Positions 1 to 64,000 of a DNA stretch of 64,000 nt are shown in pieces. This DNA comes from a virus. Its lineage: Duplodnaviria > Heunggongvirae > Uroviricota > Caudoviricetes. Below the pieces are notes generated by a model, which was not told the origin of the DNA, made no database searches, and saw only the letters and a list, made by a program, of their open reading frames with translations. The number at the start of each line of letters is the position of its first letter. Position 1 is the first letter of the stretch. The translations under genes were made by a program, and so were the position numbers. The DNA lies in the IMG/VR virus record IMGVR_UViG_3300012324_000010. The stretch is one strand, 5' to 3'.

Positions 1-4
1 TAAT

Positions 5-1822
5 ATGCACTGCTACAGTCTTACTGACAATCAAAACAATACTATGCTGTCTGTTGTTGTGTTTTGCACCCCGCGCACTTCCAAAAAACGTGAGCAATAT
101 CGTTTTGAACTGTTGCGTATGTGTTTCAAGCCTGGGGTTACGGTTGTAGGTGGTGCTTCTAAGATGATTAAGGCTTTTATAGATGATGTAAATCCTCCTG
201 ATTTTTTCACCTATCAAAGCACTGCTGGAAAAACTACTGATGTGTACATCAAATCAGGCATGTCCCTTGTCCAAAAGGCTAGGGATAAAAAGATCTTAGT
301 CAAAGATGGTCTAACACAGCACACAGCTAAAAACAACCGCTCTGATTGGTTTTCTATGGAGCAGGTAAGCAGGATCGGCCCAGATAGGTTGCTCGGAACT
401 AGCTTAGGTGAAAGAGTGGATTCTGTTGGCAATCGACTCAGTAATGTTGATCTTTTTGTGCAGTTATGTGGTTATCATATTGAGACTACCCCTGGAGATC
501 ATGTCTATGAGTGGAGAAATCCTGGGTTTGTTTTCTACACCTATAAAATCACCGCAAAAGATAGTGATAAGTATTATTTGGGGAGAAAGAGCTATTTTAG
601 TGCAGATGGGCGCTGGACAACCAAGGATCTTTTAGAAGATGGGTATTACGGTTCAGGTGGTGCTAAGTATAAGAACTGGCTTAAAAGACACAAGGATAAC
701 CTGATCAAGGAGATTGTTGAGGTTCAGCACACTTGGGCTAAGTCAGTTGCATCTGAAAAAAGTCTCATTGGCGATCTTTATAAAAGCGATCCTTTGTGTC
801 TTAATTCTATGCCTGGTGGTATAAGCCTAACTGGTGGAACCTATAAAAAAGAATACCACCAGGAAAAGTGCGATGTTCATGGTATGGCAACACATGATCA
901 TAAGGGTAAATGCTTGCGCTGTTTTAATAACAAGTCAATCACAGAAGCTGAATGCAGTGTGCATGGAAGAACCACCTTTCACGGTGGAGTATGCTGTAAA
1001 TGCCAAAGCGACAGTACATACCATATGGATCATTGCGAAGTACACGGTGAGAGTATCCATACCAAGAACGGATGCTATAAGTGCAATAATGCCACAGAGT
1101 TCATGACTGGATACTGTGATATTCATGGTAAGACCACTGTGACAAACAGAGGCATATGCCTATCTTGTGTTCGTTCCACCAACTGTACCATCAAGGAGTG
1201 TAAAGTACATGGCATGACAGCTCATGTGGGTGATACATGCATGAAGTGCTCCCTGGATAAGGTCTATTCATCTGATTACTGTGAGATTCATGGTAATACT
1301 ACTTTTCGCGGTGTCAACTGCACGTCCTGTACTAATGCAAGAGAAGTTATTGAAAATCAGGTATGTGATCATCATGGCGTATCTAAACATGTAAATGGTC
1401 ATTGTTATCAATGCTTTATAGATACTAATCCTGATTTCCACAACCTTATCCAATCCAGAGTGGTACGCGATGGCAAAAAACGTGACATGTTCACTTGTCC
1501 GCAGTGTAGCGGGGAATTTTTGTATATGTTCTCTAACCTTGTATCAATAGTAGCTCACAGTGATGTGCGCATAGAAGAAGTATGTCCACTATGCAGTGCG
1601 CAGAGGAAGTTGTGGGCTAAGCCTGTTTTCAAGGAAATAGAAAACTACCTCCCAGATCCCACAATAAAGTACTCCTTGGGTATTACCTCCTCCAAGGACA
1701 CCAAGAAGCGTCCCTTTGTATGCCCGAAATGCGGACATCATTTTGAGTCCTCAGTACGTAGTTTGTCAAGGAAGTTCAAATCTGGAAAGACTTTTTGTCC
1801 TGTTAAGTGCTCTTGTGGTTGA
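5..1822 (+). CDS. GIY-YIG-like endonuclease domain protein with 7 tandem C-x2-H-G...C-x2-C repeats and C-terminal zinc ribbons; possibly 5'-truncated by the window edge
   Basis: FYTYKIT...KYYLGRK...YYGSG resembles Seg-type GIY-YIG; repeats such as CDVHG...CLRC and CSVHG...CCKC; CPQC, CPLC, CPKC at the C-terminus. Confidence 0.6.
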   Translation: MHCYSLTDNQNNTMLSVVVFCTPRTSKKREQYRFELLRMCFKPGVTVVGGASKMIKAFIDDVNPPDFFTYQSTAGKTTDVYIKSGMSLVQKARDKKILVKDGLTQHTAKNNRSDWFSMEQVSRIGPDRLLGTSLGERVDSVGNRLSNVDLFVQLCGYHIETTPGDHVYEWRNPGFVFYTYKITAKDSDKYYLGRKSYFSADGRWTTKDLLEDGYYGSGGAKYKNWLKRHKDNLIKEIVEVQHTWAKSVASEKSLIGDLYKSDPLCLNSMPGGISLTGGTYKKEYHQEKCDVHGMATHDHKGKCLRCFNNKSITEAECSVHGRTTFHGGVCCKCQSDSTYHMDHCEVHGESIHTKNGCYKCNNATEFMTGYCDIHGKTTVTNRGICLSCVRSTNCTIKECKVHGMTAHVGDTCMKCSLDKVYSSDYCEIHGNTTFRGVNCTSCTNAREVIENQVCDHHGVSKHVNGHCYQCFIDTNPDFHNLIQSRVVRDGKKRDMFTCPQCSGEFLYMFSNLVSIVAHSDVRIEEVCPLCSAQRKLWAKPVFKEIENYLPDPTIKYSLGITSSKDTKKRPFVCPKCGHHFESSVRSLSRKFKSGKTFCPVKCSCG

Positions 1823-2105
1823 TTCATCCTGATTCCCTATGAAAAAGATCTCCTAGAGGGCACTTATCTAGGTAGAAATGGTCTATCTAGAAAAAACAAC
1901 CCTTCTACATGCTCTATTTGAGCCTGTGAAGGGTTGTTTTTCTATTGTGGTACAACTTTACCCAAAAGATCTATCATCCTCTTAAAATCAAAAATACAGC
2001 TGATTATACTACCTTGGAAAACTACCATTACTATAGAAATGGTATTGATTATCTAGTATAGTTGTATGCATACAACTATCAATCAACCTATCCAAAGGAA
2101 AAAGA

Positions 2106-2822
2106 ATGTCTCTTACCAAAACTGCTAAAGTAGAAAAAGCTCTTGCTCTTTGCTTAGATGCTGAATATGAGGTACAACACCTCAACAAAGCCAAAAATGA
2201 AGAAATGAAAATCATTTCTGAAAAGTATGATCAATCTATCAATGAAGCTTTCTGCAACTATAAAGAGAAAAACTACATTTTACAAAAAGAAGTAGCTGCA
2301 GTTATATCCAGAAACTCCTCTAACTGGTTTTCTGATCCTGACTTTTTCCATCTTACAGTAGAGTTATTTGAAAAAGAACACATAAGTGCTTTACTTGGCA
2401 AAGATGATGATCTTCCCATTACACAGTCCATTATAAAAACAGAACTTTTCTCTCATGATCTTGCTTCTAGATCTATTATTCCAAGTTTTGTTGCATTAGA
2501 TACTACAAAAATCCCTGCTCCTGCTATTGTTATCCCTTCTTGTGCTAGCAAAGATCAGTTAAATGATTTAGCGGATATGTTAGGAAAATATATTGATGCT
2601 GCACAACAGTATGCTTATACCATTTCACAAGGGGAAAGCTATCATGCTGAGATCCCTGTGAAAAATAGTAAAGATGGAAATACAATATGTACAATATATT
2701 CTCATTATCCTAAGAAGTTTGAGATTTCCTGTTTAGATGATGACAATGATAGTGAGGAAGGGGAATACACTCTTCTTCAAGCATTGGAAGAGGTGAAGAA
2801 GTATCCTCTTGGACAAGATTAA
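2106..2822 (+). CDS. hypothetical protein, paralog family A (with 5175-5954 and 6024-6791)
   Basis: AAGGA RBS; coiled-coil N-terminus; shares W-x2-D/E-x2-F, LxxLAxxLxxY and LLxxLxEV motifs with the paralogs. Confidence 0.8.
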   Translation: MSLTKTAKVEKALALCLDAEYEVQHLNKAKNEEMKIISEKYDQSINEAFCNYKEKNYILQKEVAAVISRNSSNWFSDPDFFHLTVELFEKEHISALLGKDDDLPITQSIIKTELFSHDLASRSIIPSFVALDTTKIPAPAIVIPSCASKDQLNDLADMLGKYIDAAQQYAYTISQGESYHAEIPVKNSKDGNTICTIYSHYPKKFEISCLDDDNDSEEGEYTLLQALEEVKKYPLGQD

Positions 2823-3029
2823 CACTCAAGATGAATAGACAAAAAAGTGCAGTTTTTCAAGGTGGATATCCTTTTACAACTGCACTTTTTATATGGGGTG
2901 TGGTTTTGTGTCCCCTCTTCCACACAGAAAACTCCACTTGATTTCTTTGTGATTTCTTTTTATAATGAGAGTCATAAAAGAAAATCAAGTACATCACTCA
3001 AAACAAAGAAAGAAAGTTATCTTAAAAAC

Positions 3030-3935
3030 ATGTCACATTTGATTATCACTCGTGGTCTTCCAGCTTCTGGTAAAAGTACCTTTGCTGCACAATGGGTTAA
3101 AGAATCTCCTGATACTAGGGTAGAAATCAACAGAGATACAATGCGTGCTGCATGTGGATTCCCTCCGCTGGGAAGTAAAGAACAAGAAAAGGCTGTTACT
3201 GTATGCTGTGATGCTTTGATGGAGGAAGCAGCATCTCGTGGTGCAGATATCATTGTTTCTAATACTAATCTTCGTGAGCGTTATATCAAGCAGCTTTTTA
3301 TCTGGGCTAATGATCATAACTACAGTGTAGAGATCAAAGATTTTGTTGTTGATCTAGATGAGCTTATCAAGCGCAACAATGATCGTGGAAACCCTGTTTC
3401 CAACAAGGTCATTGAAGATCTGTATCAAAGGTTTCCTTATAAGAACTGGGCTACAGTAGAAGATGTTGAAAAAGCATTGGGTAAGGGTGCAACCTATGCA
3501 CCTTATAAAAATGATCCGCATAACCCTACAGCCATCATTGTAGATATTGATGGTACTTTAGCTCACCATGACAATGTGCGATCTCCTTTTGAGTTTGACA
3601 AGGTAGCTTTTGATGAAGTAGATAGTTCAGTAAAAGATGCTGTGTTGTCAGCTAATCAGCATGGTCATACCATTCTAGTGGTATCAGGGCGATCTGATTC
3701 TTGCTATGAAGATACTGCACAATGGCTAGACAAGAATAGTATTCCTTATCATGATTTGTTTATGCGTTCTCGTGGTGATAAGCGCAAAGACTGGATTGTC
3801 AAAGATGAGATCATCAGAACCCATATCCAAGATAACTACTACGTTTTCTATTGTCTTGATGATAGGAATCAGGTAGTAGATCATAACCGTGCTATGGGGT
3901 ACAAGGTTTTCCAAGTGCAACCTGGTGATTTTTAG
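3030..3935 (+). CDS. pseT: polynucleotide 5'-kinase/3'-phosphatase (T4 Pnkp-like)
   Basis: P-loop GLPASGKST and NRD in the kinase half; HAD motifs DIDGT, SGR and DDR in the phosphatase half; start moved to MSHLIIT. Confidence 0.9.
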   Translation: MSHLIITRGLPASGKSTFAAQWVKESPDTRVEINRDTMRAACGFPPLGSKEQEKAVTVCCDALMEEAASRGADIIVSNTNLRERYIKQLFIWANDHNYSVEIKDFVVDLDELIKRNNDRGNPVSNKVIEDLYQRFPYKNWATVEDVEKALGKGATYAPYKNDPHNPTAIIVDIDGTLAHHDNVRSPFEFDKVAFDEVDSSVKDAVLSANQHGHTILVVSGRSDSCYEDTAQWLDKNSIPYHDLFMRSRGDKRKDWIVKDEIIRTHIQDNYYVFYCLDDRNQVVDHNRAMGYKVFQVQPGDF

Positions 3936-4067
3936 AACATTAATGCAGCCTAAGGCAAAATAGATACCTTGGACTGCATTTTTGTATATGGGTGTATTTG
4001 TGTCCCTTTTTATGGAAATCAAAAAAATGCATATCAACTTAAAAAGTTTAATATGCATTCTGCTTTG

Positions 4068-4142
4068 TCGGGATGACAGGATTCGAACCTGCGACCTCTT
4101 GTTCCCAAAACAAGTGCTCTACGCAAACTGAGCTACATCCCG
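4068..4142 (-). tRNA. tRNA-Pro (UGG)
   Basis: Cloverleaf with acceptor CGGGATG/CATCCCG, anticodon loop TTTGGGA, T-loop GGTTCGAATCC. Confidence 0.92.
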
Positions 4143-4211
4143 TTATTTGTGCTTTCTTTGCACAAGGATTTTTATCCTAGCACAAAGAAAGATCTTTTAG
4201 CAAATCTGATA

Positions 4212-4634
4212 CTATGTGATATGAAGCACACCACAATCATCAATGATTTTCACCATTGCAGAAGCAACATTCAATGGGCTGTCTTCAGTGAAGTTGAAGT
4301 TAAAACTATCATTGTGTTTTCCATCATGAATGAAAAGTGCAGATTCACCAGAGTTATAAAACTCTGCAGACCACAAGGTTTCACTATCTTTTTTAAATCT
4401 TGACATATCATCAAAGCAGGTAAGAACTACTCCTCCTGCTCCTGTGGGTACTACAAGAGTATTGCTAGCTGCTTTTCTCCTTATACCCTGCAAGAAAATA
4501 CCTGTAGCATGCAAAGTATCACGATTGATGGCTTCACCATAACCTCCACCAATCCAGTTGTCTTTTAACAGTGCTATTTTCCTTAGATCTTTTCTGCTGG
4601 AATCTGAAATATCCAAACAATCAAAGAAATCCAT
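4212..4634 (-). CDS. hypothetical protein
   Basis: 140-aa ORF with GAGGA RBS. Confidence 0.75.
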   Translation of the reverse strand: MDFFDCLDISDSSRKDLRKIALLKDNWIGGGYGEAINRDTLHATGIFLQGIRRKAASNTLVVPTGAGGVVLTCFDDMSRFKKDSETLWSAEFYNSGESALFIHDGKHNDSFNFNFTEDSPLNVASAMVKIIDDCGVLHIT

Positions 4635-4717
4635 TCTTATCCTCTCGGTAGAGCTTCTATCTTGTATCTAAATATAAGCATATCAAGTTAAAATCTCAAA
4701 GCAATAGCAAAGACATT

Positions 4718-5086
4718 CTACTGTGGAATGATATCTACTATTTCACCTGGAATTGTAGCTTGATGGATATAAGGAGTATCCATCAAATCTTGTGGAATGA
4801 TTTCACAGTTATCAGGAAACTGTTGGAAAATCTCAAAAACTGTATAAAAAGTCTTTCCCTGAAAAGAATAACCCTTATCATTTCCCTGCTTTTGATAAGA
4901 GGATAGTTTTCTTACAACGTGATGAATGTCCACACCAATATCACTATGAATGTCATGAGATACCTCTAGTACAAAGTTATCTAGAACTTGGATGGTTTCA
5001 CCCACATGAGGAATATCAACCTTGCATGCAATGGAACAAGGATGATAAGTAGCATAAGAAAAGCTATTGTGTGTGATTTGTGTCAT
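4718..5086 (-). CDS. hypothetical protein
   Basis: ORF with AAGGA RBS before MTQIT. Confidence 0.7.
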   Translation of the reverse strand: MTQITHNSFSYATYHPCSIACKVDIPHVGETIQVLDNFVLEVSHDIHSDIGVDIHHVVRKLSSYQKQGNDKGYSFQGKTFYTVFEIFQQFPDNCEIIPQDLMDTPYIHQATIPGEIVDIIPQ

Positions 5087-5174
5087 AATATATCCTTTTT
5101 GATAAAAAATGTTTCCCTTCTTGTTTAATATCAATCATAACAAAAAAGGAAAACATCTTCTACTATTTTTTCAC

Positions 5175-5954
5175 TTACTCTTCATGTGAAGAATGAATAT
5201 CTTCATTATCACTAAACCAATGATCACGTTGTACTTCTTTTAATGCTTCCAAAAGTGAAATACAACCATCAGTATTACCATTAAAGGTGTAATGACTGGT
5301 AATAACTTCAGTTTTCACCTTGTATTTTCCTGGGGCCGGGGAATAAATGCCACAGAAATCATCCTCGCAGGTTTCTTCATTTCTATCTACTGGAATATAG
5401 ATGTCATAGACACCTTTCTTTCCCTCTAGTAGGCTATGAGCAACATGAAGATAATCATCTAGGTTATATGCAAGCTTTTCTAGCTTGTCATCACTTTCAG
5501 AAGCGTCTAGATGAATAGTAGGAGTTGCAAACCTAACTTCTGACTCTTCTAGTCTTCCCTTTTCGCTATACCAAAAAAACAAGCTATGTGGCCATGTGAG
5601 ATCAGCAAAAATATCCTTAAAGCTATCATCAACAGCACTAGATACAGGGTAAAACTCGTTGTGATGAAAGAAGTTCTTAGAGGATTCTTCATACATGCAA
5701 TCCATTACAATAGTAAAAAGTTCTTCATCCTTATGCCACTGTGGGGTATTGGAAACAGCTTCAGCAACAACCTCATGCTTTGCTTTAAGCTTCTTGGCCA
5801 CTTCCTTGTTGAGAATGTCTAGTGGCTTCTTATAAAGCTTCTCAACAGCGTTGAGCTGAACTCTCCTTGCTTCAATATGATCATGATAGATTTCCCATGC
5901 TTTGTCATGATCACTATATGCATTGTTGATGTTTTCTATGTACTTGTTAGCCAT
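5175..5954 (-). CDS. hypothetical protein, paralog family A
   Basis: AAGGAG RBS before MANKY; shares SDDKLEKLAxNLDDY with 6024-6791. Confidence 0.85.
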   Translation of the reverse strand: MANKYIENINNAYSDHDKAWEIYHDHIEARRVQLNAVEKLYKKPLDILNKEVAKKLKAKHEVVAEAVSNTPQWHKDEELFTIVMDCMYEESSKNFFHHNEFYPVSSAVDDSFKDIFADLTWPHSLFFWYSEKGRLEESEVRFATPTIHLDASESDDKLEKLAYNLDDYLHVAHSLLEGKKGVYDIYIPVDRNEETCEDDFCGIYSPAPGKYKVKTEVITSHYTFNGNTDGCISLLEALKEVQRDHWFSDNEDIHSSHEE

Positions 5955-6023
5955 AGATAAGTTCTCCTTGAAAATAGATAGTGTGTGTGCTTCTTCCATT
6001 CTAGATGATGGAGAAGAACATGT

Positions 6024-6791
6024 CTACTGGAAGCTTTCCTTATATCCATACCAGTAGTTGCGGCGAACTTCCCGAAGAAGCTCTAGAAGTGAAACACAAC
6101 CTACATAGTCCACGCACTGCTTTTCATCATTGACAGCAACATCCATGGTGTATTGTCCAGGTTCAGGAGAAAAGACAGTGCTATACATACCCTCATGGTG
6201 AGGATTGAAGCAGTGATCAACCCTAAAGCGTACTTCTTCCTTAATACCTTCCTTGCTTGCTTGTGCAGAGTTAGCACGAGCAGAATGGATACTATTGATA
6301 TAATCATCCAGGTTGTGTGCAAGCTTTTCTAGCTTGTCATCACTATCAGAAGTATTAATGTGAACATCAGGAATAGGAGCATTGCGTCCATCTCCCATAT
6401 CATTCCAGTACACATTGGTGGTATCCCAGGTCATCTCTTCAAAAATGTCCTCAAAGCTACTATTCATAGCATTGGTAGCATGCAACTCATTTTCTTTCTT
6501 GTAGGAATAAGGCATAACTGCTTCTTGATGAACACAGTCCATAGCAGGAATAAAGATTTCTTCTACCTTGTACCACTGTGGGGTGTTCTCAATAGCTTTA
6601 GCAATAGCTTTGCTCTTTGCTTCTAGTACATCCCACATTTTCTCTTTGTTAGAAGAGAAAATGTCATCATAAAACTTGTTGATTTCTACAATCTTTTTCT
6701 TTTTCTCTTCCACATAGTCGTAGTGGGTATTTTCAGCATTGATATAATCCTGCTGTGCTTTCTTAATATCTTCCAGATACTTGTTAGACAT
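6024..6791 (-). CDS. hypothetical protein, paralog family A
   Basis: AAGGAG RBS; tandem paralog of 5175-5954. Confidence 0.85.
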   Translation of the reverse strand: MSNKYLEDIKKAQQDYINAENTHYDYVEEKKKKIVEINKFYDDIFSSNKEKMWDVLEAKSKAIAKAIENTPQWYKVEEIFIPAMDCVHQEAVMPYSYKKENELHATNAMNSSFEDIFEEMTWDTTNVYWNDMGDGRNAPIPDVHINTSDSDDKLEKLAHNLDDYINSIHSARANSAQASKEGIKEEVRFRVDHCFNPHHEGMYSTVFSPEPGQYTMDVAVNDEKQCVDYVGCVSLLELLREVRRNYWYGYKESFQ

Positions 6792-6986
6792 GGGTAAGTC
6801 TCCTTGAAAATAGATGGTGTTCTGTTGTGATTTCTATGGTATATGCATAGATTCTTTTTGTCTAGTTTTCTACCCCATATGGGGGGTCTTATTTGTGTCC
6901 CTTCTCCTTTTTATCTTCTTATACAAAATCAACCTTCCTACATGCAATCTCATGCACACAGAAAGGTTGCTCTCCTTTGTCAATCC

Positions 6987-7448
6987 TTAGCTTTCAAGGA
7001 TATTTTGTGTGATCTCCACATAATCAACAGATTCTAGAACATCTACAACTTCCACATCATCTTCACCATGCACTTCATAATCATAAGATCCAGTATCTTT
7101 CTCAGTGCGGAAGACAATACCATGGAAATCAGTAATGCTAGCTCCATTGAAAAGGATATTATCAATCATGTCAGTGGAAGTAATGATGTCATCACTGTCA
7201 TTCATTTTTTCCATCATTTTCTTCCACTGCAAAACAACTTCTTCTACACCACCTTGATCAAACTGAGCGTTGATATCAAAATCAAGATAGATGTAGTTGT
7301 CATCAGAAAACTTTCCACCAGTTGCTTCAATGTCTTCAATGATCTGATCTTCCCAAATATCACTCATTAAGAAGATCTCTTGTGCAGCATAAAGGTAAGC
7401 AATCTCATTGTGGTTGAGATTATTGGCAATCTCTTGTGTAGTAGTCAT
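6987..7448 (-). CDS. acidic hypothetical protein under the repeated promoter module
   Basis: AAGGAG RBS; TTGACC-17-TAAAGT promoter. Confidence 0.85.
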   Translation of the reverse strand: MTTTQEIANNLNHNEIAYLYAAQEIFLMSDIWEDQIIEDIEATGGKFSDDNYIYLDFDINAQFDQGGVEEVVLQWKKMMEKMNDSDDIITSTDMIDNILFNGASITDFHGIVFRTEKDTGSYDYEVHGEDDVEVVDVLESVDYVEITQNILES

Positions 7449-7809
7449 GGTGTTTTCTCCTTGTGTGGTGTGTTGTTTTCCTCTTGAACACTTATTACTT
7501 TAGTGGGTGAGTAAGAAGTGGTCAAGTTGTGTGGTGTGAAAACACTCCTGAAATGGGGGGTGTTCAAATTGGCATAGTTTTAAAATCACTGGTAATATTA
7601 GCAGAACATAGCACTTCCATAATGCCATGTCCCTTATTTGGATACAACTGTAGCCCTAGCCACATCACGAGAGTGAGAGGTGCAGCCACATGCACTATGG
7701 CAGAGGTGAAGCTGAAGGTTATATACCTAAGTCTAGGGCGTACAAGAATTATTGTACACAGCACATGTGCTTAATGCAAGCCACCCCCTTTTTTGATGAA
7801 GGTGTAGTT

Positions 7810-8649
7810 TTAAAATCCTAAAGCTACAAAAGAAGCAAACAAAACAGAAGAAGAAATAACAGCTTTCTTTACCATTTTTTCATTTTTATACCATTTGTCT
7901 TTTCCTGTGCTAGAAGACTGTGAGCTGATAGTAAAGCTTCTCAGATTATTGGAAGCAATATTTTCTACTATGTTTTCTGACTTTTTACCCTGATCAAAAG
8001 AGGTGGAAAATCCATAAAACTTTCCACCTAAAGAAGCAGTATAGACTCCTATAAAACCCTTTCCAGGAATCCACACAGGTCCTCCAGAATCACCCCTTTC
8101 ACCCTCTGTGTGAGAATCTCCTACAATAATACTTCCTATAGTTTTACTCACATGGCCACAGTTAATACTTCCTTGTCTTCTGCTGTACATGCACATTTCA
8201 TCACCCTGTGCAACATCAGAAATGCTTACCTTGTGATCACCAGAATACTTATTATCACCTAGAAAAACATGTCTTGTATCAACCTTGATAGCATTGAAAT
8301 CTTCACTCATTTTTTGCGGATGAAGTGCTCCAAAAGAGTTAGGCTTGTCATAGCGTGATGTAATAGTACCAATGAAATACCCTTCACCATCATGCACTTG
8401 TGAAGTCTCCCCGGAAACAGCACAGTGCTCTGCTAGATAGGCTATTCCTTGTTCTTTATCAATATATCCCACAGTGCAAGTTTTTCTTTTATCAATGAAA
8501 ACTTTATCTCCTTGAGACAAAACAGGAATATCCTGAAATACTCCCCTGCCATAGTTTCTTGCAGGTGTATCTTCTGCTATAGCATGAGGTGAGGTTAAAA
8601 GAGAAGCTATAGTGATAAAAGCTAAAAAGAACTTTTTCTTGATAGTCAT
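7810..8649 (-). CDS. secreted trypsin-like (S1) serine protease with hydrophobic C-terminus
   Basis: Signal peptide; CTVGY...AEHC (catalytic His); GDSGGP (catalytic Ser). Confidence 0.85.
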   Translation of the reverse strand: MTIKKKFFLAFITIASLLTSPHAIAEDTPARNYGRGVFQDIPVLSQGDKVFIDKRKTCTVGYIDKEQGIAYLAEHCAVSGETSQVHDGEGYFIGTITSRYDKPNSFGALHPQKMSEDFNAIKVDTRHVFLGDNKYSGDHKVSISDVAQGDEMCMYSRRQGSINCGHVSKTIGSIIVGDSHTEGERGDSGGPVWIPGKGFIGVYTASLGGKFYGFSTSFDQGKKSENIVENIASNNLRSFTISSQSSSTGKDKWYKNEKMVKKAVISSSVLFASFVALGF

Positions 8650-8861
8650 GGTGGTATGATTGATTTCCTTGATTGTTTTTTAAAATGGCTGTTTTTCACC
8701 ACAACACTATCACAAGAGAATATAAGAAAACAATCTTACCTGCAGGAATCATACAGTGTGGCTATTTGTGTCCCTTTTTGAAAAACACCATCTACACAAG
8801 AAAATCCCCTTGAACTTTGTATGAAACAAAGACAAGGGGAAGTCTCAGAGCAGCAAAGATA

Positions 8862-9169
8862 CTACTTGCTGTACTTGATATCAAATACCTCAACTACAGT
8901 GCTATTGGTGTTGTTATCGAAACGGATAACAAATAGTGGATTTCCCTTAATACTGTCATTGTAATAGATAACACCAATAACAGAGCTGTTTTCCAGACTA
9001 TTTACTTCATAGTAGACATTTTTTACCATGGAAAATAGTTCAGGGGTAAAGTCAAAGAACGGTGCTGGAGTCTTAGAATCATCATCAGACTGCATGAGAT
9101 GGAAGATGGAATGGAAGTCCTCATTGTTCTTATAAGAGTCCTCAAAATCACCAGTAGGTTCAGCTAGTA
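8862..9169 (-). pseudogene. 3' fragment of a paralog of 11588-12082, truncated at the IS607 right end
   Basis: Frame VLAEPTGDFEDS...PFFDF...PLFVIRFD aligns with LSKPTGELEES...PFFDF...PLFIIRFD; 5' half not found at the other IS end. Confidence 0.7.
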
Positions 9170-9172
9170 CCG

Positions 9173-10831
9173 TTAATGATTACAGGACAATAATAGACAA
9201 GCTATTATCATCGTCATATCATTATTAGATAATACCTGTGCCAACTTAGTTAGCACTACAGTATTACTCACACCCACGGATCTTGAGTGTGATAAAAAGT
9301 CATTATTAACAACAAAAGTATTTACTACTGGAAGAACATATTTCTTCTTTTTTAAAGACTGTGGTTTGGGTCTTTTAGGGGTAGCATGAAACTTATCTCT
9401 ACACTTTTTTGGTTGAATGCTTCTAACACGAGTAGCATTCTTTTTCTTCTTTTTTCTATTCTTATTCTTTTTCCTCGCTTTCTTTTTATCTACCCTAGCA
9501 GCAATAGCAATACTAGCAGTATAATCCTTGTCTAAACGATCACCATTATTATTAACTAACTCTCTAGTGTTGCTATCATAATGTGACTTAGGAGCAGGGT
9601 TAGCTTCATATTCTTCTGGATATTCCCAGCTAGTACCATAAGCATCAACTTTAACTATCTTAACACCATTATTATTAGCTCTATGCTCTATTCTAGATTG
9701 TGTTAATGATTGATCCCATTTACCACTATTGTCTCCCACCCAAGACAAGTCTTCCAATTTGATAATGCTGCAATTTTCTTTTACAGCATGAGCTGTAGCA
9801 TCACGAGCAATCAACCAAGATAAATGCTCTTTTATTCTTGTTCTCTTGGTTCTAACATTGCAATACTCTTTGTCCAAAGATAACCATTTATAATAAGCGT
9901 CTAAATCACTATCATTGTTATTGAGCAACAGCTCTAAATGTTTCTTCTTGTTATAAATGCTATCAATTATGGTGTTTATCCTAGATAGCTTATTATTTAG
10001 ATGATTTATTTCTTTGCTATAAGTTAGCTCTTGTGAATACTCCCCTTGTGGGGTAATACTAGCTGCTGTAAAAGGTTTTATTTTCCCTAAATCAACACCT
10101 AGAATATTCTTTCCATCACTATCATTTACTTCCATAAAGACACTGTATCTCAACTTAACAGTATCAGTATCCTCATCATATTTAATAACAGGTTTTGAAA
10201 CTTTTGTTATATTGTTGATATCTAGATGCGATGGTAGTTGATAGTAAATATCAAACATACCATCATTATCACATTGTATTTTGACATGTACAATATTATG
10301 TTTTAACTCTTGTTTAACATTGTTATCACCAGTAGTATAATCTAAATCAACTGGAGTGATTTTAAAGCATTGTTCTTTGTTTTTCTTCAAGAACTTGAAG
10401 ATATTAACCAGTTCATTAGCGGTGGTTTTTATCTTATTTTCTCTAATCTTATCCCATAAATCATCACAAATATTATCAATGTTATTATCTTTTATGATGT
10501 CTGTGATTTGCTTTTTGTTATACCTGGAAGCATACTGTTGATAAGCATGGGAGCCAACCATTCTCCATAGTCTACTTTTACTTCCTTTAATATTCCATTG
10601 AAGATAGTCTGGCTTTGTTAAGGCACTGAGTGCATCTCTGAATTTACCTTTAGTGAATCCAAGCTCTATTAAATAATACACTTGATCATCATAGTCATTA
10701 ACTATTCTTTCATATTCTTTTGTTAAGAGTTCTTGTGTTAATTTAACTTTTGTTTTTAACAACTCTAAATCAGGACAATTGTTCTGAGTAAGCGTTATAT
10801 TATAACCCTGTGTTGTTATCATATAATTCAC
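9173..10831 (-). CDS. tnpB: TnpB RNA-guided endonuclease (IS607-associated) lacking the CCCC zinc finger, with basic C-terminal tail
   Basis: RuvC motifs LGVDLG, LEDLSW, LDKDYTAS. Confidence 0.85.
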   Translation of the reverse strand: MNYMITTQGYNITLTQNNCPDLELLKTKVKLTQELLTKEYERIVNDYDDQVYYLIELGFTKGKFRDALSALTKPDYLQWNIKGSKSRLWRMVGSHAYQQYASRYNKKQITDIIKDNNIDNICDDLWDKIRENKIKTTANELVNIFKFLKKNKEQCFKITPVDLDYTTGDNNVKQELKHNIVHVKIQCDNDGMFDIYYQLPSHLDINNITKVSKPVIKYDEDTDTVKLRYSVFMEVNDSDGKNILGVDLGKIKPFTAASITPQGEYSQELTYSKEINHLNNKLSRINTIIDSIYNKKKHLELLLNNNDSDLDAYYKWLSLDKEYCNVRTKRTRIKEHLSWLIARDATAHAVKENCSIIKLEDLSWVGDNSGKWDQSLTQSRIEHRANNNGVKIVKVDAYGTSWEYPEEYEANPAPKSHYDSNTRELVNNNGDRLDKDYTASIAIAARVDKKKARKKNKNRKKKKKNATRVRSIQPKKCRDKFHATPKRPKPQSLKKKKYVLPVVNTFVVNNDFLSHSRSVGVSNTVVLTKLAQVLSNNDMTMIIACLLLSCNH

Positions 10832-10886
10832 CTACTTGTGTCCACTGTTGTCCATTCTATGACATATATTATACCATAATAAAAAG

Positions 10887-11447
10887 TCATTTGTTGAAAA
10901 GCTTGTCTGCTTCTTTTTTGGCTCTATTTTTTGCAGAACTTTTACCATGTTGGCGATCATAAAAGCTTGTCATAAAATCAATAACATCTTGAACTTCGTT
11001 ATATTCTGGTTCATTGTTATTTGCTATAATGATATCCTTATTACTTGCTGCTATTATAAGCTCAGCATTCATTCTAGCTAAACGATCTTTGTTTTCTATG
11101 ACAATTGTATCAATAGTATCATCTTGCAATAACTGTACTAGCTTTTTCCTGTGTGGATTCATTCCACTAGCTATCTCTTCTACTGTTTTAGACACTTGAT
11201 AACCATTTTTAATGGCGTAGTTTTCTAGTCTTTGTGATTGTCTTTTCAAATCTTGTTTTTGATCATGTGATGACACCCTAGCATATACTGCTGCCTTTTT
11301 TGTTTCTTGTGCTTTTTCATCTTCATCTGGAACTATGATTATTCTTTCACTTATTCTATATGCTCCAGGTATTTTATTATCATCAAACCATCTTCTTGCC
11401 GTTCTGTAGCTTATGTTGTTCTTCTTTGCCCAGTCTGATAATCTCAT
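10887..11447 (-). CDS. tnpA: IS607-family serine recombinase/transposase
   Basis: N-terminal MerR-like HTH; YARVSS and ENKDRLAR motifs. Confidence 0.92.
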   Translation of the reverse strand: MRLSDWAKKNNISYRTARRWFDDNKIPGAYRISERIIIVPDEDEKAQETKKAAVYARVSSHDQKQDLKRQSQRLENYAIKNGYQVSKTVEEIASGMNPHRKKLVQLLQDDTIDTIVIENKDRLARMNAELIIAASNKDIIIANNNEPEYNEVQDVIDFMTSFYDRQHGKSSAKNRAKKEADKLFNK

Positions 11448-11587
11448 TTTTTAAAACCCTTTTGCTATATATTTTGTCTTTTATTGTCATGCTAACATAC
11501 TATTTGTTGCTTGAATAAAATACGGTTGCAACCCTTCTCATCCCTGCATAAGGGATAAGAAGTATTTAAAAGGGTTTTCCCAGGTTA

Positions 11588-12082
11588 TTAATCTTCCTTG
11601 ACACCAAAGACTTCTACTACAGGCTTGTTAGTCTCCTTATCAAAACGAATAATAAACAGTGGATATCCTTCAATACTTACACCACCACATACAACACCAA
11701 TGATAGAATCATTGTGTAGGGAATCTACTACATGGCAGACCTCATGCACCACATTGGCCATTCCAGAGAGGAAATCAAAAAATGGTTCTGAAACCTTAGA
11801 TTCATCATTAGGCTGAATGAGTTGAATAAGAGAGCTGATGTACTTGCTTCCCTTAAGGGATTCCTCAAGCTCACCAGTAGGCTTAGATAAAGTATAAGTA
11901 CCAAGACCACCAATCGTGGTAGCAACAACTGGGTGATTTCCATTGTCTAAGGTTACAGTAGGATCAATCTGGAACAACTGTGCTTCCATATCAGAATCTG
12001 CAGCATCATAAGAGCTGTTAATAGCTTCAATTCGTCCTGCAGCTAGAGCAAAGTTATTCATATGGTTGATGTCAATAATCAT
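11588..12082 (-). CDS. hypothetical protein (family B)
   Basis: AAGGAG RBS, promoter module, terminator-like hairpin at ~11535-11562. Confidence 0.85.
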   Translation of the reverse strand: MIIDINHMNNFALAAGRIEAINSSYDAADSDMEAQLFQIDPTVTLDNGNHPVVATTIGGLGTYTLSKPTGELEESLKGSKYISSLIQLIQPNDESKVSEPFFDFLSGMANVVHEVCHVVDSLHNDSIIGVVCGGVSIEGYPLFIIRFDKETNKPVVEVFGVKED

Positions 12083-12598
12083 GATGTTCTCCTTAGATGA
12101 TGTGGTGTTGTTTTCCTTTGAACAACTTCTACATTAGAGGATGGTTGCTAGGTGTTCAAGTTGCATGGAGGAAACTACCCCTATGTGGGTGTATTGTATT
12201 TATATAGAGGGGGTGTAGTGTATTTGTTCAACTATAAGTGGAATATCCATTTTGTGTCCCCTTTTAGGTGTTTCCCCCTTGTTAAAAACAACATTATCAA
12301 ACATATACAGAAATAGATAAAAACAAATAAACACAATCACTATCATTGCAACATAGTCAAACACATAACCACACAACCAAACATAGAAATCAACATATAT
12401 CCACATCCACCCTCTATAATGCTTTCTAAGAGGTTGGAAAATCTTTTAGGATGTATCTATCCTTACTTCCTTCTTCTCCTTCCAGGAGTGCTCAGAAGTA
12501 TCAAAAACACCCCTTCTACACCATCTTCATTGACATGATTCTATTTCCATACTAAGATCATAGTAGAAAAGAAAAACACATCATCACTTTCAAGGAGA

Positions 12599-13273
12599 AT
12601 GACAATGTATATGGAAAACTACACTACTCAACAAGATGACAAAGAAGTAGAGCATATCTACACCACCCCAGAGAAAAATGATAAGCAGTCTATTGCAACA
12701 CTTCTCAATGAAGATATCTATTCCCTAGCACTGTTTATCCACAATGCTCACAACCCACAAACCCTACAGTTCTACTGGGAAGAAATCCCTAAGGCTCAAA
12801 TAAATCGTCTAGACTATTTTACCCATGGAGCTGTTCTTCTTACTGCTTTTGCTGAAAATGAAAACACCACTTATAGCATTGCTAAAGAAGTTCTTGCAGG
12901 AAAACCCACCAAGTATGGAGATACATGGATGGATATTGAGCCTGATATCAAGGATAAGTTTTTGAAGCTTCCTTGTGTAGATGAAAAGATAGAGCATGAA
13001 TACCATGCTAAAACAGCTCGTTATTCTCAACAAGAGTTCAATGATGTCTATGACAACCTAGCTAAGGCACATGTTGCTCTTGCTAATGATCCAGAGCTAA
13101 AAGATAGGCTGCGTAGTGTAAAAGAACAGCACTATGCACGAGGTATGCGACTAATGCAGTTTGATCCAGAAGATGTTGAAGCTGTAGGTCTAGAATACCT
13201 ACATCGTTACCATATTCATCTCTTTGGAGCACAATACCGTGGAAATGGTGAAGTAGTAGGATATATTGACTAG
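12599..13273 (+). CDS. hypothetical protein
   Basis: TTGACA-17-TAAGAT promoter at ~12530-12558; AAGGAG RBS. Confidence 0.85.
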   Translation: MTMYMENYTTQQDDKEVEHIYTTPEKNDKQSIATLLNEDIYSLALFIHNAHNPQTLQFYWEEIPKAQINRLDYFTHGAVLLTAFAENENTTYSIAKEVLAGKPTKYGDTWMDIEPDIKDKFLKLPCVDEKIEHEYHAKTARYSQQEFNDVYDNLAKAHVALANDPELKDRLRSVKEQHYARGMRLMQFDPEDVEAVGLEYLHRYHIHLFGAQYRGNGEVVGYID

Positions 13274-13390
13274 ATTGTTTTCCATCTCCTAAATACATAA
13301 GAACTTCTCTTGAAGCAGTATGCATTTCTTCAAGAGAAGTTCTTATTTTATACAGGTGTATTTTGTGTACCCTTTTTGTGATAAGGAAAT

Positions 13391-13583
13391 AAAAAACTCT
13401 ATGACATCCCTTGTTAAAAAAGAACATCATAGAGTTTTTTCTATATTTAGTTGTAAGTAATAAAAGACAGCCACTAGTTATTCCTTGCCAGTAGCATATT
13501 CAGGAAAAGTAAGTGGAAGAAGTGCTGATCATAGATGATGACACATCTATGATGGGCAACAATCTTGGTTTCTGCCTTTGTAA
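13391..13583 (-). ncRNA. candidate structured small RNA
   Basis: TTGCAA-17-TATAGT promoter (13618-13590); no convincing ORF; closing helix AAAGGCAG/CTGTCTTT enclosing two hairpins; terminator at 13391-13440. Confidence 0.5.
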
Positions 13584-13978
13584 GAAATAACTATAGCACA
13601 AAGAATATTACTTTGCAAAACTGCTCTTAATCATAAAGGGAAATACCTCTATCAGCAGCTTGTTTGATACATTCATGCTTTAGGAATGGATAGCATTCAG
13701 CAATCTGAAAATAGACATGTTTTCTCACCATATCAATAGCATCTTGCTTTCCTACAGAGTTGAAATACTCTTCCAACTCTCCATCATAAGTAGTACCGTG
13801 ATGCCTAAGATAGTTCACTGAAATCCTATTGAGGAAATCTTTAGAAGCATCACGTGGATCAACAGGAATGAAATCCCATTTTCCTCTCATCTCTTGCAGA
13901 TCATTATAACTATGTGCAGCTTTTCTATAGAGATTTTCCTTAGAGTCAATTACCACGGGGACAAGACCCGTGGCTTGC

Positions 13979-15151
13979 TCAATCACCTAAGGTGAGAGCA
14001 TCGCTGGGTGATTGACTTGCACCCTGCTCTACACTGCCAGTGGCAGGTAGGGTAGAAATATATTTGTCTCTAATGTTTTTTGCTGCATTAATATCAGCAT
14101 GGTTTGTGTATCCACAGTAGCAGCACTTATACATGCTACCTTTTCTGTTTTTCTTTTCAACTTGGCCACAAGAGCTACACATTTGTGATGTATATCTAGG
14201 ATCAACTTTGACAACCTTGATTCCTTTTTCTTCACATTTATACTCAAGCATAAACTCAAATCGTGAAGGAGACCAAGTATTTTTTAGTCTATTGAAGTTC
14301 TTAGACTTTCTTTGCTGATACAAACCAGTCAAATCTTCTAAGACATAAGTGGATACATCATCAACATTAGCCAACTTTTTGGTAATGATATCTAGCTGAT
14401 TTTTGCTGAACCTTGCATTCTTTCCTTTTTGAGCATTCAACCTTCTTTTGGCTGATCTGGAACCTGATGCAACTTTTGCTTTTAGTCTAGATTCATTATA
14501 TTCCAATTGGCGTTTTCTTCCTCTAATCTTTTTGGAAGAAAAGTTTTTACCACTAGAAGTGGAAGCTACATTGTAAATACCTCTATCAACCCCAACTATC
14601 TTTCCATTAGTCTTCTTTTGAGTAATGGATTTTCTATAAGACAAATTGGCAAAAGCCTTACCATTTTTATCAATGCCAATGGTTGCTGAATTGAACTCCC
14701 AGCTACCATACCTATCAGTGAAAAACTGGGGAAGATTAACATGTGCTTTTCCACGTTTCCCACCATAGAGAGAAAAAGTCATAACACCTAGGGTGTTCAA
14801 AGATACTGTTCTTCTATCATAGTTCATAGAAGATGCAGTATAAACAAGATCTTTTGACCATTTCTTCTTAGGGTTGTTAGAATTGTAGCTTTTCATAGCA
14901 CCAAAAGCATGATTCCTTGCACATTGGATCATTGCTGAGGGAAGATTAGGATTATCAGCTCTTAACTTCTCATATAGCTGCTCATGAGCCTTCTTTGAGC
15001 TAGTAGAATGATTATCCTTTGCCCATTGGGTGTGAGTGTTGAAGATTTCAGCATAAGCATCTCTAGTAGAAATGATTCTTGAATAAGTATCTTCATCCAC
15101 ATCTAAAAAAGCATGTACTGTTCTAGTCATATACTTTTTCTTCTTAGACAT
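13979..15151 (-). CDS. tnpB: TnpB RNA-guided endonuclease (IS605 OrfB)
   Basis: GVDRG, LEDL, TSQMCSSCG...CCYCG...ADINAAKNI. Confidence 0.93.
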   Translation of the reverse strand: MSKKKKYMTRTVHAFLDVDEDTYSRIISTRDAYAEIFNTHTQWAKDNHSTSSKKAHEQLYEKLRADNPNLPSAMIQCARNHAFGAMKSYNSNNPKKKWSKDLVYTASSMNYDRRTVSLNTLGVMTFSLYGGKRGKAHVNLPQFFTDRYGSWEFNSATIGIDKNGKAFANLSYRKSITQKKTNGKIVGVDRGIYNVASTSSGKNFSSKKIRGRKRQLEYNESRLKAKVASGSRSAKRRLNAQKGKNARFSKNQLDIITKKLANVDDVSTYVLEDLTGLYQQRKSKNFNRLKNTWSPSRFEFMLEYKCEEKGIKVVKVDPRYTSQMCSSCGQVEKKNRKGSMYKCCYCGYTNHADINAAKNIRDKYISTLPATGSVEQGASQSPSDALTLGD

Positions 15152-15249
15152 GTGCTTTCACACCTCCTTTGCAAGGATTCTGCTTTATATGTTGCTATGA
15201 TAATATCATTATACACTATCTTTATTAACTATGCAAAAAGAGGAATAAA

Positions 15250-15651
15250 ATGGAAGAAAATCACACAAACCATTCAACTTATAAGATTGGGTATCATCTA
15301 GCCTGGACAACTAAATATGGGAAAAAGGTTTTAAATGAAAGAGTTGCACTTTCAGTAAAGAGAATACTAGCTCAAACATGCACTACCTATGGATGGAAGA
15401 TGCCTGAGGTAGAGGTTATGCCAGATCATGTTCATTGTTTTGTGCAAGCACCTCCACAATATTCTCCTGAAGAGATCACAAGGACACTGAAATCAATTTC
15501 TGCACTAGGTATTTTTAATGAATTTCCAAATCTCAAAGGAAGAAAGTTTTGGGGAAGTGGATTATGGGAGAAAGGATATTATGTTGGCACTGTTGGTGAT
15601 ATGAGCAAAGATGTAGTGTTAAGATATATTAAAAATCAGAAAAAGAAGTAG
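15250..15651 (+). CDS. tnpA: IS200/IS605 HUH (Y1) transposase
   Basis: YHLAWTTKY, DHVH (HUH), LWEKGYYVGTVG, YIKNQ. Confidence 0.95.
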   Translation: MEENHTNHSTYKIGYHLAWTTKYGKKVLNERVALSVKRILAQTCTTYGWKMPEVEVMPDHVHCFVQAPPQYSPEEITRTLKSISALGIFNEFPNLKGRKFWGSGLWEKGYYVGTVGDMSKDVVLRYIKNQKKK

Positions 15652-16126
15652 CCATTCATCCATGGGGACAATCCCCGTGGTTTTCTGGCTAGTAAGATCA
15701 TAAAAGCAGTATTTCTTTTTGAGAACAACCTCATTGAGCCTTTGTTCTACTTTTTCCAATGTCTTTTTCTTCTTAGTAGCCACTGCTTTTTCTGCAGCTT
15801 CTTTGCGTTTTTCATGCTGTGCTAGAGCAGTAGCAGCATCTTTTTGGAAAGTCTTATAGCCTTCTGCTTTCTTTACTCTTTTGGCCATATACCACGAAGT
15901 TAAAACTCCTCTTCTATAGGAGTTTTCAGTAGTAAAATCAGGACACCCTAGAAACTTTTCAATCCTTGTATCATTCCAACCAGCTCTCTTTCTTAGCTGG
16001 GTTTTGGTAAAAGCAACATCCCTGCTATCAGATTCAAAGACCTGCTTTTTCATCTTTCTTATCTCGTCATAGTCTTGTTCTGTTTCTTCTCTGTATGTTG
16101 CTAGTTTTCTCATGAAAAGTATCTTT

Positions 16127-16402
16127 CTATAGTTTATTACTGATAGTAACTACTGGCATGCTATAGGTGGTTTTGTAAGTTATGGTTTTATCTCTCACAA
16201 TCATGATATCACTATAATCATAAATGTTTTTTGCATGAAACAACGCTTCTTGTTCTGTGGAATAAGAAGCCAAGGTTACATACTCATCTTTTTCAACATC
16301 AAAAACTTGTACCTTGTACTCTGTTTCCATATCAGTAGTTGTGTGACTAGTAATCTTTTCTGGTGACATGTGATAGACATTCTCCTTTGTAATGGTTTTC
16401 AT
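16127..16402 (-). CDS. hypothetical protein
   Basis: 91-aa ORF in an operon-like run. Confidence 0.7.
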   Translation of the reverse strand: MKTITKENVYHMSPEKITSHTTTDMETEYKVQVFDVEKDEYVTLASYSTEQEALFHAKNIYDYSDIMIVRDKTITYKTTYSMPVVTISNKL

Positions 16403-16693
16403 TGATAAGTTTTTATCTTTTTCTCTAAATATAGTATAGCATTAATCTTCAAGATGATAAGACTCAATGCTTTTGATTTCATCAATAGATTTCAGATCTA
16501 GATAACAATCATCCTCTACATATTCAATCTCAAAATAATCAGCATTTTCTGCAATAATATCTTCCAACTCTTGAAAAGTGGATTCATTCCAAGAAAAGTT
16601 GTCTTTCTTGCTCATATGGTCATAATCATCACATAGAGAAAGTACATGCTGATTAAAACTTTCAGGAGCATGGGAAGTAGTTGTTAAAGAAAC

Positions 16694-18286
16694 ATGAACT
16701 ACCCTCCACCTACGCTCACTTACGTGAGCTTAGAGGTGGGGGTTTCTTGCTTCTTCACTCAACCTTACCGTTATCACCAGTCTTGTAAGATAGGTGGTCA
16801 CAGCAGAGGGTTTAAGCTCCACAAGCGTTTTTATACTCCAGCACGCTCCGCACTTGGAGTCTTGAATAGTTCTGGGTAGGAGTTCCTCACCCAGGATAGA
16901 TCTATGTCCCCATTAGTCATTCGTAGATCAGGATGAAGGACAGCCATCCTGATCATATTCTCAGCAGCATGAACATCTCTAGGAGCAGAATAGCCACAGG
17001 GACAAGAGTATATCCTCTTGTCCAAAGAATGCTTGTTAAGTCTTTCACAAGCAGGGCAATATTGAGTGGTGGGAACCCATTTAGAAAGAACTATCACTCT
17101 AGGATGATTCTTCAGCTTTTTCTTCACCCTACCTAGAATGGAATGATGAAGCTTTTTACCCCATAAGCGTTTCCAAGCTTTCAAGGATTCATCTTGGATG
17201 ACAATGATCTCATAAGTGTTCAGTAGAAAGTTGACAAGCTTATTAGCAATATCATCTTTTTGATGAGATGTGTCATGGTAGCATTTCTGTATAGAACAGA
17301 CAGTTTTGATGTAGTTATTTGAACCCTTCTTTTGTTTAGAGAGTTTTCTCTGCAAGTTCTTTAATCTTGGGGTGATAGGAACAGAGTTGAAGAACTCTGT
17401 ACCGTCACTCAAGGTAAGAAAGGTTTTTACACCAAAGTCTATTCCTACAATGCTACCTGGGGTAAAAGTGTACTCCTCTTTAGAGGTGTAAAAAGTCAAG
17501 TGAAATACAAATCCACGTGGTGTTTTAAGCAATGCACCTGTTGCAATGTCAGCATCTTGTGGCAATTGTGACAGTCCATGTACTTTTAGCCACCCGATCT
17601 TTTGTATTTTTACTTTTCTTGCTTCAAGATCAACGTCAAAATCATTTCTGAACTGGTTGTATGGTATAGAGGATACCTCTTTTGCATATTTCAAAGCACC
17701 AACCTTGTGTCCATTGCTCTTCAAAGAATGAAGAGATGAAAGGTTATCTTTGACCCTATCCCTGAGATTCTGTTTGTTCTTAGAACTTAAGACTGTGAGA
17801 GCTCTGGTACTGTACTCAGAAGAATCTCTTCCCATCCTCACTTGAACTTGTTTCTTCTTATCATCCCAAGACTTAAGAGCATCATCTCTTAAGTGACTAA
17901 TGATGTCATTAGTGAGCCACTTAGCTTGCAAAAATAAGAGTTCAAGTTTCTCAGCATGAGGTTTAGCGTAAGTCTTATCAATCCCCAGTTCAATAGTCTT
18001 AGCCTGAAGTCTAGACCTACGATCTCTGGTTAGTTTGCCCTTCTCAGCTATGTGTCTATTCTTCTCACAGGAGTAGGTTTTCACAGGTTTTACTGGTAAT
18101 ACAGTTTCCATGAACACCTCTCTTGATCCTGATAAGAATGATTTTGACAATATTTATTGTACCACAAAATCCCTTATTAAGCTAAAGTGAGTTCTATAGT
18201 AGCAATATTGTTTAAACCCACTTATATCACTCCACCTATGCTCACTTACGTGAGCTTTAAGATGGGGGTTTTTACGCGGGTTTTTG
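16694..18286 (-). mobile_element. non-autonomous IS200/IS605 (IS1341-like, TnpB only) element inserted 3' of TTTAT
   Basis: Matching subterminal hairpins GCTCACTTACGTGAGC at both ends; right end ...GTAGTTCAT; excision restores the frame. Confidence 0.9.
16831..18150 (-). CDS. tnpB: TnpB RNA-guided endonuclease
   Basis: GIDFG, IQDES, TTQYCPAC...CPCG...RDVHAAENM; start may be the Met at 18111. Confidence 0.9.
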   Translation of the reverse strand: MSKSFLSGSREVFMETVLPVKPVKTYSCEKNRHIAEKGKLTRDRRSRLQAKTIELGIDKTYAKPHAEKLELLFLQAKWLTNDIISHLRDDALKSWDDKKKQVQVRMGRDSSEYSTRALTVLSSKNKQNLRDRVKDNLSSLHSLKSNGHKVGALKYAKEVSSIPYNQFRNDFDVDLEARKVKIQKIGWLKVHGLSQLPQDADIATGALLKTPRGFVFHLTFYTSKEEYTFTPGSIVGIDFGVKTFLTLSDGTEFFNSVPITPRLKNLQRKLSKQKKGSNNYIKTVCSIQKCYHDTSHQKDDIANKLVNFLLNTYEIIVIQDESLKAWKRLWGKKLHHSILGRVKKKLKNHPRVIVLSKWVPTTQYCPACERLNKHSLDKRIYSCPCGYSAPRDVHAAENMIRMAVLHPDLRMTNGDIDLSWVRNSYPELFKTPSAERAGV

Positions 18287-18623
18287 ATAAAATGGTTGGG
18301 TAAGATCATTATCATAGTATTCAATGATAAAGAAGTCAGCAATAAGATTGATTCTAATAGGCATATAATCTCCTTGATTTTCTACTTTGATAAAATATCA
18401 TATCAGGAAGTTACCAAGAAAAACACTCCTCCTATGTTTGTTTTTCGGTGTTTATTCTGTGTCCCTTTTGTATATTGATAAAAAACACCAGGATGTTAAA
18501 ACTTTTTGCATTATTGGATATAGATATGATATTATTTAATATGAAAACCCCGGAAACGATCCCTGCACTACAAAAGTAGGAGCAAATCGCCGGGGTTATT
18601 GTTTTCTTGGTTGCTTCTTACAC

Positions 18624-18827
18624 TTACATATTCTTCTGTTCCTTCATCTCAGCAATCTTATCTTTAAAAAAGTACTTGTATGCTACCCATGCTACAAGAG
18701 CTACTACAGCAATAGGAAGAACTGTTACAACAATCTTGATAGCAAGATCTAGCAATGTTGCAATCAACCAGCAAATGATAGCAATAGAACCAATGAACTT
18801 AATAGCAGAAGATAATGCATGTTGCAT
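18624..18827 (-). CDS. small membrane protein (two hydrophobic segments)
   Basis: AAGGAG RBS, own promoter, hydrophobic 67 aa. Confidence 0.8.
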   Translation of the reverse strand: MQHALSSAIKFIGSIAIICWLIATLLDLAIKIVVTVLPIAVVALVAWVAYKYFFKDKIAEMKEQKNM

Positions 18828-19041
18828 GATATATATGCTCCTTGAAAAATAAGAGGGGAAGTCAGATCCCCTTGTGATGATGCACCTTCTATTATAAGCA
18901 AGCTACAAGAATAGATCAAGAGATAGGATAAAAACACCCCTCATATGGGGTTGGTGCATATTTGTGTCCCTTTACTTTTCTTATATATAAAAATCCTCTC
19001 TTAGGAAGAACCCAAGAGAGGAAAATTAGAAAAGATTCTAG

Positions 19042-19596
19042 CTATTTAACGTGATATCCCTCCTCAATATCTACGCTCAATGTAACCTTTGAAGCATCTC
19101 TATCATAATCCCAATGAGGGGTGAGAGTATAAGTCTTTCCATCATGAACAGCAGCAATGCTTCTTTCTTCATCTCCACCACCAAGGACAGATTTTCGTGG
19201 ATTATCTATAGAATACTCTGGAATATCATACTCTCCTAGCTTTTCTTTAATAGCTTTATCAATATCTTCACGGTAAATATCAGTGACAGTATCTTTGGAA
19301 TCATATTCAATTTTGCGGCTTTGATGCTCTGAATAAACAGGTTCGCTTAGCGCTTGTGCAGGAGATATATAAACAGGTGAAAATATTGTTCCAGCAAACC
19401 CTGCATATGCAGTAAGTCCAAGAGAAAATATAAAAATAAAAGGATTATTTTTCATTATTCTAGGTCTTTTTTCAAAAAGAAGCATTATCAAAGCAAAGGT
19501 GATTGCATATACTGCTAACATTATTAGGAGAAAACCAAGAAAAGACCATCCCATTTGCACCTGTGAAGTATCAATAGTTTGTTCAAAAATAGTCAT
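19042..19596 (-). CDS. membrane protein, family D
   Basis: Two TM segments; tandem paralog of 19694-20245 (MTIFEQTIDTSQVQM...VHDGKTYTL). Confidence 0.85.
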   Translation of the reverse strand: MTIFEQTIDTSQVQMGWSFLGFLLIMLAVYAITFALIMLLFEKRPRIMKNNPFIFIFSLGLTAYAGFAGTIFSPVYISPAQALSEPVYSEHQSRKIEYDSKDTVTDIYREDIDKAIKEKLGEYDIPEYSIDNPRKSVLGGGDEERSIAAVHDGKTYTLTPHWDYDRDASKVTLSVDIEEGYHVK

Positions 19597-19693
19597 GATA
19601 GAAAGTTTCCTTCTGTTGTTGTCCATTGTGTTTTTATCAAAGTTTATAACATCAAAAGGAAAAGGAGAAATGCAGAAAGGATGATTTCAAAAG

Positions 19694-20245
19694 TTAGCTA
19701 TTATTTTCCTCAATATCTACGCTCAATGTAACTTTTGAAGCACCCCCATCATAATTCCAATGAGGGGCAAGAGTGTAAGTCTTTCCATCATGAACAGCTT
19801 TGATGTCTCTTGTCTTGTATCCTCCATTGAGAATAGATTCTTCTGCATTAACACCATCTTCAGAAGTATCTAAAATCTCATATTCTCCTAACTTATCCTC
19901 AACAGCTTTATCAATATCTTCACGGTAGGTATCAGCTATAGACTTTTTGGAGTGGTTTCTTGCAGTGTAGTTTTTAGATTCTCCATAAACAGGGTGTTCT
20001 GTTGCTTTAATAGAAGAAAAGTGGGTAGCTGTAGAGACTGCAATGACAGAACCTATAATAGCAACAATGAAAGAATAAAACATATAGGAAATAGCATTGT
20101 TTTTATATTTTTCCCTACCTACAATGATAAGTGAAAGACAAAAGAGAGTAACCAAAAGTCCTAGCAAAACCATGAGAAAAACACCAAAAAGAGACAACTC
20201 CATTTGCACTTGTGAAGTATCAATAGTTTGCTCAAAAATGGTCAT
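19694..20245 (-). CDS. membrane protein, family D
   Basis: Paralog of 19042-19596. Confidence 0.85.
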   Translation of the reverse strand: MTIFEQTIDTSQVQMELSLFGVFLMVLLGLLVTLFCLSLIIVGREKYKNNAISYMFYSFIVAIIGSVIAVSTATHFSSIKATEHPVYGESKNYTARNHSKKSIADTYREDIDKAVEDKLGEYEILDTSEDGVNAEESILNGGYKTRDIKAVHDGKTYTLAPHWNYDGGASKVTLSVDIEENNS

Positions 20246-20377
20246 GATAGAAAAATACTTCCCTTCTGTTGTTTTTCCATTATGTTTTGTCAAGTTACAA
20301 TCTTATAACATCAAAAGAAAAAGGAGAAATACAGAAGGGAAGAAACTTAAGCTCATATCACTAAAAAACTTCTTATC

Positions 20378-20731
20378 TTAAGAAACAAAATCTCTCAAAA
20401 CATCAGTGAAATACAGTGCAGCTTCAACAGCATGGTTTATATCCTTAGCACAGCGCAAAGAAGAAGAGTGGTTAATATCTGATTTGTTAATACTATCCTC
20501 AATGAACGGGGTATTAATATCAACTTTGAATCTTTGGATAACTTCTGTGGAATCTTGTGGATTTTCTATAGCAACCAAATCAGCATAGCGGCTGCTGCTT
20601 ACTACCTGAACAAAACGATCATCACTGAGATAAAAATCAAGAATAATGAGTTTAAACTCTTTGTAATCCCAGTGGTATTCCATTCCAGTTTTCAGTGTGT
20701 TTTCTTTTTTATAACTAGGTGTATATTTCAT
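20378..20731 (-). CDS. hypothetical protein
   Basis: AAGGA RBS before MKYTP. Confidence 0.7.
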   Translation of the reverse strand: MKYTPSYKKENTLKTGMEYHWDYKEFKLIILDFYLSDDRFVQVVSSSRYADLVAIENPQDSTEVIQRFKVDINTPFIEDSINKSDINHSSSLRCAKDINHAVEAALYFTDVLRDFVS

Positions 20732-20927
20732 TTTTGATCCTTTGATAGATTTTTTACTGTAGTTATCATAGTGAAAAATAAGAGATATATTCACTGTAGA
20801 ACAATAACTGTTCATATTCATTACTCATATCAATGATAACTCAAAGATTGTCTTCTACTACAGCCATAGCTCGCATGAGAAGAACATCATCTTTATCAGC
20901 AGAAGACACCAACCTGTGATTTTCCCC

Positions 20928-21494
20928 TTATGCAAAAAGAGGAGAGTTACTGTACTTTACCATTGATTCCACAAAGTCATCATCTACTTCTTCAAAATCT
21001 GAGAGATTATCTTCTACTACAGCCATAGCTCGCATGAGAAGGACATCATTCTTATCAGCAGAAGACACTACACTGTGGTATTCATCCCCATAGAAATCCG
21101 TCATGTAGCTATCAGGAGAAACCCTATCTCCTCCTACTTTATAGCGTGCTGCTTTTTCAATGTTATGGTAGAACCCAATGAGATATCCTAAATCAAATGC
21201 TGAAGCAGACATGCAGTTATTAAACTGTGGATGACTATAGCAATATACAGGAGAAAGAGACATCTTCTTTGACTCTTTGATCTTCCACCGCATATTTTTC
21301 TTGAGAGCATCTCCTACTTTGATCCCATCAATCAAAGGTTGCTTGACAAACTGAGAAAAGTATTCCTTGTTATGAGAGTGGTTATAGAGAGTAGATACAA
21401 TATCTTTGATATTCTTTTCTACAAATTTGCTTTCTGGAATATCTTCAACATTGAAAGACAAATCAATAGCATTTTCAATAACTTTATTAGACAT
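20928..21494 (-). CDS. hypothetical protein (distant paralog at 24837-25302)
   Basis: AAGGAG RBS; PLIDGIKVGD versus PLLEGVKIGD. Confidence 0.8.
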   Translation of the reverse strand: MSNKVIENAIDLSFNVEDIPESKFVEKNIKDIVSTLYNHSHNKEYFSQFVKQPLIDGIKVGDALKKNMRWKIKESKKMSLSPVYCYSHPQFNNCMSASAFDLGYLIGFYHNIEKAARYKVGGDRVSPDSYMTDFYGDEYHSVVSSADKNDVLLMRAMAVVEDNLSDFEEVDDDFVESMVKYSNSPLFA

Positions 21495-21642
21495 GGTGTG
21501 TTTCTCCTTATGAGATTACTGTTGTTTTCCTTGTACAATCTCAACTATATAGAACAAGGGAGAAAAGCACAACAAATTAAAAAACCACGGGTGTAAAACC
21601 CGTGGTAATAAAGCTACCTCAAAAATGAGAAGAACAAATATA

Positions 21643-22824
21643 TTATCTAAATATACTTGCTACCTTGTAAAGGAAAGATTGAGACTCTACTTCTCCACCA
21701 GTTTTCACAGTAGGACCTTGAACTGGTGCTGCTTGAGTTTCAACAACAGTTTCTTTTACTGTTTCAGGGGTGCTCTCTTCTGTGGAAACAGATGTAACAG
21801 TTGTAGTTTTATTACTTTTAACTACAGAAGGCTTTGAGGTAGTTTCAGTAACAGTCTCTGGTTGAGGTGGTTCACTCTCTTCTTGAGGGGTATTTTCTGT
21901 AGATGTTGGCTCTGGCTCAGGAGTAGGAGTTTGACTCTCTGAGGTTGGGGTGCTGCTTACTACAGGCTTTTCTGGGGGTGTAGAAGGCTTTTCTGAGGTT
22001 GTAGAAGGTGTGCAATCTATACCCTCTGTAACAGAAGAAAGAGCTTCAGATAACTTCCCCCAGTCTCCTGCATACCAGTCTTTGTCTTTTTTAGTTCCAG
22101 ATATACTCTGAATTCTTTCAATTGGACCTTCTTTTTTTGGAGAAGAAGATTTTGCATCTTGCATAAAAACATCTCCAATTCCTACTCCAACAATTCTAAC
22201 TCCATCCTTTTTAAGATCGTTGGCAATTTTAACTGACTCCCCCTTGTTTCCAGTTCCATCAGTGAGAAAAATGACAAGATCATATTTGTTTTTCTTATGA
22301 TTTGTGGATACTGCTTTTAGACCTGATTCCCAGTTTGTCCCTTTTCCAATCTCATCAAAAGGATTGGTAATATCCTTCTTCATTTTTTCTATGGATTCTT
22401 TGGTTACCTTTTTAGGCTGAGGGTTGGGTTTTATTGATTTAGTATTAAAGTAGAAAGAAGCTACTGATATATTTTTGTCCACAATAGAATCTAAGAATTT
22501 TTCTGTGGATTTAACATATGCTTCTTTTTCTTTGCTCTTAATGGAACCTGAAACATCATACACTAGTGCAACATTCAAGGGCTTTCCATTACAAGAATCA
22601 TTTTTTAGTTCTGGATTGGGCTCTATCTTTTCATTTCTAGACTTATCACCTGTATCTTTGCTAGGAGAAGTAGAACTGGTAGAACTAGCAGAACTAGCAG
22701 AACTAGTAGGGCTAGTAGTCTGGGCAAAAGCCAATGATGGCAATCCTAGAGAAATGGAAAGAGTTACACATGCAGCCACAGCTGATTTAGAAGAAAAACT
22801 GCGCTTAGGGCTTTGTACAGTCAT
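21643..22824 (-). CDS. secreted von Willebrand factor A domain protein with Pro/Thr/Ser/Glu-rich stalk
   Basis: Signal peptide; MIDAS DVSGS...GTNW...FLTDG; C-terminal VKTGG. Confidence 0.85.
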   Translation of the reverse strand: MTVQSPKRSFSSKSAVAACVTLSISLGLPSLAFAQTTSPTSSASSASSTSSTSPSKDTGDKSRNEKIEPNPELKNDSCNGKPLNVALVYDVSGSIKSKEKEAYVKSTEKFLDSIVDKNISVASFYFNTKSIKPNPQPKKVTKESIEKMKKDITNPFDEIGKGTNWESGLKAVSTNHKKNKYDLVIFLTDGTGNKGESVKIANDLKKDGVRIVGVGIGDVFMQDAKSSSPKKEGPIERIQSISGTKKDKDWYAGDWGKLSEALSSVTEGIDCTPSTTSEKPSTPPEKPVVSSTPTSESQTPTPEPEPTSTENTPQEESEPPQPETVTETTSKPSVVKSNKTTTVTSVSTEESTPETVKETVVETQAAPVQGPTVKTGGEVESQSFLYKVASIFR

Positions 22825-23547
22825 AGTTTTATACCTCTTATATACTTGAAAAATCATCATATAGATGAAAAATGGAATAGGGAAAACATATTTCAACTCT
22901 CTTCATAAGTGTGTAAATATATGAAGATGCATTAAACAAACTACAAGAAGGTGAATACACTGACAACATCTTCTATAAACCTTGAAAAAAGTTATAAAAT
23001 ATGCTGTACACAACTATAACGCAATAGAAAGTTTTTTGTTGTAGGTAAATCAAGGCAACACAGCAGGCATGTCATTCACAAATAATGTGGCTGAAAACCT
23101 AGTAGCATTCTTGTCTTCCACCTTCACCGTATAATATGTTTTAAAAGGATGACTACCTCTTCTTCTTATATTACATTCCATTTTAAGGAGTTTTATTTTG
23201 CATGAAATGCAAACTATCCAAGATTTATCTCTAAGCTCTCTGCACCCAATATATGACGCAAAGAACAAGAATACTGATGTCATCCTAAACACAGCACAAG
23301 AATGTATCACCTATACTGACTGATCTACTAAAGATCCACATATCTCTGTGTCCCTTTCCATGTACAAAAAGTTCACTCCCTTTTTTCTTGATCTACCTAG
23401 GAAAATCAGCTAAGATAGAAGGTGTATCATTATACGCAACAGTTAAAAGATGTAAAACCGCACACAAAAAGGAATATATTAAAAGAAAGGAGAAAAGTTG
23501 ATTTCTTCACAGAACTCCCCTTTTGTAGAGGAGATCAACTTGACACC

Positions 23548-24672
23548 ATGAAAGATACAAAGATACGAAACTTTATTTTGTCTTCTGGAGATGAAATTTC
23601 TTTCTTCTTCACCGCTTTGCCCTATGCTCTGGGGCTAAAAAAGATGAAAGATGTATACCAATCATCAGTAAATAAAGATACCCTGCAGGTGCAAAAAGTA
23701 CCACTGCTGAATGTTATTCGTGATTGTGATATGGCATGTGTTTATCCTACTAATGAGGAGGATAGAGAATATATTTCTGCAGCAAAAAAGAAGCTAGGTG
23801 ATTCTAGTGATAACTTCAATTCATTTATGAAATTTGGGCCTGCTTCTCTGATCAATGGGATTCTTAGCACCATCTTTGCTGTATCAGTTTTTACTCTTCC
23901 CATTGTACGCCTGATGTTTATGTGGCTTGATTATTCTCGTCCTCCATTGCCTTTTGAGGAAGAGACTTCTATCCAGTATTATGTCCATAATGATTTAATC
24001 TCTTTTGGCAATATTGCCTTTGTTGTATTCATTCTTGCATGTATCATTTTTCTTCTAAGAAGCATTTCGCTATGGAATGAAGAATATAGATCAGTAGAAG
24101 CATCAGCTCTAGCTTCAGAGCTGTTTCGCAGCAAGGTATCCATTGTCTATGATCGCAATATGGTCTTAGGAAGAACTGTTAATTCACAATATTGCCTATC
24201 ACAAAAGATTGTCAAAGATATATGCAATGATGATTTTTCTACTAGTGCAAAGCTTCTTTCCTGTAAGCCAACCTTTGATGATGTCATAAAGAAATTCAAA
24301 GAGAGAAATGAAGAAGAAACACCTTCTTATATCCCTTTTGTCTCTGATCAGCGAATTGGTGTTTTTAACACAAATAGCAATATCCCTGACTCAATTCAAA
24401 AGAAGGTGTATTCAACAGTTATGGATATGCTACAGCACCTTGTGTCTACCACCCCATCTTTTGCACAGGATGATTATGGAAGGAAAAAACTTACCACTTT
24501 GCTTACAGTTGTAGCATTGAAAACATTCTACAATGAAGCTCCTTTCATGCAAAAAGATCAAGAAATCAAGAAAGAAAATCGCAAAATGAAAGAAAAAGAG
24601 CGAAAGGAGAAAAAGCAAAGAAGCCGTGATGAAGTAGATAGCACCTTTGATGCTTTCTTTGAGGTGTTTTAA
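23548..24672 (+). CDS. membrane protein (two TM segments), hypothetical
   Basis: GAGGAG RBS; two hydrophobic segments; basic C-terminal coil. Confidence 0.8.
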   Translation: MKDTKIRNFILSSGDEISFFFTALPYALGLKKMKDVYQSSVNKDTLQVQKVPLLNVIRDCDMACVYPTNEEDREYISAAKKKLGDSSDNFNSFMKFGPASLINGILSTIFAVSVFTLPIVRLMFMWLDYSRPPLPFEEETSIQYYVHNDLISFGNIAFVVFILACIIFLLRSISLWNEEYRSVEASALASELFRSKVSIVYDRNMVLGRTVNSQYCLSQKIVKDICNDDFSTSAKLLSCKPTFDDVIKKFKERNEEETPSYIPFVSDQRIGVFNTNSNIPDSIQKKVYSTVMDMLQHLVSTTPSFAQDDYGRKKLTTLLTVVALKTFYNEAPFMQKDQEIKKENRKMKEKERKEKKQRSRDEVDSTFDAFFEVF

Positions 24673-24836
24673 TCACATGCAGTAATAACTAGGTTTCTGC
24701 AAAGGAAGAAGAAGTCTACAAAGACAATTCTTAGTCTCCTGCAGCAAGATCGAAAAATACCACAGGGTTTGCCCCTGTGGTATTTTTTGTTTATTCACAA
24801 GCAATGCTGATAACACTATCCTACAAAAGAGTTCTT

Positions 24837-25302
24837 CTACAAAGAATGTGGTTTGAAACCTAGTAGCATTCTTGTCTTCCAGGTGTAATCTGCCATGGTT
24901 CTATAAGGATCTTTAGATTCTAGAAACTTCACCACATCTTCTGCAATGTCTTTTCCTGACATGCAACCATTGCTTTTATCAAAAAGAAGACATGCTTGTT
25001 CAACGTCTCTTTCAATCCCTAATGCAATACCTAGCTGAATGCAATAATATGCTCTTTCATTGTTGAACTTATCACTATAGACAGATACAGGATAGGCTAG
25101 TGTAGAAATATCATTTTTCACAGAAAACATATTTTGAGGAATGGTGGTGATTTCATCTCCTATTTTCACCCCTTCTAGCAATGGAGGAATGACAGTGTTA
25201 TTAAAGCTATTTTCATCACTGGCAAGGTAAAAAAATCTCCTCTAAAAGATAAATGATATCCTCATTAAGAATATCACTGTGGAAAGTGTGATTGTTAAGC
25301 AT
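24837..25302 (-). pseudogene. hypothetical gene frameshifted at a 7-nt homopolymer (25229-25235)
   Basis: AAGGAG RBS + ATG at 25302 is 1 nt out of frame with ORF 24837-25181; deleting one base of the tract gives a continuous ORF. Confidence 0.65.
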
Positions 25303-25480
25303 GGATATGTTGTCTCCTTATCAATGGTTGTTTTTAACTATTATTGTATATTCTTTTTCTCCAATGTTCAAGTCAATGTAGTAGCACTGACACATTTGTG
25401 TCCCTTTTACTTCTCTTTTCCAGCTATAACAAAACACCACTAGCTATAAAAACCAGTGGTGTTTTACTCCCTGTTAGGTG

Positions 25481-26212
25481 TTAAATGTTCTTCACATCTC
25501 CTAGATCCATAGTGATATCTACAAAATCCTGTGCATCCTTATCAGGAATGATACCCACCCTATCACCAGCCCAGGTTCCAGCAATCTCCTTATCAGCATC
25601 TCCTCCACCACGAGCACCACCCTTGGTAGAGCCTGCAAGAAGGATAAATGCAGCAGTCATAACATCTCCACTAAAGTACTGTACAATCTGACGCATAGTG
25701 CGTCCTACACCTACATACTTCTCCTTAGTGTCATAGTTGACAAAAGCCATAACCTCATTGTCATCTAGATGATCTAGAGCACTACCCTGTGCAATGAAAT
25801 CACCATGATCATCTTCTACAAACTCCAAACCAGCAACAGCTTCGCTGTGATAGTTGTGCAGAGTAGTAATGCTTCCATCCATTCCCTGAATCTTAAGTGA
25901 GTCCTTGACAAGCTCCATGCCAGTGTTATCCTTTAAAACCTTGCGAGCCAACCATCCTACATTTTTATAGGAATCCATATCCTCTTGGTAGAACTCAATA
26001 GCGTTGTCTACACCTTTAATATCATCTTTTTCAACATAATCTCCTACCAAAAAGACACGCTCCCCATTCCAGCCCTCTGCAAGCAAAAGAGCTAGTGCTG
26101 CAGTGGAGTTGAAAGACATCCCCTGTTCCAGCAACTTGTTACCATTTCCCAAAGACTGTGGGGAATAGAAGAATCCCTTGTCCATATTTACTACGCTGTG
26201 GTACTGACCCAT
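25481..26212 (-). CDS. hypothetical phage protein (MGQYH...VFLVGDY, WAGDRV)
   Basis: AAGGAG RBS; promoter module. Confidence 0.85.
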   Translation of the reverse strand: MGQYHSVVNMDKGFFYSPQSLGNGNKLLEQGMSFNSTAALALLLAEGWNGERVFLVGDYVEKDDIKGVDNAIEFYQEDMDSYKNVGWLARKVLKDNTGMELVKDSLKIQGMDGSITTLHNYHSEAVAGLEFVEDDHGDFIAQGSALDHLDDNEVMAFVNYDTKEKYVGVGRTMRQIVQYFSGDVMTAAFILLAGSTKGGARGGGDADKEIAGTWAGDRVGIIPDKDAQDFVDITMDLGDVKNI

Positions 26213-26448
26213 TGTTATTGCATCTCCTTAGATGATGTGTTGTTTTCCTTTGAACACTTATTACTTTAGTGGATGGTTATCAGGTGGTCAAGTTGCGTGG
26301 GTGTGAAATACCCCTATATAGGGGGTAGGGTATATATTTGTGTCCCCTTTTTATATAGTTTCTTCTTATAACAAAAAACACCCTCTTTCAATGTTGCATT
26401 ACTTATACAGCATCAAAAGAAGGTGTGTTTTTCTGATTTTCACGTGCT

Positions 26449-26850
26449 CTATCTTCCTAGAGTTTTCCAATCTTGTTTCATGATTTCCCTTAGTTCACGA
26501 TCATATTTGATATTGAAAGTGATAGATAAAACATCAGACTCATTATCTCCCATCATTGTTGTATCTAGGTATCCATCATCAATATCACAGTTTGACAAGA
26601 CTACTCCTTCAAGAACCATCCTAGGATCCACATTAGTATATACATGCCTATTTTCTAGGTTTTCATCTTGGTAGAGTTTGTCTTTGACAATCTTTTCAGC
26701 AATCTTTTCTACCACCTGATTGAGAGTGTTATTCCTTGCAGCATCGCGCTTTTTGTTAAGATAATGAATTTCTTCTCTATTTTTTAAGATTTCCTTTTCT
26801 AGCTTATCAATATTCTCATTCAGCTTATCAATATCCATGTTTTCATCCAT
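26449..26850 (-). CDS. hypothetical protein, family F (with 36102-36488)
   Basis: AAGGAG RBS; shared ARNxTLNxV and LSxTFNIKYDRE. Confidence 0.85.
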   Translation of the reverse strand: MDENMDIDKLNENIDKLEKEILKNREEIHYLNKKRDAARNNTLNQVVEKIAEKIVKDKLYQDENLENRHVYTNVDPRMVLEGVVLSNCDIDDGYLDTTMMGDNESDVLSITFNIKYDRELREIMKQDWKTLGR

Positions 26851-26955
26851 TATTTTCTCCTTCTTGTGATGATATTTTGTGATTTGATTGATATGTATTT
26901 AAGGATACATCACACTGTGCTTTTTGTCTAGATTTTCTCATTGAATATTCCACGC

Positions 26956-26997
26956 AAAAAAGAAAACCCCTGATACAAGAGCGATCTCATATCAGGG
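26956..26997 (-). terminator. intrinsic terminator of the orphan omega-RNA
   Basis: CCCTGATATGAG-ATCG-CTCTTGTATCAGGG followed by GTTTTCTTTTTT. Confidence 0.75.
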
Positions 26998-27000
26998 AGG

Positions 27001-27147
27001 AATCTTTAAATCTATCTAACTACCGTTAATGATTACAGGGCAATAATAGACAAGCTATTATCATCGTCATATCATTATTAGATAATACCTGTGCTAACTT
27101 AGTTGGCACTACAGTATTACTCATACCCACGGATCTTGAGTATGATA
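27001..27147 (-). ncRNA. stand-alone TnpB omega-RNA-like gene (copy of IS607 element 1 right end plus new ~20-nt guide)
   Basis: 27021-27147 matches 9168-9294 with 5 differences in 127 nt; own promoter and terminator. Confidence 0.75.
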
Positions 27148-27153
27148 CTAATG

Positions 27154-27183
27154 ATTATAGCATTAATCTTTCATCTATGACAA
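27154..27183 (-). promoter_or_regulatory. sigma70-type promoter for the orphan omega-RNA
   Basis: TTGTCA-18-TATAAT with extended TG; predicted start ~27147, at the homology boundary. Confidence 0.7.
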
Positions 27184-27241
27184 AACCCTTCTTGACAAGA
27201 TAAAAAGTCCATAAAAGACTTTCTATAGTAGGAAATGTCAT

Positions 27242-27586
27242 TTATTGATATAGCAGTGTTTCACCCCAGGTGTTAGTGAATACCAGAAGAGATTTGTCTA
27301 CTTCTAATACAGTGGAAGTATTTTCATCTTTGACCTTGACAAAATCGTCATCAACTTCACATTCCACTACCACAAAGTTTCCTCTATCATCAATCATCCT
27401 TGCATTGTGATGATAATCCTCATTCCACTGCACAGAATCCAAAGTGAGACCATCAGTGGAATCTAGAATACTTTGAGCATAAGAAACCAAAGCATCATTG
27501 TGGATGAAATCTTTATTCTTAATACACATCAATGCTGCTTGTCGCATGTGGATAATGTTTTGTGCTTCCACTGCAGTAATGCTCAT
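27242..27586 (-). CDS. hypothetical protein
   Basis: GAGGAGGA RBS; coupled to the upstream ORF. Confidence 0.8.
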   Translation of the reverse strand: MSITAVEAQNIIHMRQAALMCIKNKDFIHNDALVSYAQSILDSTDGLTLDSVQWNEDYHHNARMIDDRGNFVVVECEVDDDFVKVKDENTSTVLEVDKSLLVFTNTWGETLLYQ

Positions 27587-27589
27587 TTC

Positions 27590-27799
27590 TCATTCCTCCT
27601 CATTAAGAAAGACCTCTACAGCGCTGGGTGCCCAGCCATATTCCACTTCACCATGTACATTGACAACATCAATGAGACGATCTTCTCGCACGTTTTTTAC
27701 AATGACTCCTTTGCCGCGCACTAGCCCAGGAAGACCTGCACATGCAGCACGCTTTTCACCTAGAAGACAATCAATCTTGTATAGCTTATAGTTTTTCAT
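27590..27799 (-). CDS. hypothetical protein
   Basis: AAGGA RBS before MKNYK. Confidence 0.7.
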   Translation of the reverse strand: MKNYKLYKIDCLLGEKRAACAGLPGLVRGKGVIVKNVREDRLIDVVNVHGEVEYGWAPSAVEVFLNEEE

Positions 27800-27877
27800 A
27801 GGTGTTTTCCTTACTTGTGATAGATTTTTCAATAATCAATACTACTTGTTGGTGATATAAGTCTTCAACTTAAAAAC

Positions 27878-28363
27878 TTACATTTCAAAAATATCCTCCC
27901 CGGTATCAAAGTAGCCATAGACATCATCAACAGTGATATCCCCATCATAGACCTGTTGGAAATCACCTGTAATGTCTTCACTAATATGAGGGTGGTTTGC
28001 AAACCATTGTTCCCCCTGACCTGTCATAGGGTAGACAGCATATTTGTTGTTCTCATCATCTTCTACATAGTAGAAATCATCATGCACAAGACCAGAATCT
28101 ACCAGCTGTGCAATGATCTCCTCATCAAGATTTGGGTTGATTACTACATCAGTAGCTTCATTGTGTAGCTCTACATAAGGGTTATCAGTGATAACTGCAG
28201 ACATTTCAGCTTCATCCCAACCAGGGTTATAGGAATAAAAGACTAAACATGCATGTCCAGTATCACCATAGGTATCAGCATTAACCCAGCAGTCAGTGAT
28301 ATCTCCCTGGGTGTTTTCTTTTTCGCATTCCCAGCCATAGGTGATGATGTCATCATTTGTCAT
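27878..28363 (-). CDS. acidic hypothetical protein
   Basis: AAGGA RBS before MTNDD. Confidence 0.8.
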   Translation of the reverse strand: MTNDDIITYGWECEKENTQGDITDCWVNADTYGDTGHACLVFYSYNPGWDEAEMSAVITDNPYVELHNEATDVVINPNLDEEIIAQLVDSGLVHDDFYYVEDDENNKYAVYPMTGQGEQWFANHPHISEDITGDFQQVYDGDITVDDVYGYFDTGEDIFEM

Positions 28364-28560
28364 GATAAGTTTTCCTTTCTTTTTATATCTTTCTTTGTAT
28401 CTATAACCATATCTCAAACATTGTTTATGCTTCAACTACAGGGGTGGCAAATGGGGGTGGGTTGTGCATTTGTGTCCCTTTTATATTGCAGAAAAAGAAA
28501 AAACTCCTCTTAAAAGACTATCCTTTAAAGAGGAGGAATGATAAAAGGAAAACATCCCTT

Positions 28561-28890
28561 TTAAACAAAGTAGTGGATTTCTTCCAAATCATCCAAAGAT
28601 AAGGTAGAAGGAGCAAAGTTTTCCTTCCATGCAATCTCAAAGAACTCTGGATGATCTTCTACCATATCAGCGCAAGAATCATACTCCACACCCTGATACT
28701 TGCGTGCAAAAGCAGTGCAATCAAACCACTCATTTTCTTCATCCTCTTCAAAGAGAACTACAACAGAAAAGCAGCTGATAAAATCTTCTGGAGCACCATC
28801 AGAAAGTACAACAGAAGTGCAAAAACGCTCAGAACCATTCTGAGTAGCAAAAGAACCAATCAGTGCGTAGTCATCAGAAACGTTAAACAC
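28561..28890 (-). CDS. acidic protein, family C
   Basis: GTG start after AAGGAG; APEDF...YQGVEY...PEFFEIAW. Confidence 0.8.
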   Translation of the reverse strand: MFNVSDDYALIGSFATQNGSERFCTSVVLSDGAPEDFISCFSVVVLFEEDEENEWFDCTAFARKYQGVEYDSCADMVEDHPEFFEIAWKENFAPSTLSLDDLEEIHYFV

Positions 28891-29104
28891 GGTGTTTTCT
28901 CCTTGTGTGGTATGTGGTGTGTTTTTCTCTTGAATACTTATTACTGTAGTGGGTGATTGGTGGGTGATCAAGCTGAGTAGGTATAAAATACCCCTATATA
29001 GGGGGTGTTATTCTTGTGTCCCTTTTTTGATAAAAATCATCCTCAATACAACAAAACACCACTTAGAAACAACTTTCCTAAGTGGTGTTTTCTAGATAGT
29101 AGTT

Positions 29105-29560
29105 CTACTTGTTAAACAAACATATCTCCATATCTCCTTGGAGGAAAGTATACTTCCATACCAGATCGTCATCATTGATCCACTCAATATAGGATCCATC
29201 CTCCACAAATGGTGCTAGATCTTCAAGGAAAAAATCTTCATCGCCCATTTCACCTTCAAATCCTACAATTTCTAGATCGCCGGATTGAAGAATCTCTGTT
29301 TCAAAACCCAAAGCATGCAAGATTTCTTCTGTGCTCTTATAGATTTCATCATAGTTCCATTCCATTCCATAAAACCACTTATTAGGATTAGTGGATACAG
29401 AAGTGGAATCTTGTGGCTTTTCAGAAAGTTCACCCGAACGAACGCCACCAGACTTCAGAACATCATGAGCGTTAAGCTCACATAGAACGTCATAAGCATT
29501 ATCAAGATAATCATATGGAATAACAAAGTTGGAATCAATGATGCGAATGTTAAAACTCAT
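29105..29560 (-). CDS. hypothetical protein, family E
   Basis: Tandem paralog of 29765-30226 (EKPQDSTSVSxNPNKWF, APFVEDGSYI). Confidence 0.85.
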   Translation of the reverse strand: MSFNIRIIDSNFVIPYDYLDNAYDVLCELNAHDVLKSGGVRSGELSEKPQDSTSVSTNPNKWFYGMEWNYDEIYKSTEEILHALGFETEILQSGDLEIVGFEGEMGDEDFFLEDLAPFVEDGSYIEWINDDDLVWKYTFLQGDMEICLFNK

Positions 29561-29764
29561 GTGTATCTCTCCTTGTTTGAGTGTGGTGTTTTCTTCTTGG
29601 ATACATCTTTTATATTAGAAGGTAATACATCCCTAGTCAAGTGATTTTATTGAAAAACACCCCTATATGGGTGGGTGGTATATCTTGTGTCCCTTTTTAC
29701 AAGACAAAGAAAAACTACCTAGAAGATTTTTCTCCTAGGTAGCTTTCTTTTTTAACTCTTATCC

Positions 29765-30226
29765 CTAATAAACATTGGGATAAAGAGTATCCATCTTTCC
29801 ATCATTAAAGACATTCTTCCACATATTACCATATTCATCTACCCAATCAATATAAGATCCATCTTCCACAAATGGTGCTACAGCTTCAAGGAAGTGCTTT
29901 TCATCTCCAGGCTTGTTGGTATCATACATATCAATAAACAAGTCTCCCTCATCAGTGATATCAGCGTAGAATCCTAGCTTGTTGAAGATTTCTTCAGCAT
30001 CCTTGCACGTTTCATCATAGTTCCAATCAATCCACGCAAACCACTTATTAGGGTTATTGGATACAGAAGTGGAATCTTGTGGCTTTTCAGGAAGGTTTGC
30101 TCCTCCACGCCTTCCAGTTTTAAGTTCATCTTTGGTATTGAGCTTGCACAGTGCTTTGTAAGCATCCTCTAGGTTATCCTTCTTGATAACAAAGTGCATT
30201 GCATTGGTGTGGATAAAGTATCCCAC
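29765..30226 (-). CDS. hypothetical protein, family E
   Basis: GTG start after AAGGAG; paralog of 29105-29560. Confidence 0.85.
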   Translation of the reverse strand: MGYFIHTNAMHFVIKKDNLEDAYKALCKLNTKDELKTGRRGGANLPEKPQDSTSVSNNPNKWFAWIDWNYDETCKDAEEIFNKLGFYADITDEGDLFIDMYDTNKPGDEKHFLEAVAPFVEDGSYIDWVDEYGNMWKNVFNDGKMDTLYPNVY

Positions 30227-30484
30227 TTCTTTTCTCCTTGTGATGGTGTGTTTTCCTTGTGAACACTTACTACTGTAATGGGTGTGTAGAAGGTGATCAA
30301 GTTGTGGAGGTGTGGAATACCCCTGAATGGGTGAGTTCTATATTTGTGTCCCCTTATTTGCACACCTTAAAAACATCCTCTATATTGCTCTCTAAGGAGA
30401 TAGATCTCTAAAGGTATATAAGTAATAGAAAAACCTCCTGCGTCCTCTTATAAGGAAACACAGGAGGTGCAGAGGGTATAATCT

Positions 30485-31033
30485 CTACATCTTTTCAGTA
30501 TAAGCAACTACATTACCAATACTACGGCGCAAAGCATCATCATAAACAGAAAAAGTCTTGTATTTTTCCACCATCTTAATCAAAGCATACATAGCTTCTG
30601 CTTGAAGATCTTTAGAAGCTGCAGAGAACTGAGAAATAACATCTACAGCTACTTCTTCTCCTACCATCAAAGCATCAGAAATACGATCTGCAATATTGTG
30701 AATACTCCTACAATCTAAAAGATAGTTTTCTTCATTGCTAAACTTTTTCATCTCTTCTGCAGAAATAAGCTTGCACATTTCCACGTTGAGATCAAGGAAC
30801 TCTTGATTTTTGGAGTTTGTCCAAAAGTTGGAAAAATCCATAGTCAATGTGGTGTCATCAAGATCTTTGTCCTGTGGAATAACAACTGACAAGCTTTTCA
30901 CATCAGAGGGAGAAGGCTTGTCCTCGTAAGAGACATAGTATTGTTGTCCTGATGGAGCTACAAGTTGAAAAGAAGCATTTTTGCACTGTCTAACAAAACT
31001 CTTGTCAATGGTTTTATCATCAAAAATAGTCAT
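30485..31033 (-). CDS. hypothetical protein, family G
   Basis: AAGGAG RBS; shares IAxxL...FxxAS...AM C-terminal helices with the next three ORFs. Confidence 0.8.
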   Translation of the reverse strand: MTIFDDKTIDKSFVRQCKNASFQLVAPSGQQYYVSYEDKPSPSDVKSLSVVIPQDKDLDDTTLTMDFSNFWTNSKNQEFLDLNVEMCKLISAEEMKKFSNEENYLLDCRSIHNIADRISDALMVGEEVAVDVISQFSAASKDLQAEAMYALIKMVEKYKTFSVYDDALRRSIGNVVAYTEKM

Positions 31034-31077
31034 GTACTGTTTTCTCCTTTTTTAAATCAAACTGATCTTTGACTTCT

Positions 31078-31641
31078 CTATAGAGAGTTAGTGAACTTCT
31101 GCATGATAAGGATATTATCCCTGATATTCTTATCTCTTTCCCGAGACTGTGCATATTTGTTATTCATATCCAGCATAGCAAAGAATGCATCCTTCTTTGC
31201 TTCTACAGAAGAGGTAGCAAACCAAATCAATACACCTACAGTAATAGATTCATCAATAGACAAACAGTTAGCAATGCATAGACAAGCAGTGTTGAAATCT
31301 TCAATCCTATAATCATCAGGATTGATAGAATAGCCTTGCTGTGCATTCTCTTTGGCCATAGCATAGACAGCTTCATCAAGAAGTGGAAGAGATTCATCTT
31401 CCTGGTGTTTAGAAACAAACTCTTCTAGAGGAATAGTATAGACAGAATCATGCTCTGTACCATCAGAAACAAGCACTGTAATCTTATTCTTTTCAGAAGC
31501 ACTGTTTCTAGTGAAATACACAGTACAGTTATAACCAAGAGAAGAAGTGCAGGTATAGCCTACCTTTGTCTTATGTGAACTTCCATAACTCCCAAGATCA
31601 TCAGGATTCATATAGGAAGCAGAACGGTTGAGATTAAGCAT
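31078..31641 (-). CDS. hypothetical protein, family G
   Basis: AAGGAG RBS. Confidence 0.8.
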   Translation of the reverse strand: MLNLNRSASYMNPDDLGSYGSSHKTKVGYTCTSSLGYNCTVYFTRNSASEKNKITVLVSDGTEHDSVYTIPLEEFVSKHQEDESLPLLDEAVYAMAKENAQQGYSINPDDYRIEDFNTACLCIANCLSIDESITVGVLIWFATSSVEAKKDAFFAMLDMNNKYAQSRERDKNIRDNILIMQKFTNSL

Positions 31642-31708
31642 TGATAGTTATTCTCCTTGATAGTGATACTGGTTTTATCTCTACTGTATCAGGGTACAAG
31701 GCTACTGT

Positions 31709-32224
31709 CTAGTTTTTCCCTTTGATAACATAATCTTTATACTGTTCTGTCATTTTGATGATGCAATACATAATGATTGCTTGTGTCTTAGGAGAATAAT
31801 GGGGAAATTCCGTGATAAACTCTAAAGCTTTCTCCTCATTAACCGATAAAGCATTAGCAACATGGTGTGCAATGTGCAACAAGGAAAAACAATCATAATC
31901 TTCATAAAGAACAGGATTAGTGATTTCTCCTTGATGTGTTCTTACCTCTTCCACAATGTACTCACCAAGCAAAGCAAAAGTATACTCAGATTCAGGATCT
32001 ACGAATTGAGAGAAATCCATAATGAGTTCTTCTTCTTTTCTTTGCATAGGATAAATAGCTAATGCACAATCAATCCCATCTAGAATAGGATGTTTTTTCC
32101 TAGGAGATAAGTGGTATTTCTTTCCAGAAGAGGAAACAACTTCAATGACATCTTTAACACCACTATGAGGAGAAATCACAGTAGTAATAGTTTTTGTGAT
32201 GGATACTTCCCTATTCTTATTCAT
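31709..32224 (-). CDS. hypothetical protein, family G
   Basis: Overlaps the upstream stop; family motif present. Confidence 0.8.
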   Translation of the reverse strand: MNKNREVSITKTITTVISPHSGVKDVIEVVSSSGKKYHLSPRKKHPILDGIDCALAIYPMQRKEEELIMDFSQFVDPESEYTFALLGEYIVEEVRTHQGEITNPVLYEDYDCFSLLHIAHHVANALSVNEEKALEFITEFPHYSPKTQAIIMYCIIKMTEQYKDYVIKGKN

Positions 32225-32750
32225 GGTTGTTTTCCTTATTCTTCATGGTTAGTTCCACATATTCCCATGCTTTTTCAATCTCTTTATGCATAGTAGATTT
32301 TTCTTCATAAAGGGGAATATTTTCATCAATGATATCATCTAAAGTACACATAGCTTCATCTTTCATCCTAATGGAAGCGTTATTAAACTCAGAAATGATA
32401 CCTAAACAAGCAATATCATTTTTCTCTAGAGCTAGAGCAAAAGTGGTAGCAACTTTCTTTGTGTTTTTCAATAAGTCTTGCTTGATTTCCTTTTTATTAG
32501 GAAGCTTAAAAGCAATAAAACTAACTGTTGTAAGATACTGTGAGTATTCCCTTACGTTGATTTCAGTGATTGTGCTGAAATCTTTTAAAGTATGGCCATT
32601 TTTTGTGCTGATATGCTTTCTGGAAACCTTAACAATACAAGAATCCTCATTGTGGTCTACATCATAAGAAATCACATAGGACTGTCCAGATTGCTCATTG
32701 AAGATGTCATATTCTCCATGATTGTTTTCAGCAATAGTTTCTTGATACAT
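32217..32750 (-). CDS. hypothetical protein, family G
   Basis: AAGGAG RBS. Confidence 0.8.
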   Translation of the reverse strand: MYQETIAENNHGEYDIFNEQSGQSYVISYDVDHNEDSCIVKVSRKHISTKNGHTLKDFSTITEINVREYSQYLTTVSFIAFKLPNKKEIKQDLLKNTKKVATTFALALEKNDIACLGIISEFNNASIRMKDEAMCTLDDIIDENIPLYEEKSTMHKEIEKAWEYVELTMKNKENNHE

Positions 32751-32831
32751 AAGTTTTTCTCCTTGAAAACAGTTTTTTTGATGATATGGTTTTCTTTTAT
32801 CCTATAGCATCAAAGCACAATGATCAAGGAT

Positions 32832-33725
32832 TTAAAAATCTTCTTCTACAGGTACAACCCTTAAAGCATCTTGATCAGCCATCTTTTGTGTGAGTTGTTT
32901 TTGCTCCAGTTGTGCTTTCTCAATGTCTTTTTCATACTTTTTTGCTAAATCCACAATCATATCTGATTCTTGTGAAAAGCTATCCAAAAGAGATTCAAGC
33001 TTATCTAGGTATTTTCCCATTAACTTATCTGAAATAACACCATAGTTAGCAACTACAAAGCAATACAGTCTCATGTATTCATCATATTTACAGGAAAAAG
33101 GATAAAGATCAATATGTTGGATGGTTTCTTGGTCTAAAATGAAAACACTTTTCACCTTGTCTAGAAATGTACTATTGAGTGAATCTATCTTCTCATCAAC
33201 ACTATGTTTTAGATCAACAACCTCAATAGAAGATAGCTCTTTTCTTTGGCCAACAGAAAAAAGACTATCTAGATAAGAGAAATCTTTTCTAGTTAAAGCT
33301 TTTCTCTCATCTACTTTTTGCAACCAAGAAAACAAAAAACCAGAAGAGACAAAAGAGCTTATAGAAAGGATGAGAAAAACAGTATTAGAAAGAAAACTCC
33401 CTTCTTCAGCAAACACAAAAACAATAGATAGAAAACCCAGGATAATCAGCGCTATAAAGATAAATACAGCTACCAAGGCAATAAGAGCTTTGAGCAAGGT
33501 AAAAGATGCACTTTTGAAAAACCCTGATGCAACAACACTGTCATTGTTCTTTTCCCGTGCAAGATTATCCACATAGGAAATACCAATAAATGTGGTGGGA
33601 AGAAAAGAGATACCTGATGAGCCTTTTTTATTAAAGAAGCTATCTAGCACCACAGAAGAACTTGATTTTTCAATAAAATCACAGTCATTGCTCGTAGGGT
33701 GAGATATTACTTTCTTATTATTCAT
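32832..33725 (-). CDS. membrane protein, family H (two TM + coiled coil)
   Basis: KKVISHPT N-terminus and KYDEY...ISxxL...Y motif shared with genes at 49.5-56 kb. Confidence 0.8.
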   Translation of the reverse strand: MNNKKVISHPTSNDCDFIEKSSSSVVLDSFFNKKGSSGISFLPTTFIGISYVDNLAREKNNDSVVASGFFKSASFTLLKALIALVAVFIFIALIILGFLSIVFVFAEEGSFLSNTVFLILSISSFVSSGFLFSWLQKVDERKALTRKDFSYLDSLFSVGQRKELSSIEVVDLKHSVDEKIDSLNSTFLDKVKSVFILDQETIQHIDLYPFSCKYDEYMRLYCFVVANYGVISDKLMGKYLDKLESLLDSFSQESDMIVDLAKKYEKDIEKAQLEQKQLTQKMADQDALRVVPVEEDF

Positions 33726-33811
33726 GATAATGTTTCCCTTTTTTCTAGTTATGTGGCACTTACTATCTTATTAAAGAAGGAAACTTATCCCAAATCTCTT
33801 TTTAATGTTTT

Positions 33812-34603
33812 TTAAAAGTTGGAAATGATAACTTCACTACTTTTCTTAGAAGCATTCATCCCATAACTCCACTGTGCTTTATCAATCCTAAATCCAGAAT
33901 ACATTTCTCTAATATCAGAAGAATCATTGTAGGTAAGAATAATCTTATTATCCTTTCCTGTCCTATGTACTAGATCAGCAAACTCTTGATGGTTAAAACC
34001 TCTATGGGTATCTCCTTGCACTCCATAGAGAAAACTATCATCAAGTTTATAAGGAGGATCTAGGAAAATGAGATCATAAGAAGATAAGTCTTCTTGCAAT
34101 ATATCAAAAGCATTACCACAAGAGACTTCAAGGTGAGGATTAGAAAAGCTTTCTACTCTATGAACACTACTTGGGGTAAACCTATCTCTAGCAGCTGAAG
34201 CAGAAAATCCTCCAGAAAGAGTTGCTCCTGAAAAAGAACACCTATTGATCACAAAGAACAAGGTAGCAAGCTCCATATCATCAGTAAAGTCTCTATCCTT
34301 GATTTTTGCTTGTAGAGTTTTAAACATCTCTTTATCCACTTTTCCTAAGTAAGAAGAGATATTTTCAGCTAGTTTTTTAGGATGGTTGATAACTTGATTC
34401 CAAAAACATGCTACTGGATAAAAAGCATCATACCCATCTACTTTATGTCCCTTTCCTGTAGCATAAAGTTCAAAACTCCCACCACCAAAAAATGGTGAAA
34501 GTATCTTTTCATCCTTGCTATCCAGATATCTAGCAAGGGTGGTTTTTGCTCTTGTTTTTCCTCCTGGATAACGCAGGAGTCCTGTAGTTGTTATTGTTCT
34601 CAT
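33812..34603 (-). CDS. dam: DNA adenine methyltransferase (Dam/D12 class); no cognate nuclease in the window
   Basis: LRYPGGK, PFFGGGS (SAM binding), DPPY (catalytic). Confidence 0.88.
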   Translation of the reverse strand: MRTITTTGLLRYPGGKTRAKTTLARYLDSKDEKILSPFFGGGSFELYATGKGHKVDGYDAFYPVACFWNQVINHPKKLAENISSYLGKVDKEMFKTLQAKIKDRDFTDDMELATLFFVINRCSFSGATLSGGFSASAARDRFTPSSVHRVESFSNPHLEVSCGNAFDILQEDLSSYDLIFLDPPYKLDDSFLYGVQGDTHRGFNHQEFADLVHRTGKDNKIILTYNDSSDIREMYSGFRIDKAQWSYGMNASKKSSEVIISNF

Positions 34604-34653
34604 AAAATACTATCCTAGCATAGGAAGATAAAAATACTAAAAAAGGAAGATAA

Positions 34654-34932
34654 ATGTACAAAATAAAAATCTCTATAGACACCATCACAGGAAAGACATA
34701 CACCTCTTATGCCACTATTGATGACGGTGAAGGCAATCCTTGCACAGATTATGATACAGCATGGGAAGTTTATCAAGAGTTTTCTACCTTGGTAGAAGAT
34801 GCTGTGAATAATGGTGAGAAGATTACCAGTGTTGTTCTAGACGATCCTTTAGAGAAAAAAGAAGGAAGCAAGTTGATTATAAACCCACAACACATTGTGG
34901 CAGCAGAGGTTGAATTCGTGGAGTTGGATTAA
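34654..34932 (+). CDS. hypothetical protein
   Basis: AAGGA RBS; 92 aa. Confidence 0.75.
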   Translation: MYKIKISIDTITGKTYTSYATIDDGEGNPCTDYDTAWEVYQEFSTLVEDAVNNGEKITSVVLDDPLEKKEGSKLIINPQHIVAAEVEFVELD

Positions 34933-35002
34933 TAATAACGGGGGGTGTGTGTATTTGTGTCCCTTTTATCCTTCCTTCTCTCATAAGGAGAAGAAGGAAG
35001 AC

Positions 35003-35398
35003 TTAACCAACAACCCCTCCTTGATACTGAGGGATGCCATCAACAAGATCATCTAAAACAGCAAGGGCTTCCTTAGCACAGTTGTACTCCATGCTGTCTT
35101 TTTCACTAGAAGACAACACTTCCTTGTAGTGAGTTTTCTTCTCTTCTACCTTATCCCTCCAATACACAACCTCTTGGGCAAAATCAGGTGCATAGGTAGA
35201 TAGAATGAGATCATCATTGGAAAATGGATGAAGCTGTAGTTCTGATACAGAAGATACAGCCTTTCCATCAGAATCATAAAGAGTTTCCCCTCCCTCACAA
35301 AGGAGATAACCGTATCTAGTATCACAATACCAAGGAATAGCATCAGCTGATTTGTCTAGCATTGTGTGGATATCTTGAGAAGTTAAGTTTTCTCGCAT
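35003..35398 (-). CDS. hypothetical protein
   Basis: AAGGA RBS before MRENL. Confidence 0.75.
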   Translation of the reverse strand: MRENLTSQDIHTMLDKSADAIPWYCDTRYGYLLCEGGETLYDSDGKAVSSVSELQLHPFSNDDLILSTYAPDFAQEVVYWRDKVEEKKTHYKEVLSSSEKDSMEYNCAKEALAVLDDLVDGIPQYQGGVVG

Positions 35399-35536
35399 AG
35401 TAATCTTCCTTATTGATATGATGTGTTTTTCATTTGATATATCTTCTATTCTACTAGAAGAGATAGTGCGTAGCAACAAAACTTCCCCTTTGTTGAAAAA
35501 GTATCAACAAAAAGGAAGTTTTCTATCATCTAGATA

Positions 35537-35869
35537 CTATAGATGAAAGATGTCAATGACATTAACCAGATCTTTGAGATCAAGTTCTGTATCTTTAGGG
35601 CTGGTAATAACAAAGAAATCAGGGAAATCCATAATCACATCAATGACATCAGAGTATGATTCTCCATCCCAGGTGCGATCAACCAAGGGAATATCATGGA
35701 AAGTCTCTTCATCCTTGTGGAAAGATTTAACATCAAAGAAAAAGTCAGCAAAATCAGTAGGAACATGCTCAATGGATAGATCTACTGCTACCTTGTGGCT
35801 TTCAGTTGCAACCCTACCGTCATGATCTTTTGCGAGGAATACTCCTTCAAAAATGACATCACTAGACAT
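35537..35869 (-). CDS. acidic protein, family C
   Basis: VPTDFADFF...RTWDGESY...FPDFF. Confidence 0.8.
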   Translation of the reverse strand: MSSDVIFEGVFLAKDHDGRVATESHKVAVDLSIEHVPTDFADFFFDVKSFHKDEETFHDIPLVDRTWDGESYSDVIDVIMDFPDFFVITSPKDTELDLKDLVNVIDIFHL

Positions 35870-36101
35870 GGTATTTTCTCCTTATATTGTGTGGTGTTTT
35901 CCTTGTTGATACTTACTACTATAGGAGCTTTGTTGCAATCAGGCAAGTTTTAATAGTGGAATACCACCCCTTATGGGTGTGTTGTACATGTAAAGATGTA
36001 GGTTATCCTCTATATATCCTATGTCCCTTTTTAGATAGCTCAACACAAAAACACCTCCTTGATCCTTCAAGGAGGTGTTAAAAATGGAAGTTAATATTCT
36101 G

Positions 36102-36488
36102 CTATCCTGATAGTTCTTCCCAATAATATTCATCCATGATCTTTTGTACCTCTCTGTCATATTTGATATTGAAAGTGACAGAAAGAATCTCAGTTTCATC
36201 ATCACCTAGATCTGTTTCCTCATAGAATGAACTATCATCTTTATAGCTTTTTAAGAATACTCCTGCATATGGGTAATCACCTGCATCACCTACAGTATGA
36301 ATATACCTTTTTTCTAAATCCTCATTCTTATAAAGCTTATCACGATCAATCTTGTCGAAAATCCTTTCCATAACCTCATTGAGAGTATGATTGCGTGCAG
36401 TACGGCGCTGTGAGTACAGTTCGTTTAGTTCATCATTTTTCTTTTTAATCTCTGCTTCCAGTTGATGAATGCTCATATTCTTATCCAT
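36102..36488 (-). CDS. hypothetical protein, family F
   Basis: Paralog of 26449-26850. Confidence 0.85.
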   Translation of the reverse strand: MDKNMSIHQLEAEIKKKNDELNELYSQRRTARNHTLNEVMERIFDKIDRDKLYKNEDLEKRYIHTVGDAGDYPYAGVFLKSYKDDSSFYEETDLGDDETEILSVTFNIKYDREVQKIMDEYYWEELSG

Positions 36489-36643
36489 GATTTTCTCCTT
36501 GTATGATAGTAGGTTTAAGATATGATAGTTTTTCCATTTGTCATGGTACAACACAATCTCTTTGTTGTCTATGGTTTTCTTAAAAACTTCAAAAGATATA
36601 TTTAACTAGATAAGGTTTAGATTGTCATCAATAAGAGATCTAT

Positions 36644-36714
36644 TATCCTACTATCCAGAAAACCACGGGGCTTGTCCCCGTGGAGGAATAGATACTTTCC
36701 CCTTTGGTTGCTGT
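36644..36714 (+). mobile_element. solo IS605-type left-end hairpin
   Basis: TACTATCCAGAAAACCACGGGG-CTTGT-CCCCGTGGAGGAATAG closely matches the left end at 15651-15699. Confidence 0.65.
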
Positions 36715-36815
36715 AGGTTATGTTAAAGCACAAAAAAGATAAGGACTCCACAAAGATAAAACCAGTGGAATCCTTACCCTAACATTGAAAGAAGAAACTG
36801 TTGGTTGTTAAAGGT

Positions 36816-37757
36816 TTAATCTTCTTTTTCTATTTTTGATCTCATAGACTTATTAACCCCAAAGCCTACACCAAGAATCATTGTCAAAAAGACAAGCATG
36901 GTAGAAATAGACATATTTCCTTCCCCAGTCAAAGAGGGAATACCTACACCACCAGTATTTACAATTGGTCCTCCTGGAAACAAAGGAGTCTCATTAGGGC
37001 TTGGAGGAGGTGTATTATCCTCAGGAGGTGATGCTACCTCTGAAGAAGGTGCTGTGGGAGTGGTTGTAGATTGAGTGGAATCTTGAGGAGGTGTTTTCTC
37101 TTCTGAAGGTTGAGGGGGCGTTTTCTCTTCTGAAGGTTGAGGGGGTGTTTTCTCTCCATCATTGTTGTCAGGTGTCTTGTGAGGTGAGCTAGGAGGAGGG
37201 GTATTATCAAAGTTTTTTGTCACAATCAAGTTGTCATAGTGAAAACTCATTCCATCAGAATCTACCATGGGCAACATGATAACCTCAGGGGTATCTTTCT
37301 CTCCCTCTTGATCAAGGATATACAATCCTGGTTTAAGACCAGTGAAAGAAATAAATCCTTTATCATCTGTCTTTCCATCTTGAACCTTGGTTATAGGAAG
37401 GTTATTTTCCATGATGTATTGATAGGAGTAGTTTTTCATAACCTTTTTTCTTACAGAATCATTAGTAACATCCACTCCTTTGACCTTGCTTAAGGTAAAT
37501 CTCACACCTGATGCATTGCTGATTCCTGATTGAGAATCATCATAGGGGTTATGCCCAGTCTTTTTTACAGTAAGAGATATTGGATGTGAAGACTCAATCT
37601 TTTCTCCTGATACATCACCTCCCTCTACTGCACCTGTGACAACTTGCCCCTCTTGCGCCATTGCAAAAGAACCTCCTGCAATTGAGCATGCTGCCAATGC
37701 TAGACCTATCATGCTTGTAGATAGTATCTTCTTTGTCATTTTTCTCATCAACCTCAC
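36816..37757 (-). CDS. minor/basal pilin-like surface protein (SpaA-like prealbumin domain, Pro-rich linker, C-terminal TM)
   Basis: Signal peptide; GVRFTL, TDDKG...FTGLKPGLY; EEKTPPQP repeats; TM + basic tail. Confidence 0.75.
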   Translation of the reverse strand: MRLMRKMTKKILSTSMIGLALAACSIAGGSFAMAQEGQVVTGAVEGGDVSGEKIESSHPISLTVKKTGHNPYDDSQSGISNASGVRFTLSKVKGVDVTNDSVRKKVMKNYSYQYIMENNLPITKVQDGKTDDKGFISFTGLKPGLYILDQEGEKDTPEVIMLPMVDSDGMSFHYDNLIVTKNFDNTPPPSSPHKTPDNNDGEKTPPQPSEEKTPPQPSEEKTPPQDSTQSTTTPTAPSSEVASPPEDNTPPPSPNETPLFPGGPIVNTGGVGIPSLTGEGNMSISTMLVFLTMILGVGFGVNKSMRSKIEKED

Positions 37758-37809
37758 AGTATTAGTTAATCTGCGTAATAATTACTATATATAATACCAA
37801 ATTCGCAGT

Positions 37810-38724
37810 TTATTGGTGTAATCTGTCTATTTTTCTATTCCACTGAAGAACCCTCTTGTGTGTTCTATACACATAGATAGCCAACATCTCTAGAGCAAGA
37901 AAAGACAACACAACAAAAACAACCATCCACCATTGCATGAAGAATGGACGCAAAGATTTCTCAACATCTTTATCATCATCTAGTTCTACCCTGTGTGCAT
38001 GAACAAGAAGTCTATGTGAGTTCACGCCATAAGGAGTACATGTAATCAGGGTAAGAAGATCTTTATCCTTTTCTGGCCATAGTGAGTCTGTATTTTCTGG
38101 AAGAACAACCTCTACGCTATGCACTTGGTATTTCATTTTCTTACCGTAAGTATTAAGGTAAATAGAATCACCCTCTTTTACTTTGGTAAGATTGTCAAAC
38201 ATAGTTGCATTTGGCATTCCTGTGTGACCTGTAATAGCAGCATGAGTGTTTTTCCCTCCTACAGGAAGTGCAGTACCAAAAAGGTGTCCTAATCCTTTAG
38301 ACAACGTGGAATCCTCTGTACCATGATATACAGGAAGATTAACATTAATACTAGGTATTGTTACTTCAGACATAACATCCAAAGTGTTAAGCTCTCCAAG
38401 GTATTCCTGGTAAGTCTTATTGTCTTTGGATACACGTGAACTCCATGGATCAATGATAGGACCTGCAGCATTCCTCTTATTGTAATCCTCAGCACGTCTT
38501 ACAATCTCCTCTGACTTTTTATCATCCATTTGATCTACATCATGGGCATAGGCATGAGAAACCTGTTGCTGCCTAAAGTTATTCCATTGTGTAGATACAG
38601 CAGGGTATAAAAGAAATGATACTGCTACCACAACTGCTACAACAACAAACCATGTCTCTTTAAAAGTTGACTTCTTTTGTGAGGTTAGAGTTGGCTGTGG
38701 CAATCTCTTTTTCTTTTTGGCCAT
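37810..38724 (-). CDS. srtC: class C (pilin-specific) sortase
   Basis: DPW lid, GH catalytic His, TLITCTPYGVNSHRLLVH, N- and C-terminal TM. Confidence 0.95.
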   Translation of the reverse strand: MAKKKKRLPQPTLTSQKKSTFKETWFVVVAVVVAVSFLLYPAVSTQWNNFRQQQVSHAYAHDVDQMDDKKSEEIVRRAEDYNKRNAAGPIIDPWSSRVSKDNKTYQEYLGELNTLDVMSEVTIPSINVNLPVYHGTEDSTLSKGLGHLFGTALPVGGKNTHAAITGHTGMPNATMFDNLTKVKEGDSIYLNTYGKKMKYQVHSVEVVLPENTDSLWPEKDKDLLTLITCTPYGVNSHRLLVHAHRVELDDDKDVEKSLRPFFMQWWMVVFVVLSFLALEMLAIYVYRTHKRVLQWNRKIDRLHQ

Positions 38725-38911
38725 AGGGATAAATCCTTGTGATTATAGAAAACGGGGTAATAACAGTTGTACCTTTTAGCTTTCTGCTACACCCATTATA
38801 GGAATACCAAGAGCGCACCAAGATACATAATCAATCCTAGTGCGCTCTTGGTAAAAAACCATATCCTGATACTTTTAATAACAGAATGAAGTTGCAATAA
38901 CAACTAATGGT

Positions 38912-40594
38912 TTATGCTTCTTGCTTGTTTTTCCTTGCAGCAAAGATTCCTGCACCAGCAAGGAGAACAAGTGCTGCTCCACCAAGGATAAACACACCAT
39001 TTTCACCAGTTACTGGAAGCTGTGGAATAATACGCTCATCAGGAATGTTAGGGATTTCACTTTGTGCATTAACAAGAACTGGAGCACCAGTTTCAGCAGT
39101 ATTATTATCAGCCCTAGTTAATGTGATAGGTCTAACATTTTCCCCTGCATCAGGAAGGACAAAACCATCTGGTGCTTTAACCTCAACAAGGTAGTAGCTG
39201 AGTTTTCCAGGTTCAACAGCTTCACCATTTTCAAAATCAGTGACATGAAGACCAGTAAAACGAGCCTTGCCATCATCACCAGTAACTGCTGTCCCTACTG
39301 CTGTATCAGGGGTTTTACCAGAGGTATCTTGAGCACGTGCATCAGCTGCAGCCTTGTCCCTGTAGATCTCAAAGGTTGCACCCTTGAGAGCTTCCTCATC
39401 ACTGCTTCTCTTGCCATCTTCATTCTTATCATTGAATTTGAGAAGCTCAATATCACCAACATAGGTTCTGACATCTACAGGTTTAGTCTCTTTGTCAGCA
39501 TCATCCCCACTATGTCTTACAATGGTTTTTGCTTGGTTGATGATTTCAGAGTCTTTCCTAGTGTCCAAAAGTTTGGCATTAACCTTAATGGTGACAATAT
39601 CTCCACCTTTAAGATTATCTACAGGAACGTCATAAATAATGGAAGTATCAGAGCCTAGAGATGTTGATTTACTCAAATCATTAGGATCTCCTTGTTTAGC
39701 TGTGATTTTCTCACTTTTACCATTGAGGTGAGTTACTGTAACTTCTCCCATTTGGAAATCACCTAGCTCACTCTTGTTGAACATATCCTTGATGTTAAAC
39801 TTAGTAAGCTTTTCATTTTGTGCAGAAGATGGAACTGTTGCAGACAGGGTATAGTCTACTCTATCCCCTACATTCTTATTAGCATCTACTACCTTCTTGT
39901 CAATGTTTGTTCTACCATTTTTAGGATAGACATGGACATCTTTGTTCCAGTCTCCCTCTGCTGCAGTAGCCTTTGTTTCTGCTGCAGGATCAGGCTGTGG
40001 GAGGAATACAAGGAAAGGATGAACCTTAGCAGTAACATCATCAGGTGATTCTGTCTCAGTTACAAGATAGACACCATTAGGAATATTAGACTTAGTAGCC
40101 TTTCCATTGCTGTCTGTCTTCAAGGTGAAGTCAGCATTATCTTCACTAGTTGGTGCAGAAATGTTTTTGTCTTTAAGTGTAGAGTTGGCATTTATTCGCT
40201 GTGAGATATTGCGAGACTGTGTATGTGACAACTCTGCTAGAGCATTAAAGACATCTTGATCTTTAAGTTGTGAACCATCAGCGACTTTCTTCAGTGTGAA
40301 AGTATATCCTTCACCTGCATCTTTTCCAGGAATGTTTCCAGACTCAGCATCACCTCGTGGATTTGCGTCCCTGGTTTGATCTGGGTTCTCTCTCTTGTGC
40401 AAAGTTAGAGTAGAGGTTCCATCAGAAGGAAATGTTGCAGCTAGAGGACCTTTGCCTTTTTCTGCAACTGCAGAAGCTGATGCAGGGGAGTCTTGAGCCA
40501 TTGCAGGGGTAATAGTAGCCCCCAGTCCTGAGGTAGCAATGGCAATGGCTGCAGCAGCAGACAAGGCTTTCTTGCGGGTATTGAGTGTAGACAT
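38912..40594 (-). CDS. major (shaft) pilin, SpaA/SpaH/FimA type
   Basis: Signal peptide; pilin motif W...VHVYPKN; E-box YYLVEVKAPDGF; LPVTG + TM + basic tail. Confidence 0.93.
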   Translation of the reverse strand: MSTLNTRKKALSAAAAIAIATSGLGATITPAMAQDSPASASAVAEKGKGPLAATFPSDGTSTLTLHKRENPDQTRDANPRGDAESGNIPGKDAGEGYTFTLKKVADGSQLKDQDVFNALAELSHTQSRNISQRINANSTLKDKNISAPTSEDNADFTLKTDSNGKATKSNIPNGVYLVTETESPDDVTAKVHPFLVFLPQPDPAAETKATAAEGDWNKDVHVYPKNGRTNIDKKVVDANKNVGDRVDYTLSATVPSSAQNEKLTKFNIKDMFNKSELGDFQMGEVTVTHLNGKSEKITAKQGDPNDLSKSTSLGSDTSIIYDVPVDNLKGGDIVTIKVNAKLLDTRKDSEIINQAKTIVRHSGDDADKETKPVDVRTYVGDIELLKFNDKNEDGKRSSDEEALKGATFEIYRDKAAADARAQDTSGKTPDTAVGTAVTGDDGKARFTGLHVTDFENGEAVEPGKLSYYLVEVKAPDGFVLPDAGENVRPITLTRADNNTAETGAPVLVNAQSEIPNIPDERIIPQLPVTGENGVFILGGAALVLLAGAGIFAARKNKQEA

Positions 40595-40872
40595 TATAGC
40601 ATCACCTTTCAAGGAGAAATAAAAATGAACTGTATATTTTTATATTATACCATAAAAACCTGTGTGCTTGAACTATGAAGACACAGGTAACACACAGCTT
40701 TATTAAATATAATACCATAAAGTTTACAACTTGTCACTAGGTGTACATTTTTGTACTGCATCCAGAGACAGTGGGCTTTTGCAGAGAATAACACCAATAA
40801 AGAAAAAAGTAGATAGAACTTGTTTAATCAAGTCCTATCTACTTTCTATTTAATGAGGAAGAATATCACATC

Positions 40873-43800
40873 CTATGCTCTTCTTCTCTTTATCATTACA
40901 GCTGATCCAATAATCATTGCTGCAATAAGTAGCATGATAGCCACACGTGGAACAACACCAGTAGCTGGAAGAATGAACTTCAGCACATCAGGAATGCGGT
41001 AAGAATGAGCAGGATCATCATCTGTGACTTTCTTCTCACCATAGTATCCTGTAGCTGTGACATCATCACGGTGCATAACATTCTTCTCTGGTGACTTCAC
41101 ATTTACTGTAACCTCAGCAGTATCACCAGGATTAAGAGTTATAGAACCATTAGCAACACCTTTCTTTATAGTCTTTCTAGACTTATCTTTAATAGTGTAG
41201 GTTGCCTTACCAAGAGAATCATTGATGTATTGATCTTCAGCTCCCTTGATGATATCAGTAACCTGAACCTTTTCTAGTGGTGTATTACCAGTGTTTTCAA
41301 CTACAACCTTGACATCCATGGTCTCAGCATCATTGTCCAGCCATACAGCACTAGCCTTAGTGTTAGCATCATGACCATTAATGTACTTTGTCACCTTAAT
41401 CTCTGGGTTTTCAGGCTTATTGCTGAAAACAAAGGTGTGTGCAGCATTATTCTCATCAACTACAAAGAGTGCTGGAGTAGAATCTTTAAGGTAGCCCTGA
41501 GGAGACTTGGTTTCCTGGACAATATATGTTCCATACTCTAGGTTATCAAAGACTGCTACACCAGAAGAATCCTGAGTGTTCTTGGTCTCTCCTGAATCAA
41601 CAGGACGGTAATAAGTACCATCAATGGTGAAATCACCATCTTGCTTATTATCCACTTTTTCAACCTTAACAGCCTTGAACTCAGCCTTAAGTCCAACAAG
41701 TGGCTTGTGTGTGGATTCATCCAACTTGGACACTGTAATCCTACCTACCTTCTTGTAGTTAGGAACATAAACTGTAAACCTACCATCTTTAGCTTCTGGA
41801 TCAGTAGCCATTCTTGTAGTGGCATTGAAGGATACAGTCTTCTTTCTTAGCTCATATCCTTCAGGTGCCTTGGTTTCTACTAGGACGTAGGTCTTCTCTG
41901 GATCTACAGGTACAGTAACCTTAGCTTTACCATCTTTACCAGTAGTTAGTGTTTGAACAAGAGTACCCTGTGCATCATTTTCTCTAAGCTCTAGAACAGC
42001 ACCCTCAAGATAGCGAACTACATTGTAGTTGCCATTAGATTTCTCAATTACACTGCCTGGGTTATCATCCTTGATATCCTGAGCAGCTTGATGGGAAGCA
42101 AGGTTTTGAGCTATGTACTCTACCTTGGCAACCTCTGGTTCAATCTTCTTATTGGTTGCTGCGTAGTTAAAGGTTTGCTGCTTGTCCCTTATGGTGAAGA
42201 ACTCTGGGGAAACATACTTGCCACTGTATCCTTGTGGTGTTTCAGTTTCCACAATACGGTAGCGGTTAGAGTCCTTGATAGTCCAGGACAAAACACCATC
42301 ATCAGGAGTTGTCTTAGGGTCACTATCTTTCACAAAGCGTCCATCTACGAACTTCTGAAGAACAAACTTAGCACCAGCTACAGGGTTGCCATCTTGATCT
42401 ACCTTGTTGACAGTAACAACAGAATCTTGTGTCTTTCTCTTATTAGGGACAATCAATCCAGACTGTACTGTTAGTGTGTTTCCTTGAGGATCAAGGAGTT
42501 CACCCTTTTCACTAACCATGAATCTCAAATCTAGACCATCAATCTTCTCATATCCAGAAGGAGTAGCAGTCTCATTGAGTCTATAGACAACATAAGGGGT
42601 AAGGTTATTGATCTTTATATTATTGTATGAACTAGAACTAGAAGTTACCTTAGATATAACCTTGTCAGTTTCATCTTCAACAACCTCGAATTGAGCACCA
42701 CTGAGCTTAGAGCCATCAGTAAGCTGATATTCACCAAAAGGCTTAGGCTTTCCATTAGTGTAAATCCTATCATCATTAACACCTAGCTTGACAAACTCAA
42801 TATTAACCTTGTTGTTGACAATGACGTGTTCTTTACCATCAACTGTTTCACCTAGGTAGGTGGTCTTGTCCCCTTCTACCTTGATGTTGGAGATATCCTC
42901 AATAGGTTGCAGGTTTCCAATTGGGGTGGTTTCCTCCAAGGTATAGGTTCCAGGTTTGATACCAGCAATAATAACTTTACCATCCTTGTTAGCTACACCA
43001 ACATAAGAATTAGAAGAGTTATATCTTTCGCTTAGCTTAAACTTGGTTCCAGGAAGAGGGTTGCCCTTTGCATCAACCTTATTGAACTCTACTTCACCAT
43101 AAGTAGGTGCTGGAGGTGTAGGAACATTGGTGTAATCTTTCAGTGTTATTACTACTGGAGAACTAGCATAAGCTTTCTTCATCATTGCAAGAGTAATAGT
43201 GATTACCCGATCACTAACCTGATATCCCTTAGGGGCTTGAACCTCAGAGACAGTATATCCTGGCTCAACATTGACAGAATCAAACTTCACCATACCATCA
43301 TCACCGGATACAGCAGAAGCTACTACATCACCTTCTGGATTCTTAAGCTCAAAACGAGCACCTGGAAGTGATTTACCATTCTCATCAACCTTCTTTAGTT
43401 CAATGGAAGCTGGCTTCTTTCTAAGCTTGTTTTCAACCCTATTACCCTCAATCAATTGTGGTTGGTGATCATCCTTCCAGAAGAAGGTGTTATATGCACT
43501 TGGTCCAACAAGATCAGAAGGTGGGTTTCCAAACTCATCTAAGCGTTCAGCATTAGCCCTCATTGGAAGAATAAACTCAATGCGCTGACGTGGCTTGATA
43601 GTGACACCCTTGTTCTGAACAATCTTAATGGCTTTAGTCTTCTTGCTTGGTGTGTTCTCCCATTTAAGATTACTTAGAACCTTATTTGATTCAGACTGTG
43701 CCTGTACACCCTCTGAGTGTGTAGGGTAGTTATCTCCATTGTAGTACTGGATAGTGTATCCATCTGGAATGGTTGGTTTACGTGTTGGATCATAAGTGTT

Positions 43801-46800
43801 AGAGAAGAATGATTCTCTCTTATTAGGAATACCAACATCTCCCTTGTGAGGGAAGACATCATAGATAACAAGATCTCCACGCTCATTTTCTGTACCGTTA
43901 TCTAGTCTAAGCTTGTAATCTAGAAGTGCTCCAGGATCAGTGGTTACAGAAGAAGTCCATGCTTTAGGATCACCCTTATCATCATATGTTCTAATCTGCT
44001 TTCTAGCACTCATATCAGAAGCAGCAGTATAGTTAGTCCATACATTAGCATAAGACCACTCACCTGGTCCAGCAGGAGGATTGACTACCTTGTTAGCTAG
44101 TTCTGTGTTCTGTGCTTTGACATAAACATCATTATTGATTTTACCATCTGGAACAGTCATACTGGTTTTAACAGTGATGTAACCAACACTGAATCTATTT
44201 CCAGGATTAAGCTCTTGTGCAGTAGCAGAAGATGCCTTAAAGACAATAGCTGTTTGACCTGTTTCGTTGTAGTTTTCTACAACCTCATAGGAAGCACCAG
44301 GAAGTTGGGCAAACTGTGGAGCCATTTCTACATTTTCCACATCTACACCAAGAGGAAGAAGATCTACCTCTGTAATATTAGTGATAGTCTCACCAAAACC
44401 TTCACGTGGAGTAAATCCTACTGTGTAGCGAATGTTGTCATCAGTAATAATACTGTCAACCTTATCCCCATTGGAATTGTATCCCTGCTGGGTTTTGAAA
44501 GCAACTATTTCTTGGTTTTGTTCTCTGACAGTCTTTTGAGCATAGACAGGTCCAAAATTTCCTTCTTTGGCATCCAATTGTGCTCTGTTGCCAAAGATAG
44601 TATTTTGCTTTTCATCACCATAGATAGGTGTATCAGGATCTTTGAGCCTAGAGGTAAGTGAGATAATATCACTGGTTCCCTTTGCTAGAGGATGATCAAT
44701 AAGTTGCATTTCTAGTTTATCAGCATTGATAACCTTATTCTTTTCAAAGGTTGCTGTTCTCTCAGAACCATCTATCATATGAGATTCTAGAATAGCACCT
44801 CTATCATCAATAGCTCTAACCTCAACCTTTCCTAGAGACTGTGGAATAGTCACAGTGTCATAGTACATTCTTGGATCGAGATCAAAGTCTGTGAATACAG
44901 CATCATGGAAAGTCTCAACAGCACTGAAGGGAATAGTCCATCCAAAAGTACCATTTCTCTCCAGAGAGTTGTCATAGAAATAGTTGCTAGAAGAAGGTCC
45001 ATGATTTCCAGTAGCAAATTTAGCAATAATCTTTCCAGGTGGTGGAGTGTACCTAGCAAAGTGATTAGTTGTTGTGTCAGTAGTGAGCATCACTGGCTCA
45101 GTATTAGGCTTGTTAAAAGGAACAAGTGTTGTCTCAGATTTCAGTGGAATGCGCTTATTTTCCACAGAACCAGGATAGCCCAGAACAAGAGTGTCAGTAA
45201 AATCAACAGACGTATTATTCCTTGTCCCCTTAAAGGTGACATAAGTACCATCATCACTAATCTTCCATCCTGGGTTGAGTTCAGGATCAAACTTAGCTAG
45301 ACGGGTAGGATCATTGGAATCATAAAGTTTAGACTTCTCGTGAACGGTGTATTTAGGAAGATATACCCTTGTTTCATAATCTCCTACATTTCTATCAAGG
45401 TTGATGTTTCTAATGTTGTAGGTGATAGTATTTCTGACTCTTTCACCTTCTCTATCATCAGCAACATAAGCATCAGGGTTTTCGCCATCATTAGACACAA
45501 CGGTCTGCTCATAGTCATCAATGAGACCATTCTTCTTTTCCCCATTAGCTGTCACCCTTTGATAAGGATTCCTATAGTATCCAACGAAAGAGTCAGGCTC
45601 AGAAGTTCTCACAATATTTCCATCATTGTCAACCAAAGTTGCTACAACAGGGAACTTGGTTTTGGAAGGAGTTACCTTTTTCTTGAACTTTACCCTAAAA
45701 GGAATAGTAGTAGACTGTGCAGGATTTAGCAGTGGCACAACAAAGGAGAAAGTATTTCCTTCACGCTTAAAAGTAGACTTATCAATGTTAAGACTAGATG
45801 TTGTAATATCTACAGAGTTTAGATCATAAACACTAGGATCTAATGTGAAATAAACCCTAGAGTTCACCAAAGGTTCAGTGTCATATCCAGTCCTGTCAAT
45901 TCTTACCCTACCTGTCATAGAGTCACCAATGAGATAAGGATCATCATTGTTGAGTTCAAGGGAAATATTAGTCTTTGTATCTTCTTGTACGTCGCTCTTG
46001 GAATAAACAACCTTTACGGTTTGAGTCTCTTCTCTAGCCGCTGTGTACTCAATGGAAGGCTCCACCGCCTTATAGCCTAAGTGCGCCAGGAACGGAGGCG
46101 TAAATGTCACCTTTTCATCACTAGATCGTGTTTCAGTAATAGATGGAGCTATCTCATTACCCTCTTCATCAACAAAGACATAAGTAACCTCTACTGGGTT
46201 AATACGGATAAGCCATATTGACTTAGCATTGTTAGGGTTGGTCCTATCATGAGTAATGAAAGTGATAGGCCTAGGGATGCGGGAAGAATTCACATCTGAG
46301 ATAAACTCACTTGTAAGGTTTTCTGAGGGAAGCGTAAAGATAAGGTTTTCAGGGAGTCGGTTGTTACCAAACGAAAGATTACCGATCGATACAACCTTAC
46401 CCCAATCATCAGGAAGCGCGGTAAGTTGATTATCATAAAAAGCCTGATCGTCAATCGTAGTCACCTCGTCCCAGCTGTCAGGAAGAGAGACGAGTTGGTT
46501 TTTTTGAAACGCAGATTTACCAATCTCAGACACCTCACCCCAGCTATTAGGGAGAGATGTTAGCTGATTTTCGGAGAATGCAGCTTTACCAATCTTAGTC
46601 ACCTTATCCCAGTTATCAGGAAGAGACGTCAGCTTGTTGTTAGAGAACGTGTAGTCTGCAATAGAAGAAACTTCACTCCAGTCATCGGGGAGAGAAGTAA
46701 GTTGATTTCTTTCGAACGCAGATTCACCAATCTTAGTCACCTTACCCCAGTCATCGGGGAGAGAAGTAAGTTGATTTCTTTCGAACGCAGACTTATCAAT

Positions 46801-49200
46801 AGAAGTAATCTTACCCCAGTCATCGGGGAGAGATGTCAGCTGGTTGTCAGCGAACGCGTAGCCTGCAATAGAAGAAATCTCACCCCAGCTGTCAGGAAGA
46901 GAGGCGAGTTGGTTTTTTTGAAACGCATATTGACCAATCTCGGTCACCTCACCCCAGTTATCAGGGAGAGATGTTAGCTGATTTTCGTAGAACGCAACTT
47001 TACCAATCTTAGTCACCTTACCCCAGTCGTCGGGAAGGGATGTTAGCTGATTTTTATAGAACGCAGATTCACCAATCTTAGTCACCTTACCCCAGTCGTC
47101 AGGAAGAGAAGTGAGTCGGTTGTTCCAAAACGCTCTATCACCAATAGAAGTAATCTTGCCCCAGTCATCGGGGAGAGATGTCAGCTGGTTCTCCATGAAT
47201 ACGCCATAATCAATAGAAGTAATCTTACCCCAGTCGTCGGGAAGGGATGTTAGCTGATTTTCATAGAACGCATGTTTACTAATCTTAGTCACCTTACCCC
47301 AGTCGTCAGGAAGAGAAGTGAGTCGGTTGTTCCAAAACGCTCTATCGCCAATAGAAGTAATCTTGCCCCAGTCATCAGGAATAGACGTCAGCTGGTTTTT
47401 AGCGAACGCGTAGTCTGCAATAGAAGAAATCTCACCCCAGTTATCAGGAAGAGAGGTGAGTTGGTTGCTTTCGAACGCATATTTATCAATAAAAGAAACC
47501 TTATCCCAATTATCAGGGAAAGATGTCAACTGGTTGTCTTGGAATGCATAAGAACCAATCCATCTTACATTACCCCAATCACCAGAAATAGAAGTTAGAC
47601 CTTTTTTCTCAAAAGCCTCTTTGCCAATAGACTCAACCGTCGTGCCATCTTCAGTAAAAGGCGGAATCCATAGCTCAGTCTTGCCGGAAGCAAGCTTCTT
47701 CTGACCACTATCACTAAAGCCTGTGACTGTACTTCCATCATAGGTAAAGTCTTTAATCTGCCAGCCATTACCAAACTCATAGTCAGGGTAGTTGATACCT
47801 ACAGTGGCTTTAGCTGTTTCAATTCTTTCATTGCCATCTTTGTCAGAGACTGTATAGATAACATCGTAGATTCCAGGAGCGTCAGGATTAACATTAGAGT
47901 AGTCAACCTTGATTTTAGAAGTTAGATCCTCTCCTGACTTACTCTTAGCAGTTACCCTTTTAAGGAACATGTCTTTAGTCAGTGTTGCACCATTGTCAAT
48001 CTCAAATCCCTTAGAAGGAAGAGTGATGGTAGGTCTTAAATCTACCTTGGTGTACTTAGCTGTAATCTCATACCCATCTTTATCTGGGGTAAAGGTGATT
48101 TCAGGAGTATCAAGCCTATATCCCTGGATTTTGCGTGGAGTATAGGTTGCTTCCTTGCCTTTCTCAAAGGCTTGCTTGGTGGTTTCAAGATTGTCACCTA
48201 CTGTTTCATCAGGAGCAATAGAATCACCCTTATCATTCTGGTAATGAACAACAATGGATACTGGATCAACTACCTGTCCAGACTGTGAATCATAGGATTG
48301 AGTAGTAATACCCTTGGTGTCATCAGAGCCTGATGTAGTGACAAGTTTTATCCATACTTTATTTTTGGCAAAAACATCTGATCCCAAAGTGGTATTATCA
48401 CCTAGAATTGCTTCTTTGATGAAGTTGGTGGAAAAAGCTTCATCATTAATCTCTCCTACATTTTTAAGATCTATGTCCCCTTTGATCCTGTTGTTGATAA
48501 AGGCTCTATCTTTAAGGATGACATCTTTGCTGTTGGAGAAGTCTATAGAGGTGATCTTGTTGTCCCTGAAAGCATCAGCACCCACCTCTTTAGTGTCATG
48601 GAGGGAAAGTGAGGAAATATCATTTTGAGCAAAGGCATTGTCCCTAATAGTGCGTACATGTAGCTCTACATCTCCAGAGATGCTATTGCCCTGAAAAGCG
48701 TTATCACCAATCTTGTCTAGCGTGTCAGTGGATTCAAAAACTAAGGTTTTAATACCTTTGTCTTGGAAAGCACCGTCAGCAATCTCAATGACTTTCTTTC
48801 CATCAATCTCTTTAGGGATAGTAAGCTTGCCATCAGAGATTTCTTTATCACCAAGACCAATAATGACAACGCCATCATTGAACTCTTCTATCTCAAATCC
48901 AGAAACTTGTGAACTTCGTGCTTCTCTTTCTTCTGTACTGGACTCTGCTTCCCCTTGGTTAGAGTAAGTAGAGATTTTCTTCTTTGTTGAAGTGGTTTTA
49001 TCTCCAGGAGAGGATGTACTCTTTTTTGTTGGAGTTGTATCGTGGGTAGATGAGACAGAGTTTTCTTTGTCCCTTGTTGCCCAGGAGAATGACTCCTCTC
49101 CATCACGTGCATTTGCACTAGGAATAAATGCAGTTGTGGCTAAAAGAGCGGTAGAAAGTGCCGCAGCCATAGTCTTCCTCATGCGAGTGGTTTTAATCAT
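40873..49200 (-). CDS. giant tip pilin/adhesin (2775 aa): BspA-type LRRs, MucBP/Ig-like and multiple SpaA/Cna-B domains, LPATG anchor
   Basis: Signal peptide; IxxxAFxxN repeats; repeated ETxAPxGY E-boxes; LPATG + TM + KRRR. Confidence 0.9.
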   Translation of the reverse strand: MIKTTRMRKTMAAALSTALLATTAFIPSANARDGEESFSWATRDKENSVSSTHDTTPTKKSTSSPGDKTTSTKKKISTYSNQGEAESSTEEREARSSQVSGFEIEEFNDGVVIIGLGDKEISDGKLTIPKEIDGKKVIEIADGAFQDKGIKTLVFESTDTLDKIGDNAFQGNSISGDVELHVRTIRDNAFAQNDISSLSLHDTKEVGADAFRDNKITSIDFSNSKDVILKDRAFINNRIKGDIDLKNVGEINDEAFSTNFIKEAILGDNTTLGSDVFAKNKVWIKLVTTSGSDDTKGITTQSYDSQSGQVVDPVSIVVHYQNDKGDSIAPDETVGDNLETTKQAFEKGKEATYTPRKIQGYRLDTPEITFTPDKDGYEITAKYTKVDLRPTITLPSKGFEIDNGATLTKDMFLKRVTAKSKSGEDLTSKIKVDYSNVNPDAPGIYDVIYTVSDKDGNERIETAKATVGINYPDYEFGNGWQIKDFTYDGSTVTGFSDSGQKKLASGKTELWIPPFTEDGTTVESIGKEAFEKKGLTSISGDWGNVRWIGSYAFQDNQLTSFPDNWDKVSFIDKYAFESNQLTSLPDNWGEISSIADYAFAKNQLTSIPDDWGKITSIGDRAFWNNRLTSLPDDWGKVTKISKHAFYENQLTSLPDDWGKITSIDYGVFMENQLTSLPDDWGKITSIGDRAFWNNRLTSLPDDWGKVTKIGESAFYKNQLTSLPDDWGKVTKIGKVAFYENQLTSLPDNWGEVTEIGQYAFQKNQLASLPDSWGEISSIAGYAFADNQLTSLPDDWGKITSIDKSAFERNQLTSLPDDWGKVTKIGESAFERNQLTSLPDDWSEVSSIADYTFSNNKLTSLPDNWDKVTKIGKAAFSENQLTSLPNSWGEVSEIGKSAFQKNQLVSLPDSWDEVTTIDDQAFYDNQLTALPDDWGKVVSIGNLSFGNNRLPENLIFTLPSENLTSEFISDVNSSRIPRPITFITHDRTNPNNAKSIWLIRINPVEVTYVFVDEEGNEIAPSITETRSSDEKVTFTPPFLAHLGYKAVEPSIEYTAAREETQTVKVVYSKSDVQEDTKTNISLELNNDDPYLIGDSMTGRVRIDRTGYDTEPLVNSRVYFTLDPSVYDLNSVDITTSSLNIDKSTFKREGNTFSFVVPLLNPAQSTTIPFRVKFKKKVTPSKTKFPVVATLVDNDGNIVRTSEPDSFVGYYRNPYQRVTANGEKKNGLIDDYEQTVVSNDGENPDAYVADDREGERVRNTITYNIRNINLDRNVGDYETRVYLPKYTVHEKSKLYDSNDPTRLAKFDPELNPGWKISDDGTYVTFKGTRNNTSVDFTDTLVLGYPGSVENKRIPLKSETTLVPFNKPNTEPVMLTTDTTTNHFARYTPPPGKIIAKFATGNHGPSSSNYFYDNSLERNGTFGWTIPFSAVETFHDAVFTDFDLDPRMYYDTVTIPQSLGKVEVRAIDDRGAILESHMIDGSERTATFEKNKVINADKLEMQLIDHPLAKGTSDIISLTSRLKDPDTPIYGDEKQNTIFGNRAQLDAKEGNFGPVYAQKTVREQNQEIVAFKTQQGYNSNGDKVDSIITDDNIRYTVGFTPREGFGETITNITEVDLLPLGVDVENVEMAPQFAQLPGASYEVVENYNETGQTAIVFKASSATAQELNPGNRFSVGYITVKTSMTVPDGKINNDVYVKAQNTELANKVVNPPAGPGEWSYANVWTNYTAASDMSARKQIRTYDDKGDPKAWTSSVTTDPGALLDYKLRLDNGTENERGDLVIYDVFPHKGDVGIPNKRESFFSNTYDPTRKPTIPDGYTIQYYNGDNYPTHSEGVQAQSESNKVLSNLKWENTPSKKTKAIKIVQNKGVTIKPRQRIEFILPMRANAERLDEFGNPPSDLVGPSAYNTFFWKDDHQPQLIEGNRVENKLRKKPASIELKKVDENGKSLPGARFELKNPEGDVVASAVSGDDGMVKFDSVNVEPGYTVSEVQAPKGYQVSDRVITITLAMMKKAYASSPVVITLKDYTNVPTPPAPTYGEVEFNKVDAKGNPLPGTKFKLSERYNSSNSYVGVANKDGKVIIAGIKPGTYTLEETTPIGNLQPIEDISNIKVEGDKTTYLGETVDGKEHVIVNNKVNIEFVKLGVNDDRIYTNGKPKPFGEYQLTDGSKLSGAQFEVVEDETDKVISKVTSSSSSYNNIKINNLTPYVVYRLNETATPSGYEKIDGLDLRFMVSEKGELLDPQGNTLTVQSGLIVPNKRKTQDSVVTVNKVDQDGNPVAGAKFVLQKFVDGRFVKDSDPKTTPDDGVLSWTIKDSNRYRIVETETPQGYSGKYVSPEFFTIRDKQQTFNYAATNKKIEPEVAKVEYIAQNLASHQAAQDIKDDNPGSVIEKSNGNYNVVRYLEGAVLELRENDAQGTLVQTLTTGKDGKAKVTVPVDPEKTYVLVETKAPEGYELRKKTVSFNATTRMATDPEAKDGRFTVYVPNYKKVGRITVSKLDESTHKPLVGLKAEFKAVKVEKVDNKQDGDFTIDGTYYRPVDSGETKNTQDSSGVAVFDNLEYGTYIVQETKSPQGYLKDSTPALFVVDENNAAHTFVFSNKPENPEIKVTKYINGHDANTKASAVWLDNDAETMDVKVVVENTGNTPLEKVQVTDIIKGAEDQYINDSLGKATYTIKDKSRKTIKKGVANGSITLNPGDTAEVTVNVKSPEKNVMHRDDVTATGYYGEKKVTDDDPAHSYRIPDVLKFILPATGVVPRVAIMLLIAAMIIGSAVMIKRRRA
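46350..47640 (-). repeat. about 18 tandem 69-bp (23-aa) LRR units inside the adhesin
   Basis: Unit consensus ITSIGxxAFxxNQLTSLPDDWGK. Confidence 0.9.
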
Positions 49201-49545
49201 CTTTACTCAGTACCTTTTCTTCACAAATGTTGCTTTTATACAACTTTGATTCAATTGATATTGTCCTATACTAGGATAGCACACAGATTTAAAATTGGTT
49301 TCTTTCAGGTGATATACAGCAGTTTCAATTTTGAAAACCAACCAATTTTAACTTGCTCACACTCTAAACACGCACTAGTGTGGGTAGTTATTACAGAAAA
49401 ACACTATTGATGAATCTTGTTATTGGTTTTTAAACACCCCTATATAGGTATAGATATTTTCTTTCTTCTAGACAACATTAACTCTCAATGCTATGATTTC
49501 TTATATACCAAGAAAACACCCATATTGCAAGAAGGAAACCTCATC

Positions 49546-50496
49546 ATGGATAAAAAGAAAATCATTTCCCATCCTACACCTAAGACATCACCTGATCTGC
49601 TTGTCTATGGCAAGGATAAGTTTGCTGATATCTCTAACCATAATGATAAGGTTGTTGATGACTACATTGTTCTTCCTCGTAGTTTTTCTGATGCACTAAA
49701 GTCTTTTCCTACTATTCAGAAATATCAGAAAGAAAAGTATCCTAAGAAGTTCTTTTGGCGGCAAAAGATCAGGGAATATTTCCAGAATAAGTATGGAAAA
49801 GATCGCTATAACATGGCTGAAGCCAACGAGGAAACTGCACTAATGGTATCAGCACTTGTTGGTGGAGCGTTTTCATTTATTGCACCACTATTTATTTACC
49901 TTTCCTTTTTCTGTGAAAATCCTGAGTTGGAATCATCACAAGGTAATGCTATTGGTATAGCTTTTCTTGTTCTTTTCTTCTACATCATTGTAGTAATGTG
50001 GTTTTTATTTTTTAGTCCTTGGGGTATTGATTATGATGAAGAGAATATGAAGAAGAAACTTCAGTATAAGATCCCTAATGAAGACAAGAGGTGTGTATAT
50101 GAATCTCAATTCATGTGCATAGACAAGTATGCTGATAAGTTCCCATCTTTCCACAGCAAAGCTATTCTATATCTTGCAGAAAAATCTGTATACAAGCTCT
50201 TCATGGATACCGATCCAGACATCTTGAACTCTATGCAGATTGTTCCTCTATCCCAGTCCTATGATGAATTGATGGATATGCTAGTTTTTACCCTAGCAAA
50301 TAGCGAAAATATTTCTGCAGAACTTATTGATGACTACACACAAGAGCTGCATAAGAGATTGGAAGTTTTCCAGGAAATGACAGAAGATATGGTACATGCA
50401 ACCAATGATATGGAAGAATACCAGGAGACTGCATATCAGAACTCTCTAGATGATGAAGCAGTAATGTTCATGCCAGTTTCCAGGAAGAGCAAGTAA
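49546..50496 (+). CDS. membrane protein, family H
   Basis: GAAGGA RBS; KKIISHPT, two TM segments, SYDEL. Confidence 0.85.
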   Translation: MDKKKIISHPTPKTSPDLLVYGKDKFADISNHNDKVVDDYIVLPRSFSDALKSFPTIQKYQKEKYPKKFFWRQKIREYFQNKYGKDRYNMAEANEETALMVSALVGGAFSFIAPLFIYLSFFCENPELESSQGNAIGIAFLVLFFYIIVVMWFLFFSPWGIDYDEENMKKKLQYKIPNEDKRCVYESQFMCIDKYADKFPSFHSKAILYLAEKSVYKLFMDTDPDILNSMQIVPLSQSYDELMDMLVFTLANSENISAELIDDYTQELHKRLEVFQEMTEDMVHATNDMEEYQETAYQNSLDDEAVMFMPVSRKSK

Positions 50497-50574
50497 GCAG
50501 AGAACACACCCTCATCTATTACAGGTGAGGGTATTTTTATACACTTGTCATTAATGATAAAAAGAAAGGTATCA

Positions 50575-51210
50575 ATGAGTACTACATATATTACTTCTGA
50601 TTTTATTCCAGAATATTTTCCTGAAGTTTTGTCTTATGGAAAAGAGAATATTTATAAGATTGTCAACAATGATTATCTAAGCACCATTTCCTCCATGGTA
50701 GCCCCAAGAGATTTTTCAACCGCTAGAAAATCTTTTCCTCTTATCCAGAAATACAGGGGAAAAGATATACAGCACTTCATAAAGAAAAGTCCACGTATTA
50801 AGTTAAATGATCTTTTCCAATATGGATTCTACAAGAATAAAAACACCCCTGAAAATCAATACAAGTTCTATAACGATCTGCAACAACTAGATAACTGTCA
50901 GTTCTTCTATGTGGATAAAAGCTCCAATGCATCTTATCTTTTTTCTAGTTCTCAGAAGAATGTAGAAGAAAATACCTTTACATCTTTTATCACTTCTGCT
51001 GCAAAACTGTTTGAAAACAAGAACATCAACAGTCTATCCAACTGTGATATTGATGATCTCTCACAGTCTTATGATGATTATATGGATGCATTGATTTTTG
51101 TGTATGCAAGAAAAGATTTTATGACTAAGGATCTACTTTCTACATACCAAGAAGAGCTGGTGAAAAGATCAGAGGTTTTTTGCAAGGTTGTATCTACTAT
51201 TCTACATTGA
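50575..51210 (+). CDS. family H protein lacking the TM pair
   Basis: PRDFSTARKSFPLIQKY and LSQSYDDY shared with neighbours. Confidence 0.75.
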   Translation: MSTTYITSDFIPEYFPEVLSYGKENIYKIVNNDYLSTISSMVAPRDFSTARKSFPLIQKYRGKDIQHFIKKSPRIKLNDLFQYGFYKNKNTPENQYKFYNDLQQLDNCQFFYVDKSSNASYLFSSSQKNVEENTFTSFITSAAKLFENKNINSLSNCDIDDLSQSYDDYMDALIFVYARKDFMTKDLLSTYQEELVKRSEVFCKVVSTILH

Positions 51211-51315
51211 TAAGTAGTAGATGATTTGTGTCCCCTTTGGTTGTAGAGATATTTCTTGGTATGCTTATGTTTAAAGCAACACCCACATAGAAACACAAAG
51301 GAAAAAGAAGACATT

Positions 51316-52266
51316 ATGCCTGATAAAGATATCATTCCAGTGGTAAACTCCACTACCTCCCCTCAGGTATGCTGCAAAATTGATGACAGCAACACATATA
51401 AACGTGCTATCTCAAGAAATGATCAATGGATAAATCCTAGCTCTACTGATTGGAATGTTATACCTACAAGCTTTTCTGATGCTAGATCTTTATACTCTTT
51501 CATCCAATCAGGAAAGAAGCCATCAGGGTTATTTCACTCAACTTCTTCTGTTGTATCTCTTGCTTTAGCATCTTCTATACTATCTGCATCTTTTATTTAT
51601 CTTGCTGCTTATGATACTTTCACTTCACTAGGAATAGCTTTAAAATCAGCTATGGCTTTAGTGTGTTTTCTTGCTTCCTTGATTGTTGTTGCAGTGCCTG
51701 TATCCTTGGTATCTCATCAGTGTTCCAAGAAACATGGAAAAGTTATCACTCAGCTTGATTTTAAGGATTTTTCTTCTCGTTATCCTTCATCTTTAGAAAT
51801 GATAGATCTTCATTCTATAAGGAAAGAATGCACCCCACAGTCTCCCAGTGCATCTTCCAGGATGTTTGACTGCATTGTGCAAGAATGTACTCAATGCTTA
51901 AAAGATGTAGGAAGGGCTATAGAGTGCATAGAAAAGCTTCCATCAGAAACTGTAGATACTCAAAAGCTGCAAGAATCCTATGATGATTATGTCTCCACAT
52001 TCTCTTTTGCTATTGCTAATAAGGATGCTATCTCACTTGATCTCTTAAGAAAATATAGGAATGATTTGAAAAAGATAGCACAAGAAATAACTCTGCAGTC
52101 AGAAGAGATTGTATCATTGTATTCTTCCTATAAAGAAGAAGTAGAAAAATCCAAGGAAGAATATAACTTAGAGATAGATAACATTAAAAGAGAAATGAGA
52201 CAAGGAGATCTCAATAGAGCTGATGATATGGCCACATCACTTATGCCATTGAGACAAGAAGATTGA
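51316..52266 (+). CDS. membrane protein, family H
   Basis: PTSFSDA, two TM segments, LQESYDDY. Confidence 0.85.
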   Translation: MPDKDIIPVVNSTTSPQVCCKIDDSNTYKRAISRNDQWINPSSTDWNVIPTSFSDARSLYSFIQSGKKPSGLFHSTSSVVSLALASSILSASFIYLAAYDTFTSLGIALKSAMALVCFLASLIVVAVPVSLVSHQCSKKHGKVITQLDFKDFSSRYPSSLEMIDLHSIRKECTPQSPSASSRMFDCIVQECTQCLKDVGRAIECIEKLPSETVDTQKLQESYDDYVSTFSFAIANKDAISLDLLRKYRNDLKKIAQEITLQSEEIVSLYSSYKEEVEKSKEEYNLEIDNIKREMRQGDLNRADDMATSLMPLRQED

Positions 52267-52427
52267 TCTAGAAAGAGGGAGATGAGATTTTCTCTCAATG
52301 GTGTCATTTGTGTCCCTTTTGATGTGCAGTATTGGTATATCTTGTACCTTCTTTTAAGATAGGAGAAGATACAAGACTTACATATCATCTTTCAAGGAGA
52401 CTGTAACTCATGAGAGTAGAAAGTTTA

Positions 52428-54011
52428 TTACACTATGATACATTTGATATTCATTTTAAAAATGTCATTTGTATCATAGATAACTTTCATGCTGCCTTTT
52501 ATGGTCATACATTTACAGTCGCTGCTGCAAAATGCATCTAACGCTACCCTAGAATCATTGTTGTTCTGCGCAGAGCATTGTGTTAATGGTTTCACCTCTT
52601 TTCTATTCTTCCTTTTTGGTGTTGGTTTATTTTTTGTTCTGTCTCTTCCTGGGAACTTTAATGTTTTTCCAGTACCATTTTTAGACCTTTTCTTAGGTGT
52701 ATTTTTAGCATTTTTCTTAGTATTTCTCGTTTTTATCATCTTAGAAAAAGTGCTATAAGGCTTATCATCTCTAGAAGTAGTAATCCTTTGAGCAATGTTA
52801 GCAGCTGCATTGATGTCTCTATCTAATGTGGTATTACAAAAGTTGCATACTACAATGTGATATCCTTTGAAGGTTATCTTTCTTCCACAACTGCAACACA
52901 CTTGGGAAGTGTTATAGCAACTGGTTTTGATAACTCTTCCACCATTGAGTTCTACTTGTTCAGTAGTCCTTTTAACCAGTTCTCCTCTATTCCACCTACC
53001 ATTTTCCATGGTGTTTTTGATCCAGGATAGATCTTCAAAAACTACAATAGCATTTTCCCAAGCATAAGAAATCTCAGCGATCTCTTGAGCAGCTAAGATT
53101 GCCAGTTCTCTTTTCCTTTTGGAATTTGAAGATCTATGTAGCATAGCTTCATCTTTTCTTCCCTTATTTTGCAGAGAAGATACTTGAACATTAGACTTTT
53201 TGACTTTATTAGCTAAGCTATGAACTCTTTGTGAAAGTGTAGTAGAATGAGCTATTCTTTTCTCTTTTGTGTCATAGACAACAACAGTTGCATAGTTTGC
53301 TATTCCTACATCTACTCCTACTACATACCTATTGCTGAAATGAGAGAAGTTGTATTTATACACAACAGGAAAGGAAAACCTCACTTTACCATTTTTATCC
53401 ACATAGATAGATGGTTTTGCTATGTCATCAGCATTATGAAACCTTTTATCATAATCAAAGTAGAACTTGTACCACTTTCCCTGCACAACCAAATTCAAGA
53501 CAATAGTGTCATCAACTATATCCATTGTGCAGTATGCTTTATCTACATCTCCTAGGTTTATCTTTGGTGAAAGATTGCGTGGTTTATAAGATTGCGCAGT
53601 TCTAGACCAACCCTGAGAGACATATTTGCTTGATGTCCCTTCTACTGCTTTACATCTTTCAATCCATGATTTGCATTCTGATACAACTCTAGCTCCAAAA
53701 AGCTTATTGACCCTAGATCGTCCAGATCTCCCAGGATAATAAAACTCTTTTGGATAAACAATGTCTAGTCTTCTAGCTATTTCTGCATTGTTGAGATTGG
53801 ATAGGTTATCTTTCTTTCTATTTTCTATGAACTCATCTACCAAGTTTTTATTTTCTACTGTGATATTCATTTCTGCTATATCTGTAATAAGCATTATTTC
53901 ACTTTTAAGATCACTTAATACTTTATTTACATCAACAACTTGTCCATTTTTATCAGAAGCAGCAAAAGGTGAGGTGATAATAGATCTGAATAACTCATTA
54001 CTATTTCTCAT
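52428..54011 (-). CDS. tnpB: TnpB RNA-guided endonuclease (IS607-associated)
   Basis: VGVDVG, FEDLSW, TSQVCCSCG...CNFC...DRDINAA; basic tail with PTPKRK. Confidence 0.88.
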   Translation of the reverse strand: MRNSNELFRSIITSPFAASDKNGQVVDVNKVLSDLKSEIMLITDIAEMNITVENKNLVDEFIENRKKDNLSNLNNAEIARRLDIVYPKEFYYPGRSGRSRVNKLFGARVVSECKSWIERCKAVEGTSSKYVSQGWSRTAQSYKPRNLSPKINLGDVDKAYCTMDIVDDTIVLNLVVQGKWYKFYFDYDKRFHNADDIAKPSIYVDKNGKVRFSFPVVYKYNFSHFSNRYVVGVDVGIANYATVVVYDTKEKRIAHSTTLSQRVHSLANKVKKSNVQVSSLQNKGRKDEAMLHRSSNSKRKRELAILAAQEIAEISYAWENAIVVFEDLSWIKNTMENGRWNRGELVKRTTEQVELNGGRVIKTSCYNTSQVCCSCGRKITFKGYHIVVCNFCNTTLDRDINAAANIAQRITTSRDDKPYSTFSKMIKTRNTKKNAKNTPKKRSKNGTGKTLKFPGRDRTKNKPTPKRKNRKEVKPLTQCSAQNNNDSRVALDAFCSSDCKCMTIKGSMKVIYDTNDIFKMNIKCIIV

Positions 54012-54683
54012 GCTTTTTCACCTCTTGTAATGCATCATTAAGAAACCTTTTTATTTGCTTCCATCCTCTTAGACCATAAAACTTTCCAGAGAAAGAAGCT
54101 GAAAGACTCATAAAATCCTGCATAAGAACATCATGAGGTTCTTTAGTGTCATCAGAACCCAAAACTACAATCTTGCAGTTGCATTTTTCAAATAACTTTT
54201 CAAGATACACAAAACCAAATATAGCCAACCTATCTTTGTTAGTGATATAAAGTATTTTAGGTTTGTCATTCTTTTCTATCAATGATATAAGCTTATTTAG
54301 ACCTTTTCTATTTTCATTGAGACCTGAAGCATTGTCTGTGAAAGAAAAATCAGGTTTCCCATATTTTCTTTCCATCTTTTTCAGCTGTGTGTCAATAGAA
54401 ACATCATTTTTATTACTAGATCGTGCATAAAAGATTTTGACTTCTGGTTCTTGTTCAATTCCTAATCTTTCATTCTTAAATTGGACAAGATAGTCATAAT
54501 CAAAAACCTTTTGACCAGCAGCAGAAAGGGAATAGCTTAACTTGCCATCAGCACACCAATTGCGCACAGTTCCAGGTGAAATTTGTAAAATCTCAGCTGC
54601 ATCTTTTACTCTAATTGGCATAGTATATCTCCTTTTAGTATTTAGTTATATTATTGTAGCATAATGTAAGTATTTATGCAACT
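52482..54683 (-). mobile_element. IS607-family element 2 (ends tentative)
   Basis: tnpA-tnpB overlap; left end ...AGTTGCA resembles element 1; AACT shared at 52482-85 and 54680-83; excision gives a 46-codon plus-strand ORF from the RBS/ATG at 52410. Confidence 0.7.
54001..54621 (-). CDS. tnpA: IS607-family serine recombinase/transposase
   Basis: HTH; YARSS; DRLAIFG (usually DRLARFG); SFSGKFYG. Confidence 0.9.
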   Translation of the reverse strand: MPIRVKDAAEILQISPGTVRNWCADGKLSYSLSAAGQKVFDYDYLVQFKNERLGIEQEPEVKIFYARSSNKNDVSIDTQLKKMERKYGKPDFSFTDNASGLNENRKGLNKLISLIEKNDKPKILYITNKDRLAIFGFVYLEKLFEKCNCKIVVLGSDDTKEPHDVLMQDFMSLSASFSGKFYGLRGWKQIKRFLNDALQEVKKHEK

Positions 54684-54851
54684 CTTGGAAAGACTTATAT
54701 ACCATTTTTAAGGAGAATATAATACAACACATGAAAGTTCAGGCATAGGAGAAGTTTTATCTTTTTGGAAGAAGAACATAATGTGTGTTAAATCACAAGA
54801 AATATGCGTGTCTTTCCTTGACAAAAAATCACCTACCCTATATAGTAGAAG

Positions 54852-55017
54852 ATGTACTTGAGAGAGAAAAAGCTACCGTAATCTCTCTCAAGGACAATAT
54901 CGTTTTTGCTAAAAACCTACATTTTCACAACTGCGACTGTTATTGCTATAGTGGAAACGATGACATTTCCAGTAAAAAACACCTCTTATGGGAAACTTGC
55001 CACAAGGGGTGTTTTTT
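54852..55017 (+). ncRNA. candidate small RNA, copy 1
   Basis: TTGACA-17-TATAGT; two hairpins plus terminator; stems conserved in the copy at 56181. Confidence 0.6.
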
Positions 55018-55118
55018 ATATCTTTTTCTAAAATGCATTGAACCTTATTGCAGGAAATGGTACTCTGGAAGGAAAAAGATACTATCATTTTTCAATTCCA
55101 AAAGGAGTATATCTCACA

Positions 55119-56087
55119 ATGCAACAAGATATCATTGAGTTTCCCAACTCATCTAATAGCCCTGATTTTATCTATAAGATAGACAGTTTGAAGAAGTTTC
55201 AAGATAATATCTTGAAGCCATATTTGAAAAGAGAAAACCCAGAATATCAATGGACAGATAGCACTTGTGATATCACGCCTACAAAAGCTTCTTATATCAA
55301 AAAAATGTCTCCTTTACTAAAGAAGAAAGAAGATGTATCTGCTACAGACAGTATTGTATTCAATATAGTGAAGATGACCAATATTCTCTTATTCTTCCTA
55401 CTTCCAGCACTAGCAGTGTATCTTTTCTATTTTGGTTCTCCAGATGCAATCATGATATGGGAAGAGGGAGGAATCATAGGAAAAACTATTCATACTTTAT
55501 TTATCATTTTTTCATATTTTATTCTTTTATGTTTTGTTTCTCCTATTGCGCTGTTTGTGGGAAAAGTAGCACATGAGTTTCTTGATAAATCCAAAGATCT
55601 AGCTCAATATAAAAGAGATAAAGACTTCTATAACAAAATAGAAGTAGTAGATATTGCTAAACTACAAGATATTGGAGAGACAGTAGGAAACACCCCATTT
55701 TACCATGAAATGTTAAACTGCAAGAACTGCTGTGCTCAAGTAATAAACATCTTGGAAGATATTTTCCTTCTTCCCTATGGAGATTCTGTAGATACCTCAC
55801 AACTAGAAAAAGCATATGATGACTACATTGATCTCATTCTCTTTACTGCTGCTAGTAGAAACGTGATGTCAGAGCATCTTCTCAATGACTATCTAGAAGC
55901 TATATACCAAAAGATGAGAACAGTTCTTTTTGAAGTGAAAAAGCTTAGAGAAGTAGATGGTGATTACAAAAAGCTCATTCATAAAGCCCATAGGGAAACA
56001 GAAGAGATTGATCAAGCTATCAAGCAAGATGATCAAGACAGGATGGATGATCTTGTTGCTTCTATGAGAGATCCCTTTGATTGTTGA
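55119..56087 (+). CDS. membrane protein, family H
   Basis: AAGGAG RBS; two TM segments; VDTSQLEKAYDDY. Confidence 0.85.
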   Translation: MQQDIIEFPNSSNSPDFIYKIDSLKKFQDNILKPYLKRENPEYQWTDSTCDITPTKASYIKKMSPLLKKKEDVSATDSIVFNIVKMTNILLFFLLPALAVYLFYFGSPDAIMIWEEGGIIGKTIHTLFIIFSYFILLCFVSPIALFVGKVAHEFLDKSKDLAQYKRDKDFYNKIEVVDIAKLQDIGETVGNTPFYHEMLNCKNCCAQVINILEDIFLLPYGDSVDTSQLEKAYDDYIDLILFTAASRNVMSEHLLNDYLEAIYQKMRTVLFEVKKLREVDGDYKKLIHKAHRETEEIDQAIKQDDQDRMDDLVASMRDPFDC

Positions 56088-56180
56088 TTGGAAATACAAT
56101 CACCAATAATGTGTGTTAAATCACAGTAAAATAGGTGTGTATTTCTTTGACAAGAAAGCATTATACCTATATAGTAGAAG

Positions 56181-56357
56181 ATGTACTTGAGAGAGAAAAT
56201 ATGTGACCATGACGTTTCTCTCAAGGACAACATCATTTCTGCTGGTAAGGCTGCCAAAAATAACCATCAGCAGAAATGAAGTACCTCCTGACGAAAAGAA
56301 AAACACCTCTTATTTGCTACTACAACTGCTACAACCGCAATAAGAGGTGTTTTTCTT
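56181..56357 (+). ncRNA. candidate small RNA, copy 2
   Basis: Same promoter and stem architecture as 54852-55017. Confidence 0.6.
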
Positions 56358-56476
56358 ATATCTTTTTCTCCCTCACATTTGTGTCCCTTTCAAGGGTTTT
56401 CCTTAATGGAAAAACCCTCCCACACTAGGACATATCACCTAGTGCAGGAGGATTCCACCCCTCTCCTATATCTTCC

Positions 56477-57100
56477 TTATACTGCTACTCGCACATTCTT
56501 GTCAATGACATATCCATTAACATTCCATGCTGGATATTCTCCAGTGTAAGGGCTGTTATCAGGATACATTGCTGGAACATTTTCACCCTCTTCAGGGTTT
56601 CCCAAGCATTCCACAGTGTGCTCTTCCCAGCCCCTGATTCCACGCTTGAACACAGTCATACCTACCTCAACATCTTCAACAGGAATAATCTTGCTGCCCA
56701 AGAACTTCTTACCTAGCTGAACATTCTCAGGTTGAGCATTGTCAATAGCTTCTAGCATCTCATCAAAATCATGGTCATCCTGCTCTACTGCAGGTGCATC
56801 AATGCGCTGAATGATATCCCAGTTCTCATCTACTACATAGATACCATTATCACCTGGGGAACAAGCTTCTAAGTTGCGCGGATCTAGGGAAGCAATATGC
56901 ACAGATCCTAGCTTGAAGAAGTTATTAGCAATGGTGATAAGGGTAGATAGCCCTCCATCATATGCTTTCTCACCTAGTCCTTGTGGGGTGTGGAAGGAAG
57001 CATACTTTAGGAAAGGTGCTACAGAATCCATCCCTCCATTCCAGTGAAGTTCAATTCCTACAGTAGAGTTCTTGCTGGTGATAAGAGCACGGTTTCCCAT
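56477..57100 (-). CDS. hypothetical phage protein (MGNRAxI...LHWNGG type)
   Basis: AAGGAG RBS; promoter module. Confidence 0.85.
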   Translation of the reverse strand: MGNRALITSKNSTVGIELHWNGGMDSVAPFLKYASFHTPQGLGEKAYDGGLSTLITIANNFFKLGSVHIASLDPRNLEACSPGDNGIYVVDENWDIIQRIDAPAVEQDDHDFDEMLEAIDNAQPENVQLGKKFLGSKIIPVEDVEVGMTVFKRGIRGWEEHTVECLGNPEEGENVPAMYPDNSPYTGEYPAWNVNGYVIDKNVRVAV

Positions 57101-57321
57101 GATTGTTCTCCTTGTGATGTGGTGTTTTCCTCTTGAACACTTATTACTTTATAGGGTGGTTGATGGGTGGTCAAGTGGAGGGGGTGCAAGATACCCCTAT
57201 GTGGGTGTAGATGATACAGAAATCATGTCATATACTTGTGTCCCTTTGCAGGGATAAAAGAATAACCTTTCTAGGAATCTTTTATTAAAATCCCCAGAAA
57301 GGTTAATCCAATATGAAGCTA

Positions 57322-57699
57322 TTAAATCTGCTCAGTGAGAACCTTAGCAAAAAGACGCTTGGCATTAGCTGCAGCTTGCAAAACTACAGACAACTCTTCT
57401 AGTTCTTCAGCAGTATCAGCCAGGTTGGAGGGAATAGAAACCTCTACACCAGAGTAATCACTTTCCCCATCCAGGTTATCTACTGGGTAGAGATCAACAC
57501 CAAACGTGCTGTCATTCTGGATGCCTACAAACTTATTATCCTTAGTGAAGTTATCCTTATCCTGAGAGAAGTAGCGAACTACCAGCTGGTATGGCTCAAC
57601 ATCCCAGGTAGGCTCCTTGATGTACTTTTCAACTTCACCGTTGTTATTGTACTTAGCAAAAACTCGCTCTTCTGGTTGAATGATGTTCTGAGAAGTCAT
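57322..57699 (-). CDS. hypothetical protein
   Basis: AAGGAG RBS; promoter module. Confidence 0.85.
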   Translation of the reverse strand: MTSQNIIQPEERVFAKYNNNGEVEKYIKEPTWDVEPYQLVVRYFSQDKDNFTKDNKFVGIQNDSTFGVDLYPVDNLDGESDYSGVEVSIPSNLADTAEELEELSVVLQAAANAKRLFAKVLTEQI

Positions 57700-58003
57700 G
57701 ATATGTGGTCTCCTTGTGATGTGGTGTTTTCCTCTTGAACAACTTCTACTTTAGGTAATGGTTGCTAGGTGGTCAAGTTGTCTGAAGGTGAAACACCCCT
57801 GAATGGGTGTAAATGAGAAAAACACACATAAACACATATGATCACAATATATCCCACAGAAAAAACCACACAATCCCACAATAAGAGATTATGTGTGTCC
57901 CTTTTTGTATATGCAATATTGAATATTAAATAGAAAAAACTCACTCTCTCTTAGCTATTTTGCGCTTAGAGAGGAGTGAGTTTAGCTAATAATCACTTTT
58001 AAA

Positions 58004-58101
58004 TGCAGGAGAAGAGATTTGAACTCTTGAGACTATGATTTATCATAGTCATGATTGGAGGTTTTCCAACCACTGCTTAGACCTGGCTTGCATACACCTG
58101 C
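58004..58101 (-). ncRNA. tRNA-like RNA 1 with extended anticodon stem and long variable arm
   Basis: Acceptor GCAGGTG/CTCCTGC-A; D arm; T arm AAGAG-TTCAAAT-CTCTT; anticodon arm TGGTTGGA-AAACC-TCCAATCA. Confidence 0.75.
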
Positions 58102-58143
58102 GTGGAAAACATTTTCATCATTGAGCATAATATGTGCTATATA

Positions 58144-58242
58144 TGCAGGCGAAGAGATTTGAACTCTTGACACTATGCGCTAACATAGTCATGATTGGGG
58201 TGCTCCCCAACCACTGCTTAGACCTGTCTTGCATACGCCTGA
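58144..58242 (-). ncRNA. tRNA-like RNA 2 with extended anticodon stem and long variable arm
   Basis: Acceptor TCAGGCG/CGCCTGC-A; anticodon arm TGGTTGGGG-AGCA-CCCCAATCA; promoter TTGACA-18-TATAAT at ~58308-58279. Confidence 0.75.
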
Positions 58243-58357
58243 ACAAATATTTTCCACTATTTGATTATTACAGTTATTATTATAATGCTACTGACAACAA
58301 CTTGTCAAGCAATATCATAATATTTTTTACAGGAAATAATATTCATTATCTCCTAAG

Positions 58358-58441
58358 TACTCCCTGTGGGGATCGAACCCACATACTATAATAAGTACCG
58401 GATTTTAAGTCCAGCGCGTCTACCAATTCCGCCAAGGGAGC
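58358..58441 (-). tRNA. tRNA-Leu (UAA)
   Basis: GCTCCCT/AGGGAGT acceptor; anticodon loop CTTAAAA; long variable arm; GGTTCGATCCC. Confidence 0.92.
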
Positions 58442-58831
58442 ATTAAAAAAGCAACAATGATAATACAATACTCATATTCTAAAAACAGTGAAAGAAATCA
58501 AACTGTTTTTAAAACACAACCATATTACATTATCATTGTTGCTTACAAATATTAATCATAACACCACTTAGCAAGTAGTGTCAAGTTTAATATTTTCTAG
58601 AAAAACTAAGTTTTAACTTGTCTTCTAACCTTGTTGATTACACTACCTATTATAACCATCAATGATTCCACCTGTCAAGTTGAATGGGATATTTTCTTTC
58701 ATGTGAACTTCTCACTTCTTAGCTTCTTGATATATAAGTAGGAGTGGTACAAGAATAACCATTATCTAATAGCAAAACTCTCCTTGCACAATACATTTCA
58801 TGCAAGGAGAGTTTTATGCTCTTTGTATCAG

Positions 58832-58954
58832 CTACACATTGGCATAAGAATAGCCCTGGCTGTCAACTCCTAGAGAAGAAAGAGAAAAAGTGGAAGGATA
58901 TTCAGCAATGCCAGAAATGATACCGGAAATAATGTCAAAGAAAGAAATGAGCAC
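58832..58954 (-). CDS. 40-aa hydrophobic/amphipathic peptide (not in the ORF track)
   Basis: GGGAG RBS, GTG start, promoter with TATAAT at ~59031-36, terminator at ~58775-58815. Confidence 0.6.
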   Translation of the reverse strand: MLISFFDIISGIISGIAEYPSTFSLSSLGVDSQGYSYANV

Positions 58955-59187
58955 AGTAATCTCCCTGTAGTAGTAAGTGGTGTGGTTTTCATCCACAACA
59001 GTGATGTTTTCCTGCTGTGGTATGCCTTTTATTATAGTGGTAAAAACATACCTTGTCCAGCTGTTATGAGATTATATTCAGTGATGTATAACACCTATAT
59101 TCATGTCCCTTTGCGTCATAAAAACACCCCTTCAACTGTCCATTTTCTAGACAATCAAAGAGGTGTTATCTTGGATGACATCTATCT

Positions 59188-59499
59188 TTAAAAGATCTTT
59201 TCTTCTGCATAAGAGTTCTGCTTTACTACATCAAAATAGCAAGGATAATCCAATACTACTTCACTAGGATCTTCATATTCTATGCCAGTCCACGTGCGCT
59301 GCCTTGAGGTAATAGAAGCATCTCCATTAGCATATTTCCTCACAGATAAAAAGAATGCTGCAAAATCATCTTCTGCATCATCATTGACTTCCACTGTAAG
59401 TTGTACTTGTTCACAGCAACCCTCGCTATTAGAAATAAGAACATCAAACTCATAAGGCGAGTGTTGTGTTAAGTCTTTAGCGTGATAGATAGTATCCAT
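59188..59499 (-). CDS. acidic protein, family C
   Basis: AEDDFAAFF...RTWTGIEY...YPCYFD. Confidence 0.8.
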   Translation of the reverse strand: MDTIYHAKDLTQHSPYEFDVLISNSEGCCEQVQLTVEVNDDAEDDFAAFFLSVRKYANGDASITSRQRTWTGIEYEDPSEVVLDYPCYFDVVKQNSYAEEKIF

Positions 59500-59739
59500 T
59501 GATATTTTTTCTCCTTGGGAAACATGTGTGATGGTGTCTTTGTTGTTGATTTAATGCTACCAGTAAGGATGTATCTTGTCCATTTAACTCTAGCTTGTAG
59601 TGGAGATAAGCTAGCCTTGCACATACAAAAACACCCCTTACCTTTTTTCAAGATAAGAGGTGTTTGTGGTTTCTATCTATAGTATAGATATAACCTAGTT
59701 CAGGTTAGTGGAGAAATAGTTCTCCACTATTCTTGAGCT

Positions 59740-59913
59740 TTAATCCCATGATACAGAAATCTTTGCACTGTTGAGAAGCTCTACCATCTTGTTGTAGTCA
59801 TTGTCATCAAGATTGAGTTCTTCATTTTCTACATCTAGTCCATATTCCCAGTTTCCCTGTGCAGATCCAACCAGAATTTCCTGTGCAATCTTCTTAAGTT
59901 CATTGTCGTTCAT
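59740..59913 (-). CDS. 57-aa hypothetical protein (not in the ORF track)
   Basis: AAGGAG RBS and promoter module; MNDNELKKIAQEILVGSAQGNWEYG...ISVSWD. Confidence 0.8.
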   Translation of the reverse strand: MNDNELKKIAQEILVGSAQGNWEYGLDVENEELNLDDNDYNKMVELLNSAKISVSWD

Positions 59914-60035
59914 GATTTTTTCTCCTTATATGTGGTGTGTTTTCCTTTGAACACTTATCACTATACAAGGCAATCAACAGATGATCAAGAAGAAATATTT
60001 CCCCACCCCATTTCAAGGGTGGGTGATTCAGTGGT

Positions 60036-60142
60036 AAAAAAAATAACATGTGCTCCGAGCGTATAGTTAAAAAAACTAAACCTTCACCTTTCTAGCTGAA
60101 GCTATATACTTCAACTAAAAAAGTTCTATCTCGAAGCTAACT
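60036..60142 (-). ncRNA. candidate structured small RNA
   Basis: TTGCAA-17-TATGAT promoter; closing helix GCTTCGAG/CTCGGAGC enclosing hairpins; T8 tract; no ORF. Confidence 0.5.
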
Positions 60143-60305
60143 TTAACAATCATACCATGTATTTCTTATTTTTGCAAAACACTTAAAAGCATGTCTTTGC
60201 ACATCATGTCCCTTTCTACCAATCAAGAAACACTAACACCTGCATATACGCAAAAACACCCCTTACCTTTTTCAAGATAAGGGGTGTTTTTTATAGGAAG
60301 TTGTT

Positions 60306-60617
60306 TTACAGCACAGCTACAACCCAATCTAGATTATCAAGAACTACTTCTTCATCAGTATCTTCCACCCAAGCAATCTCAAAGAAATCTAGGTTGTCAT
60401 CTAGAGCTTCAACCTCATCTTCGTACTCAACACCATTCCAGGTGCGATCTTCTGCAGTGTTATCTTCATCATCTTCATCAAAGGATGCTACAGCGTGGAA
60501 AAAGTCAGAAAATCCAGCAGGTGCATGAAGAGCAATGTTTACTCCTACCTTTGCTTCAAAGGTCTTTTCTCCTTCAACATCCTCAAAAACCCCGGTGAAG
60601 ACTAGTGCGTTAGACAT
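60306..60617 (-). CDS. acidic protein, family C
   Basis: APAGFSDFF...RTWNGVEY...FFEIAW. Confidence 0.85.
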   Translation of the reverse strand: MSNALVFTGVFEDVEGEKTFEAKVGVNIALHAPAGFSDFFHAVASFDEDDEDNTAEDRTWNGVEYEDEVEALDDNLDFFEIAWVEDTDEEVVLDNLDWVVAVL

Positions 60618-60896
60618 TGTATGTTTCTCCTTGTAAGTGGTGTGTTTTCCTCTTGAACAACTTCTACATTAGTGGATGGTTAGATGGTGGTCAAGTTGTA
60701 GAGGGGTGGAATACCCCTGAATGGGTGTAGGTTAAGATCTTTGTTTGTATCATCCAAGGTGATACAAGTGAAGTTATCAGCTAATGATTTCCCCGTCATA
60801 TTCATGTCCCTTTTTGATAGAAATAAATCAATAATCCCTGCACAAGGTGCGTGAGGAGTTGTACAAGTTAAGGTGTGTGCTATGAGGAAATCAATG

Positions 60897-61277
60897 TTAT
60901 CTCCATTCTGTGGTGTAGCGATACATTGTTGTTCCGGGTGCAGCATCGAAATAATATGGATCAGTAGCATCACCATTCCAGCTACCACGGGGATGTGGCT
61001 CTGTTGTGATGGTCTCAATATCCATATTGGCTATGGTTTCTAATGCACGACGGATATGATGCTGTGGAATTGGGTGGTTGTCTATGTCTTGCAACCAGTG
61101 CTGTGCTTCCTCAGGAGACATTGCAGTGTTTTTGGCGTTATGTCTTAGCTCAGGAAAATCTGGAGCAATAAGTCCTTTCTCATCAAGTGAATCTACCATT
61201 TCCCGTATGCTCTTGTTTTGAAAGTGCCATGCAAGAAGTAGACTGTTGATACGTTCTTTGTTGGTCATAATGTTCAC
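60897..61277 (-). CDS. hypothetical protein
   Basis: 126-aa ORF; GAAGG RBS near MTNKE. Confidence 0.7.
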   Translation of the reverse strand: MNIMTNKERINSLLLAWHFQNKSIREMVDSLDEKGLIAPDFPELRHNAKNTAMSPEEAQHWLQDIDNHPIPQHHIRRALETIANMDIETITTEPHPRGSWNGDATDPYYFDAAPGTTMYRYTTEWR

Positions 61278-61609
61278 CTTCTTTTGGTTAGCATTTAGCT
61301 GCTCTTTCCTGGTTGGTCATTTTCTTTTCTATTGTGATATGGTGTTTTCCTTTTGAACACTTATTACTGTAGTGTCTTATTGTAACAAGGACAAACTGCA
61401 TCAAAAATCATCACCCCAGCAAAGAGGTGTTTTCTAAAAAACATACCCTTAGCTGCAACAACCTTCAAAGTGGAGGTGCAAATATATCTTGTGCTATAAA
61501 CTGTGTCCCCTTGCAATACATCACATCAGGTTAATCCATCATGCAAAAATTCACCTTTGAACTACCCTCCCCCTTATCACGGTTGAGATGAGGGGTTGTG
61601 TGATAATGG

Positions 61610-62194
61610 CTATTCAAGAGCAGAAAAGAGGCAGGAATTCACCCACGGGGATAAAACCCATGGTTTTCTGGATACCTTCTTATCATACAAGCTAGAAGAC
61701 ACGCTGTGTTCTGGCCTTGTCATACAGAATGTATCTACTACAATCTCAATGTCTTTATCAAGGAGATCTAGATCAAACATTTCTTTAGAATTTTCACAAA
61801 TAACGTGCATAGGATGATTGCGAGCAATATGAGAATACGCTCTATGAATACTCTCTTGTAGATTCTCACCTTCATATCTATATATTTTCACATTCTTATT
61901 TTCTACAGTGCCAGCTGCAATGTAGTCTTCCATGTCAAAGCAATCTACCCAGGAAGCAAAGTCAGTAACAGTAACATCCCCTAGCTCATCTAACTGAGAA
62001 AAACTGTTTCCCTTACACCATACTTGTCTTAACAGAGAATCAATAGCACGCTCTGTGTATTCTTGTGGATCTTCTAACTTAATCCCGTAATCCTTCCACA
62101 AGGAGAACTCTAGATCTCCGCGTAAAACATCAATAGATTCTTCAATGATTTCTATTTGTCCGACATCAATACGCGCAAAATCCTCTATAGTCAT
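61610..62194 (-). CDS. hypothetical protein, family I; C-terminus reads through an IS605-end-like hairpin
   Basis: Paralog of 62979-63455 (QLDELGD...TDFASWV). Confidence 0.8.
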   Translation of the reverse strand: MTIEDFARIDVGQIEIIEESIDVLRGDLEFSLWKDYGIKLEDPQEYTERAIDSLLRQVWCKGNSFSQLDELGDVTVTDFASWVDCFDMEDYIAAGTVENKNVKIYRYEGENLQESIHRAYSHIARNHPMHVICENSKEMFDLDLLDKDIEIVVDTFCMTRPEHSVSSSLYDKKVSRKPWVLSPWVNSCLFSALE

Positions 62195-62352
62195 GATGTT
62201 CCCCCTTTGAAGTGGTGTAGTAAAAAGTGATGTTTTCCTATGGATGACTCCACTGTACCAAAGGTTTATTTCCTAAACAAAGCAACCCCACCTATCTTTG
62301 GTAAGTGGGGTTTCTTTGAAGTTATTATAACTCCTGTGTTTTTTACTTTTTT

Positions 62353-62754
62353 CTATTTATCTACTACCTCAGACAAAGCAGCGATCTTATCACGCAAACT
62401 AGGCTCAATAATCTCTACATGAACTGCTTCAGACTGGAAGGGTCCAAACTTTACCACAGCATCCTTATCAGCAAGAAAATATGTATTATCACGCTTGACA
62501 ATACCATATTTTTCAAGCTCATCAATATTCCCTTTGCCTTCAGAATAATTCTTGATGAAAACATGGTTCTTATCTTTAGGTTCTAGGTGGTAATCTCCTA
62601 GGTTTACAGAAAATGTACCATACGGTACATACATCTGAAACTCTTCATCAAAATAGGTGCTTGTAAGAGCAGTAGTTCCATCACCGTAGAAGCTAACATA
62701 CAACTCCAGGGTTTCTTTCTCATGGGTAAGTGGGCTAGTGAACTCAATCTTCAT
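62353..62754 (-). CDS. hypothetical phage protein (possibly DUF4313-like)
   Basis: AAGGAG RBS; PYGTFSVNL...FIKNYSE. Confidence 0.75.
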   Translation of the reverse strand: MKIEFTSPLTHEKETLELYVSFYGDGTTALTSTYFDEEFQMYVPYGTFSVNLGDYHLEPKDKNHVFIKNYSEGKGNIDELEKYGIVKRDNTYFLADKDAVVKFGPFQSEAVHVEIIEPSLRDKIAALSEVVDK

Positions 62755-62978
62755 TGATAATCTCCTTGATTGTGTGCTGTTCTTGATTGTGTCAACTCTT
62801 ATTATACAGCAGGTGTTGAATAAGATCAAGCAGTTATCCACAGTTGATCATACAACAAACTGTGTCCCTTTATAATAGACCATATCAAGTTTTCCCAGAA
62901 CAAAAATGCACCTCTCACCTCTCCTATTATCTAAAAAAGGGGGGGGTGAAAGATGCATTATGTTCTGGGTGTTGCTGC

Positions 62979-63455
62979 TTAAGCCATATCTGCTACAATC
63001 TCAGTGTTTTCATTGAGGATATCTACACCAAACTTCTCCTCAATACCCTCACGAATAATGCGCATGGGCTGTTCACGCACAGTAGAAGAATATGCACGGC
63101 GAAGATTTTCCTTTGGACCTTCCCCTTCATAATCAAATACCTCTACATTCTCATTATCTACAGTTCCAGCTGCAAGGTAGTCTTCCAGATCAAAGGTCTC
63201 TACCCAGGAAGCAAAATCAGTACGGCTGATATCTCCCAGCTCATCCAATTGGTAGAAGTTATTTCCTTCAAACCATACCTCCTCTAGCAGGGAATCAACA
63301 GCATACTCTACATACTCTTCTGGGTTTTCCACCTTTATGCCATACTCTAGCCACAGGGAAGATACTAGGTTGTCTCGCAGGATATTTACTGCTTCCTCAA
63401 TGATGGCTACCTGGTTGTCCTTATCCTGTACGAAATCACTCTTAGAACCAAACAT
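62979..63455 (-). CDS. hypothetical protein, family I
   Basis: AAGGAG RBS; promoter module. Confidence 0.85.
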   Translation of the reverse strand: MFGSKSDFVQDKDNQVAIIEEAVNILRDNLVSSLWLEYGIKVENPEEYVEYAVDSLLEEVWFEGNNFYQLDELGDISRTDFASWVETFDLEDYLAAGTVDNENVEVFDYEGEGPKENLRRAYSSTVREQPMRIIREGIEEKFGVDILNENTEIVADMA

Positions 63456-63671
63456 GATTGTTATCTCCTTGTTGTATGTTGTGGTGTTTTCCTTTTGAAC
63501 ACTTATGACTTTACAGTGTGGTTAATAGGTGGTCAAGTGGAAGGGGTGGGAAATACCCCTATATGGGTGTAGGTAGAGAATGTATATTTAGTGTCCCTTT
63601 TTCTCATAATCATTGATAAATACAGAAAAACCCCACATCTTTGAGAAGTGGGGTGCTATTTCTTTGTTGTT

Positions 63672-63950
63672 CTAGTTGTTTAGGAAGTTCTCAAATACTT
63701 CTGCTGCTTCCTGAGCTTCTACAATGTTTTCAGCCATCTTCTTTGCTTCACGTGCATCAAAAATCATTGCACTTGGAACGGTGATGAAGACACTGTAATG
63801 CAGCTCTTCAGGGTTAGGATTACGGGAATCCTTGTAATCAGCTTCTACAAAGATGTCACCCTGGAAGGAACCAGAGTGCCACACTCGGTAGCCAATACCT
63901 GGGCGGTGCTCTAGTTGGAAGTTCTTGTGCTTTGCAACAATGTTCAACAT
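63672..63950 (-). CDS. hypothetical protein
   Basis: AAGGAG RBS; promoter module running off the window edge. Confidence 0.85.
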   Translation of the reverse strand: MLNIVAKHKNFQLEHRPGIGYRVWHSGSFQGDIFVEADYKDSRNPNPEELHYSVFITVPSAMIFDAREAKKMAENIVEAQEAAEVFENFLNN

Positions 63951-64000
63951 GATGTGTTCTCCTTGTGGTGTGGTGTTTTCCTCTTGAACACTTATTACTT

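Follow-up and report, generated by a model that had tools for sequence, protein, structure and literature searches.

A 127-nt piece of transposon sequence that stands in a phage genome with no transposase or nuclease gene attached to it raises the question of whether it is a guide-RNA gene maintained by the phage or a derivative of the transposon. In the window, the whole 64,000-nt stretch of phage DNA analyzed here, positions 27021-27147 repeat positions 9168-9294 of a full IS607 element located approximately 18 kb away in the same window, with 96% identity, five substitutions, and no gaps. The minus strand of the repeat is its RNA-sense strand. Both copies stop at the transposon right end, ...CATTAACGG, and are followed by unlike flanks. 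These features had been recognized in the first-pass annotation and were reproduced here; the annotation had further described the repeat as a candidate omega-RNA gene domesticated by the phage, carrying no other IS sequence and a new guide that redirects the TnpB of the full element. These latter claims were compared with contigs of related phages, protein clusters, and relatives of the transposon.

Insert edges, vacant site, and guide

The edges of the transposon-derived DNA were located from two contigs that depart from the window on either side of it. The X4 contig (154 nt) matched 26877-27022, after which eight unlike letters followed; it thus left the window between 27022 and 27023, and its eight trailing letters corresponded to 27264-27271, with seven of the eight identical. 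The X5 contig (273 nt) matched from 27265 onward and was unlike the window before this position, with the break between 27264 and 27265. The two contigs agree on these edges, and the sequence between them in the window, 27023-27263 (minus strand), is therefore an insert of 241 nt. The junctions (marked by slashes) read ...CCTGGGG/TGAAAC and ...TTAACGG/TAGTTAG, with GG on either side. The TGGGG that abuts the left end on the RNA strand (27264-27268) is likely the target or TAM motif, judging from its sequence, the left flanks of other elements, and the TGGG published for IS607. The motif AGAAGGG at 27189-27195, which is also found in the left flank of the full IS, was considered as the left boundary and dropped, as X4, X5, and the protein clusters put the boundary at 27264.

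The insert lies in the end of a host gene (27242-27586, minus strand), for whose product a family search found no match. Proteins of this gene formed 18 clusters at 90% identity in the protein collection, of which 17 were 109 aa long and ended in TW followed by two residues (AG, VG, DS, GS, AD, SS, DG, or DA). Only the window's own cluster was 114 aa long, ending in TWGETLLYQ; the last two codons are displaced by the insert, which gives the interrupted gene a new seven-codon end (GETLLYQ) and a stop codon and makes the protein 5 aa longer. The vacant-site reading frames ended in TWDS and a stop codon in X4 and in TWAG and a stop codon in X5, and cluster P0192 ended in TWGS, which is exactly what the vacant allele of the window lineage is predicted to encode. 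As DNA, the vacant alleles were GGGA/TAG in X4 (A at TAM position -1) and GGGC/TGG in X5 (seed changes), and the allele predicted before insertion is TGGGG/TAG.... No ORF of at least 40 aa was found inside 27023-27263. Judged from the contig breaks, the GG junctions, and the lengthened host protein, the locus is a 241-nt internally deleted mini-IS607 that consists of a left end, a 125-nt omega-RNA scaffold, and a right end without tnpA or tnpB, and its insertion site, TGGGG/T, falls within the final codons of the phage gene.

The segment that had been taken for a new guide comprises the 24 nt between the scaffold and the terminator stem (26999-27022, minus strand; the first 20 nt are 27003-27022). 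In X4, its bases come straight after ...ACCTGGGA of the host gene. The initial 7 nt of the segment represent the final codon(s) and stop codon that the insert displaced from this gene, and the remainder is the 3' UTR of the gene. The intrinsic terminator that follows (26956-26998, minus strand), a 14-pair stem at 26998-26967 with a T run, had been called correctly, and it also adjoins the vacant site in X4, being the pre-existing terminator of gene 27242-27586. By these comparisons, the guide is an ordinary insertion flank and not a retargeted spacer. The first-pass annotation had itself named an empty site in relatives, with the guide as ordinary flank beside a pre-existing terminator, as the mark of a deletion remnant. 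Relatives carry such a site, in which guide and terminator directly follow the last codons of the host gene, and the claim of a new guide is abandoned here.

Targets of the guide were searched for in the window, IMG/VR, and the species genomes. Allowing up to three mismatches, the 22-nt guide matched nowhere else in the window. A search of 185,579 species genomes with its first 18 nt gave 23 matches, dispersed over unrelated taxa, and IMG/VR gave one; approximately 17 are expected by chance by our own estimate, and GGG was located upstream in just one of these 24 matches. A 22-nt exact match preceded by CCCTGG was found in a Syntrophaceae MAG (L048); it was judged to be a chance match (approximately 0.1 by our own estimate, among the 23 matches) in an implausible host. 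The searches of the window, IMG/VR, and the species genomes thus gave no credible host or foreign target, and the host gene, competing phage, or element that had been proposed as the new target was not recovered in them. The arrangement of promoter, scaffold, 20-24-nt segment, and terminator, together with the L048 match, is what a domesticated guide-RNA gene with a spacer chosen for a new host, phage, or element target could look like. However, the segment natively continues the interrupted gene in relatives, the transposon ends and GG junctions are intact, the guide has no second match in the window, and the 18-nt matches are near the chance number. The vacant alleles largely refute such retargeting, and we give it hardly any credence. 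Only one target has support from the evidence, namely the vacant allele in related phages, in line with the ordinary homing logic of TnpB.

The occupied allele was also found outside the window. The X1 contig (2241 nt) covered 26800-27295 with five differences and no gap, X7 covered 27075-27256 with one difference, and X2 and X3 spanned the region colinearly; the element, promoter, and guide are therefore nearly unchanged in the contigs of relatives from four studies (X1, X2, X3, and X7). The RNA label of the X1 run is a guess and carries no weight as a sign of expression. Among INPHARED phages, no match was found to 24500-30500 in near mode or to 26940-27200 in distant mode. As the insertion was confined to one of the 18 host-gene clusters, it is of recent date and selfish in nature, not a phage gene that has been domesticated. 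Of the earlier proposal that a guide-RNA gene is maintained here, the transcription unit remains plausible, as set out below, while the domestication does not.

Left end, transcription signals, and scaffold

The first-pass annotation had held that only right-end sequence was present. The 116 nt on the other side of the scaffold (27148-27263, minus strand), which contain the promoter, were found to be homologous to the left end and tnpA start of an IS607 element. In an end-free global alignment to the corresponding region of L009, whose TnpA is 73% identical to that of the window, they scored 43 versus 16.3 ± 4.8 for shuffled sequences (0 of 1000 as high). This homology was significant only in the end-free global alignment to L009, while the local and profile tests were negative. 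When the left end of the full IS in the window was used instead, the score was 21 versus 19.4, with 388 of 1000 shuffles as high. Local alignments were not significant for 27148-27200 against the full IS (87 of 200 shuffles as high) or for 27148-27266 against six left ends (30-179 of 300 shuffles as high), and an nhmmer profile of the six left ends did not recover this part on the correct strand. As the left end is L009-like and unlike that of the resident IS, the resident TnpA may not recognize the mini-element. The deletion junction reads TATAATCAT(T)AG/TATCA, compared with TATAATCATGAGATTATCA in L009. The deletion thus starts at tnpA codon 2-3 and ends in the first scaffold bases, and both of these sites contain T(T)ATCA. 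Both transposon ends are therefore kept and the internal genes lost, given the alignment of the left part to the left end of an IS607 element and the 96% identity of the right end to that of the full IS.

The promoter noted in the first-pass annotation was confirmed as a motif, its activity being predicted. The sigma-70-type sequence TTGTCA-18-TGcTATAAT at 27154-27183 (minus strand) scored 11/12 and was the top site of its kind in 25000-29500; just 10 sites scoring at least 11/12 were found on both strands of the window (128 kb of strand). Its predicted transcription start (approximately 27147-27150) coincides with the first bases of the scaffold, and it is unchanged in X1, for which no difference was listed in 27121-27295. 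TATAAT is located just ahead of the tnpA ATG in L009; the -10 box is therefore at least partly inherited from the left end, and the position of the box alone is no proof of selection. Taken together, the promoter, whole scaffold, guide, and terminator plausibly form a self-standing omega-RNA transcription unit.

The promoter sits between two genes of the same strand, and the host protein has acquired the C-terminus GETLLYQ. Both points would fit an insert that acts as mobile regulatory DNA, with the promoter and terminator altering neighboring genes or the lengthened host protein and the scaffold carried as a passenger. This account is improbable in our judgment, as the 14-pair terminator separates the promoter from the next gene and the whole scaffold is kept in two independent mini-elements, of which the second is described below.

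The scaffold (27023-27147, minus strand; 125 nt) belongs to an RNA family that could be delimited from metagenome contigs. These contained 23 loci with TnpB relatives, and 10 right-end scaffolds were alignable (the window IS, the window mini-element, L003, L008, two copies in L004, L005, L006, L007, and L009). RNAalifold predicted three stems, in which 19 of 32 pairs changed on both sides. Paired cells amounted to 95.9%, versus 81.2% in shuffled alignments (0 of 500 as high) and 35-59% with slid partners, for a structure that was derived from the same 10 sequences, of approximately three lineages, on which it was tested. The mini-element forms all 32 consensus pairs, has no indel, and scored 134.5 bits with scaffold model R1. 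The right end read AACGG/flank in nine of the 10 members, including the mini-element, and AACG/A in the tnpB-only copy of L004. Rfam gave no match at the gathering score in the whole window and none at E up to 10 in 26900-27250, RAGATH-18 included.

Four of the five substitutions between the two window copies had been noted to lie in pairs on opposite sides of hairpins, which would suggest compensatory change in the mini-element. Polarization with the outgroups L003 and L008 changed this interpretation. In the full IS, both the C-G pair of stem 1 and the G of the U.G pair are derived states; the ancestral stem-1 pair, U-A, is preserved in the mini-element. Specific to the mini-element are U>C transitions at two positions, alignment columns 46 and 111, each of which yields a C.A or A.C mismatch. 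The minimum free energy was -30.1 kcal/mol for the mini-element versus -40.7 kcal/mol for the IS copy. The compensatory argument thus supports selection on the IS copy and not on the mini-element.

Further copies were searched for with the scaffold model and with sequence patterns. In 309,425 bases, model R1 recovered nothing beyond the 10 sequences on which it was trained. IMG/VR contained no exact match to a 25-nt scaffold piece, and a promoter-plus-scaffold pattern gave six matches there, none of which continued as scaffold when inspected by eye. A pattern of the L004-type scaffold had no match in IMG/VR. The mini-element was thus found once in the 64-kb window, and the 245 kb of loci from relatives yielded no copy other than an independent element in L004. 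The first-pass annotation had suggested a search for further orphan scaffolds in relatives, and in these 245 kb the L004 element was the only one found. As only a single copy was found in the window and the 245 kb, movement after the deletion has no support from copy number.

Second mini-element and resident IS607

The L004 element (L004:3-226, minus strand) consists of a left end and the first approximately six tnpB codons fused to the same scaffold base as in the window. Its left part aligned to the left end and tnpB start of the tnpB-only element of this contig with a score of 48 versus 21.3 ± 5.4 (0 of 1000 shuffles as high). The tnpB-only element is located 750 nt away on the opposite strand. 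The scaffold copy (L004:3-118) scored 104 bits with R1 and is approximately 80% identical to its parent; 27 of the 32 pairs are formed, and the three stems are still folded (z -3.3). A promoter-like TTGTAA-17-TGtTATAAT places its -10 box 6 nt ahead of TATC, and this box falls on the tnpB start region, some bases of which are altered. The guide of this element is cut off at the contig end.

The two mini-elements bear on whether the window copy is an inert scar, that is, a recent and decaying deletion derivative of IS607 whose promoter is a carried-along left end and whose RNA, if any, has no TnpB role. Neutral decay would produce the two mismatches specific to the window copy, which cost approximately 10 kcal/mol, and the presence of the insertion in one of 18 host-gene clusters, the single copy, and the TATAAT already preceding the tnpA start in L009 fit the same account. 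Divergence in X1 also shows no extra constraint, with two listed differences in 241 nt inside the element versus two listed in 223 nt of its immediate flanks. However, two independent deletions, one from tnpA codon 2-3 and one from tnpB codon approximately 6 in L004, have an identical end point in the scaffold, and a TGnTATAAT box is located 6 nt upstream in both. The L004 box coincides with a tnpB start region in altered form, and neither scaffold has lost its fold, the window copy retaining every consensus pair without an indel and the L004 copy its three stems despite the distance from its parent. The strongest case for selection of such units, as opposed to accident, is this shared end point together with the position of the -10 box, 6 nt upstream in each. 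On balance, we regard the inert scar as a serious but secondary possibility.

A candidate source of both proteins in trans is the full IS607 at 9170-11531 (minus strand), which contains tnpA (10887-11447), a tnpB-like gene (9173-10831), and its own scaffold (9170-9294). The ORF at 10887-11447 (minus strand), which adjoins tnpB, encodes a serine transposase of the IS607 family (NF033518, 148.8 bits with a cut-off of 110; PF00239, 3.8e-18). The ORF at 9173-10831 (minus strand) encodes 552 aa and matched no Pfam, PHROG, or NCBIfam model. Its relatives numbered 36 in the protein collection, of which three had PF07282, and 253 in a representative library at E up to 0.001; IMG/VR yielded no close relative, and two distant loci were recovered there using an alignment. 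The RuvC triad (D247, E360, and D436) was invariant in an alignment of 16 TnpB sequences, in which the zinc-ribbon cysteines were kept only in the most distant member. The AlphaFold2 model of TnpB had a pLDDT of 73.8, with the tail (466-552) below 50, and Foldseek matched it to Cas12f, ISDra2 TnpB, ISFba1 TnpB (8iaz, E 5.9e-9), and Fanzor2 (E 2e-13 to 2e-8). The invariant triad and the fold matches thus point to a RuvC-intact member of a divergent TnpB clade, so that the annotation was right in placing an intact TnpB with a 96% identical scaffold in the same window.

The full IS is absent from this site in X1 and X4, as indicated by the contig joints (9171 to 11919 in X1 and 9171 to 11916 in X4). 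At 85% likeness, X1-X4 had no cover on 9828-11819; a hole in cover proves nothing, and only the joints were used. Left flanks ended in GGG in all eight cases (the window IS, L004, L005, L006, L009, the L004 mini-element, the window mini-element, and the X1 vacant site of the full IS).

Possible activity in trans and related systems

The protein genes of the mini-element were lost while its left end, promoter, and scaffold were kept, so it likely borrows the nearby TnpB to defend and spread its own site and not to reach a new target. We lean toward the reading that the mini-element is a PATE-like, omega-RNA-only satellite that is transcribed and supplies a guide RNA in trans to the TnpB encoded by the full IS607 (9173-10831), directing it to vacant alleles. 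Transcription would run from the first bases of the scaffold to the old terminator of the host gene, producing an RNA of approximately 150-195 nt with a native-like 5' end. This omega-RNA would bind TnpB in trans, and the complex would cut the unoccupied site (TGGGG followed by a guide match) in co-infecting relatives or in the genome after excision. Recombinational repair from the occupied copy would then restore or spread the mini-element, by retention or homing, and TnpA could mobilize it in trans. Selection has had little time to act, as just one of the 18 clusters carries the occupied allele. Of the vacant alleles, the two known as DNA both deviate from a perfect target, X4 by the A at TAM position -1 and X5 by the seed changes, and this was counted against a functional reading.

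The favored satellite can be extended to a gene drive between co-infecting huge phages, in which TnpB in trans cuts vacant TGGGG/TAGTTAG... and repair copies the mini-element in. This extension is speculative, and we hold it to be unlikely. It would make the surviving vacant alleles (GGGA, GGGC with seed changes, and the ends DS, AG, VG, and others) resistant leftovers. The low divergence around the element in X1 (5 differences in 496 nt, versus 82 in a 2155-nt piece of the same contig) could then be a footprint of co-conversion, and the recurrent deletion to the scaffold start with an adjacent promoter box could be a selected route by which IS607 sheds its genes.

The minimal IS200/IS605 elements called PATEs "often encode omega-RNAs", which require TnpB in trans (Meers et al., PMC10055086). 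The mini-IS607 is like them in being free of protein genes, in keeping both ends and an omega-RNA, and in relying on the TnpB (and TnpA) of another copy. It differs in its parent, which is IS607 (serine-recombinase TnpA, GG core, and TGGG-type site) and not the Y1/HUH-type IS200/IS605, and in its occurrence in a huge phage, its consensus sigma-70 promoter abutting the scaffold start, and the one copy seen. A role of TnpB in element retention by cutting the vacant site was described for IS605 (PMC10055086) and IS607 (PMC10690162).

The IS607 element CboIStron is closest in its site, as TGGG (5'-TGGG) serves as both the target of TnpA_S and the TAM of TnpB, with a strict GG core (Zedaveinyte et al., PMC10690162). 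Its scaffold ends in ...CGG and escapes self-cutting, TnpB cuts the vacant donor joint, and an engineered mini-IS without tnpA and tnpB was excised by TnpA in trans (PMC10690162). The window element shares the TGGG-type site, the GG core, the ...CGG scaffold end, and the mini-IS form without both genes. In contrast to CboIStron as described there, it has no group I intron, its scaffold belongs to another family, and the TnpB (approximately 550 aa) lacks the zinc-ribbon cysteines; moreover, the CboIStron mini-IS was engineered, whereas the window mini-element is natural and has its own promoter.

ISFba1 TnpB, also of the IS607 family, uses a RAGATH-18-derived reRNA and the TAMs AGGAG or GAGGG (Ren et al., PMC11061315). 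In both systems, a right-end RNA guides, or in the window would guide, an IS607 TnpB, and a G-rich motif, the TAM in ISFba1 and a likely TAM in the window, adjoins the left end, and the fold match to 8iaz noted above agrees with this likeness; however, the window scaffold has no RAGATH-18 match in Rfam and the protein no Pfam match. TldRs are TnpB relatives that have lost nuclease activity and whose guide RNAs target host promoters (10.1101/2023.11.30.569447). They resemble the window system in pairing a TnpB-family protein with a guide RNA carried by phages. They differ from it, so far as the cited text describes them, in that the RuvC triad is intact here, the transposon ends are kept, and the guide is the insertion flank, so that no domesticated regulator is present.

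A literature search at the level of main articles found no natural IS607-derived, promoter-driven, guide-RNA-only element. What would be new here is an IS607 phage version of a concept known for IS200/IS605. If the mini-element is active, TnpB guide RNAs can persist as separate selfish units that parasitize a nuclease encoded elsewhere, and such units would represent a step from transposon RNA toward free-standing guide genes and would operate between huge phages. The TnpB clade, invisible to Pfam and without a zinc ribbon, is new and comes with a defined scaffold family for testing. The mini-element itself is a compact natural design, in which a 30-nt promoter is joined to a 125-nt scaffold with a native 5' end.

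Insertion sites of the full-length copies

On either side of the full-length IS607 copy (9170-11531, minus strand) lay a copy of the 3' part of a single gene, at 8862-9167 and 11588-11919, and the two copies had diverged from each other. The latter completes the ORF at 11588-12082, while the displaced copy at 8862-9167 follows the right end of the element. The vacant site was found in two related public sequencing runs, X1 and X4, where it read ...GCCTGGG/TACTAGC (slash, insertion point). When the run contigs were compared with the window, position 9171 was joined to 11919 in X1 and to 11916 in X4, with 24 or 21 other letters between. A likely origin of this arrangement is recombination inside the element between two phages in which it was inserted at nearby positions.

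The window also contains the vacant site for the IS copy of L003, a metagenome locus encoding a relative of the window TnpB. It lies at 26190-26212 (minus strand), at the start of the gene 25481-26212, and reads ...ATGGG/TCAGTACCAC..., with the TGGG motif at codon 2. The site differs from the L003 guide at positions 12-13, and the window from 26209 to 25551 matched the right flank of the L003 copy at 87.6%.

TnpB clade and other elements

The clade of P0001, the TnpB of the full-length copy (9173-10831, minus strand), had no match in Pfam. It lacks the zinc-ribbon cysteines, at the place of which TSWEYPEEYxxNPAP is found. The P0001 ORF covers the entire omega-RNA, stopping 3 nt short of the transposon right end, and its lysine-rich tail is conserved and predicted to be disordered (pLDDT <50, 466-552).

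A tnpB-only element of approximately 1.75 kb, without tnpA, was common to three metagenome loci (L004, L005, and L006), being about 90% identical in three different contexts. In L004, the stretch between this element and the mini-element of that locus (L004:300-880) was G+C-rich with internal repeats and apparently non-coding. A second, unrelated IS607-like pair was observed in the window at 52782-54615 (minus strand), comprising a TnpA-like ORF (near 54073-54615, minus strand) and a TnpB-like stretch (52782-53441, minus strand), which were 28% and 22% identical to the first TnpA and TnpB, respectively. The omega-RNA scaffold model R1 did not find a right-end RNA for this pair.

Mini-element, guide match, and promoters

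The mini-element, an internally deleted IS607 copy at 27023-27263 (minus strand), sits at the centre of a low-divergence tract: an X1 contig differed from the window at 5 of 496 positions at 26800-27295, compared with 82 of 2155 over the full length of the piece from that contig (26246-28400).

Among 24 hits of the first 18 nt of the mini-element guide (26999-27022), only one extended past 21 nt. This match, in a Syntrophaceae MAG contig (L048:297-322, minus strand), had 22 nt identical to the guide with CCCTGG upstream, and covered a stop codon and an A+T-rich intergenic gap. It was judged to be a chance match.

An intergenic module of ~55-115 nt (repeat families D2-D6) recurs upstream of minus-strand genes (7443-7560, 12099-12168, 26209-26324, 28889-29004, 30218-30333, 57092-63569, and others). 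It reads TTGACC-17-TAAAGT, with a ribosome site of the AAGGAGA type after it, and is probably the phage's own promoter class. The tRNA region (58308-58678, minus strand, near the tRNA at 58358-58441) harbored a cluster of consensus TTGACA-18-TATAAT promoters, two of them at 12/12, the 18-nt spacer of which matches the mini-element promoter in style. In repeat family D1 (46383-47648), a 69-nt unit was repeated 15 times head to tail, with 65-79% similarity among the copies.

Follow-up and report, generated by a model that had tools for sequence, protein, structure and literature searches.

Tandem tRNA-Ser-like RNAs without an anticodon loop: probable non-decoding mimics, tentatively proposed as toxin decoys

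Results

Two tRNA-Like Shells Beside a True tRNA-Leu

The window (the whole 64,000-nucleotide stretch of DNA that was analyzed) carries on its minus strand two tRNA-like cloverleaves in tandem, copy B (99 nt, 58242 to 58144) followed by copy A (98 nt, 58101 to 58004), which are called shells here. The features of the locus are collected in Table 1; L011 in the table is the only true relative among 12 metagenome-contig loci, and is about 92% identical. Positions within the shells are given in the standard tRNA numbering.

Table 1. Features of the shell locus (window coordinates).
Feature	Position	Strand	Details
tRNA-Leu(UAA), intact, upstream neighbour	58357..58441	-	own promoters 58678-58649 and 58584-58555; long leader hairpin
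Sigma-70-type promoter	58279..58308	-	TTGACA-18-TATAAT, 12/12 consensus
Outer helix, 5' strand	58262..58270	-	predicted; pairs with 57987-57995
Inner helix, 5' strand	58245..58257	-	predicted; 13 bp with 58102-58114, encloses copy B
Copy B	58144..58242	-	tRNA-Ser(GCU)-derived shell (most likely parent); U1.C72 mismatch, C2-G71, A73, CCA not encoded
Copy B, hairpin replacing the anticodon arm	58192..58213	-	22 nt, 9 bp + AGCA loop
Copy B, long variable arm	58171..58190	-	7 bp + 4-nt loop, G.G at base
Inner helix, 3' strand	58102..58114	-	predicted; ends at copy A position -1
Copy A	58004..58101	-	tRNA-Ser(GCU)-derived shell (most likely parent); G1-C72, C2-G71, A73, CCA not encoded
Copy A, hairpin replacing the anticodon arm	58052..58072	-	21 nt, 8 bp + AAACC loop
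Copy A, long variable arm	58031..58050	-	8 bp + 4-nt loop; compensatory changes in relatives
Outer helix, 3' strand	57987..57995	-	predicted; 9 bp in the window, 10 bp in L011
Terminator-like hairpin and U run	57933..57983	-	hairpin 57937-57983, six U, z -5.6

Both copies have a 7-position acceptor stem, U8/A9, a 3-bp D stem, A14 and G15, G18 G19, G26, C48, a 5-bp T stem, a UUCAAAU T loop and the discriminator A73. The canonical core (U8, A14, R15:Y48, G18 G19 and the T-loop consensus) is present in the shells, and so are the Ser-type junction and the long variable arm. The sequence-only reading of this DNA had described two paralogs of about 98 nt with a GG-containing D loop, a T arm and a type-II variable arm, and this description was confirmed. 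It had also called the acceptor intact, which holds for the 7/5 layout of the acceptor/T branch and for A73 but not for the pairing, as each copy has one acceptor mismatch: the 6:67 pair of copy A is U.U in the window and U-G in L011, and the U1.C72 mismatch of copy B is present in both sequences. CCA is encoded neither in the shells nor in the tRNA-Leu or tRNA-Pro genes of the element.

A normal anticodon arm has 17 nt; that of both shells is 4–5 nt longer, lacks U33 and folds as a single hairpin, with an extra G-U pair at its base in each copy. The collapsed arm, an 8–9-bp stem closed by a loop of 4–5 nt, was thus recovered by folding as it had been read from the letters. Compared with the canonical tRNA (RF00005), the 5 bp, the 7-nt loop and U33 are missing, and the 7+5 stems and the discriminator are present. 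The fold z-scores were -4.2 for copy A and -4.0 for copy B. As previously noted, the differences between the copies cluster in the two hairpin loops, where, counting the closing pairs, 9 of the 14 differences in the alignments are found.

ARAGORN called only tRNA-Pro and tRNA-Leu(UAA) in the whole window and neither shell, in line with the expectation that no normal tRNA would be reported. Rfam, run on 50000-64000, gave the tRNA-Leu as the sole match at the gathering score; over the shells, nothing matched as a tRNA even with E<=1 allowed. The two programs also confirmed that the shells lie beside tRNA-Leu(UAA). In the 17 window ORFs, TTA accounts for 86 of 606 Leu codons, matching the tRNA-Leu(UAA) that is carried; TCG is used in 4 of 706 Ser codons and CCG in 11 of 372 Pro codons.

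Promoter, Terminator and Predicted Fold of the Transcript

The shells were found to have a consensus promoter of their own, with a 12/12 sigma-70 match at 58308-58279, and a downstream terminator-like hairpin (57937-57983, z -5.6) followed by six U, as had been claimed for both; this hairpin was missing from the list of a simple terminator scan. Both promoter hexamers are unchanged in L011, and the spacer varies. From the promoter spacing, transcription is predicted to start at about 58272-58271.

For the predicted transcript (58272-57936), the fold z-score is -7.3 with the window sequence and -10.1 with that of L011. Both shells are nested in a predicted fold of about 285 nt, in which the outer helix begins at the predicted start and the inner helix pairs the -1 base of copy A. 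The inner helix is 13/13 Watson-Crick in L011, and a 13-bp match between leader and spacer was found in 0.4% of shuffles for the window (G-U allowed) and in 0/3000 for L011 (Watson-Crick). Leader changes that L011 has at 58249 and 58261 strengthen both long-range helices. In the minimum-energy fold of L011, copy B does not form its acceptor.

Such a fold would suit one structured RNA of about 285 nt (335 nt with the terminator), in which the shells would serve as folding modules or as handles for RNase P, 3' trimming or an elbow-binding protein and would never, or only partly, be released. The fold scores, the position of the helices at the predicted start and at the -1 base of copy A, the rarity of the 13-bp match, the strengthening changes of L011 and the 1:72 mismatch kept by copy B all speak for this possibility, which we nevertheless consider unlikely. 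The leaders of tRNA-Leu and tRNA-Pro are strongly paired too, so that long pairing looks like a local habit, and A73 and the 7+5 ruler are kept in both shells. No ORF or conserved cargo was found within the shell transcript, and in one contig the 42-nt spacer between the shells has 3 bases substituted and 5 nt inserted. Moreover, the terminal pair of the inner helix (58257) is broken in the main X1 contig, and no double-sided change was seen among the variants in either long-range helix. As for the leaders themselves, that of tRNA-Leu(UAA) forms a hairpin of about 43 bp (58448-58544, minus strand), and strong hairpins were also observed in that of tRNA-Pro.

The Closest True tRNA and the Identity Marks of the Shells

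A model (R1) built from four shell copies found exactly two copies in the window and scored the shells themselves at 112–118 bits. Against 151 Actinomycetes genomes (the tallies of 151 and 401 Actinomycetes genomes in this work include the unpublished G007 and G036, whose sequence supports none of the claims), 79 genomes were matched at E<=1e-5, the best at 45–49 bits, and 25/25 of the top loci were tRNA-Ser(GCU). The identity of the shells to one such tRNA-Ser(GCU) was 18/29 at the 5' end and 22–23 of the last 27 positions. An origin from the neighbouring tRNA-Leu was rejected, since only 10/27 positions were identical in that case.

The actinobacterial tRNA-Ser(GCU) (RF00005) shares with the shells a 13-nt D-loop layout with GGUCUA, G15:C48, A3-U70, the acceptor and T-arm sequence and the stem-U-C48 junction. 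The shells differ from it in the 8–9-bp hairpin that stands in place of the anticodon arm, in the changes from G2-C71 to C2-G71 and from G73 to A73, and in a variable arm of 7–8 bp, against about 5–6 bp in the tRNA-Ser(GCU) matches; CCA is unencoded. On sequence, therefore, an actinobacterial tRNA-Ser(GCU) is most likely the closest true tRNA and the parent of the shells.

The substitutions fall on known identity positions. Among the E. coli identity rules, C2-G71 counts as an antideterminant against SerRS and A73 as a Leu determinant, and a SELEX set for LeuRS has A15:U48 and A20a as essential (PMC9976931). Both copies lack the G73 of the Ser identity set and carry the C2-G71 antideterminant. 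From the E. coli Leu set, A73, U8:A14, G18:U55, G19:C56 and U54:A58 are present, and A15:U48 and A20a are absent, the shells having G15:C48 and C20a or U20a. In overall shape the shells therefore resemble tRNA-Ser, but their serine identity is weakened and their leucine identity is only partial.

These marks raise the possibility that the shells are matured and charged with leucine by the host LeuRS, and would either donate their amino acid outside the ribosome or tie up LeuRS or EF-Tu as a sink. The five Leu marks that are present would allow it, the anticodon arm is dispensable for charging by the LeuRS of E. coli and Aquifex (PMC9976931, PMC2377443), and irregular tRNAs that are charged yet do not translate have been described (PMC5389517). 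By analogy with these systems, such a role is conceivable but rather improbable, given that the two marks essential in the E. coli SELEX set are absent and that no aminoacyl-transferase gene was found among the 56, 48 and 46 window proteins scanned. The G51-C63 T stem and the intact elbow of the shells are also unlike those of the staphylococcal non-proteinogenic tRNA-Gly.

Variation Among Strains

Between the window and L011, 1/99 sites differ in copy B, 7/98 in copy A and 8/197 in both together, compared with 0/85 in tRNA-Leu and 13/114 in the spacer between tRNA-Leu and copy B (Fisher P of 0.002 for copy B and 0.018 for both copies against this spacer). L011 is also near-identical downstream of the shells (1/238 and 1/378), and therefore this comparison with the flanks is affected by mosaic recombination.

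Contigs of public runs, which covered the stretch in 4/4 runs of one set and 2/4 of another, added further variants. One X1 contig (record 2, depth 2.8, with 18 of its 22 differences given) has a U-A to A-U swap and one broken internal pair in the new hairpin, two changes from G-U to Watson-Crick, and a closing pair of the variable arm that is changed on both sides. In two X2 contigs (records 4 and 6, with 5/6 and 9/10 differences given), a U-A pair of the variable arm has become C-G and the hairpin loops are of other lengths.

Only 4 of 22 stem substitutions break a pair, where 11.6–16.6 would be expected at random (P<=0.0013, simulation), and four independent double changes keep the pairing (P<=0.002). 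When the low-depth contig was left out, the values were P<=0.016 for broken pairs and P<=0.0034 for double changes. The simulation did not use X2 record 6 and took a single new change from X2 record 4, since the remaining changes of these two records repeat those of L011, and position 6 of X1 record 2 was dropped as its partner was unreported; the count of double changes would be six with two non-independent cases. Taken alone, the four full sequences give pairs in 95.3% of cells and three pairs with double changes, a weak test with few related rows.

The hairpin stem that replaces the anticodon arm is thus under pairing selection, and its loop varies among strains both in sequence and in length, from 3–5 to 6 nt (AAACC, AGCA, GAACC or AAC, AAAACC). 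In the D loop, changes were given at positions 16, 17a, 20a and 20b only. No change was given in the variants at U8, A14, R15:Y48, G18 G19 or the T-loop sites, the contig ends being unreported. Variants common to the A and B positions suggest gene conversion between the copies.

The ordinary explanation for such genes would be a tandem duplication followed by decay, which would make them pseudo-tRNAs or integration scars. The mismatch in each acceptor stem, the occurrence in close strains only and a downstream flank of L011 as conserved as the shell genes agree with it. We find it quite improbable, because the new hairpin and the variable arm have compensatory changes and broken pairs are in deficit, the 5' and 3' halves are full-length, the perfect promoter is kept in L011 and the 2:71 swap relative to tRNA-Ser is compensated. 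Random stem decay, named in the sequence-only reading as the outcome that would speak against function, is therefore unlikely, and an integration scar was rejected on the same grounds.

Covariation across relatives, proposed earlier as a check, was obtained in close strains only: every homologue is at least about 89% identical. Selection is well supported, but over a shallow evolutionary range. With the compensatory changes and the low divergence relative to the adjacent spacer, the shells are very probably a selected, non-decoding tRNA mimic, as had been supposed.

A decoding tRNA with an intron, or one reading frameshifts, can practically be dismissed: the extra 4–5 nt in the arm are all that speaks for it, and U33 was restored by 0/10 contiguous deletions in copy A and 0/13 in copy B (counting deletions after which the arm has 17 nt and 4 or more of its 5 pairs), so that no simple excision yields a U33 loop as removal of an intron would require, and decoding tRNAs keep 5 bp + 7 nt, with 6 bp in Pyl and mitochondrial exceptions (PMC7609411).

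Searches for Homologues and Expression

Five scans of viral contigs gave 2, 5, 2, 48 and 0 pattern loci, with no true homologue among them, and no pattern match was obtained in genome contigs, where 9 distant protein loci (33–44%) were found without a tRNA or R1 match. The patterns used for metagenomes, for genome contigs and in one viral scan required a D-loop motif that two variant contigs lack, and so would miss diverged members. BLAST against phages and plasmids returned only tRNA-Leu or short chance stretches, and no DNA match was found in a sample of 401 Actinomycetes genomes, searched with no positive control. Within the window, no antisense target was found beyond one 13-nt chance match. 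Since the shells are invisible to ARAGORN and Rfam, genes of this type are probably under-counted.

In contigs of the RNA-Seq runs X5 and X17 there were 0 records over the shells, which carries no weight either way. In X4, guessed to be an RNA run, the shells lie in a contig that continues through the flanks, as DNA would.

Other tRNA-like loci were met in these searches. At L010 (437-537, plus strand), a tRNA array includes one tRNA whose anticodon loop is that of His (GUG) and whose long variable arm has 8 bp. This tRNA was missed by ARAGORN and scored 43.7 bits with Rfam; since it combines a His anticodon with a class II body, it might accept Ser or Leu. Four of the 48 viral T-arm loci (L036, L047, L050 and L078, at about 340-430) have a T arm and a 3' end with no ARAGORN call; at <=25 bits with R1 they are not homologues, and may be other look-alikes. 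Hairpin-rich stretches resembling the reverse complement of a tRNA-Tyr end were seen at L007 (5984-6075, adjoining a tRNA-Tyr gene) and in L003 and L006 (near 6001-6080), and are probably attachment-site remnants.

The Element That Carries the Shells

Six of 10 window proteins were found in a protein collection, five of them on contigs of 374–383 kb, which makes it likely that the window is part of a recurrent element some 375 kb in size; relatives with proteins 58–83% identical exist. This large bacterial element is probably mobile and is no established phage. No virion gene was found among 48 window proteins compared with PHROGs, and protein scans of viral contigs gave no close relative, or one distant locus at 27%. 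The pilin, the kinase and a 207-aa neighbour have distant best matches that are actinobacterial, from which we infer an actinobacterial host. The G+C content of the window is 37%. The Inocle giant elements have a lower G+C content (24–32%) and Streptococcus-type genes (PMC12340149), in contrast to the distant actinobacterial matches of the window proteins.

Genes for a sortase pilus, a polynucleotide kinase/phosphatase and a DNA methylase lie in the window, together with several genes of TnpB type. The pilus cluster (36816-49200) is complete, with a class C sortase, an SpaH/EbpB pilin and a 2775-aa LRR tip adhesin with 69-nt repeats, and the element that bears it, likely of about 375 kb, did not occur in the viral, plasmid or genome collections that were searched. 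Four TnpB/Cas12-like genes are present (9173-10831, 13979-15151, 16831-18150 and 52428-54011), two of them adjoining IS607-type serine resolvases; PADLOC matched 1/25 window proteins, a Cas12/TnpB-like one. For the 125-aa neighbour, the ESM Atlas gave leads below 0.9 only. Dispersed repeats of about 90–115 nt with a promoter and a ribosome site, in 8–12 copies over 7442-64000 (e.g., 57091-57207, 57693-57809, 60611-60727 and 63453-63569), stand ahead of many single short genes.

The polynucleotide kinase/phosphatase is of the T4 type, an enzyme with a role in tRNA repair. Its gene (2847-3935) converges on tRNA-Pro(UGG) (4067-4142), and no RNA ligase was detected in the window.

Discussion

A Possible Decoy for Toxins That Read the Shape of tRNA-Ser

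The partner of the shells would be one that reads the upper half of the tRNA and the variable arm, because the 12-bp acceptor/T helix, the elbow, the long variable arm and the discriminator are kept and the loop at the anticodon position is free. We tentatively propose, by analogy with known toxins, that the shells are decoys for host toxins that recognize tRNA-Ser by its variable arm, elbow and acceptor helix. MenT3 needs the D/T-loop core, the acceptor-T length and a long variable arm, whereas shortening the anticodon stem has little effect on it (PMC11162799); how long the variable arm is and how it is oriented matter to it (PMC11541572). The parts kept in the shells match these needs. Septu cuts the variable loop of class II tRNAs and is countered by extra tRNA copies, for which its authors raised both decoy and supplement roles (PMC13096335), and Cas12a3 engages the T arm, the acceptor stem and CCA (PMC12851939). 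The polynucleotide kinase/phosphatase of the element is in keeping with exposure to tRNA damage.

The steps can be outlined as follows. The promoter at 58308 would give a precursor of about 335 nt, from which RNase P and 3' trimming by the host would release one or both shells, with CCA then added. Charging with serine would be reduced by C2-G71 and A73, the anti-Ser and pro-Leu marks of E. coli, and decoding would be excluded by an arm 4–5 nt too long and without a U-turn. The shells could then compete with the real tRNA-Ser for acceptor-end nucleotidyltransferases of the MenT/AbiEii type, or for nucleases that cut the variable loop or the CCA tail. In a wider form, which we regard as doubtful, a giant plasmid-like element would have turned a tRNA-Ser into a translation-inert RNA antitoxin that titrates toxins or nucleases reading class II tRNAs: the anticodon would have been sealed, the synthetase marks switched, the variable arm lengthened and the gene duplicated within a self-closing RNA of about 285 nt.

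Several points weigh against the decoy proposal. MenT3 needs a CCA end, and the maturation of the shells is uncertain because the -1 base of copy A is predicted to be paired and copy B is mismatched at 1:72. On E. coli tRNA-Leu, MenT3 reaches under about 5% of its modification of tRNA-Ser (PMC11162799), and the shell acceptors are Leu-like. The variable arm, with its 7–8 bp, exceeds that of the tRNA-Ser(GCU) matches (about 5–6 bp). Finally, a decoy facing a catalytic enzyme would have to be very abundant or inhibitory.

The sequence-only reading had offered another target, the anticodon nucleases PrrC, RloC, VapC and AriB. The T4 tRNA-repair type of the kinase/phosphatase and the pairing selection on the replacement hairpin are compatible with it, but AriB recognizes the anticodon stem-loop (PMC11464382), which is the part that was replaced and varies freely in the shells. 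Such enzymes are described as reading the loop sequence (PMC12851939), and the shell loop is variable and mimics no anticodon. As the loop that they read was lost, this is the least supported function, and we find it very improbable.

It is known that mobile elements can overcome tRNA-targeting defences with functional tRNAs that resist cutting. If the decoy proposal is true in its wider form, the shells would represent counter-defence by a tRNA decoy and not by a non-cleavable working tRNA.

Comparison With Known tRNA-Like RNAs

No description of a tandem shell family was found in the literature searched, which included few subscription papers; the supplementary figures of PMC5389517 could show similar forms. 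The nearest likeness is to the species 1 and 2 RNAs of phage T4, rnaC and rnaD (NC_000866 70908-71171), tandem small RNA genes that also lie beside true tRNAs in a mobile genome and are given as of unknown function in PMC9697503 and PMC12685909. In the fold of rnaC, a hairpin precedes a T arm and there is no anticodon loop. The T4 RNAs (139 and 119 nt) are mutually unlike and are not full cloverleaves, whereas the shells are paralogues with a D arm, an elbow and the 7/5 branch. There is no sequence relation between them; within that locus (L032), R1 matches only the T4 tRNA-Ser.

Inactive allo-tRNAs and irregular polycistronic tRNAs are likewise Ser-like look-alikes with a long variable arm; they occur close to toxin-antitoxin genes, and some are charged yet not used in translation (PMC5389517). 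Beside the shells, no toxin-antitoxin pair was detected. These RNAs have an 8/4 or 9/3 branch and keep their anticodons (PMC5389517), and the allo-tRNAs were rejected as a class for the shells, which have a 7/5 branch and no anticodon loop. The tRNA-Other of Bacillus cereus is also a tRNA-like RNA of a mobile island, made as part of a longer transcript, and is poorly charged and acts outside translation (PMC3399842). Unlike the shells, it keeps a Trp anticodon, acts on a T box and is a single chromosomal copy. The bacterial Y RNA YrlA, which acts outside translation too, depends on a module that binds Ro60 and on a Ro60 gene beside it (PMC4201824). Neither was seen for the shells, and YrlA was rejected on finding no TROVE/Ro60 family among 56 window proteins and no Rfam match.

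The shell pair is filed under no known class, because it lacks a defining feature of each. It belongs to a known but unexplained kind, the non-decoding tRNA look-alikes. Stable look-alikes of this kind, such as T4 rnaC and rnaD, have been without an assigned function for decades. The shells provide a clean case, with an identifiable parent, changes that map onto the identity rules and variants that reveal which parts are kept, and the decoy proposal, if true in its wider form, would suggest a job for RNAs like rnaC and rnaD.
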